Positions 1-24,000 of a stretch of 24,000 bases of DNA are shown piece after piece; the first letter of the stretch is position 1; each line of letters starts with the position of its first letter. The notes under the pieces were generated by a model. The model did not search any database and was not told where the DNA came from. It worked only from the letters and a program-made list of their open reading frames with translations. A program made the position numbers and the translations under genes. This DNA comes from an uncultured Bacteroidales bacterium (GTDB lineage: Bacteria > Bacteroidota > Bacteroidia > Bacteroidales > UBA10428), in contig CAZWIU010000010.1 in assembly GCA_964634105.1 (NCBI GenBank), positions 1 to 24,000 on the forward strand. The letters run 5' to 3'.

Positions 1-125
1 ATCAACATAAATTGTTAATATACAATGCTTTATTCCAAATTTAAGGGTCAACTAAGTAATCAATTCTGAAGCCTTTTAAGCATATTAGAACGCATTTCGT
101 GCGTAAGCAAATAGAAATATGCTGT

Positions 126-686
126 TCCCGACGAGCTTCGCTGTCAGGATTAGTTCGACATGAATTCTTCAGATCGCATGCTCATGAAGAATTTGTCTAA
201 CTGAAGCAACCGGCGGTGAGGCTGCGGAAGCGCTGAAAGAATAAATTTTGTAGATTCTTCACAAAATTTATTTTTCAAGCTTCAGCGCTGGCCGAGCGGC
301 AACCTGCCAGCCGGCAGGTTGGTTTAATATAATGTCTAATTATGCGACAAACGCTTGTAAGGAGCCAATTTCAGCCTTAAAGCCAATTTACCTATGTTTA
401 TAAAAAGCATGAAGTTTATTCCTGACGTGAGGTTGTATTAAATATAATATGAATTATACCTGAAAACTTTGGTTCAGCGATAGCTGAATGTGCGTCAGCG
501 AAAATTTGCAGATTCAAATCAAAAATGTTTTTCAAAAGAATTTTTAAAAGCATTCGGGATAGGACACCGAAAATTTGCTTTAACATAATTTCGCTATCGT
601 ACTCAGAGCCACGCCACGGCGTGGTCTTAGTACTGAAATTATGTTAATCCCGACGATAAATGTCGGGACCGCGATTTCTCTGCGGT
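126..686. other. Non-coding region densely packed with stem-loops (candidate structured RNA(s), origin/packaging site, or host intergenic repeats)
   Basis: No ORF longer than about 40 codons in 1-806. Hairpins read directly: 126-149; 157-197 (9-bp core 163-171/185-193); 229-289 (perfect outer stem 229-237/281-289, perfect inner stem 240-251/261-272); 301-320 (AACCTGCC-agcc-GGCAGGTT); 473-488; 580-647 (13-bp outer stem 580-592/635-647, plus 599-603/629-633 and 609-614/619-624); 648-668 (TCCCGAC/GTCGGGA); 668-686. Shared words: TCCCGACGA at 126 and 648, CGAAAATTTGC at 499 and 568, ATTCTTCA at 164 and 254. Confidence 0.6.
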
Positions 687-806
687 TGTCGTATAATTAA
701 TATTCGTTAAAAAACAATCTCCCTAATCTTCTGGATGATGCCCGCATCGGGGGTTTTAAAGATTGGAGCTGCTTGTCCGGGAGAAGGAGTGGTGTGTTTT
801 TCTTTT

Positions 807-998
807 TTAATAGAAATACTCAATATTTATCTCATCAGGTCTTTCAAGGATATATAACCCATATTCATACCCCTGGTATGAGCCAGTATTATTATTGATT
901 TTAATTACGGGAGGTTTAATGGTAAAACCTTCCTTTAGCAGATCAATCATTGAATTTACCTGGCTCTCATTTTCGATATAAAGTTCAACTCTTCTCAT
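807..998 (-). CDS. Hypothetical small protein (63 aa from the ATG; the ORF extends to a TTG at 1022)
   Basis: Last ORF of the leftward operon. The ORF-track start at 1020-1022 is TTG; the first ATG is at 996-998 (MRRVELYIENES...). No recognisable motif. Confidence 0.5.
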   Translation of the reverse strand: MRRVELYIENESQVNSMIDLLKEGFTIKPPVIKINNNTGSYQGYEYGLYILERPDEINIEYFY

Positions 999-1044
999 AG
1001 GGCTGTGTTTAACAGTAAACAACTTGCTATTCTATAGCTATATA

Positions 1045-1386
1045 TTATCCGCCCTTTTTCATATTGCATCCGATAGGGACGTAGGCTTCAGCATAATTTT
1101 TTAGCAGATCTTCTTCCTCCGATTTTCTATACAATGCATTGCTATTGTTATGTACATGTATATGGGAAGCACCCTTTTTGATTACGCAACCTTCACTACG
1201 ATGTGCCTCCGTACGCGTTTTAATATCGCCTTCCCCGATATAAATAGCCTTCCATCTGTTTACCTCGAATTTGCAGAAAATATAATTTCCGACCTGATGC
1301 CCTGCAAATACGGTATCAATTGGGTGAATGTAATACGTATATACCTTATGACTTGCCCCAATCCATGAGAAAGTCAAGCTGTTCAT
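1045..1386 (-). CDS. GIY-YIG-like nuclease domain protein
   Basis: GNYIF-x10-AIYIGEGDIKTRTEAH matches the GIY...YIG...R...H layout. Downstream EEEDLL....P.GCN supplies the conserved Glu and Asn. Size (113 aa) fits a stand-alone GIY-YIG domain. Confidence 0.55.
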   Translation of the reverse strand: MNSLTFSWIGASHKVYTYYIHPIDTVFAGHQVGNYIFCKFEVNRWKAIYIGEGDIKTRTEAHRSEGCVIKKGASHIHVHNNSNALYRKSEEEDLLKNYAEAYVPIGCNMKKGG

Positions 1387-1446
1387 GATTTTTAGTTTTT
1401 GATGTATATTTTATATTTAGTTGAGTTTTGTTCACTGAGATTATTT

Positions 1447-1647
1447 CTATTTTCTATACTCTTTTAACTCATCATTAAGTTCTCTGATCACCGATTTTAA
1501 TGATGTCAGCTCCGTAGTTAATTCGAAAAACTGCTGATGAAGATCCTGTAAGACATCTTTCAGCGCTTCAGCTTCTCCCTTCACATGATAAAGTTGCTCC
1601 TGGATATTGATAAGAATGTTTTCGGTATCATTATTATTCGTGCTCAT
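1447..1647 (-). CDS. Hypothetical small coiled-coil protein
   Basis: ATG-initiated 66-aa ORF in the leftward operon. Heptad-like helical sequence (LYHVKGEAEALKDVLQDLHQQFFELTTELTSLKSVIRELNDELKEY). Confidence 0.6.
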   Translation of the reverse strand: MSTNNNDTENILINIQEQLYHVKGEAEALKDVLQDLHQQFFELTTELTSLKSVIRELNDELKEYRK

Positions 1648-1666
1648 TCTCCGTTTTTAGAATAAT

Positions 1667-1894
1667 TTAAGAATCAATCTCTATATCTGTAATTGAATTC
1701 AGCGGGATAGATGCACCTTCGATGATAATTGCATCGTATTGGGGCGCATTACTCACCCGGTGGAAGCCCAACATCAGGCCTTTGACTTTCTTTCCATTAT
1801 TATAACTCACAATAACCCTTTCAAAAATGTATTGATCAATATTTTCCCTGGTATAGAATTTTTTCTTCATAAATGATCTGATGTGGAAAATCAT
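1667..1894 (-). CDS. Hypothetical protein
   Basis: 75-aa ORF co-oriented with its neighbours. Alternative ATG at 1868-1870 (MKKKFYT...). Confidence 0.6.
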   Translation of the reverse strand: MIFHIRSFMKKKFYTRENIDQYIFERVIVSYNNGKKVKGLMLGFHRVSNAPQYDAIIIEGASIPLNSITDIEIDS

Positions 1895-1928
1895 TTATTC
1901 GTGAAAACACTCAAAATCTTATCCTTCT

Positions 1929-2216
1929 TTAACGGAATTCATCACGTAACATCTGATCAATTAGTTGAATTCTCTCATTTAATTTATCAATCTTATTTAA
2001 GTCTTCAACTATTTTAAAACCAATCCTTTTTCGCTTTTCCAGTGTATCAGCCAATTCAGGCCGACCATATTTTTTTAACAATATTCCAATTTCCTCAAAT
2101 ATCCCGGCAGCTGCTTTACTATTAACTTTACCTTCCAAAAGCTCTTTGCCGTATTTTCTTGTCCAGGCTTCTAATGCTTGTTTTATCTCTTGTATTATTT
2201 TATCTTTATCCGACAT
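1929..2216 (-). CDS. Hypothetical helical protein
   Basis: 95-aa ATG-initiated ORF in the leftward operon. No motif recognised. Confidence 0.65.
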   Translation of the reverse strand: MSDKDKIIQEIKQALEAWTRKYGKELLEGKVNSKAAAGIFEEIGILLKKYGRPELADTLEKRKRIGFKIVEDLNKIDKLNERIQLIDQMLRDEFR

Positions 2217-2483
2217 AAGTGTTTCTATGCTGGTTAATCCTCAAATAGCTATAGAAGTACCTTCCCTGGGCGAACTTCTGAACAAACCTTCATGGATTGA
2301 AATCCCCTATATTAGGCAACCGGATACTGTCAGAAGGATTAAGGTCGATCCGGAAGAAAATCAGTTATGATTTTTGTTCTAAAGCGACTTGAAGTTTAAT
2401 AATTTCATTATCTGTTTCTCTGGCTTCATTTTATTTACCTTTAGTTGTATATATATTTCTGTTCTTCTTTATGAAGAAAACAT

Positions 2484-2783
2484 CTACGTTTTTATGTATG
2501 GTCTTTTTATTACAAGTTTTGAGAAATCAATTGAGAATGAATTGTCAACAACTAAGTTTTTCAATGCTTGCTCTTTTGTCTCTCCGATACAATATGGCCT
2601 AATAGTGTGAGTTCCATCTTTGGTTAAAATATAAATATATGTTCCAAATCGACTATCAAACACATCTATTAATCTGCATTCTTTTACTACTGGCGCTTCG
2701 AAACAGACAAAATAAAGATTACCTATAACAAACTCTGGTACTTTCCTATTTTCGGGAGGAATATCAATTATAGGTTTACTCAT
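2484..2783 (-). CDS. Hypothetical protein, translationally coupled to the repressor gene
   Basis: Its ATG (2781-2783) overlaps the repressor stop (2780-2782) as ATGA on the minus strand. Confidence 0.7.
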   Translation of the reverse strand: MSKPIIDIPPENRKVPEFVIGNLYFVCFEAPVVKECRLIDVFDSRFGTYIYILTKDGTHTIRPYCIGETKEQALKNLVVDNSFSIDFSKLVIKRPYIKT

Positions 2784-3115
2784 TTATTTAAAATTTCGAG
2801 GTTATTCTCACCAAACACAAGCTTTAAAACCTGATCTCTAGTATCATGTCTAAGTTTTATTTGTAAGGTAGCTTCTATTCTCTCTGATGGTCTCATATCT
2901 ATGTCGATATATTTTTTGGGATAAGTAATAATATCGATCAATTCAACTTCCAAAGCCTTTGCAAACTTGTATAAAGTTTGTAAGTCGGTTTTTGTAATAC
3001 CTCTTTCAAATCTTGCATATTGAGACTGAGAAATTTTTAATAAGTCGGCAATTTGATCTTGACTATACCCTTTAGATTCTCTAATCGCCTTTATATTATT
3101 CAGTATTTCTTTCAT
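2780..3115 (-). CDS. XRE / Cro-CI family helix-turn-helix transcriptional repressor
   Basis: IKAIRESKGYSQDQIADLLKISQSQYARFERGITKTDLQTLYKFAKALEV is a textbook HTH_3 domain. It lies divergent from the rightward operon across a repeat-bearing control region. Confidence 0.9.
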   Translation of the reverse strand: MKEILNNIKAIRESKGYSQDQIADLLKISQSQYARFERGITKTDLQTLYKFAKALEVELIDIITYPKKYIDIDMRPSERIEATLQIKLRHDTRDQVLKLVFGENNLEILNK

Positions 3116-3156
3116 AAGTCTAAAAATATACTATGCTAAAGAATTGTATTATAAAT

Positions 3157-3224
3157 TAATAGACTAAAAAATTATATTTATAGACTTAATTATTAATATT
3201 GAGTCTATAAAAGACTTATATTTG
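3157..3224. promoter_or_regulatory. Divergent control region: repeated ATAGACT half-sites (candidate operators) plus a Bacteroidota-type -7 promoter box
   Basis: ATAGACT at 3159-3165 and 3180-3186. Inverted copy AGTCTAT at 3202-3208, giving 7-bp arms 15 bp apart. AAGACTT at 3211-3217. TATATTTG at 3217-3224 matches TAnnTTTG, 42 nt upstream of the ATG at 3266. Confidence 0.55.
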
Positions 3225-3265
3225 TTATTTATAATTCCAATTTACGAACCTAAAAATGAAAAGTT

Positions 3266-3622
3266 ATGAATGTAATAGAAGTAATAACAAGTGTAATGAG
3301 TTTGCTTGCACTTTCTCTTTTGATTTTCTTATTTGCTTTAGCTATTTATTTTTCCCTTAAAGTAGATAAGGCTTCTGTAAGTGAGCCTGATGAAGATTCG
3401 TTTAATGAATCAGATTTTATTAAAGAGCTTTCTGAAAAGACCACAAGAAAAGGTCTTAAACCTGTTTTTAAAAAGATCATTTATAATATAGATGATATTC
3501 CTGAGGCGATTATTGGAATAGTAGAATCTGAAGGGAAAGAAGTTGAACTCAACTGGTCTTTTGAATCAGGTAAATGTGAAGAGGATCATGATTTTGACCT
3601 TGTAAAAATAATAGAGATATGA
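3266..3622 (+). CDS. Hypothetical protein with N-terminal transmembrane anchor
   Basis: First rightward ORF. N-terminus VITSVMSLLALSLLIFLFALAIYF is a TM helix, followed by an acidic soluble part. Confidence 0.7.
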   Translation: MNVIEVITSVMSLLALSLLIFLFALAIYFSLKVDKASVSEPDEDSFNESDFIKELSEKTTRKGLKPVFKKIIYNIDDIPEAIIGIVESEGKEVELNWSFESGKCEEDHDFDLVKIIEI

Positions 3623-3780
3623 AACGAAAATTTTCTATTGAAGGCAATCCACCGGCAACCATGGATGAAATCTTAAGGGTTAACCTTGAAGAAGCAGAAG
3701 CTTTAAAGCCTTTCCTTGAAAGCTTAAAAGTTGCAGAATCCAGGTATTTCGAAACAGCACTAATTAAACGGATGTCATGA
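3619..3780 (+). CDS. Hypothetical small protein (53 aa, below the ORF-track cutoff)
   Basis: Hand translation: MKRKFSIEGNPPATMDEILRVNLEEAEALKPFLESLKVAESRYFETALIKRMS. ATGA overlap with the upstream stop (3619-3622) and with the next ATG (3777-3780). Fills an otherwise unexplained gap. Confidence 0.5.
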   Translation: MKRKFSIEGNPPATMDEILRVNLEEAEALKPFLESLKVAESRYFETALIKRMS

Positions 3781-4229
3781 AGTTGACTTTGTTATGCTAT
3801 TCCTTGAATAGCTTAAAAATTTTGGTGAAAAAAATAATTAACAATATGAAATTAAACAGTGCATACCAACCAAGAACCTGTGATGCCCAAAAAGCAAAGC
3901 CATGCCAGGAGAATGATCTGATTATAATAAAAATTGGAGCTATAAAAAGGCAACATAGGCATAATATGATTATCAGGTATAGTCTCATACTGTTTTGGAT
4001 ATTACTTTCCTGCTCATTGATAATAAACTTAATAAACTTATATGTAACGCCGATAGCACCGAATATCGAAGCAATAAATGTTAGGATAACATACACATTG
4101 TTATCCATTATATTCCTGATCACTTCCATATCATATTTTTTTATTAGACCTACAATCTTTGAGAATTTCCAGAAATATATTAAAAAATTAACGATAACAG
4201 ATGAAAAACAATCTCAAAAAAATCCTTGA
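3777..4229 (+). CDS. Hypothetical membrane protein; strand assignment ambiguous (competes with minus-strand ORF 3797-4129)
   Basis: 150-aa ORF whose ATG is ATGA-coupled to the preceding small ORF and which keeps the operon on one strand. The antisense 110-aa ORF shares the same wobble positions and also encodes a plausible 3-TM protein. Confidence 0.4.
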   Translation: MKLTLLCYSLNSLKILVKKIINNMKLNSAYQPRTCDAQKAKPCQENDLIIIKIGAIKRQHRHNMIIRYSLILFWILLSCSLIINLINLYVTPIAPNIEAINVRITYTLLSIIFLITSISYFFIRPTIFENFQKYIKKLTITDEKQSQKNP

Positions 4230-4455
4230 AAAGCGAGGGTTCAGCAAAGTTGTGCTAACCCCGGAGTGCCTTGTTAATACGGGCCTTTACACCATGCACC
4301 GGTTCAATAAAGTGCTGAACAATGAAGGCGAAGAGCTAAAACTATCTGAGATAACCGGCCTGGCTAGCTGGCTTGGTATCGATATGAAAGAGCTTGTACA
4401 ACTCAGTTCAAAAACCAGGAGGCACGAGAGTATCCATGAGCAGACCGGTAATTAA
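4201..4455 (+). CDS. Small putative HTH (Cro-like) DNA-binding protein
   Basis: LKKILEKRGFSK...(turn)...LSEITGLASWLGIDMKELV follows the general XRE/Cro pattern. The match is weaker than for the 2780-3115 protein. Confidence 0.55.
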   Translation: MKNNLKKILEKRGFSKVVLTPECLVNTGLYTMHRFNKVLNNEGEELKLSEITGLASWLGIDMKELVQLSSKTRRHESIHEQTGN

Positions 4456-4678
4456 CCTCGATAAATCGCAGGTCGAACGTATTTCCGAATTGTTGCTGGC
4501 CTTCAGTAACAGGCTGGAAAAGGAATACTATGCATTAAGAAAACCTCTGTACCCGAAAAGCTTGTATGAGCAAAGTATTAGTGAGCAAACCAGGAACAGG
4601 CTTATTAAGGATATGCGCGACATATCCATACTTCAAATACACCTGAAATCGATCATACAACGAAAACTATGCGCTTGA
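4436..4678 (+). CDS. Hypothetical protein
   Basis: The ORF-track start at 4394 is TTG. The first ATG at 4436 (MSRPVINLDK...) is preceded by AGGAGG at 4417-4422. Confidence 0.6.
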   Translation: MSRPVINLDKSQVERISELLLAFSNRLEKEYYALRKPLYPKSLYEQSISEQTRNRLIKDMRDISILQIHLKSIIQRKLCA

Positions 4679-4983
4679 CCCGATCGCAGATTATTCAAGC
4701 CTTTAACGCATACCTGCACAGTGCCGAAAACAGGATATTGCGCTCCGGCGATAACCGTACTTACGAACGACGGCTAGTCCTGCTTTATTCATTGAAAGAC
4801 CTGGCTGTAAAAATATACGCACAGGACAATGTTTACGTTATCTGCGACCTGATTATTTCCAGGCGTTCGCAGCTCGCTGGTTTATATGACGGCCAGGAGT
4901 TTTCCGAACTGATGAATACCATTGAAAACCTTCAATTTAAAAAGTATGCCAGCTGCCATGGAAACTATTCGCTTTACCTATAA
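4669..4983 (+). CDS. Hypothetical protein
   Basis: 104-aa ATG-initiated ORF overlapping the upstream stop by 10 nt. No motif recognised. Confidence 0.65.
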   Translation: MRLTRSQIIQAFNAYLHSAENRILRSGDNRTYERRLVLLYSLKDLAVKIYAQDNVYVICDLIISRRSQLAGLYDGQEFSELMNTIENLQFKKYASCHGNYSLYL

Positions 4984-5326
4984 CTGGAATACAAGGGGGA
5001 AAGGACACCCTGGTAAGCTCGATCTGAAAGCCTTTACAACCTTAAGGTTAAAGAACGAAAACAAATACAAGGTTGGAGAATTGTACCGGGTTGTCCTGGA
5101 ACAGGGCAAAGAAGAAATAAACAAAGGCATTTTCCAGATTATCGATATCAGGATATTTCTCCTGAAAAACATTAATCATTTCGTTGCACTAATTGACACA
5201 GGCTATGATATAGAGACATGCCAGAACATGATAAAAAAAATGTACCAGGCTAAAGCAATTGACTGGGAAACACAGGAACTGATGTTTATTATCCTGCATA
5301 ATGTCTCACTCCCTGAAAACGCATAA
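4958..5326 (+). CDS. Hypothetical protein, possible ASCH/PUA-like fold
   Basis: The ORF-track start at 4922 is TTG; ATGs occur at 4946 and 4958. KAFTTLRLKN...VGELYRV...IIDIRIF...MYQ resembles the K-T-x-T-x-R / G-D-x-x-x-V layout of ASCH domains. This comparison is from memory only. Confidence 0.55.
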   Translation: METIRFTYNWNTRGKGHPGKLDLKAFTTLRLKNENKYKVGELYRVVLEQGKEEINKGIFQIIDIRIFLLKNINHFVALIDTGYDIETCQNMIKKMYQAKAIDWETQELMFIILHNVSLPENA

Positions 5327-5331
5327 CCTGT

Positions 5332-7659
5332 ATGTTGGAAGCAAAAAGCTACTTTGAAAAACGAATCTTTGATGAATTAGGCGTAACCGACGAGCTTAAT
5401 ATAATAAAGCTTTGGAATGAGTACGACGGTCGTAAATCCAAGTTTGAGGCTGAAATATTCAGTCCGGACGAGAAAGGCAATATCCGGATACTCTTATACA
5501 ATCTCGATCGTCAGGTCATCACATACGATCACCCAGGGGCTACCCCGACAAAGCCAAATATCAATAACAACAGATCACAAACTTTTTATGTAACCAGGCT
5601 TTGTGAACCGGTTACCTATACCGACAAAGAAGGCGAAATACAGGTAAAGAAATACGATATACCAAAAGGGGCGGGGACGTATCCCTTTATCACTCCCGGT
5701 ATTATTGAGAAATTCGAAAAGAAAGAAAAGATCACAACCCTGGTACTTACCGAAGGTTATTTCAAAGCCTTTAAAGGCTTCATTCACGGCCTGGACATTA
5801 TCGGCCTGAGTTCAATCACTCACTATAAGCAGAGGGATACCGGGAAAATGTATTTCGATATAATCCGGGTAATAAAGGAATGCAAGGTCGAAAATATTAT
5901 AATCCTGTACGATGGTGATTGTTTGAATATTTCAAGTACGGCCCTGGCAAAGGAGCGGGATTTATATACCCGGCCTGCCGGTTTCTATAGCAGTATTTCA
6001 ACGATCTATGAGCTGCTCAAAGATTATATAAACGACCTGAATATAAACCTTTACTTCTCCCACGTTCTGAGCGACTGCCTCCCGGAAAAGCCGAAAGGAC
6101 TGGATGATCTGCTGATCGCAGTAAAAAAGGATGTTCCGGAAGTAATCAGCGACCTGCTGCAATTCAGTAAACCAGGCCACTACTTCTATAAGGCGAATAT
6201 TACAACAGGCACAGCACGGCTCGCAAAATATTTCGCTTTTAACCATGTGAACAACTTCTATGAGCTGCACGGCTGGGCTATTAAAGACCGGAAATTCGTT
6301 TTCCGCGGGACACAATACCAGTGGAACAACTCAACCAGTGAATGTGATGTAATAATCCCCAGCGATGCAAAGAATTATTTCCGGGTAGGGGACTTTTACT
6401 ATGAATTCGTTCACATACCGAACAAATACAAGCAGCTTGAAAAGACCTTTCACCGGAGGTTAAAAAGCACTATCCTGGACGATCATAAGGCATCACCTAA
6501 TTTCCTTCGCCATATCCCTAAATACAAAGCGTTTTGCAATATTCCGGATCATGTTAACTATGTCCAGGTGCAGAACAATTGCTTTAACGTTTACGGTGAG
6601 TTTGAACACGAACCCGATAATGAAGGCAATTGCAGGACGATCCTGTTTTTTCTTAAGCATATTTATGGTAAGCAGTACCGGCTGGGAGTCGATTACATTC
6701 AGCTGCTTTACCAGAAACCAACACAGATTTTACCGATCAAGTGCCTGGTATCGCGTGAAAACAATACCGGTAAAACAACCTATATAAAGTTCCTGAAGGC
6801 CATGTTTACAAGTAATTGCACGGTTATAGGGAACGAAGAACTAAACAGCGCTTTTAATGCTAGCTATAGCAATAAGCTTATCATAGCCTGTGAGGAAAGT
6901 TTTATCGAAAAAAAAGGATCCATTGAAAAAATCAAAAACCTGAGTACAGCTGATAAGATCATGATGAATGCAAAGGGCAAGGATCAGGTTGAGATCGATT
7001 TTTTCGGCAAGTTTATCCTGGCCAGTAATAACGATGATGATTTTATATACGCTTCAAATTATGATATACGCTACTGGGTGATCAATGTGCCAAAGCCTAA
7101 AGAGGATAATGTCAACCTGCTGAACCAGATGATAGAGGAAATACCAGCCTTCCTGGCATACCTCAATAGGCGGAAACTCTCAACTACCTGTCAGTCGCGT
7201 ATGTGGTTTCACCCGGATAAAATCAGAACCAGCGCCCTGCTCAAACTGATAGAAAATAGTAAACCCCGGATCGAGAAGGAAATTAATACCAAGATCAGGG
7301 ACTTGTTTTTCAATTTTCATGATCCTGAAATCATGCTCACAACGCAGGTTATAAACAAAGAATTCTTTAATAACCGCTATGAAGAAAGCTACCTGAGTAA
7401 GATTATCCGTGAAAAATTCAACGTTGATTATTACCGTAACAACGAAGGCCGGGCCATTGCAAAACAATATCTAATCCCGCGATGGCAGTGGAATGATATA
7501 GACCAGAAGTATGAACGGTATTATGAAAAAAAGATAGGTCGGCCCTTTGTGTTTAAGATAGAACAATTCCTTACAGCGAAAGAAATTGAAGATATACAGC
7601 ACCTGTCGGAGACTATTGCCCAGCAGGAGCGCTCAAACGAATTACCCTTTGACCGATGA
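5332..7659 (+). CDS. Replicative primase-helicase: Toprim-type N-terminal domain fused to SF3 (D5 / P4-alpha / VirE-like) helicase
   Basis: Toprim Glu in LVLTEGYFKA (gaa 5752-5754) and DxD in ILYDGDC (5911-5919). Walker A NNTGKTT (ggt-aaa-aca 6769-6777). Walker B LIIACEES. SF3 motif C ILASNN. At 775 aa it is the largest ORF of the early region. Confidence 0.88.
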   Translation: MLEAKSYFEKRIFDELGVTDELNIIKLWNEYDGRKSKFEAEIFSPDEKGNIRILLYNLDRQVITYDHPGATPTKPNINNNRSQTFYVTRLCEPVTYTDKEGEIQVKKYDIPKGAGTYPFITPGIIEKFEKKEKITTLVLTEGYFKAFKGFIHGLDIIGLSSITHYKQRDTGKMYFDIIRVIKECKVENIIILYDGDCLNISSTALAKERDLYTRPAGFYSSISTIYELLKDYINDLNINLYFSHVLSDCLPEKPKGLDDLLIAVKKDVPEVISDLLQFSKPGHYFYKANITTGTARLAKYFAFNHVNNFYELHGWAIKDRKFVFRGTQYQWNNSTSECDVIIPSDAKNYFRVGDFYYEFVHIPNKYKQLEKTFHRRLKSTILDDHKASPNFLRHIPKYKAFCNIPDHVNYVQVQNNCFNVYGEFEHEPDNEGNCRTILFFLKHIYGKQYRLGVDYIQLLYQKPTQILPIKCLVSRENNTGKTTYIKFLKAMFTSNCTVIGNEELNSAFNASYSNKLIIACEESFIEKKGSIEKIKNLSTADKIMMNAKGKDQVEIDFFGKFILASNNDDDFIYASNYDIRYWVINVPKPKEDNVNLLNQMIEEIPAFLAYLNRRKLSTTCQSRMWFHPDKIRTSALLKLIENSKPRIEKEINTKIRDLFFNFHDPEIMLTTQVINKEFFNNRYEESYLSKIIREKFNVDYYRNNEGRAIAKQYLIPRWQWNDIDQKYERYYEKKIGRPFVFKIEQFLTAKEIEDIQHLSETIAQQERSNELPFDR

Positions 7660-7892
7660 GTTTTGAGAATATTGTATACCAGCAGCTCGACGCTTTAAAG
7701 CCGGGTGAACGGATCAGGCTCGATCCGAAGCATCCGAATTATACGCGGTTTGTCGAACTGGCAAAGGAATACATCGATACGCACAAATACGGTAACGGGA
7801 TTGAGTTTTCAGCCGATTACCTGGTAGTAAAGAAACAGAGCTGGCCAGTAACAACACAAAGAAAGATACTTAATGCAAAGGATTCCAAATAA
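7656..7892 (+). CDS. Hypothetical protein
   Basis: 78-aa ORF with an ATGA overlap onto the primase-helicase stop (7656-7659). Confidence 0.7.
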   Translation: MSFENIVYQQLDALKPGERIRLDPKHPNYTRFVELAKEYIDTHKYGNGIEFSADYLVVKKQSWPVTTQRKILNAKDSK

Positions 7893-8607
7893 ATATGATG
7901 GAGGGAAGAACGGCTCCGGGACATATCAGCAGATCATAAACCTGATACCGGAACACGATTGGTATTTTGAATTGTTCCTGGGATCCGGGGCAATCCTGAA
8001 AAACAAGTTACCAGCTCGTATCAGCTTTTGCATGGATAAGGATCCGGGGTTAATCGCCTCCTGGAATAGCCTGGGGTTGCCTGGTTATATTTTTAAATGT
8101 TCCGATGCGATATCATTCCTGGAATCAGCTGTAGATCTTCTCAATGTTATTCATGATACCGCCGGCCGTATCTTTCTTTACCTGGATCCTCCATACCCAT
8201 TTTTTGTGCGCCGGTCCTTGGAAAAGCTTTATAAAAACGAATTGACAGACCAGGATCATGAGCGCCTTTTAATGGTCTGCAGTAACGCACTATTCCCGGT
8301 TGCGATATCATCCTATAAAAATTCATTATATGACCAGTATCTGAAGGGTTGGAATATTCATGAATTTGAAAGCATGACACGCCAGGGCTTAAGGACTGAA
8401 TGTGTTTACTTCAACTATGAATCTCCCGAAAAGCTGCACGATTACAGGTATATCGGCAGGAATTTCCGTGAGCGCGAAAAAATGAAACTGGTAAAAAAGA
8501 ACATGGTATCGAAGTTTAACCGGATACCTGCAGTATTAAGGAATTCAATTATTCAAGAACTAAATAATAAATACAATGCCGATAAATTACAAAATACGAA
8601 AGGATAA
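7873..8607 (+). CDS. N6-adenine DNA methyltransferase, D12/Dam-like
   Basis: N-terminal YDGGK, an FxGxG-type SAM motif (ELFLGSGAI), then the catalytic DPPY (YLDPPYPF, 8185-8196). This is the motif order of D12-class enzymes. Confidence 0.85.
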   Translation: MQRIPNKYDGGKNGSGTYQQIINLIPEHDWYFELFLGSGAILKNKLPARISFCMDKDPGLIASWNSLGLPGYIFKCSDAISFLESAVDLLNVIHDTAGRIFLYLDPPYPFFVRRSLEKLYKNELTDQDHERLLMVCSNALFPVAISSYKNSLYDQYLKGWNIHEFESMTRQGLRTECVYFNYESPEKLHDYRYIGRNFREREKMKLVKKNMVSKFNRIPAVLRNSIIQELNNKYNADKLQNTKG

Positions 8608-8740
8608 TCTTAAGCGCCGGATTATCGATGAATTCGGCGGTGAGAATAAGCTAAGGCTGTGCAACATGATCAATATGCTGATGAACTATCAAAAATCAGA
8701 CATTCAGATTGGACTTCAAAAGTATGTTGATGAGCTATAA
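8576..8740 (+). CDS. Hypothetical small protein (54 aa, below the ORF-track cutoff)
   Basis: Hand translation: MPINYKIRKDNLKRRIIDEFGGENKLRLCNMINMLMNYQKSDIQIGLQKYVDEL. Fills the 8608-8768 gap and overlaps the MTase 3' end in another frame. Confidence 0.4.
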   Translation: MPINYKIRKDNLKRRIIDEFGGENKLRLCNMINMLMNYQKSDIQIGLQKYVDEL

Positions 8741-8768
8741 AAGTGAATTGAACTAAAATCATAAGGAT

Positions 8769-9410
8769 ATGAAAAAGTTTTGTGCAATTACACCTACGCG
8801 GGGCGACCGGCCTCTATTCCTGGAACACTGTAAAATGCAAATGCAAAAACAGACAGTGCTGCCAGGCGATCATTTTATAATCGATTACCCGGCCCGATCA
8901 GGCGATTTCGACCTGGTTGAGAGATATCAGCAGGGCATAGCCCTGGCCATGTCAAAAGGCTATGATATTGTTTATTTTATCGAAGATGATGACTACTATC
9001 CGGATGACTATTTCGAACGCATGGACATTGGTAAGAACGATATTATCGGGCTTCCCTATACCTGGTATTATCATTTGGATACCAGGTCATATATACGCAT
9101 GAACCACCCCGGACGCTCATCCATGTTCTGCACAGGGCTTCGTATTTCCCGGTTTATGGATTTTGACTGGCCCGATAAGCTGACAATTTTTGTTGATATA
9201 CTGTTATGGAAACACCTGGCTTTACAGCGCTTTGAAATGATAGCTCCTTTCCCTATCGGGATAAAGCACAGCGCCGGACTTCGTGCCGGTAATGGCCATA
9301 ATCTTAACTTCCCGTTTACAGCTTCTGATCCAGGGTGTGATTGGTTAAAACATCACGTGAGGCCAGAATCATTTGAGTTTTATATGAACTATAAACAGGA
9401 GAATGCATGA
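8769..9410 (+). CDS. GT-A fold glycosyltransferase-like protein (DxD type)
   Basis: N-terminal ITPTRGDRP strand-loop followed by YDIVYFIEDDDYYP (EDDD 8982-8993). This is typical of GT-A nucleotide-sugar transferases. Substrate unknown. Confidence 0.55.
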   Translation: MKKFCAITPTRGDRPLFLEHCKMQMQKQTVLPGDHFIIDYPARSGDFDLVERYQQGIALAMSKGYDIVYFIEDDDYYPDDYFERMDIGKNDIIGLPYTWYYHLDTRSYIRMNHPGRSSMFCTGLRISRFMDFDWPDKLTIFVDILLWKHLALQRFEMIAPFPIGIKHSAGLRAGNGHNLNFPFTASDPGCDWLKHHVRPESFEFYMNYKQENA

Positions 9411-9483
9411 TTAGCTCTACATATAAATGGTTCCTTATCATTTGCTTGAAGATAAAATCAATGAATTACTTAAACCTTAAACT

Positions 9484-9681
9484 ATGGATGCACAAAGCGC
9501 TTTAAAAGTTATTGCTGCCGGGTTTGTAATCATCCGGGCAGAAGATCAACCATTAATAAGAATTAAATACAAAGGACGCGGAAAGCATGAATGGTCTACT
9601 ATGGCAAAATTTGAATCAAAAGCTGCCCACGATCGTGAAATGAAGCGACTACTTGAAAACAAACATATAATACAGGATTAA
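9484..9681 (+). CDS. Hypothetical protein
   Basis: 65-aa ATG-initiated ORF; the next gene starts 2 nt after its stop. Confidence 0.6.
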   Translation: MDAQSALKVIAAGFVIIRAEDQPLIRIKYKGRGKHEWSTMAKFESKAAHDREMKRLLENKHIIQD

Positions 9682-9682
9682 C

Positions 9683-10207
9683 ATGCATAAAGAACAACGC
9701 GAATTCTGCGAACAAGTAAAAGAAAAGTTCCCGGAATATTTTACACAGAGCCGTGTAATTGATTTCGGTTCGCTCGATGTTAATGGAAACAATCGGTATT
9801 TATTCGATACGAGCTGCACTTATACAGGGGTTGATCTTGGCCCCGGTAAAAACGTTGATGTGGTCCTCTCAGCTCACCTGTTCACCCCGGAGCCAGGCTT
9901 TGAACCCGATGTCATTATCAGCACCGAAATGCTGGAACACGACAGGAACTGGGATCGGAGTCTCAGAAATATGCTGCACATGCTGAAACGTGGCGGCCTG
10001 ATTATAGTCACCTGTGCCACCGATGACCGTGAGGAACACGGAACCAGGGAACACAACCCACAGGATTCACCCTATACAAACGACTATTATCGCAACGTAA
10101 GCCTTTCAGAATTTAAGAAAGCTATCCACTGTGAATTAAAATTCCTGATACAATTTGAGATACGAAGGACGAAAAATGATTTACAATTCTGGGGGATAAA
10201 GCAATGA
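9683..10207 (+). CDS. Class I SAM-dependent methyltransferase
   Basis: Motif I VIDFGSLDVNG, post-I GVDLGPG, DVIISTEMLEHD and LKRGGLIIVT follow the Rossmann-fold MTase motif series. Confidence 0.8.
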   Translation: MHKEQREFCEQVKEKFPEYFTQSRVIDFGSLDVNGNNRYLFDTSCTYTGVDLGPGKNVDVVLSAHLFTPEPGFEPDVIISTEMLEHDRNWDRSLRNMLHMLKRGGLIIVTCATDDREEHGTREHNPQDSPYTNDYYRNVSLSEFKKAIHCELKFLIQFEIRRTKNDLQFWGIKQ

Positions 10208-10350
10208 AAAGTAAACCGATACAATGTGCTATTAGTGATTGGAGTTGTGTATATCATGCATGCATGACTGACCATTGCCAGAAGCATGAAGTATTGAAGC
10301 GCGTTACTTTAGCCGAATCTGGCGAACCAAAATGTAAAATAAAACTATGA
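10204..10350 (+). CDS. Small Cys/His-rich protein (48 aa), possible zinc-binding module
   Basis: Hand translation: MKSKPIQCAISDWSCVYHACMTDHCQKHEVLKRVTLAESGEPKCKIKL. ATGA overlap at both ends (10204-10207 and 10347-10350). Confidence 0.5.
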   Translation: MKSKPIQCAISDWSCVYHACMTDHCQKHEVLKRVTLAESGEPKCKIKL

Positions 10351-10769
10351 ATATAAAGGAATTCATTGCTTATATCCTGAATGATAAAAGCAATAAGCAT
10401 ATCAAACTTAATTTGGGAATAGTTCCAAGATCACAAGCTGAGAAAATAAAAAACATTACCGGCCTTAATGTTTTAGGTTATACTTCCCTGATTGATAATT
10501 ATGCAGTAAAACATACATTGGAGGAACATGGCACTGCTTCAGAAATCAAGCGCGGACAGGTTCCGGTAACACCTGAATGTTTTGAATTAATTCCAACCAT
10601 TTTGAGCAGCCCCGATAAAATAACAGACGGCGGATTAAGTGCAATAGGCCGTAGGGTAATTGTATTCAGCAAGCGGATAAACGGCATTGTGATTTATGTT
10701 GAAGAAGTAAGGACTAAGAGAAAAGAACTTGCACTACTTACTATGTACATTAAAAAAGCCCGCTGTTAA
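10347..10769 (+). CDS. Hypothetical protein; possibly a barnase/EndoU/RelE-like (PBECR-type) phage nuclease domain
   Basis: 140-aa ORF. NYAVKHTLEEHG ... VIVFSKRINGIVIYVEEVRTKRKELALLTMYIKK recalls the stand-alone domain found in polyvalent phage proteins. This is a memory-based call and the function is weakly supported. Confidence 0.6.
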   Translation: MNIKEFIAYILNDKSNKHIKLNLGIVPRSQAEKIKNITGLNVLGYTSLIDNYAVKHTLEEHGTASEIKRGQVPVTPECFELIPTILSSPDKITDGGLSAIGRRVIVFSKRINGIVIYVEEVRTKRKELALLTMYIKKARC

Positions 10770-10780
10770 GCGAGCTTTTA
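10758..10780 (+). terminator. Candidate intrinsic terminator
   Basis: GCCCGCT-gtta-AGCGAGC (one mismatch) followed by TTTTAT. The stop codon of the upstream CDS lies in the loop. Confidence 0.45.
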
Positions 10781-11007
10781 TAAACCACGAGTTATTGCCA
10801 TTGCTGGCCATTCTCCTAACGTCCGAAACGTCTTGGTTCAATGCAAATATACGAAAAAAATGAATACAAGTTTTAAATGTGTTTATTGCAACAAACCAAA
10901 TGAAACAATACATGTGCAGGGAACATGCTGAAGCAATGTTTAATGGTAAGAACATTTTAAGAGAAGACTTAATAAACCATAATTGCATACTAAAAACTTA
11001 AACTATT

Positions 11008-11541
11008 ATGAAACAGCGCATTGTAAAATTTTTGGAATTTAATGGTAACAATCTTTATTTTCTTGATGTAAATGGAAAATACTGGATTGCGGTAAAACCT
11101 GTATGTGAGGCACTTAATATTGAATATACCCGTATATTCAAGAACCTGAAAACAGATCCTATACTAGCACCAAGATTGGCTAAACTGCCAATGATGATCC
11201 CCGGTGATACCCAGCCCAGAAAATATGTTTGCATTCCTGAATACTTGATCTATGGCTGGATTTTTTCAATTCAGAGCGATTCAAGGGAACTATTGTCATA
11301 TAAGCTAGAATGTTACGAAGTATTATTTAATCACTTTCACGGAGCTATTACCGGACGCACTGATTTATTACGCGATAAGGCCAGACTTGTAACAGAAAGA
11401 CTAAGGCTTGAAAACAGCCTGAAACAATTACCGGAATATAAGCAACTGGAACAAATTAAAATTGAAGAATCGCGCATTGGGAAAGCGCTTGTGCGCAATG
11501 ATAACGAGATCATCAATCTTCAGCTCGAACTCTTTCAATGA
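11008..11541 (+). CDS. Phage antirepressor-like protein (P22_AR N-terminal domain type)
   Basis: YWIAVKPVCEALNIEY ... QPRKYVCIPEYLIYGWIFSIQSDS...YKLECYEVLFNHF parallels the conserved blocks of the P22 Ant N-terminal domain. C-terminal coiled coil. Confidence 0.7.
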   Translation: MKQRIVKFLEFNGNNLYFLDVNGKYWIAVKPVCEALNIEYTRIFKNLKTDPILAPRLAKLPMMIPGDTQPRKYVCIPEYLIYGWIFSIQSDSRELLSYKLECYEVLFNHFHGAITGRTDLLRDKARLVTERLRLENSLKQLPEYKQLEQIKIEESRIGKALVRNDNEIINLQLELFQ

Positions 11542-12188
11542 CCGATAATAAAATATTTCCCTATCTTTGTGGAGCTAGATTCATTAAAATTTTAGAAGCT
11601 CGTTCCTCAAATGAGACTGATAAAAAGGTACAGGAGCGGCATACCGGTGTAAGTCCGGCAGTCCTATCTGAGCTTCGCTTTGATGAGTCTAGCAGTGACC
11701 GCTCCCTTTTGTTTCATGAAAATGCTAGACTTATGGACACAAACAAGCCCTTTTCCATTTACATCGTTGAACGTAAAGATTGGTTCCAATCCAGCCAGTG
11801 CGTAATTATCGAACAAACCAGGAGCGACAGCAGTACGCTTTTTGGTTTAGGCACAATTACTGAACAGATCAGGTTAACCCCGCAGCAGCTGCTATCCCTT
11901 AAAAAAGAGATTGACAGGCTGCTTGATTTTCTTTTTCCCCAGGAGCGTGAACTACGTAAACCTCGTATTGGCCTTGTTAAGGTTTATTCACGCAACTGGC
12001 TTCAAAGCGAAATGAACCGGTTGTTAAAACTGGAACGTTACGAAGATGCTGAAGCGCTCAAATATTTGATCCGCATTATTTCTGACACTGAAAAGAGCAA
12101 ACCAAATGAAAACAATACATGTGCTGGGAACCGGCCCAGGAATAAAAAATTACAAGTACAGCGGGAACATAAGGATAGGTGTGAATGA
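11538..12188 (+). CDS. Hypothetical protein
   Basis: 216-aa ORF, ATGA-coupled to the antirepressor gene (11538-11541). Its last 27 codons overlap the next gene. Confidence 0.65.
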   Translation: MTDNKIFPYLCGARFIKILEARSSNETDKKVQERHTGVSPAVLSELRFDESSSDRSLLFHENARLMDTNKPFSIYIVERKDWFQSSQCVIIEQTRSDSSTLFGLGTITEQIRLTPQQLLSLKKEIDRLLDFLFPQERELRKPRIGLVKVYSRNWLQSEMNRLLKLERYEDAEALKYLIRIISDTEKSKPNENNTCAGNRPRNKKLQVQREHKDRCE

Positions 12189-12633
12189 TATATTTAAGTA
12201 CCAGCCGGTTGAATACCTACTGCTTATGGACAATATAGAAACCTTCCCGCAGGATCGGTTAAAGACGATTATCGATTCTACGCCGCTTCAAACATTCTCA
12301 CAGCTTAGTGAATGGAACTTCATGCCCGGATTTACACCAATCGGACTGAATAAAACACCTGGTGATATTTCATCCCTGGGATCTATGAACTATTTACCCC
12401 GGCATGTTGATAGTACATTTACAGCAGTTTGTATAGCATACTGCTTGGGGGCCAAAAAGGTTGTCATGTATGGGGTGGAATTTTGCGGTCATCCTGTGCT
12501 TAGTAAGTATTCAGATAAGATTCTTGAATGCTATGAGAAACTATATAAGGCCCTTCTTATAAAGGGCTGCAATCTGTGCGTAGCTTCTCACAATAGTTTA
12601 TTAAGCGAAGTGATGCCGGTAGAGGTAATGTAA
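12106..12633 (+). CDS. Rossmann-like protein with a GNGPS-type N-terminus (DUF115/Maf-like or CstII-type glycosyltransferase-like)
   Basis: MKTIHVLGTGPGIKNY...IGVNDIF...LLLMDN resembles the (I/V)xGNGPS...N/D...D start of DUF115/MptE-like and GT42 enzymes. Followed by a good terminator. Confidence 0.55.
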   Translation: MKTIHVLGTGPGIKNYKYSGNIRIGVNDIFKYQPVEYLLLMDNIETFPQDRLKTIIDSTPLQTFSQLSEWNFMPGFTPIGLNKTPGDISSLGSMNYLPRHVDSTFTAVCIAYCLGAKKVVMYGVEFCGHPVLSKYSDKILECYEKLYKALLIKGCNLCVASHNSLLSEVMPVEVM

Positions 12634-12702
12634 TGCTGCTTTATTCAATGAAATGAGTTATTTTTAATTACTTTTTTATAATAATCGTCTTATAATTTTT
12701 TA

Positions 12703-12730
12703 CCGTCGGAGAAATCCGGCGGTTTTTTTT
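12703..12730 (+). terminator. Intrinsic terminator closing the early/modification operon
   Basis: CCGTCGGA-gaaa-TCCGGCGG (one mismatch) followed by T8 (12723-12730). Confidence 0.7.
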
Positions 12731-12777
12731 ATATGTGCAAAGTACATTTTTTTAGTTTGCAGTATACCCGTTTTTTA

Positions 12778-13270
12778 TGTTAACGTGTTAAGAGAGCCTT
12801 GTAATTAATTGAATAATAATAAAATAAGCCTTAACATAAACTACATTTTTACGTTAAGATCGTGTTAAGAAGTGTTAAGATTATGATTAACAAATCATTA
12901 CCCTGTAAGCATTGATTTTACTAACGTTAACGTGATATCAAAATTCTGAATGTGTTGGTATTACTTAAGTTGCGGGTAAAAAAAGACTCTTAACCCTTTT
13001 ATTCAGGAAAGTCGATTTATGTTAAGACCTTATTCATTGTGACACAGTTCGTTACAGGGAGTCGTTAACACGTTAACACGAAATTTGACATTGCTGAGAA
13101 AGGGGTATTTTAGCATTTTATCATTTTCCTGGATCAAAAAAAGTGTTCGAAATAGTGCATGTAACTGTTAAAAAAGTGATAGCGGACCTTATCTTTTTAT
13201 ATTATGGTATATACCCCAAGAAAAAATCAACTTTTTGCCAACTTTTCATTAACTATTTTTTCGTTAACAG
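12778..13270. repeat. Iteron-like array: 11 copies of the octamer (C/T)GTTAA(C/G)(A/G)
   Basis: TGTTAACG 12778; TGTTAAGA 12786, 12863, 12873, 13020; CGTTAAGA 12852; CGTTAACG 12925; CGTTAACA 13063, 13071 (tandem) and 13262; reverse copy at 12829-12836. Three copies at 12852-12880 are spaced about 10 bp apart. No ORF over 23 codons in 12634-13413. Confidence 0.75.
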
Positions 13271-13413
13271 ATTGATTTTTAATAAATAACCAATTCATTG
13301 CTGAATTTCCGATTTTAACTTTTCATCAACTATTGAAAAAGTGAATAAATACTTCAGGTGATTCGTTGTATTTCATTCTGATTCCTTGCATTTTTCATGG
13401 AAATAATTAGCTT

Positions 13414-13632
13414 ATGGAAGGATTATTCATAACTACATCCGATATCCAGCTGATCCATAATTGCTGTTCCAAAACTGCACAAAAAAAGATGCAGCTTATC
13501 AGGGAAGTCCTTTGTAAAAAACCGCATCAGAAAGTAACTATTAAAGAATACTGCGATTTTGAAGGGATCGGTATGGAAGATTTCCAGGAGAAAAAAGCCG
13601 AACTATACCGAATCAATAAGCAGGCCAGGTAA
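13414..13632 (+). CDS. Small DNA-binding protein (excisionase/MerR-like HTH type common in Bacteroidota mobile elements)
   Basis: ITTSDIQLIHNCCSKTAQKKMQLIREVLCKKPHQKVTIKEYCDFEGI fits the pattern of short HTH regulators (T..d...i.g.s..tA.r....ir..l.K...q.vTi.eyc.y). It is the first gene after the iteron gap and sits directly upstream of the virion block. Confidence 0.55.
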   Translation: MEGLFITTSDIQLIHNCCSKTAQKKMQLIREVLCKKPHQKVTIKEYCDFEGIGMEDFQEKKAELYRINKQAR

Positions 13633-13664
13633 GACTTAGGACTCGGCATAACCGGAACCGACGT

Positions 13665-13695
13665 AACATTTGCATTCATACAACGCGCAAATGTT
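13665..13695. promoter_or_regulatory. Perfect 9-bp inverted repeat covering the start codon of the first virion-block gene
   Basis: AACATTTGC (13665-13673) - 13 nt - GCAAATGTT (13687-13695). The ATG at 13691 lies inside the right arm. Confidence 0.5.
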
Positions 13696-14134
13696 TCGGA
13701 AATTAGTACCTTTTTTGCTTCTGGGCGGCGTAGCGGCTGCATTTCTTCTTACGGCTAAAAAGCTTAAGAAACTGGATACAGCCGTTACCCGCCTGCAATA
13801 TAAAAGTCTTTCCCTCACTACAATCCGCTTTGAACTCGACCTGGCCGTTACTAATCCTGGCCAGCAATCAGTAAACATACAGGAGATTGAGCTTGCCTTG
13901 GTATACCGAGGCGACACAATGGCCTCAATGAAAAAGACGGGTATTAATATTCCTGTAGGCGCCGAGAAGACAATTAAAATCACAAACATCACCGCAGATG
14001 TAAGCACATTAAGCGCCCTGAGCCAAATTCTTTCGGCGTTCCTGGGGGACACCGCCAAAACAATGACTGTAAGCGGAACAATCAAAGCCGACGGCTTTAG
14101 CTATCCGGTAAACGAGACAATAAATATTTCGTGA
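13691..14134 (+). CDS. Membrane-anchored LEA_2 / NDR1-HIN1-like domain protein
   Basis: The ORF-track start at 13670 is TTG; the ATG at 13691 gives MFRKLVPFLLLGGVAAAFLLTA (TM anchor). The remainder (FELDLAVTNPGQQSVNIQEIELALVYRGDTMA...IPVGAEKTIKI...VSGTIKADG) follows the LEA_2 beta-sandwich pattern. Confidence 0.6.
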   Translation: MFRKLVPFLLLGGVAAAFLLTAKKLKKLDTAVTRLQYKSLSLTTIRFELDLAVTNPGQQSVNIQEIELALVYRGDTMASMKKTGINIPVGAEKTIKITNITADVSTLSALSQILSAFLGDTAKTMTVSGTIKADGFSYPVNETINIS

Positions 14135-14135
14135 T

Positions 14136-14411
14136 ATGAGTACCAAAAAAACAAATAAGCCTGCAACAAAAATACAGGACAAGACAAAGCCCGCAGCTAA
14201 AGCCCAGGGTGAAAAAGCAACACGAGCCATTCCGGAAATTGAACCTATACGGACAGTGTACGATCCAAAGAACCGGGAAGTGATCATCGAACGCAGGGGT
14301 GAAAAATACCGGGTCAGAAAACCCCGTACTGCTTTTGAAAGTCCCTGGCTGAGCAAAGCCACAGCTGAAAAGGTATTCAATGTTAAAGCCAATTGTTCGC
14401 AGAATCAATGA
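14136..14411 (+). CDS. Small highly basic protein (candidate nucleic-acid-binding virion protein)
   Basis: 91 aa, about a quarter Lys+Arg by my count (MSTKKTNKPATKIQDKTKPAAKAQ...RRGEKYRVRKPR). Its stop overlaps the next ATG as ATGA (14408-14411). Confidence 0.7.
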   Translation: MSTKKTNKPATKIQDKTKPAAKAQGEKATRAIPEIEPIRTVYDPKNREVIIERRGEKYRVRKPRTAFESPWLSKATAEKVFNVKANCSQNQ

Positions 14412-16099
14412 ATAAGAACAGCTCACATACAATCCCTCCCTGGGTTAAAAATGTCTGGTTTGGGACAAACGACCTGGTCACTATAGCCAATAAAACAATA
14501 CGCCCGGCTGCAGCAAGTGATAAGCTGATAAAACTTAATTATAATACGGATGATATTATTGCGCTCATTCAGAATGCACATAAAAAGGGACTTGCCGATA
14601 CAAAGCTGTTTGCTTCCATGATACCAGGGAATTCTGTGGCTGTTTATTGTTCCAATCTCTGGCATTTTTTAAAAGATAACATTCGCTACCAGGTCGATCC
14701 GGTTGGTGATCAGTGGGTGAAATCTCCGGCCCGTGTCTGGTATGATAAGGTATGCGATTGTAAAAGCTTTGCAATCTTCGTGGGTACTGTACTGGCAAAC
14801 AAGGGGATCCCGTTTAAGTACCGTTTTGTATCCTTCAATCCCGATAATCCCATGGTCACGCATGTGTATGTTATAGTGATGCTGGGTAGCCGTGACTATT
14901 TACCAATGGATGTTGTATACCATTCATTTAACGCTGAAAAACCATTTTATCATAAAAAAGATATCATCATGGCAGGACTTCATTATTTGGCTGGCATAGG
15001 CAAGGCCACAGAAAAGATTTTTAACCTGGGCAACAAAGATATTTCACAAATTACAGACGGTGAGATGGATTTACTAATTGCCCGCGACAGGATGGAAACA
15101 GAAAAGGCGCTCGTCGAGAAAATACGAGGAATAGGATCCATTAAAGCAGAGCGATACCAGGATTCAATTGATATGCTCGACGATGCAATATCCGCAGTAA
15201 ATGCTTATCAAACCGGCAAGATCGGTGATATCGATACGGAACTTGCGTTAATATCTAACCAGGCCAGCCGGGGTGAATACCGTATGGCCGACCAGGTAGC
15301 AGGTATTGGTACGTTGCCTGGAAGGCAGGCATATCGTATGAAAAGACGAAAGCAATTGCAGGCAAAGCGGAGCGCCATAAAACGTAAACTTACTCCAGCC
15401 CAGAAAGCGAATATCTGGGGTATCCCGGAACTTTCCGGCATAGGTAAAACAAAGGGATTGCTTAAAAAAGTGGCTGGAAAAGTGAAAACAGCGACTAAGA
15501 AAATAGCAAAAGGAACTGCTAAAGTTGTAAAGACAGCCGTGAAGGTTGTAACTGCGCCGGCCCGATTGGTAGCAAAAGGAATTCTGGAAATTACATTACC
15601 CAAAGCATCTCCTTTCTTCTTATACCTGTTTATTAATGACCAGGCAATTCTCAATAAGGCTCCGGATAAGGTAAGGCAGAAACGTAAGAAAGCGGAGAAC
15701 GTTGCCAATTTCATTGTAAATGGTATCGGTATGAAGCGGGAACATTTCATGGGCATTGTCCGCAACGGCAATCTGAAACACTATGGAAAACAGCCCGAAA
15801 AGGTCATCGATGAAATGATGAAGGGAAAAGTATCCGGGATCGGGGTGATAGGAGCTGCCATTACAGCAGTAACAGAAATCATCACCAAGATACTCCAACT
15901 GGTAAAGAAAAACAAAACAAAAGACCTGGACATTAGCGCTGCTGATGGCCCGGACGCATCCGACTGGGCGAATCTGAGCAGCTCGGAAAAATCTGATCTG
16001 GGAAATGAAATTAAGTCCCAGGCTGATGACAGCGGAACCGATGGGGAAGGGCCATACGATACAGGAGGAAAATCCATCTGGGATTCCTTCGGAGGATAG
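14408..16099 (+). CDS. Large multi-segment virion protein: N-terminal transglutaminase-like Cys-His-Asp domain, six [LIV]xGIG motifs, Lys-rich segment, hydrophobic segment, acidic tail
   Basis: The ORF-track start at 14393 is TTG; the ATG at 14408 is ATGA-coupled. VCDCKSFAIFVGTVLANKGIPFKYRFVSF....THVYVIV......LPMDV matches the transglutaminase-like core (Cys codons 14753-14755 and 14759-14761, His 14861-14863, Asp 14909-14911). GIG motifs at 14993, 15128, 15302, 15437, 15722 and 15836. Confidence 0.85.
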   Translation: MNKNSSHTIPPWVKNVWFGTNDLVTIANKTIRPAAASDKLIKLNYNTDDIIALIQNAHKKGLADTKLFASMIPGNSVAVYCSNLWHFLKDNIRYQVDPVGDQWVKSPARVWYDKVCDCKSFAIFVGTVLANKGIPFKYRFVSFNPDNPMVTHVYVIVMLGSRDYLPMDVVYHSFNAEKPFYHKKDIIMAGLHYLAGIGKATEKIFNLGNKDISQITDGEMDLLIARDRMETEKALVEKIRGIGSIKAERYQDSIDMLDDAISAVNAYQTGKIGDIDTELALISNQASRGEYRMADQVAGIGTLPGRQAYRMKRRKQLQAKRSAIKRKLTPAQKANIWGIPELSGIGKTKGLLKKVAGKVKTATKKIAKGTAKVVKTAVKVVTAPARLVAKGILEITLPKASPFFLYLFINDQAILNKAPDKVRQKRKKAENVANFIVNGIGMKREHFMGIVRNGNLKHYGKQPEKVIDEMMKGKVSGIGVIGAAITAVTEIITKILQLVKKNKTKDLDISAADGPDASDWANLSSSEKSDLGNEIKSQADDSGTDGEGPYDTGGKSIWDSFGG

Positions 16100-16158
16100 T
16101 ACACAGTCCCCGGACTGTTGTATCCGGGATCATATATGTCAAACTAAAATTTTGAGAA

Positions 16159-16347
16159 ATGGCAAAACTTAAAATGCTTAAGTACCCCCGGAAACCAAAA
16201 GCGGGGGCCAGTGTGGCCACAATGGAAAGGTGGCTGAAACGAAAGGCTGAGATCGACCGGGAAAATTCCCGTCGAAAGAGCCAGAATAAAAAGGCTGAAA
16301 CGCTGCGGAAACGCATCAGCGGAATAAGCAGATGTGCAACCTATTAA
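16159..16347 (+). CDS. Very basic 62-aa protein (candidate DNA-condensing/core protein)
   Basis: About one third Lys+Arg by my count (KYPRKPK...WLKRKAEIDRENSRRKSQNKKAETLRKR). C-terminal ISGIS (16321-16329) resembles the GIG motif. Confidence 0.65.
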   Translation: MAKLKMLKYPRKPKAGASVATMERWLKRKAEIDRENSRRKSQNKKAETLRKRISGISRCATY

Positions 16348-16355
16348 TTACTATT

Positions 16356-16748
16356 ATGGCAAAGAAATTTGATTTCAAACGAATCGCTATGAAAGCAACC
16401 GGCGCTGCCAGTGGCGGTGCTGTGGCTTTAGCATCAAATAAGGTGCTTGGTAAATTCAATCCAAAGATCCGGGCTATCGCGAAGATAGCTGCGGGAGCTA
16501 TACTTCCGGAGATTGCTCCAAAATCTTCCTTTGTAAATGATATGGGTTGTGGTATGATCGGGGCCGGAGCTGCTGAGTTAACCGAAGCGCTGGTTCCTGC
16601 TCTGGCCGGTGAAACAGTATCCGGGATAGGTGAAGACAAAGGCTATGTCATTGATGAAGAATACAGCCTCGAAGGGATCGCTGCTGATCCTTCAAAGGAG
16701 GATAACCCCGTGCTGGGGGATATTCCTTCTGATGTTGAAGACTGGTAG
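16356..16748 (+). CDS. Gly/Ala-rich hydrophobic protein with acidic C-terminal tail
   Basis: The ATG at 16356 (MAKKFDFK) lies 8 nt after the upstream stop; an alternative ATG at 16332 overlaps that gene. ATGAASGGAVALAS...IAAGAILPEIA...GMIGAGAAELTEALVPALAG, then VSGIG (16623-16631), then EDKGYVIDEEY...DVEDW. Confidence 0.7.
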   Translation: MAKKFDFKRIAMKATGAASGGAVALASNKVLGKFNPKIRAIAKIAAGAILPEIAPKSSFVNDMGCGMIGAGAAELTEALVPALAGETVSGIGEDKGYVIDEEYSLEGIAADPSKEDNPVLGDIPSDVEDW

Positions 16749-16829
16749 TCTCAGCCTCTTAGATAAAAGGTACTAATTCTCAGAAACGTATTGCGCCATT
16801 AAGAGAATAGTCACTAAAAAAAGAGAAAA

Positions 16830-17612
16830 ATGAAGACTTTTATTAAAATCATTGCTTTTACAGGTTTGATCATTGCCTGTTTTGTACTCCAGGGTGCTTT
16901 CGATTGTAACGCAGTTTTTGGAGCACTACATGACACGTTATCCATCGATAATCTTACCGTTGCCGGTTCAGCTGTTATTGGTATAGGGGCTTTCAGGGAC
17001 AGGGCCATTTTTAAAGGTCTCCGGAATCAATTTCCCGGAACTGTTCCCCAGCCGGGATCCTACCTTCGTATTGAACAGGTGCTAAGTAATAGCAGCGGTA
17101 AATATGAATTCCGTTTAAAAAAGACTAACACAGAAAAAATACAGGAGGTTAAACTTGAACAAAACGACATTTTTGTCATCACTGACCTGGCTGTATACCT
17201 TCTGAAAGCAGATACCACAAAGGAGGGCAAGGATGTACTTCAGACGTTTGTCAACCAACAGGTTTTCCCTGCCGTTACCGGTTTTACTCCGGGACACCTG
17301 GAAGCTATATATAACGGAAAACTAAGCCTGAAAGTCGGACAGATCAATCATATCGAAAACCTCTCTATGCAGTATTTCAGGAATGTTCCTGAAACACAGC
17401 AGTCGGCAGGAACTAACCTTTCGGAATATGACATTAAAAACGCTGTCTATCCGCTGGGTTCAAACCTGAATTTGCGGGGGAATGATGATGTGATTGTAAC
17501 AATCGAATTCCCAACATTCACCGGGATGCAGATTGCTGCTGTCGCTGCTAATACTGAACACAGGATCGTATTCCATCCATACGGTTATTTAATGCGCAAC
17601 GCTGCTAAGTAG
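16830..17612 (+). CDS. Abundant-looking beta-rich virion protein (candidate major capsid/coat component) with lipoprotein-type signal peptide
   Basis: MKTFIKIIAFTGLIIAC has n- and h-regions and a lipobox (L-I-I-A-C, Cys17). VIGIG at 16980-16988. The rest alternates short beta-like stretches. It is followed by the strongest terminator in the window. The capsid assignment is inference only. Confidence 0.75.
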   Translation: MKTFIKIIAFTGLIIACFVLQGAFDCNAVFGALHDTLSIDNLTVAGSAVIGIGAFRDRAIFKGLRNQFPGTVPQPGSYLRIEQVLSNSSGKYEFRLKKTNTEKIQEVKLEQNDIFVITDLAVYLLKADTTKEGKDVLQTFVNQQVFPAVTGFTPGHLEAIYNGKLSLKVGQINHIENLSMQYFRNVPETQQSAGTNLSEYDIKNAVYPLGSNLNLRGNDDVIVTIEFPTFTGMQIAAVAANTEHRIVFHPYGYLMRNAAK

Positions 17613-17639
17613 TTGTTTAATTGTAGGTCAGTTAGGGTT

Positions 17640-17677
17640 AATAAGCCGGGTTCGGCACGCTTGCCCGGCTTATTTTT
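17640..17677 (+). terminator. Strong intrinsic terminator after the 260-aa protein gene
   Basis: AATAAGCCGGG (17640-17650) pairs perfectly with CCCGGCTTATT (17664-17674), followed by a T-run to 17677. Confidence 0.8.
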
Positions 17678-17695
17678 CACTTAAAAATTACGTCA

Positions 17696-18082
17696 ATGGA
17701 TATAGTTCTGAATAATCTAGAAAATATTGAGCTGGTTGTAGACAATATAAATAAAACCAAGTTCAATTTCCCGGACATAGAAAACATCCGTGGGAAGAAA
17801 ATAAAAGTGATCGATATACCTTCAGTCAATGAAGTAACGGTTACACCCTTAGGGAAAGCCAATATCAACGACACAGTATATGGTAAGTCATTCCTTGTAT
17901 TGAATGTTGCCGGATCCGAAAAGATCAACCGTATCCCGCTTAAGAGCCTGAACCCTTTTGCCAATAATACCCGCTTGTTTTTTAACGACCTGGTAGTCGA
18001 TTGGACACGATCATACATCGAGGTAGGAAGCACAGCGGGCTTGGTGGCAAATGAAGCTTTCTTTCTGAATGTATTCTTTTAA
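17696..18082 (+). CDS. Small beta-rich virion protein
   Basis: 128-aa ORF in the virion block with an alternating hydrophobic pattern (KIKVIDIPSVNEVTVTPLG, SFLVLNVAGSEKINRIPL, EAFFLNVFF). No motif recognised. Confidence 0.7.
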   Translation: MDIVLNNLENIELVVDNINKTKFNFPDIENIRGKKIKVIDIPSVNEVTVTPLGKANINDTVYGKSFLVLNVAGSEKINRIPLKSLNPFANNTRLFFNDLVVDWTRSYIEVGSTAGLVANEAFFLNVFF

Positions 18083-18093
18083 CCTGAAATAAA

Positions 18094-18801
18094 ATGATCA
18101 TTGGCAGCGATAAAGTGATCGAGTGGTTAAGGACGAATGAAACACCTTACTGGCGGATCCTGAATACGGAAAAGGGCGGTGTGATATTCGAGGGATTGAA
18201 TAGTAAGGAAGAACTTACACTTAATGATTCGGTTACCCGTTTGGAGCAGGCATTGGCTATGCTAAGCGCGGGAACCTATTATATGGATGCCTGGGATAAG
18301 TTTAAAGCGTCGAACAATGACCGTTTTAAAACACGTTTTGTGATAACCGGAAATGAAAATCAAAATTCACCAGGTGGAATCGGTAATTTTCAGGGTATGG
18401 TCCCCCAGGCAAGTATCCAGGAACAGATAAAAAAGGCACTGGATGACTATAAACGCGACCAGGAGAACGAGAGGTTACGAACTGAAGTCAACCAGCTGAA
18501 TGAAGAAATCAACAACACATTCTACCGTGTTGTCAAAAGGCTGGAACCGGTGTTAGGGCTTGCAGGAGTTGCCATTGAGGATTTATACCCGGAAATGAAA
18601 CAGATCCGGATTACCGGGCCAAATCAGGATTTAAAAAGCGATGAAATGAATATCCAGGATCAGCAACGATTAGAAAATGCCTTTGAGTCATGGGGTAAAA
18701 AGGATTCCGATTGCATTACCCTGGTTGAAAAGATTGCCAGGCTTGCAGAAAGTGATCCGGCAACCTATGCCATGGCCAAAAAAATCTTAATGAGCAAATA
18801 A
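18094..18801 (+). CDS. Virion-block protein with central acidic coiled coil (scaffold-like)
   Basis: 235 aa. PGGIG at 18376-18384, followed by QEQIKKALDDYKRDQENERLRTEVNQLNEEINN. TAATG overlap with the next gene at 18799-18803. Confidence 0.75.
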   Translation: MIIGSDKVIEWLRTNETPYWRILNTEKGGVIFEGLNSKEELTLNDSVTRLEQALAMLSAGTYYMDAWDKFKASNNDRFKTRFVITGNENQNSPGGIGNFQGMVPQASIQEQIKKALDDYKRDQENERLRTEVNQLNEEINNTFYRVVKRLEPVLGLAGVAIEDLYPEMKQIRITGPNQDLKSDEMNIQDQQRLENAFESWGKKDSDCITLVEKIARLAESDPATYAMAKKILMSK

Positions 18802-19688
18802 TGGGATTCAAAAGCGATAGGATCAATAAGGCAGCTGTACCAAAGGGAACCAGCCTTAACTACAGGGAGAAGCCAACTACTTCATCCAAAATCCTGCATA
18901 CTTCGCAAGCGGGAAAATTTGCTGGAAGGACTACCGGGGATTATTTGGATCAGTCTGACGGTCGCTGGTGGCAGGTTATCCTTACGGGAACGAACGCACT
19001 TGCCTGGGTAAGGGAAGATGTTACCAGTTTTCAGAAACCGCCCAGTGATCCTGCATTAAATGAAAAGGATGTCCAGGGTATCGTTGATAAGCTGGTAAAC
19101 AATGATATTGAAGTATATCACTCGCTATTACGTTCCAGCGCTCTTTTAAAGGATGCTGCAGCAAAAGGTAAGGATGTATCATCCTTTCAGAAAGCACATG
19201 CTCAGCTCAATGCACGGCTGGAAGCCAGGCAGGATAAAATAAAAAACTCGAAGCTCTTATCCTGGAAAGAAGGAATAAAGAAAGGATATGAAAACCTTAA
19301 GAAGAGTTATATCAACTATGTAACAAGTCCTGAATATCATGCAGCCGCAATGATGAATGTTTACGGGATCGGCTCGATAACAGGTGTAGTGATTGGAGCT
19401 GTAATTGGCGCAGGTTTGATCGTAGGTGCTTATTTTGCTTTTAAACCGAAATATGATGAAAGCACTGCCGATTTAAAAATATCAAAAGATCTGGAAGCTG
19501 CCCTGGCGACATTAACGCCAGAAAAAGCAGCTGAAGTAAAAGCCGATCTTGAAAAACAAATCGATACCGCATACAACCAGGGAAAAACTGACCAGTTCAT
19601 ATCAACCAATCTCAAATGGATTGGCTTTGCAGCTTTGGGGTTCTTTGGGATAAGCTTTTTGATGAATCAAAGCAGAAGGAATGAATGA
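18801..19688 (+). CDS. SH3b-like domain protein with two transmembrane helices
   Basis: LNYREKPTTSSKILHTSQAGKF...DGRWWQVILTGTNALAWVREDV fits the bacterial SH3 pattern. VYGIG (19365-19373) directly precedes the TM helix SITGVVIGAVIGAGLIVGAYFAF. Second TM: WIGFAALGFFGISFLM. Confidence 0.75.
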   Translation: MGFKSDRINKAAVPKGTSLNYREKPTTSSKILHTSQAGKFAGRTTGDYLDQSDGRWWQVILTGTNALAWVREDVTSFQKPPSDPALNEKDVQGIVDKLVNNDIEVYHSLLRSSALLKDAAAKGKDVSSFQKAHAQLNARLEARQDKIKNSKLLSWKEGIKKGYENLKKSYINYVTSPEYHAAAMMNVYGIGSITGVVIGAVIGAGLIVGAYFAFKPKYDESTADLKISKDLEAALATLTPEKAAEVKADLEKQIDTAYNQGKTDQFISTNLKWIGFAALGFFGISFLMNQSRRNE

Positions 19689-20277
19689 GCAGCAATTTAT
19701 CAATACATTCTGGCCCTATGCAAAACAGGTGCAAACCAAATACAGGATACCTGCATTAGTGGCACTGGCGCAAGCTGCTCTTGAATCGGGCTGGGGAAAA
19801 TCAACACCTGGCCATATGCTTTTCGGGATTAAAGCAGGATCTTCATGGAAGGGAGAGAAGCAATTGTTAACTACCTCCGAGTATCATGACACAAACACCG
19901 TTAAATACCCGGAGATAATCTCGATAGAAAAGCTGGATACCGGCCGGTATAAATACAAGGTAAAGACCTGGTTCCGTAAATACAATTCATTTGCAGAAAG
20001 CTTTGATGATTATGGAAAACTACTTTCCGGATCCGAAAGGTATAAAAACGCATTCACCTATTCGGATCCTTACAAGTTTGCTGCTGAAATAGCAAAAGCA
20101 GGATACTCAACATCAAAAGATTATTATACTCAACTGGCAAAAATAATCAACGGGCTACAGAAAGAAAGCCCGACGAATCAATACATAAAAGCAATTGCAG
20201 CAGGTGTAATGCTGGGGTTGGTAATAAACTTAAAAGATCAACACGACTATGCGAAAGCCAATAGGAGTAAGCTATAA
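19681..20277 (+). CDS. GH73 N-acetylglucosaminidase-type peptidoglycan hydrolase with C-terminal hydrophobic segment
   Basis: IPALVALAQAALESGWGKS....MLFGIKA is the glucosaminidase (FlgJ/GH73) signature (catalytic Glu codon 19783-19785). C-terminal IKAIAAGVMLGLVINL. ATGAATGA overlap with the upstream gene. Confidence 0.85.
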   Translation: MNEQQFINTFWPYAKQVQTKYRIPALVALAQAALESGWGKSTPGHMLFGIKAGSSWKGEKQLLTTSEYHDTNTVKYPEIISIEKLDTGRYKYKVKTWFRKYNSFAESFDDYGKLLSGSERYKNAFTYSDPYKFAAEIAKAGYSTSKDYYTQLAKIINGLQKESPTNQYIKAIAAGVMLGLVINLKDQHDYAKANRSKL

Positions 20278-20521
20278 AACCGAGCTGATAACAGAAAGTC
20301 AGCAGGTAAACCCTGAAAAGTGTTCCTGTATTTCATTCGAAAATATAGGAAAGGATAATGCTACCATTAACAATGATATTCCCTGTAACCCGGACAATGT
20401 GCCGCGTGAATTCAATAATGACACCAACTGCATTATCCAGGATAGTTTTATGCTGAAATTTTCCGGAAGCTCAGCTGATATGCGAATCCTGGTAATAAAA
20501 ACCTTTTATAATACTATATAG
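20249..20521 (+). CDS. Hypothetical protein
   Basis: 90-aa ATG-initiated ORF overlapping the GH73 gene end by 29 nt. No motif recognised. Confidence 0.55.
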   Translation: MRKPIGVSYKTELITESQQVNPEKCSCISFENIGKDNATINNDIPCNPDNVPREFNNDTNCIIQDSFMLKFSGSSADMRILVIKTFYNTI

Positions 20522-20522
20522 T

Positions 20523-20768
20523 ATGGCATTCGATAGCAAACTCATAGAGCTGAACCTGAAGGCGGATCTGGTCGATGTAGTAAGCGATACCCTCATATAT
20601 GAAGGATTTTTCCTGCCCGGTAAGAGTGGTTATACTGATCCGGTATGTAAGATTGTACGCCGCCAGCAAACAGGAACCGTCTGGGCCACCATGTATGCCG
20701 ACGGTGATGAGAATTACGACAACGTCTGGAATAACAGGGCAGCCTTAAGCTATTCACATTTAATTTAA
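20523..20768 (+). CDS. Hypothetical small protein
   Basis: 81-aa ORF starting 2 nt after the previous stop. Confidence 0.65.
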   Translation: MAFDSKLIELNLKADLVDVVSDTLIYEGFFLPGKSGYTDPVCKIVRRQQTGTVWATMYADGDENYDNVWNNRAALSYSHLI

Positions 20769-20774
20769 TGATAT

Positions 20775-22598
20775 ATGCCGGCAAAATATGATCCCTTCAG
20801 TGGCCGCTTATATCTTCTGCCGTCAATTAAGGCCGATGATATCGATGACCAGGCAATCACTGAAGAAAAACTCAATACAAATGTCACGAGTAAACTGCTA
20901 AATTTCGGGAGTGCTTTCTCTCTCGAAGAAATCGGCGAATTTGATACTCTGAAAAAGTCTCATTACAATGCCCTGGCTATCCATGCCGTGAATGGTTCTA
21001 CCCCTTGCTGTTATTACTATGAAGGAACATATAAACGGTTCTATTTCACCTATTATGGATCCTACAAGGATGCTGCCGGTACAAATAAAACAGCCGGGAA
21101 GTATGTAAACTATGTAGCTTACTATGATCTTCAAACCGAAGTATTATCGCGGGATGTTGAAATTCCACACGGTTTTCCAACCAGTACAGATCAGCACAAT
21201 ATACCAACCCTGATAGTGGCCGATGATGGACACATTCTATTATTCCAGGAATCGCTTTTGCCCTCCGGGGCGCATAACAGTTCAATCGAAGTATGGCGAT
21301 CAAATGCAGCTGAAACCATCGAAGATCCTTCTAGTCCTGGAACACATTATTTTACAAAAGTTGCCGATTTCGGATACCCGATAACCGGTACATACCGGAT
21401 CTCGTATCCTAAAATTATAAAGGGATCTGCAACTGGTGAATTATTTATGCAGGCCCGTGGATACGATGCTGCTAATGGTCACTCAAACCTTGTATTTGCT
21501 AAATCAATCGATAATGGCCAGAACTGGACTGATCTTTCGGGCAATGCAAATCTTTTTACTCTGGTTGGCGATTGCAACCCAACCTTTGACGATTGTGACT
21601 GGTATTTTTATTCTACCTCAATGATCGCTCCCAGGACAGCCGGGTTAAATGTGCTAACCTATTGCAATGAAGGGCCAACAGGAACCAATACAACCAGTGG
21701 CCAGGCTGCTGCCTCTCGTTATAAGACGATGCACTATCTATATAGCACTGATGGAATCACCTGGGGGAATATTGTATGGAAAAATTCTGCCGGTGCATCC
21801 GGGTTTAGTAAGAATATTCTTACCTCAGGAGCTATCACCAGGGCAGAATTAGATGCTAATTTCCTTGTTTACGATGCTAACCCTGTTCAGAATGTAAGTT
21901 TAACGCCTTTTAGTACCGGTGTCGACTCAGCCGGAAATCCTTATATCTTATGGCAATATTTCACCAGGCCGGTCACCAAAACAGGGGATGCAAAAAACCT
22001 GCTGAATGTTTATTTTACCTACCATAATGGGACTACCTGGATACATGTCGATATCAGCTCCCTGGTGCTTACAAAAAATAATATTCCGGATAGCATCCCT
22101 TCGATCTATTATAACCGTGGCGATATGATAGCCTATTCGCCTGGTCACATAGATATTATGCTATATCGTTATGTAGGTAAGGAAAATGTCAACCTTAAGA
22201 AGTATAGCGCGATTAGTTCCGATGCGGACCGTGTTATCGGTGGAATTTATATTGTTAATACAACACAGACAGATCATTTTGGCACAGGTATAATTGCCGG
22301 CGATATCATACAAATTACAGCTTCGACACCCTCATGCGATGCAAATAATACCTTGCTGGCATTCGATACCGAGTTTGTTATTTATCGTACCCAGAATTAC
22401 GGACTATCGTGGCAGCTTTATAAACGTTTACTGCAAAAAAGCGATTCGCTGTTCGGTATGAATTCAAATAATGCAGCGATCAATTTCAATTACCTGGACA
22501 GTAAAAAGCTGGCTCTTTTGCTTGGGATCCCTGCTTCATATAATGGGACGGCTTTAACACACATGTATTTTAAGTTATTCTATGGTCAAATCGATTAG
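20775..22598 (+). CDS. BNR/Asp-box repeat (sialidase-like beta-propeller) protein; candidate receptor-binding spike or fibre
   Basis: Asp-boxes SIDNGQNW (21504-21527) and STDGITW (21744-21764), plus degenerate TQNYGLSW. At 607 aa it is the largest late ORF and sits just upstream of the lysis genes. Confidence 0.75.
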   Translation: MPAKYDPFSGRLYLLPSIKADDIDDQAITEEKLNTNVTSKLLNFGSAFSLEEIGEFDTLKKSHYNALAIHAVNGSTPCCYYYEGTYKRFYFTYYGSYKDAAGTNKTAGKYVNYVAYYDLQTEVLSRDVEIPHGFPTSTDQHNIPTLIVADDGHILLFQESLLPSGAHNSSIEVWRSNAAETIEDPSSPGTHYFTKVADFGYPITGTYRISYPKIIKGSATGELFMQARGYDAANGHSNLVFAKSIDNGQNWTDLSGNANLFTLVGDCNPTFDDCDWYFYSTSMIAPRTAGLNVLTYCNEGPTGTNTTSGQAAASRYKTMHYLYSTDGITWGNIVWKNSAGASGFSKNILTSGAITRAELDANFLVYDANPVQNVSLTPFSTGVDSAGNPYILWQYFTRPVTKTGDAKNLLNVYFTYHNGTTWIHVDISSLVLTKNNIPDSIPSIYYNRGDMIAYSPGHIDIMLYRYVGKENVNLKKYSAISSDADRVIGGIYIVNTTQTDHFGTGIIAGDIIQITASTPSCDANNTLLAFDTEFVIYRTQNYGLSWQLYKRLLQKSDSLFGMNSNNAAINFNYLDSKKLALLLGIPASYNGTALTHMYFKLFYGQID

Positions 22599-22600
22599 TT

Positions 22601-23080
22601 ATGAAAGCTTTTTTCATTCAATATATAGTGAGCTTCTTTTCAAAGAAAGCGGTCAAACCGGCCCAGGCGAAGTTTTTCTATGTTGTGATCCTGTTTTCAT
22701 TATCCTGGCTAACTGTTTCCCAGGAGACAACTAAGAACAGGGTGGACCGTATCGGAAAAAAAGTTGAGAGGATCCCGGGTATAGTTCGCGAAAATAATCA
22801 GGCCCTGGCCATCGAATTATATACCGATGCTCAGCTTTATGCAGGGAATATAATTGGGGCTATTACCAGGGCGAATGAAGATGTATTGAATGAAATTGAC
22901 ATTACTGAGCGGCGCCGGAATCAGCTGATCGAACAAATGAATGCACGTTTTGACGGCCTGGTAAATGAGGTCGAACGGTTAAAAGAAATGCAGAAGATCA
23001 ACCAGGGATACGAGATCAAGAGCAGGAAAATAGGACAATTCAATAAAAACGGACATGAAATTTTCATTGTGGAGAAATAG
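22601..23080 (+). CDS. N-terminally membrane-anchored coiled-coil protein (i-spanin-like topology, unproven)
   Basis: FFYVVILFSLSWLTV hydrophobic segment, then a long helical region (RRRNQLIEQMNARFDGLVNEVERLKEMQKINQ). Adjacent to endolysin and holin candidates. Confidence 0.65.
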   Translation: MKAFFIQYIVSFFSKKAVKPAQAKFFYVVILFSLSWLTVSQETTKNRVDRIGKKVERIPGIVRENNQALAIELYTDAQLYAGNIIGAITRANEDVLNEIDITERRRNQLIEQMNARFDGLVNEVERLKEMQKINQGYEIKSRKIGQFNKNGHEIFIVEK

Positions 23081-23369
23081 AGGGATCCCCGAAGATCTTC
23101 TCATTAAAAAGTTCGATGAACTTCAGGATAAGATAATAAAAGAACTTACTGAAGTAGTAGCTTACTACAAGGCATTTATTACCCGTATGCCATGCGAAGC
23201 AAATCAAAAGCTATTAAACCAGCTTAATGAAAGGGTAAAAGCCCTGGAATACCAGGAATTAAATGAACGTGTGACAAATCTTGAAAAATTATGCAACCTC
23301 GAACAATCAGCGAAAACCTCTCGTACCGGGAAGTCACGCACTCAGACACGGCAGTCCGTGCAGGAATAG
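23055..23369 (+). CDS. Hypothetical coiled-coil protein
   Basis: 104-aa ORF (KFDELQDKIIKELTEVVAYYKAF...LNERVKALEYQELNERVTNLEKL). Its last 79 nt overlap the M15 peptidase gene. Confidence 0.55.
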   Translation: MKFSLWRNRGIPEDLLIKKFDELQDKIIKELTEVVAYYKAFITRMPCEANQKLLNQLNERVKALEYQELNERVTNLEKLCNLEQSAKTSRTGKSRTQTRQSVQE

Positions 23370-23773
23370 AAAATACGCCCAGCCAGGAACAACTTGATAA
23401 TATAATCCTGTGGGCCATTCATATATTTGAACCGTTACGCAAGGGGCTTGGGGATAGGCCGGTATTTATTTCCAATATGTTCCGGAGCAAAAAGCTAAAT
23501 GAGCTTATACCAGGATCGGCCAAAACAAGTCAGCACATGGAAGGAAAAGCGGCCGATATCGACAACGACAATAATCCGCAAGGCCCGACCAATGCTGAAA
23601 TCTTTAACTATATCCTGGAATACCTGGAATTCGACCAGCTGATATGGGAGTATGGAACTGTCGAAAATCCTGCCTGGGTTCATGTGAGCTATAACCATGG
23701 TAAAAACCGGCGCCAGGTATTACGTTGTTCACTTGTAGATGGTAAACGTTGTTATTATCCTTATGTCGCTTAA
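23291..23773 (+). CDS. Peptidase M15 (LAS zinc metallopeptidase, M15_3-type) endolysin
   Basis: LSYREVTHSDTAVRAGIENTP...IFEPLR...FRSKKLNELIPGSAKTSQHMEGKAADID...WVHVSY. Zinc ligands follow Hx6D (His 23534-23536, Asp 23555-23557) plus a distal His (23681-23683). Confidence 0.9.
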   Translation: MQPRTISENLSYREVTHSDTAVRAGIENTPSQEQLDNIILWAIHIFEPLRKGLGDRPVFISNMFRSKKLNELIPGSAKTSQHMEGKAADIDNDNNPQGPTNAEIFNYILEYLEFDQLIWEYGTVENPAWVHVSYNHGKNRRQVLRCSLVDGKRCYYPYVA

Positions 23774-24000
23774 ACTGCTTAAAAATATTACCGGCTCAGC
23801 TGATCAGTTAGTCGATTCGATAGGGGAGGCGTTCGATAAAAATTTCACTAACCAGGAGGAAAGGATCGAGGCTAAAGGGAAAATACTTAACCAGGTTACA
23901 GATCTGATCGGGAAGATCCAGGAATACCAGGCGCAAATTATTCAGGCTGAAGCCAGCGGAAATCGTTTACAGCGCAATTGGAGGCCCTTAGTAATGCTGG
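23763..24000 (+). CDS. Partial CDS (5' part): holin-like protein, 3TM-holin (GTA-type) N-terminal region
   Basis: Hand translation: MSLKLLKNITGSADQLVDSIGEAFDKNFTNQEERIEAKGKILNQVTDLIGKIQEYQAQIIQAEASGNRLQRNWRPLVML..., open to the window end. A hydrophilic helical N-terminus ending in NWRP before the first TM is typical of this holin family (from memory). Overlaps the endolysin stop. Confidence 0.5.
   Translation, partial: MSLKLLKNITGSADQLVDSIGEAFDKNFTNQEERIEAKGKILNQVTDLIGKIQEYQAQIIQAEASGNRLQRNWRPLVML

Follow-up and report, generated by a model that had tools for sequence, protein, structure and literature searches.

The block between positions 13691 and 23773 of the window (the whole stretch of 24,000 nucleotides that was analysed) most likely builds the particles of a group of tailless Bacteroidales viruses that contain a membrane and have not been described before. 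Taken as a whole, it is best explained as the part of a temperate, tailless virus that serves morphogenesis and lysis; this virus would have a jelly-roll shell over an internal membrane. We give this reading a probability of roughly 0.6. This reading is supported because four independent results agree: the folds matched by a 260-aa protein, the fold of a 128-aa protein, the gene order of relatives and a homolog in phage SSIP-1. An earlier note on this DNA had proposed a tailless icosahedral phage with an internal membrane or a very divergent lineage, and these four computational lines uphold that proposal, with weak fold scores. The virus is read from genes and models, and its icosahedral tailless particle is a prediction. 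A re-check of the ORFs returned all the positions previously given for them, and the features are as follows.

12640..13410, no strand: gap without ORFs, upstream of the late block, in which YGTTAASA repeats cluster (hexamer count)
13414..13632, + strand: 72-aa ORF, first of the late block, putative late regulator (homolog at the same position in 12 loci)
13670..14134, + strand: membrane-anchored LEA_2 protein, gene call from 13691 (Pfam)
14136..14411, + strand: basic 91-aa protein, candidate DNA-binding core protein (pI 10.2, 24% K+R)
14393..16099, + strand: 568-aa polyprotein, protease plus segments (conserved residues, profiles, motif sites)
16159..16347, + strand: basic 62-aa protein (pI 11.1, 32% K+R)
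16332..16748, + strand: hydrophobic protein rich in Gly and Ala, G-I-G site at aa 98 (homologs in 24 loci)
16830..17612, + strand: candidate major capsid protein, single jelly-roll core at aa ~55-260 (model and fold matches)
17696..18082, + strand: 8-strand beta-sandwich, candidate second capsid protein or penton (AF2 model)
18094..18801, + strand: acidic 235-aa protein, a candidate for a scaffolding or internal role; G-I-G site at aa 95 (homologs in 20 loci)
18801..19688, + strand: 295-aa membrane protein with a G-I-G site directly before its first hydrophobic helix
19681..20277, + strand: candidate wall hydrolase of the virion, a GH73 glucosaminidase whose tail is hydrophobic (PF01832, E 4e-29)
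20249..20768, + strand: two small beta-rich proteins (90 and 81 aa) preceding the spike, candidate vertex or adaptor proteins
20775..22598, + strand: BNR_4 beta-propeller, candidate receptor-binding spike in a variable slot (PF15892, E 2.8e-12)
22601..23369, + strand: two coiled-coil-rich proteins (159 and 104 aa) adjoining the lysis genes
23291..23773, + strand: M15 peptidase endolysin (PF08291 Peptidase_M15_3, E 3e-13; phrog_894 endolysin, E 5.7e-25)

Profile searches of all ORFs of 13691-23773 against Pfam, PHROGs and NCBIfam gave no match to a terminase, portal, HK97 capsid, tape measure, sheath or baseplate, as expected from the earlier claim that the block has no recognisable tailed-phage hallmarks, and the family matches that were obtained are confined to LEA_2, GH73, BNR_4 and M15. 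Among 50,697 phage records, neither the block (megablast) nor the 260-aa protein (tblastn) found a match, and tblastn with the 568-aa ORF returned one weak match, SSIP-1 gp34, which is the one homolog that the phage database offers for block proteins lacking a Pfam family match. A very divergent member of the Caudoviricetes, in which terminase, portal, HK97 capsid and tail genes had drifted past recognition, would fit with most block proteins lacking a family assignment and with early (repressor, antirepressor, primase, methyltransferases) and lysis genes that are typical of temperate tailed phages. However, the structural block spans only about 10 kb, just three late ORFs exceed 280 aa (the protease polyprotein, the two-helix membrane protein and the BNR propeller), a complete 19-kb relative holds no further large genes, and both modelled proteins are beta-sandwiches with jelly-roll capsid matches rather than HK97 ones, so that we regard a tailed phage as highly improbable.

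The fold search that the earlier note had proposed for the 16830-17612 product returned jelly-roll capsid matches with weak scores. Using the AF2 model of this 260-aa protein (pLDDT 72.9), nearly all of the best Foldseek matches in PDB and BFVD were viral jelly-roll capsid proteins, and no HK97 fold was among them: P23-77 VP16/VP17 and Sulfolobus polyhedral virus 1 (SPV1) lead in PDB (best E 7.7e-3, TM 0.27-0.51), capsid proteins were found all down the list in BFVD (best E 1e-5), and CRESS and iridovirus capsids were also among the best, weakly scoring matches. Known capsid proteins, SSIP-1 gp44-48 included, showed no sequence-profile link to the capsid candidates of the block. The lipobox once ascribed to the 260-aa protein was not upheld, its cysteine being unaligned and 8 of 16 homologs lacking the entire N-terminal extension. 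This extension is hydrophobic and variable and ends at a G-I-G site (aa 51-53), the position at which the short homologs begin. The protein, as a jelly-roll, would form the icosahedral shell over the internal membrane.

The AF2 model of the 128-aa protein is confident (pLDDT 86.3, pTM 0.81, 8 strands) and had no significant Foldseek match (best E no better than 0.15), its weak list including the jelly-rolls of CMV and CCMV coat proteins, nucleoplasmin and PRD1 P3; the fold check suggested for 17696-18082 thus gave a beta-sandwich with jelly-rolls in the list, but nothing significant. In loci L015-L020 and L022, this protein is tandemly duplicated into a single chain. Judging from the model, it is probably a jelly-roll capsid protein that shares the icosahedral shell.

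In the Helvetiavirae (P23-77, IN93, SH1, HHIV-2, SNJ1), an internal membrane is covered by two vertical single jelly-roll capsid proteins. Our element resembles them in that the genes for a large and a small beta-sandwich protein are neighbours and that P23-77 VP16 and VP17 are among the best PDB folds for the 260-aa model, whereas its gene order is large then small, the FtsK/HerA-A32-type ATPase that is a signature of Helvetiavirae is missing, and there is no sequence similarity behind the weak fold scores. The small capsid protein of P23-77 functions as a homodimer (PMC4958249), and the tandemly duplicated 128-aa homologs would correspond to this in covalent form. The best PDB match comes from SPV1 (Portogloboviridae; 6oj0, E 7.7e-3, probability 0.89-0.95, target TM <=0.51), which differs by its archaeal host and by having no sequence similarity. 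The capsid proteins of SPV1 are single jelly-rolls, and the virus has an internal membrane, a circular genome of roughly 20 kb and a condensed nucleoprotein core; we know of no protease polyprotein in it.

Such a polyprotein is encoded by the 568-aa ORF, which public gene calls start at 14408. Its N-terminus (about aa 60-195) is a transglutaminase/LapG-like cysteine protease domain whose Cys, His and Asp are invariant in 14 relatives and in SSIP-1 gp34. The best solved-structure relatives of this domain are LapG/BTLCP (bacterial transglutaminase-like cysteine proteinases), with which it shares the conserved Cys-His-Asp residues: its profile matched 4fgo (E 1.1e-4) and 4u65, a 'putative cystine protease' (E 0.056), in PDB. 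One relative matched PF04473 above the cut-off, and the window polyprotein itself matched Transglut_core under the cut-off (E 0.012). LapG, a cellular enzyme of the periplasm, has an adhesin as its substrate and cuts beside small residues, at Ala-Ala, whereas the window domain heads a viral polyprotein.

After the protease domain, six G-I-G sites divide acidic, very basic (pI 12.0 and 10.7) and hydrophobic segments. Four families of virion proteins carry the motif [IVLM]-[AS]-G-[IV]-G repeatedly and at conserved positions; its density in them is 6.0 per 1000 aa, compared with 0.69 for other ORFs and an expectation of 0.96 from composition. In the polyprotein, 4 of the 6 sites keep their alignment column in 10-13 of 14 relatives; the site is kept in 12/21 for the Gly/Ala-rich protein, in 8 of 9 relatives for the 295-aa protein and within 12 columns in 7/14 for the 235-aa protein, while conservation is poor for two sites of the window polyprotein and for the site at the capsid propeptide. 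From this pattern, we infer that these are maturation cleavage sites releasing very basic peptides; some copies, which adjoin glycine-rich helices, could be structural instead. In the proposed mechanism, the polyprotein would enter the particle and its LapG-like protease would cut at [IVLM]-[AS]-G-[IV]-G within the polyprotein, in three other virion proteins and at the capsid-protein propeptide. The released peptides would condense the DNA together with the 91-aa and 62-aa proteins (homologs in 8 and 9 loci, respectively), which are the basic proteins noticed earlier in the block.

In adenovirus, ASFV and poxvirus, a cysteine protease of the virion matures the core; the cut sites are (M/I/L)XGX-G for adenain and GG-X for ASFV pS273R. 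The predicted likeness lies in the cleavage of a polyprotein and several virion precursors at a short glycine motif, with products that would include basic DNA-condensing peptides. Since the window protease is of the transglutaminase/LapG type, with the order Cys-His-Asp, and not of the adenain/Ulp1 type, adenain-type maturation is an analogy, not homology.

SSIP-1, a tailless membrane phage whose host, one of the Bacteroidetes, is of a related phylum, is linked to the element by sequence: its gp34, annotated as 'structural protein', matches the polyprotein protease domain (tblastn E 1e-3, HMM E 2.9e-19, HHalign 97%) with the same Cys/His/Asp. Two types of capsid protein, which may be single jelly-rolls, have been described for SSIP-1 (PMC6356626, PMC6260650). 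It differs from our element in that its genome has twice the size, gp34 is no polyprotein but consists of one protease domain and a membrane tail, the G-[IV]-G motif is not enriched, gp44-48 have no profile similarity to the 260-aa or 128-aa families, and gp40, a predicted packaging ATPase (PMC4124505), has a Walker A motif.

The internal membrane would hold the LEA_2, Gly/Ala-rich and 295-aa proteins and the tail-anchored GH73 enzyme. The LEA_2 protein (Pfam E 1.3e-7; conserved in 12 loci) carries a hydrophobic helix at aa 11-29 and is anchored as described earlier, and the Gly/Ala-rich hydrophobic protein was likewise located where it had been reported. The 295-aa product, previously called a 2-TM SH3b protein, is indeed a two-helix membrane protein (hydrophobic segment at aa 184-202), but SH3_3 was matched at just E 0.094, with 13 bits against a cut-off of 27.

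The gene order of the block recurs in about 25 related loci, L006, L007, L010, L032 and L033 among them, and related elements of 17-19 kb are without terminase, portal and tail genes. L032 is an entire contig of 19,137 bp with a 28-nt terminal overlap that looks circular and carries the same block; no host genes, terminase, integrase or further large genes were found in it. The virus genome is small, about 17-26 kb, and probably circular dsDNA.

No canonical Walker A motif was found in the late genes or in this single complete relative genome. The earlier statement that late ORFs have none needs one correction: the formal GxxxxGK[ST] pattern does exist as GFFLPGKS in the 81-aa ORF (20523-20768), although it is not a conserved one. 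We rejected it as a Walker A motif and take it for a chance match, because the motif is not conserved in homologs (GYFKPGAT, GFVNPGTV). The one Walker A pattern of L032 is antisense, in a 108-aa ORF, and the L010 locus sequence, where a weak Rep_1-like protein replaces the primase-helicase, has none except a chance match in the polyprotein. The ATPase thought possible past base 24000 is not there: downstream of the window end (L001), we found a holin, two small ORFs and then the host TPR and gyrA genes, with no FtsK/HerA-type or terminase ATPase. The element may have a packaging enzyme of an unrecognised type. In our model, the genome would be enclosed by assembly around condensed DNA, without motor pumping. 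To our knowledge, SPV1 has no packaging ATPase, and SPV1 and the ATPase-less Odin and FLiP groups are thought to enclose their genomes in this way.

The missing ATPase would also be explained by a pleomorphic or vesicle-type membrane virus (plasmavirus- or pleolipovirus-like) with no icosahedral shell and with the beta-sandwiches as spikes or matrix, consistent with the many membrane-associated proteins and with a 128-aa model that has no significant capsid match. Such viruses usually bud, whereas this element has a full holin-endolysin lysis cassette; moreover, the 260-aa model best matches icosahedral capsid jelly-rolls and SSIP-1, the phage whose structural protein is homologous to the protease, is icosahedral, and we consider a vesicle-type virus unlikely.

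There is likewise a small chance that the element is a satellite or defective, with a helper virus or host translocase supplying DNA packaging or the capsid. An IS transposase interrupts the left end of the window copy, which may therefore be defective, no integrase was found in the sequence examined around it, the capsid-like family was not found in IMG/VR, and no packaging enzyme was found in the element. On the other hand, the whole block is conserved at divergence down to 21-40% identity across many environments, and the capsid-like family, clustered at 50% identity, comprises 1,077 clusters. The element also brings a spike, a holin and two wall hydrolases of its own as well as complete replication modules, and no helper-related genes were seen.

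For the tailless virus that we favour, the BNR protein, whose BNR_4 match fits the large spike candidate of the earlier note, would be an exchangeable receptor-binding spike: its slot is filled in relatives by unrelated large proteins (SprB/F5_F8_type_C in L006, pectate-lyase-like in L007). The GH73 lysin with a hydrophobic tail was similarly confirmed by its Glucosaminidase match, and other lysins take its slot in relatives (GH108 in L007, SLT in L033). The 90-aa and 81-aa proteins (homologs in 7 and 4 loci, respectively) had no family match in profile searches. GH73 would help entry, and the M15 peptidase would give lysis with the holin (GTA_holin_3TM / phrog_3427), the next gene after the endolysin in L001, just beyond the window end. 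The 159-aa and 104-aa proteins are restricted to near-identical copies of the window element; the pair had sub-threshold matches only (DUF7615, E 0.0015, under the cut-off; phrog_5553, E 0.0029), and the 104-aa ORF had no family match.

LEA_2, BNR and lipoprotein-like signals are found in cellular envelope proteins too, as they would be in a non-viral integrative element encoding envelope or surface proteins. Such an origin is scarcely credible for an element with a repressor, an antirepressor, a primase-helicase, a holin-endolysin pair and an exchangeable spike slot but no conjugation genes, one relative of which is a circular 19-kb genome.

The early genes encode a repressor, an antirepressor, a primase(-helicase) and methyltransferases. 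The 72-aa ORF that opens the late block had no family match in profile searches. In the gap upstream of it lie 12 of the window's 23 GTTAA[CG]/[CG]TTAAC hexamers, a cluster that is possibly a regulator-binding array or an origin; the equivalent gap of the closest relative (L006) holds 13 such hexamers.

The late ORFs occupy 13.4-23.8 kb of the plus strand as the earlier note had listed them, and profile searches agreed with its LEA_2 protein (E 1.3e-7), its GH73 lysin (E 4e-29), its BNR protein (BNR_4 at 20775-22598, E 2.8e-12) and its endolysin, which matched as an M15 peptidase (23291-23773). Its basic proteins were also borne out (91 aa, pI 10.2; 62 aa, pI 11.1), while the SH3b domain that it had read in the 295-aa protein turned out to be a sub-threshold match only. 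Several conserved proteins of the block bear hydrophobic helices, which hints, only indirectly, at an internal lipid membrane. The following gene order is preserved across about 25 loci (coordinates are those of the window, plus strand):

72-aa ORF
13670-14134, plus strand: LEA_2-like membrane protein
small basic protein
14393-16099, plus strand: transglutaminase-like polyprotein (568 aa)
second small basic protein
16332-16748, plus strand: Gly/Ala-rich protein (138 aa)
16830-17612, plus strand: 260-aa family
17696-18082, plus strand: 128-aa family
18094-18801, plus strand: 235-aa family
18801-19688, plus strand: 295-aa membrane protein
19681-20277, plus strand: wall hydrolase (GH73, GH108 or SLT among the loci; GH73 here)
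small beta-rich proteins
large variable protein

The 260-aa protein had just 16 word-indexed homologs among 5.8 billion proteins, a single relative among GTDB genomes (in an uncultured Bacteroidales MAG) and none in IMG/VR, and its homologs were found in 22 metagenome loci. An exhaustive profile search enlarged this family to 1,077 clusters (50% identity), of which 664 score below E 1e-10; its members all measure 170-360 aa, and the names of those looked up were uninformative. The replication and integration modules differ among relatives: one locus (L010) encodes a weak Rep_1-like (rolling-circle) protein (4551-5957), not a primase-helicase, together with a tyrosine integrase at its right end (17340-18497), and primase-helicases are found in two others (L007 and L033). 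Such modules are swapped around a constant virion block, and the question arises whether some members package ssDNA. Reading the conserved gene set as that of a non-viral element, of a helper-dependent satellite or of a vesicle-type virus gives a poorer fit than reading it as the virion module of a tailless virus.

In line with the earlier note, Pfam, PHROGs and NCBIfam gave no late ORF a match to families of terminases, portals, capsids, tape measures, sheaths or baseplates. With respect to the genes that mark Caudoviricetes, a large terminase subunit with a Walker A motif was not found in the late genes, in the downstream sequence or in L032, a related contig; portal and HK97-fold capsid profiles gave zero matches, and neither of two modelled capsid candidates matched HK97; tape measure, sheath/tube and baseplate genes gave no matches in the block, where the only PHROG "tail" match is the lysin domain of the GH73 protein. 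The block had no megablast match among 50,697 phage records, nor did the 260-aa protein have one by tblastn against phage records. A divergent tailed phage, whose corresponding genes would have gone unrecognised in these searches, fits the conserved gene set less well than does a tailless virus.

The earlier note had also seen no Walker A motif in any late ORF. A formal GxxxxGK[ST] is in fact present (GFFLPGKS, in an 81-aa ORF at 20523-20768), but the pattern is not conserved in homologs, where the equivalents read GYFKPGAT and GFVNPGTV, and the protein is too small for an NTPase. Past base 24000, identical copies on public contigs carry a 3-TM holin, two small ORFs and then host TPR and gyrA genes, without an ATPase, which answers in the negative the earlier proviso that a packaging ATPase could lie downstream. 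L032 is a whole contig of 19,137 bp with a 28-nt terminal direct overlap, present in two samples, and probably represents the entire circular genome of a virus of this type; host genes and an integrase are missing from it, and none of its plausible ORFs has a Walker A motif. Its gene content therefore indicates that the family is devoid of the tailed-phage gene set and of any canonical packaging ATPase, and that this is not an effect of the window's edge. Use of the primase-helicase as a substitute packaging motor was considered and is unlikely for the family, since L010 carries a Rep_1-like protein in its place. In Helvetiavirae (Sphaerolipoviridae-like), an FtsK/HerA (A32-like) ATPase is found beside the capsid genes, whereas none is found in the block (no canonical Walker A, no family match) or in L032 (none on record or by motif). 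Motor-less assembly has been argued for SPV1. For FLiP and the Odin group, which lack the ATPase, the same case has been made (PMC5894146).

Structure models of the 260-aa and 128-aa proteins, searched for jelly-roll and HK97 folds as the earlier note had proposed, returned jelly-rolls in their lists with weak scores, and HK97 was absent. The 260-aa model (pLDDT 72.9, pTM 0.67) has an N-terminal helix followed by about eleven strands. Nothing among 350,542 PDB chains scored below E 0.001 with Foldseek, and the list consists almost throughout of viral jelly-roll capsid proteins, headed by SPV1 (6oj0, E 7.7e-3; a second chain with probability 0.95 and TM 0.51 on target), with P23-77 VP16 and VP17 also leading and SGIV, picornavirus and bromovirus coat proteins following. 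Against BFVD, ten matches passed E 0.001 (best 1e-5), the named ones being CRESS-virus and iridovirus capsid proteins. The top BFVD match, I1ZBH9, is 211 aa long, the length of gp46 of SSIP-1. The eight-stranded 128-aa model (pLDDT 86.3, pTM 0.81) gave a best Foldseek E of only 0.15, the jelly-rolls listed being CMV and CCMV coat proteins, nucleoplasmin and PRD1 P3. Against PDB sequences, the profile built from the capsid-like family yielded only noise, no sequence-profile link led from either candidate to any solved or SSIP-1 capsid protein, and the two families had no mutual similarity by HMM and HHalign comparison. Altogether, the modelled folds favour jelly-roll capsid proteins, not conclusively, and give HK97 no support.

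The conserved core of the 260-aa protein (about 200 aa) is one sandwich and the 128-aa protein is a single domain, which sets the window's candidates apart from the prokaryotic groups of Bamfordvirae (Tectiviridae, Corticoviridae, Autolykiviridae); a two-domain 128-aa form, which touches on this comparison, is present in some relatives only. In the loci L015-L020 and L022 (e.g. L016 10726-11544), the 128-aa homolog is a tandem duplication of 268-311 aa, each half of which aligns full-length with the single-domain form. Such a duplicate may represent a covalently joined dimer or, alternatively, a stage on the way to a double jelly-roll. The small capsid protein of P23-77 acts as a homodimer (PMC4958249), of which the fused pair would by analogy be the covalent equivalent, and this would favour a capsomer role of the 128-aa protein over a penton role.

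The "lipobox" that the earlier note had attributed to the 260-aa protein does not stand as a family feature, since it is located in an N-terminal hydrophobic extension (aa 1-55, window 16830-17000) that is variable in sequence and absent from about half of the homologs. In the window copy the extension ends at a G-I-G (residues 51-53), where homologs devoid of it start, and the extension of L016-L020 and L028 contains ASGIGSGL. It resembles a removable propeptide for membrane targeting more than a lipoprotein signal.

The N-terminal domain of the 568-aa polyprotein displays Asp-Cys, Thr-His-Val-Tyr and Asp residues that are invariant in 14 relatives. The window copy matched Transglut_core at E 0.012 only, below the Pfam cut-off, and the L007 homolog matched the transglutaminase-like PF04473 with 28.1 bits (cut-off 20.5), a family that the records of L032 and L033 also list for their homologs. 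Against PDB, the family profile retrieved 4fgo (E 1.1e-4) and 4u65 (a "putative cystine protease"), both of which we take to be LapG, a calcium-dependent periplasmic cysteine protease. These matches and the conserved Cys-His-Asp triad place the domain with the transglutaminase-like/BTLCP (LapG) cysteine proteases. The only phage-database match of the polyprotein is gp34 of SSIP-1, annotated as a structural protein, and it is backed by an HMM E of 2.9e-19, by HHalign (97%) and by aligned catalytic residues, the triad included. In homologs of 589-746 aa (L014, L016, L018, L019 and L020), the C-terminal part is internally duplicated, the unit starting with a conserved AAPFFLYLFI segment and ending at the final G-I-G site; Arg/Lys-rich runs are far longer there, as in the KRKAKRKARKAKRK repeats of L020.

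The tripeptide G-I-G occurs ten times in the late proteins and once in the early ones: the polyprotein has six copies C-terminal to its protease domain, and the 138-, 235-, 295- and 260-aa proteins have one each. Across relatives, the density of G-[IV]-G in four of those families is 6.0 per 1000 residues, whereas other ORFs have 0.69 and composition alone would predict 0.96, and the motif logo is [IVLM]-[AS]-G-[IV]-G-[SA]-[IL].

Conservation of G-I-G sites, counted as a site in the same column in relatives at 30-50% overall identity
Polyprotein, aa 201: 10/14 relatives
Polyprotein, aa 246: 12/14 relatives
Polyprotein, aa 304: 10/14 relatives
Polyprotein, aa 482: 13/14 relatives
295-aa protein, aa 189: 8/9 relatives
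138-aa protein, aa 98: 12/21 relatives

Two further polyprotein sites of the window and the capsid-propeptide site are poorly conserved. The sites lie at domain borders: where the protease domain ends, where acidic segments meet very basic segments (pI 12.0 and 10.7) or directly before hydrophobic helices. Some copies border glycine-rich helices. From this enrichment and positional conservation, we infer that G-[IV]-G marks maturation cleavage sites for the polyprotein's own protease, a reading weakened by the poorly conserved sites and by the copies beside glycine-rich helices. The adenovirus protease consensus resembles this proposed rule; since the protease fold differs from that of the adenovirus enzyme, the likeness is one of analogy.

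SSIP-1, which infects a Bacteroidetes host, is a phage without a tail but with an internal membrane, and two capsid protein types are reported for it (PMC6356626, PMC6260650). Only its gp34 matches, whereas all other HMM and HHalign comparisons of late families with SSIP-1 proteins were non-significant, including those with its capsid proteins and its gp40 ATPase; even a deep capsid profile of 170 sequences failed to detect gp44-48, and SSIP-1 has no enrichment of G-[IV]-G.

A reading to which we give roughly one chance in three is that the block belongs to a widespread, unrecognised bacterial virus lineage absent from IMG/VR, in which a jelly-roll capsid would overlie an internal membrane, a packaging ATPase would be wholly lacking, dsDNA would be condensed by basic peptides that a built-in LapG-like cysteine protease would cut out of a virion polyprotein at [IVLM]-[AS]-G-[IV]-G (the bacterial counterpart, by analogy, of adenovirus/ASFV core maturation), and the small capsid protein, fused in some branches, would be a living intermediate between two-protein single and double jelly-roll viruses. 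As for the mechanism, we propose that a shell built from the 260-aa protein, perhaps joined by the 128-aa protein, would enclose a membrane bearing the LEA_2, Gly/Ala-rich and 295-aa proteins and the tail-anchored GH73. Once incorporated, the polyprotein would cleave itself and its neighbours, and the freed basic peptides and the two small basic proteins would condense the genome, the particle forming around DNA without a motor. The large variable protein would be the receptor-binding spike, and M15 and the holin would lyse the cell.

The architecture class is already known, few tailless membrane-containing phages are in culture, and literature searches found no description of this group, the present picture of which is computational. 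What appears to be new is the capsid-like family, the lack of an ATPase from a dsDNA phage of about 20 kb, the protease polyprotein with its motif and the occurrence of the small capsid-like protein in both single and duplicated form. To our knowledge, the single jelly-roll branch comes from extremophiles only (Thermus, haloarchaea, Salisaeta, Sulfolobus), and we know of no protease-polyprotein maturation in prokaryotic viruses of such architecture. A family of this type in Bacteroidales and many metagenomes, missed by virus catalogues, would extend that branch to ordinary habitats, and a motor-less dsDNA virus of bacteria, about 20 kb in size, would be added. The protease-polyprotein system yields testable predictions (cleavage sites, active-site Cys), and the presence of single and tandem small beta-sandwich forms within a family is relevant to how double jelly-roll capsid proteins arose, which is a matter of debate.

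The window is a temperate element, and Rfam and tRNA scans of its whole length were empty. Its other features are:

upstream of the block, minus strand: cI-type repressor
upstream of the block: DUF5906 primase-helicase
upstream of the block: two methyltransferases
8769-9410: 213-aa protein, no family match
9683-10207: Methyltransf_23 protein
10347-10769, early region: PBECR3 nuclease (Barnase/EndoU/RelE-like)
11008-11541, early region: P22-type antirepressor (P22 AR_N)
12106-12633: 175-aa protein, no family match

An integrase was expected to the left of the window and was rejected: the gene there encodes an IS-type DDE transposase (441 aa, DUF772 + DDE_Tnp_1, L004 11452-12774), found at the ends of two public contigs (those of L001 and L004). 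The copy in the window may be disrupted. The PBECR3 nuclease and the antirepressor are confined to the window's element and absent from relatives.

A 771-bp ORF-free gap (12640-13410) holds 12 of the window's 23 GTTAA[CG]/[CG]TTAAC hexamers, in the context YGTTAASA and several in tandem; the equivalent gap of the closest relative (L006) holds 13 and those of more distant relatives none. The gap could be an iteron/origin or a regulator-binding array before the late genes. The 213-aa, Methyltransf_23 and 175-aa genes travel together in L006, L016 and L018-L020, and may form a conserved modification module.

Follow-up and report, generated by a model that had tools for sequence, protein, structure and literature searches.

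The window, by which we mean the whole 24,000-nucleotide stretch of DNA that was analysed, raises the question of why the tripeptide G-I-G recurs in five proteins of one gene block and whether, as the original prediction held, it marks the cleavage code of a virion-maturation protease. Translation of the ORFs returned ten copies at the predicted coordinates and with the predicted codons, [LIVM]-x preceding G-I-G in nine of them (phi-x-G-I-G), as well as the variant ISGIS claimed for a small basic ORF. Over the window's 42 ORFs taken as genes (~7,080 residues in all), the single further GIG is FEGIG in a 72-aa ORF (13414-13632), also as claimed. The features are as follows, with coordinates of the G-I-G codons in brackets and A1 denoting an alignment of 40 sequences of the 568-aa protein family.

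14393-16099, plus strand: 568-aa putative virion polyprotein from the ORF list, composed of a protease-like domain at the N-terminus and, behind it, six segments delimited by phi-x-G-I-G
14393-15001, plus strand: transglutaminase-like cysteine-protease-fold domain, residues 1-203 (Pfam, Foldseek, A1)
14759-14761, 14861-14863 and 14909-14911, plus strand: putative triad Cys123, His157 and Asp173
14987-15001, plus strand: site 1, LAGIG (14993-15001), directly behind the protease-like domain; candidate self-release site
15122-15136, plus strand: site 2, IRGIG (15128-15136), in an inter-helix loop in the model; both Gly columns at least 90% conserved in A1
15296-15310, plus strand: site 3, VAGIG (15302-15310), G299 and G301 at least 90% conserved in A1; a basic variable-length segment (net +11) follows
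15431-15445, plus strand: site 4, LSGIG (15437-15445), preceding a Lys-rich segment (net +18); kept in the closest relatives only
15716-15730, plus strand: site 5, VNGIG (15722-15730), followed by MK; I-G-M-K strongly conserved and the first Gly variable (G/A/I/S/T) in A1
15830-15844, plus strand: site 6, VSGIG (15836-15844), directly before a hydrophobic helix and acidic tail; the helix starts at the motif in the model
16159-16347, plus strand: 62-aa basic protein (32% Lys+Arg), ISGIS at 16315-16329 near the C-terminus (G-I-S, 16321-16329)
16332-16748, plus strand: 138-aa Gly/Ala-rich hydrophobic protein, VSGIG at 16617-16631 (16623-16631) at the acidic-tail junction
16830-17612, plus strand: 260-aa jelly-roll-like candidate capsid protein, VIGIG at 16974-16988 (16980-16988) closing a 53-residue hydrophobic N-terminal extension
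17696-18082, plus strand: 128-aa conserved module protein, motif-free internal control
18094-18801, plus strand: 235-aa protein, PGGIG at 18370-18384 (18376-18384) separating the N-terminal domain from a charged region
18801-19688, plus strand: 295-aa membrane protein, VYGIG at 19359-19373 (19365-19373) directly before the first transmembrane helix
19681-20277, plus strand: glucosaminidase-type lysozyme with a hydrophobic C-terminus (Pfam PF01832, E 4e-29; PHROG endolysin), motif-free and given for context only

The prediction had put the GIG expectation for the five proteins below one, and within-protein shuffling gave a mean of 0.72 against the 10 observed, with at least 10 reached in none of 20,000 shuffles; for [LIVM]xGIG, nine observed copies compare with a shuffle mean of 0.17. 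As a look-elsewhere correction, we recorded the top count for any tripeptide, which was 8 in 5,000 global shuffles and 9 in 5,000 shuffles within 30-residue blocks that keep local composition, so that enrichment is present in both versions of the test. The motif is, as proposed, a conserved signal at the peptide level and neither a DNA repeat nor a composition effect. Because the segments between the motifs are mutually dissimilar (pairwise z < 1.4 among the GIG-delimited pieces of the 568-aa protein) and the motif is also found in non-homologous proteins, it was not spread by duplication.

Homologues of the 568-aa, 138-aa and 295-aa proteins keep the motif at aligned positions while its flanks drift or carry insertions and deletions, as predicted. 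Database searches returned more than 150 homologues of the 568-aa protein, and among 120 of these GIG is the commonest tripeptide, with 387 copies at aligned positions, I, V, L or M at residue -2 in 95% of copies, and the Gly and Ile invariant or nearly so at aligned columns (G477, I478 and G479 of site 6 in A1). Site 1 is the most widely retained copy: it persists as [LIVM]-x-G-[IV]-G even in relatives whose identity has fallen to 25-29%, and it is retained in 43 of 99 diverse fused representatives versus 0 of 13 stand-alone domain proteins. A GIG also immediately precedes the segment equivalent to the Lys-rich one in distant clades. Of 19 homologue clusters of the 295-aa protein, 14 have phi-x-G-[IV]-G at the matching position, with insertions and deletions in the flanks, and G-[ILM]-G at the aligned junction of the 138-aa protein is kept in 14 of 19 orthologues. 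The small basic protein keeps the motif in one clade, and its Chitinophagaceae equivalent begins MAKKKVSGIGA(L/I)DRQ. The expectation of conservation failed for two proteins: of 20 orthologues of the 235-aa protein, only 7 have GIG where the window's copy aligns, most others keeping x-G-[FIV] or A-I there, and none of the 15 further homologues that the search retrieved for the 260-aa protein has its GIG. For the 128-aa internal control, G-[ILVM]-G was found in 0 of 20 orthologues.

Across 58 related loci, GIG enrichment is limited to the polyprotein region (observed/expected 96/14) and the next ~4.5 kb (86/28; 76% with an aliphatic residue at -2) and extends neither to upstream replication genes (48/33) nor to genes farther downstream (23/25). 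Neighbouring genes outside the module, large host contigs included, have GIG at background frequency and thus give no hint of a motif used throughout the host. In loci that encode the protease-like domain separately (L043 and L054-L056), the other module proteins are still GIG-enriched (for example, 5 observed vs 0.52 expected in L043), so that the motif does not require covalent linkage to the domain. The multi-site pattern is confined to part of the family; in a gut clade and other distant clades the post-domain site alone is kept, and in the gut clade and several distant clades the triad is intact, with one GIG and no other enriched recognition-like motif.

The motif adjoins a cysteine-protease-like domain with a transglutaminase-like fold and an invariant Cys-His-Asp triad. 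The Pfam Transglut_core match lies below the curated cut-off (E 0.012); many homologues of the 568-aa protein carry precomputed PF01841 and PF04473 matches, and D-C-K, H and D are invariant across the 40 sequences of A1. Foldseek matches with probability about 1.0 include 3isr, TglA (9crn), LapG (4u65_E; rank 5, probability 1.00), 3kd4, CPR-C4 and PeiP/PeiW, and LapG also gives a weak sequence match around the catalytic Cys (E 0.47). Pfam and PHROG scans of 21 window proteins (small ORFs left out) revealed no other protease.

The module is part of a so far undescribed family of Bacteroidota prophages, ~25 kb in size, whose candidate capsid protein is jelly-roll-like. The 260-aa protein is a beta-sandwich in AlphaFold (pLDDT 73), with the SPV1 capsid protein, P23-77 VP16/VP17 and other jelly rolls as best fold matches (E 0.008-0.05) and BFVD matches at E 1e-5 to 1e-4. 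Its GIG closes a segment of low confidence (pLDDT <50, residues 38-52), and eight homologues begin immediately after this position, a natural boundary. The only characterised relative found is gp34 of Salisaeta phage SSIP-1, annotated as a structural protein; hhalign shows its homology with the protease-like domain at probability 97.9 (E 3.5e-13), the D-C and H-V-Y motifs being in register; the jelly-roll-like fold and the gp34 annotation back the virion context. We found no experimentally studied member of the virus family, no GIG enrichment among SSIP-1 structural proteins, and no detectable sequence similarity between the capsid-protein candidates of SSIP-1 and the module. No portal, terminase, HK97-type capsid protein or HK97/T4-type prohead protease was detected among the proteins scanned (Pfam, PHROG). 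The virus is probably tail-less and membrane-containing.

Because the motif is conserved at domain junctions of unrelated particle proteins beside a cysteine-protease-like domain, the phi-x-G-I-G copies probably serve as sites at which proteins are cut as the virion matures. Our working hypothesis, which we hold with moderate confidence and as one joint claim, is that the genes of block 13670-20277 form the particle of a temperate Bacteroidota virus of ~25 kb from an undescribed family, and that one of them encodes a virion polyprotein cleaved at phi-x-G-I-G by the protease it contains. Specifically, the N-terminal transglutaminase-like protease (Cys123, His157, Asp173) would recognise a linear [IVLM]-[SARN]-G-I-G and first free itself at the copy immediately behind its own domain. 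Cutting at the five remaining copies within the polyprotein would then release a fragment that combines a hydrophobic helix with the acidic tail, as well as small peptides, of which the two strongly basic ones (+11 and +18) are candidates for core peptides that condense DNA or bind membranes. Finally, neighbouring particle proteins would be trimmed in trans: the 138-aa membrane protein would lose its acidic tail, the 295-aa protein would be cut between its membrane anchor and the soluble part at its N-terminus, the 235-aa protein would be split at its linker and, in this lineage only, the jelly-roll capsid protein would lose its 53-residue hydrophobic N-terminal extension. The cut may fall after G-I-G (papain-like, with Ile at P2 and Gly at P1) or, adenain-like, at phi-x-G-I↓G. 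The data show the enrichment of the motif, its conserved positions, the protease-like fold with its invariant triad and the module context, whereas we infer the occurrence of cutting, the bond cut, the order and the timing. The predicted maturation code stands as a conserved motif adjoining a protease-like domain, and less so at the lineage-specific 260-aa site and the 235-aa site, kept in a minority of orthologues, both of which count against cutting. Also counting against it are the gut clade and several distant clades with an intact triad yet a single GIG, and variants with Pro after G-[IV], such as ISGVP in the 295-aa homologue alignment; the bond before Pro is left uncut by most proteases.

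The motif had also been placed at junctions of distinct segments and, in agreement with this, the GIG-delimited pieces of the 568-aa protein are unrelated and differ sharply in net charge (+6, -1, -5, +11, +18, +4 and -7), and all six GIGs lie in loops between helices of the AlphaFold model (pLDDT 84). Site 1 is in a linker with pLDDT <50 (P0001 residues 189-201) and sites 2-6 are in confidently modelled inter-helix turns (10-residue block pLDDT 76-93), which fits an uncut structural turn too and to that extent counts against cutting. Such a motif would be a helix-capping turn or hinge, its Ile packing into protein or membrane and its glycines letting long helices fold back or re-extend, for example in an internal protein that unfolds into a DNA-delivery conduit. 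The start of Gly-rich hydrophobic helices at two copies favours this explanation, as do the stand-alone domain proteins P0197 and P0221, which retain I-S-G-[IV]-x before a membrane anchor and lack the last Gly. However, a hinge needs neither an invariant Ile nor a fixed -2 residue, and the same five-residue pattern recurs in unrelated contexts and non-homologous proteins, some of them predicted to be disordered (site 1, the 260-aa N-terminal extension and residues 6-10 of a small basic protein). The enrichment also persists in shuffles that preserve local composition. We consider an uncut, structural motif unlikely.

We give a similarly small chance to the motif being read by something else, such as a protease of the host or a factor for virion assembly or membrane targeting, with the domain acting as a virion-borne cell-wall hydrolase during entry. 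Transglutaminase-like domains may be cell-wall isopeptidases, and the fold matches include the pseudomurein endoisopeptidases PeiP and PeiW; the domain might serve in entry and have nothing to do with the motif. The structural annotation of gp34 in a phage that is not GIG-enriched, and the clades pairing an intact triad with one GIG, point the same way. Against this, the best-conserved copy lies directly behind the domain and is absent where the domain stands alone, the module already has a lysozyme of glucosaminidase or SLT type, and an M15 peptidase is encoded in the window as well. No second protease turned up in the scans of 21 window proteins, and GIG outside the module stays at background. 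Chance, or a by-product of the moderately high Gly (6-11%) and Ile (6-9%) content of the five proteins, is almost certainly not the explanation and was rejected, because the count was reached in no global or local shuffle, no tripeptide reaches 10 in the shuffles, and the motif occupies aligned positions in hundreds of homologues.

The proposed self-cutting polyprotein invites comparison with known enzymes. The adenovirus protease (adenain, MEROPS C5) cleaves virion precursors at (M/I/L)-X-G-X↓G and (M/I/L)-X-G-G↓X (IVGL↓G in pVI). The predicted match to this consensus is formally correct, in that the fourth residue ahead of the cut is aliphatic and P2 is Gly, and both cases would involve a particle-packaged cysteine protease that trims several unrelated structural or core proteins and yields small basic core peptides, here only as a proposal. 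The likeness does not extend to the enzyme: the catalytic order is His-Glu/Asp-Cys in adenain but Cys-His-Asp in the transglutaminase-like module domain, and adenain is not among the listed fold or Pfam matches. In addition, the nearly fixed Ile contrasts with any residue in adenain, and the module's domain is fused to its proposed substrates in a virus of a bacterial host. LapG, a site-specific protease cutting at a short small-residue motif (di-alanine in LapA), shares fold class and triad with the domain; however, it is a periplasmic cellular enzyme controlling an adhesin, neither viral nor fused to its substrate, its motif differs and the sequence similarity is not significant. SSIP-1 gp34, the only relative found in a cultured virus, has 304 aa and is not a GIG-punctuated polyprotein.

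Tailed-phage prohead proteases (HK97 gp4 type, T4 gp21 at L/I-x-E, phiKZ gp175 at S/A/G-x-E) follow the logic proposed here, in which heads mature as a protease encoded by the phage trims several of their proteins at a short motif, but they are serine proteases of the herpesvirus-assemblin fold associated with HK97-fold capsids, and neither such a protease nor such a capsid protein was detected among the proteins scanned. C39 peptidase domains of ABC transporters, which cut double-glycine leader peptides, and LXGG-specific viral papain-like proteases and deubiquitinases, all papain-like cysteine proteases, likewise read an aliphatic P4 and Gly at P2; unlike phi-x-G-I-G with its Ile between the glycines, they need Gly-Gly at P2-P1, and the module has no ABC transporter or ubiquitin-like context.

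The charged region of the 235-aa protein reads like a coiled coil in the alignment. The public gene call for the 568-aa ORF starts at ATG 14408 (563 aa), and homologues point to an internal ATG at ~16356 (MAKKFDF) as the true start of the 138-aa protein.

The original prediction held that a short peptide motif recurs at domain junctions of five consecutive virion proteins and could be the cleavage code of a maturation protease. By translating the ORFs of the window, we recovered all ten G-I-G tripeptides that it had located, six in the 568-aa ORF at 14393-16099 (+), here referred to as the polyprotein, and one each in the 138-aa, 260-aa, 235-aa and 295-aa ORFs. [LIVM]-x precedes nine of the ten copies, the exception being PGGIG; the variant ISGIS is present in the 62-aa basic ORF; and the single other GIG among the ~7,080 residues of the 42 ORFs taken as genes is FEGIG in the 72-aa ORF at 13414-13632, all as described. 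The estimate that less than one GIG would be expected was also correct, in that shuffles within proteins gave a mean of 0.72 and 0 of 20,000 reached ten. With residues shuffled inside each protein in the same way, the nine copies of [LIVM]xGIG compare with a mean of 0.17. Because the motif had been chosen post hoc, we also determined the maximum count of any tripeptide, which was 8 in 5,000 shuffles and 9 with shuffling inside 30-residue blocks, a procedure that preserves local composition, compared with the observed 10 for GIG. The enrichment therefore holds globally and locally in the composition-preserving test that had been proposed for it, confirming that G-I-G in the window far exceeds chance. 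The codons of G-I-G vary among the copies, in agreement with conservation at the peptide level, and a DNA-level repeat is ruled out.

The motif is conserved in the homologues of the polyprotein. In 120 of these, GIG is the top tripeptide with 387 copies, G-x-G with another middle residue is rarer by a factor of six or more, and I, V, L or M is found two residues ahead of G-I-G at 95% of the sites (logo, [I39 V32 L13 M11]-[S/A/R/N]-G-I-G-[S/A/M/D]-[I/L]). The copies occupy aligned columns in which Gly and Ile are invariant or kept in at least 90% of the sequences, and between these columns there are stretches of variable length and duplications of whole modules. In the window polyprotein, the inter-motif segments have net charges of -1, -5, +11, +18, +4 and -7 and are mutually dissimilar (z < 1.4 in local alignments of segment pairs with the motif removed), which rules out internal duplication as the source of the motif and argues that it arose or was kept independently in unrelated contexts. 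When GIG was tallied by region across 58 related loci, the following counts were obtained.

GIG tripeptides observed and expected, by region, in 58 related loci
Upstream replication genes: 48 observed, 33 expected
Polyprotein: 96 observed, 14 expected
Next 4.5 kb after the polyprotein: 86 observed, 28 expected
Farther downstream: 23 observed, 25 expected

In these loci, the residue at position -2 is aliphatic in 76% of the copies in the next 4.5 kb versus 26% of those farther downstream. We note that four polyprotein homologues (P0007, P0017, P0021 and P0023; columns ~830-1000 of the polyprotein alignment) carry a second copy of a C-terminal unit composed of a hydrophobic A-P-Y-F-L-Y-L-F stretch, another of basic character, a GIG (in most cases [IVL]-x-G-I-G) and a hydrophobic helix; therefore, this GIG-bounded unit acts like a module that can be duplicated. 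The extreme C-terminus of the polyprotein (window 16054-16099), which follows a variable acidic region, is kept family-wide as S-G-G-[RK]-S-I-W-[DN]-S-L (GGKSIWDSFGG in the window), with polyproteins of some clades finishing in G-W-C or C-x-C instead. At the other end, the start in the mechanical ORF list is probably misplaced, the public gene call being ATG 14408, not TTG 14393.

Among the other proteins of the particle module, conservation of the motif differs from family to family. The 295-aa membrane protein family has phi-x-G-[IV]-G (phi, aliphatic residue) at an aligned position just ahead of the first transmembrane helix in 14 of 19 clusters, flanked by insertions and deletions, and the other five have ISGVP, ISAIP, NISG or YGISG. 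G-[ILM]-G is present at the junction to the acidic tail in 14 of 19 orthologues of the 138-aa Gly/Ala-rich protein, and the small basic protein of the Chitinophagaceae clade begins with MAKKKVSGIGA(L/I)DRQ. In the 235-aa family, GIG occupies an aligned linker in 7/20 orthologues, with x-G-[FIV] there in most others; none of 20 orthologues of the 128-aa protein has the motif; and in the 260-aa family GIG is restricted to the lineage of the window. Eight 260-aa homologues that lack the N-terminal extension begin just past the position of the window GIG (M-N-R-D-R versus G-I-G-A-F-R-D-R), and therefore the motif sits at a genuine edge of an extension that is dispensable. Thus, the expectation that homologues would retain the motif is borne out for the polyprotein, 295-aa and 138-aa families, only in part for the 235-aa family, and for the 260-aa family in the window lineage alone. 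The proposed location at junctions was found before the transmembrane helix in the 295-aa family, before the acidic tail in the 138-aa family and between differently charged segments of the polyprotein. The start of the 138-aa protein (window 16332-16748) is likely also misplaced in the mechanical ORF list; its homologues begin M-(A)-K-K-F-D-F, corresponding to the internal ATG at ~16356, and from this start the ORF no longer runs over the 62-aa gene.

The N-terminal domain of the polyprotein (residues 1-203) resembles a protease. An AlphaFold model of the polyprotein (pLDDT 84) consists of an alpha/beta domain to approximately residue 190, with a pLDDT of about 90 over the domain, followed by helices alone. 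The domain has the alpha/beta core fold and the Cys-His-Asp sequence order of the transglutaminase-like/papain-like superfamily, and 40 homologues with 37-63% identity all share D-C-K (Cys123), His157 and Asp173. Foldseek matched it to 3isr, 9crn, 4u65_E (LapG), 3kd4 and 4xz7 with a probability of 1.00 but E-values of only 0.016-0.1. The fold neighbours as a whole, with probabilities of about 1.0 and E-values of only 0.016-0.6, also include TglA, BDI_1141, TgpA and PeiP/PeiW, and they are a mix of proteases (LapG and CPR-C4), of transglutaminases, of PNGase and of isopeptidases acting on the cell wall. The Pfam family Transglut_core matched the window polyprotein at E 0.012 and 16.3 bits, under the 23-bit cut-off, and many of its homologues have precomputed matches to PF01841 and/or PF04473. 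A full phmmer scan with residues 1-203 gave 3,557 clusters at 50% identity (E ≤ 1e-3), in nearly all of which the domain is N-terminal; the family is large.

The domain and the motif are linked most closely at site 1 (LAGIG, 14987-15001), the copy directly behind the domain. Site 1 is the most widely kept copy and persists at 25-29% identity as MAGIGR, VSGIGQ or LSGVGY; it is present in 43 of 99 diverse representatives in which the domain is fused to a following chain and in 0 of 13 stand-alone domain proteins, whose chains stop short of the site or run into a membrane anchor (in two of them, P0197 and P0221, with I-S-G-[IV]-x). In the polyprotein model, site 1 lies in the sole internal linker with pLDDT < 50 that contains a motif copy. 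In a Chitinophagaceae clade (L043 9974-11950; L054, L055 and L056), to which the cultured Lacibacter cauensis belongs, a gene of its own, 169-200 aa long, encodes the domain, and the gene after it begins with M-[ST]-[RK]-I-x-Y-[LI]-G, eight residues ahead of where site 1 lies in the fused proteins; in L048, of the same clade, domain and following protein are fused. GIG is still enriched in other module proteins of this split-gene clade, e.g. 5 versus 0.52 expected in L043. In a gut clade (L004-L020) and several distant clades the triad is intact and site 1 is the only copy, and therefore the multi-site pattern is an elaboration within part of the family. In the clades without multiple GIG (L004-L020, L024, L026, L035, L050 and L057) no other recognition-like tripeptide is enriched, the top tripeptides being low-complexity or isolated, e.g. 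KKK and YLP; therefore, these clades provide no evidence of co-evolution between protease and motif.

The reading that we prefer, and to which we give roughly an even chance, is that the 568-aa protein is a virion polyprotein whose own transglutaminase-like cysteine protease cuts phi-x-G-I-G in cis and in neighbouring proteins. Specifically, the candidate protease would free itself at site 1, would cut the remaining phi-x-G-I-G copies of its own chain as well as those in the neighbouring membrane and core proteins and, in the window lineage, capsid proteins, and the products would include small basic peptides. Cutting in the register G-I-G|x would place Ile at P2 and Gly at P1, which a papain-like S2 pocket would favour, and the length match with the short 260-aa homologues is a weak argument for the same register; by analogy with adenain, the register would be phi-x-G-I|G. 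Because some stand-alone proteins have I-S-G-[IV] without the last Gly and ISGVP variants occur, there is room for both.

Two other readings of the motif were considered, both of which we regard as unlikely. If phi-x-G-I-G were a structural turn or hinge, its helix-loop-helix positions and the confidence of the polyprotein model at five sites would be accounted for, but the fixed Ile and the -2 residue would be left unexplained, as would the recurrence in disordered, non-homologous contexts. It is similarly improbable that a host protease or some assembly factor reads the motif and that the domain is an entry-stage cell-wall hydrolase: site 1 goes closely with fused domains, which speaks against this, even though PeiP and PeiW are among the fold neighbours and SSIP-1 (Salisaeta icosahedral phage 1) has the domain without the motif. 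A chance origin or a composition artefact is excluded by the global, local and any-tripeptide shuffles. Thus, the predicted cleavage code, which the data support in part, is the best single explanation of the motif, with the qualifications that the code is uneven across substrates and clades, that adenain is an analogy and that, whereas enrichment, conservation, junction positions, fold, triad and context are shown, the cutting and all else about catalysis is what we infer.

The closest functional analogue of the proposed self-cleaving polyprotein is the maturation of adenovirus by adenain, whose substrate consensus is (M/I/L)-X-G-X|G or (M/I/L)-X-G-G|X. With I/V/L/M at -2 in 95% of the 387 sites, phi-x-G-I-G formally satisfies the first of these, and to this extent the predicted match to the adenovirus consensus is correct. 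The enzyme itself is different: adenain has an Ulp1-like fold and the order His-Glu/Asp-Cys, whereas the order in the window domain is Cys-His-Asp, and neither the listed fold matches nor Pfam included adenain or an Ulp1-like protein. Because the fold class differs and the catalytic order is opposite, the window domain lies outside the adenain family, and the link is one of analogy only. The nearest characterised site-specific protease by fold is LapG, the likeness being at the fold level only; significant sequence similarity to the LapG family was not found, the best PDB sequence match being 4fgo (E 0.47), deposited as 'Periplasmic protein', which we take to be Legionella LapG. Tailed-phage prohead proteases have the same logic as the proposed system and nothing else in common with it, and neither Pfam nor PHROG matched an HK97-, T4- or ClpP-type prohead protease beside a portal and HK97-fold capsid among the module and other scanned proteins.

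The genes of the window are listed below.

Features of the window
5332-7659, DUF5906 primase-helicase
Before a gene-free stretch of 780 bp, two methyltransferases, an Ant-like protein and a PBECR3 nuclease
13670-19688, after the gene-free stretch, block of proteins of unknown function
Downstream of this block, glucosaminidase lysozyme, 607-aa BNR_4 protein and M15 peptidase

In metagenome contigs as long as 65 kb, an identical copy of the element has cellular-looking genes on its flanks. The more than 150 homologues of the polyprotein include many on 24-26 kb contigs and others inside large Bacteroidota contigs (Bacteroidales and Chitinophagaceae, including Lacibacter cauensis), with more distant relatives in IMG/VR. 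Across loci, the gene order is kept as LEA_2-like membrane protein, small protein, polyprotein, ~55-aa basic protein, ~135-aa Gly/Ala-rich protein, ~210-260-aa, ~128-aa and ~230-aa proteins, ~300-aa protein with two transmembrane helices and lysozyme, with a large protein resembling a receptor-binding protein farther on. This distal protein is wholly different among relatives (BNR_4 beta-propeller at window 20775-22598; beta-helix and laminin-G in L059, 19153-21744; F5/F8 type C domain and a faint SprB-family match in L060, 17629-21216), the pattern expected of swappable receptor-binding proteins. In PHROGs, nine of the ten module proteins are unmatched save for a non-significant match of the polyprotein, and the lysozyme alone was matched. 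Of 50,697 phage genomes in public deposit, none was hit at E ≤ 1e-3 by tblastn with the 568-aa or the 260-aa protein; the family is without a close deposited relative. Terminase, portal, packaging ATPase and HK97-type capsid protein were not detected among the proteins scanned, and no integrase was seen in this set, which covers ORFs other than the leftward ones; the window contains no tRNA gene or Rfam family. Neither this virus group nor a phage maturation protease of the transglutaminase-like kind nor a cleavage motif GIG was found to be described in the literature searched. With moderate evidence, we infer that the block at 13670-20277 is the particle module of an undescribed family of temperate Bacteroidota viruses, which probably lack a tail and contain a membrane.

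The 260-aa protein, the candidate capsid protein, was modelled by AlphaFold (pLDDT 73) as a beta-sandwich, with the SPV1 capsid protein and P23-77 VP16/VP17 as its best PDB matches (E 0.008-0.05, TM-scores 0.2-0.5); iridovirus and picornavirus jelly-roll proteins matched in the same E-value range, and predicted viral structures (BFVD) at E 1e-5 to 1e-4. The 128-aa protein is a candidate second capsid protein. An FtsK/HerA-type packaging ATPase beside the capsid genes, as expected for tailless, membrane-containing viruses of the vertical single jelly-roll type (P23-77, SH1 and SPV1-like), was not detected among the proteins scanned; the DUF5906 primase-helicase was the sole ATPase-family match, and a Walker A search of 17 ORFs gave only a loose match in the 81-aa ORF at 20523-20768. 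In L059, L060 and L061, relatives of 24-26 kb that seem to be nearly complete, the Pfam listings likewise contain no packaging ATPase, terminase or portal; in these listings and the scanned window proteins, the primase-helicase is the sole P-loop-type protein.

One distant link to a cultured virus is provided by SSIP-1, which is tailless and membrane-containing according to a review. Its gp34 (JN880423, 21296-22210), annotated as 'structural protein' only, shares homology with the polyprotein's N-terminal domain (hhalign probability 97.9, E 3.5e-13). We note that gp34 contains a transglutaminase-like Cys-His domain for which the GenBank record has no annotation. GIG is not enriched in SSIP-1, and its gp45 and gp46 have no profile similarity to the 260-aa family.

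A wider scenario, tentative and on the doubtful side, is that an abundant, undescribed lineage of tailless, membrane-containing, jelly-roll Bacteroidota viruses matures in the fashion of adenovirus, the packaged polyprotein's own protease cutting phi-x-G-I-G, releasing basic core peptides and trimming membrane and capsid proteins. Virus-encoded maturation proteolysis is known, and the protease family, the motif and the virus group would be new. We know of no transglutaminase-like viral maturation protease, of no bacterial-virus maturation protease with a defined cleavage motif outside tailed phages and of none at all in membrane-containing tailless phages such as PRD1, PM2 and P23-77. If the scenario is true, bacterial viruses beyond the tailed phages would, to our knowledge, have here their first maturation protease with its cleavage code, one that evolved independently of adenain and converged on a similar recognition rule, and an independent case of the adenovirus-style solution in which a protease yields basic core peptides. 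The domain spans at least 3,500 protein clusters (50% identity), and a compact sequence-specific protease with a five-residue site could serve as a tool. Were phi-x-G-I-G a cleavage code, sequence alone would predict which mature proteins make up the virions of a large uncultured virus family, and thousands of transglutaminase-like proteins now labelled "hypothetical" would gain a function. Because one relative is a prophage of the cultured Lacibacter cauensis CGMCC 1.7271 (L043; NZ_VLLE01000005.1, about 478-499 kb), the question is directly testable.

Two minor features of the window lie outside the particle module. A 213-aa ORF at 8769-9410, among the DNA-modification genes and without a Pfam or PHROG match, contains a D-D-D-Y-Y stretch and may, as a guess, encode a glycosyltransferase-like modification enzyme. 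The gene-free 780 bp (12640-13410), upstream of a small HTH-like gene and the particle module, contains a cluster of CGTGTTAA(C/G) repeats, with exact copies at 12784, 12861, 13064(-) and 13072(-); the copy at 12871 has one mismatch. The four exact matches in the 24-kb window all lie within ~300 bp, and these repeats may be binding sites of a late-gene regulator, or an origin.
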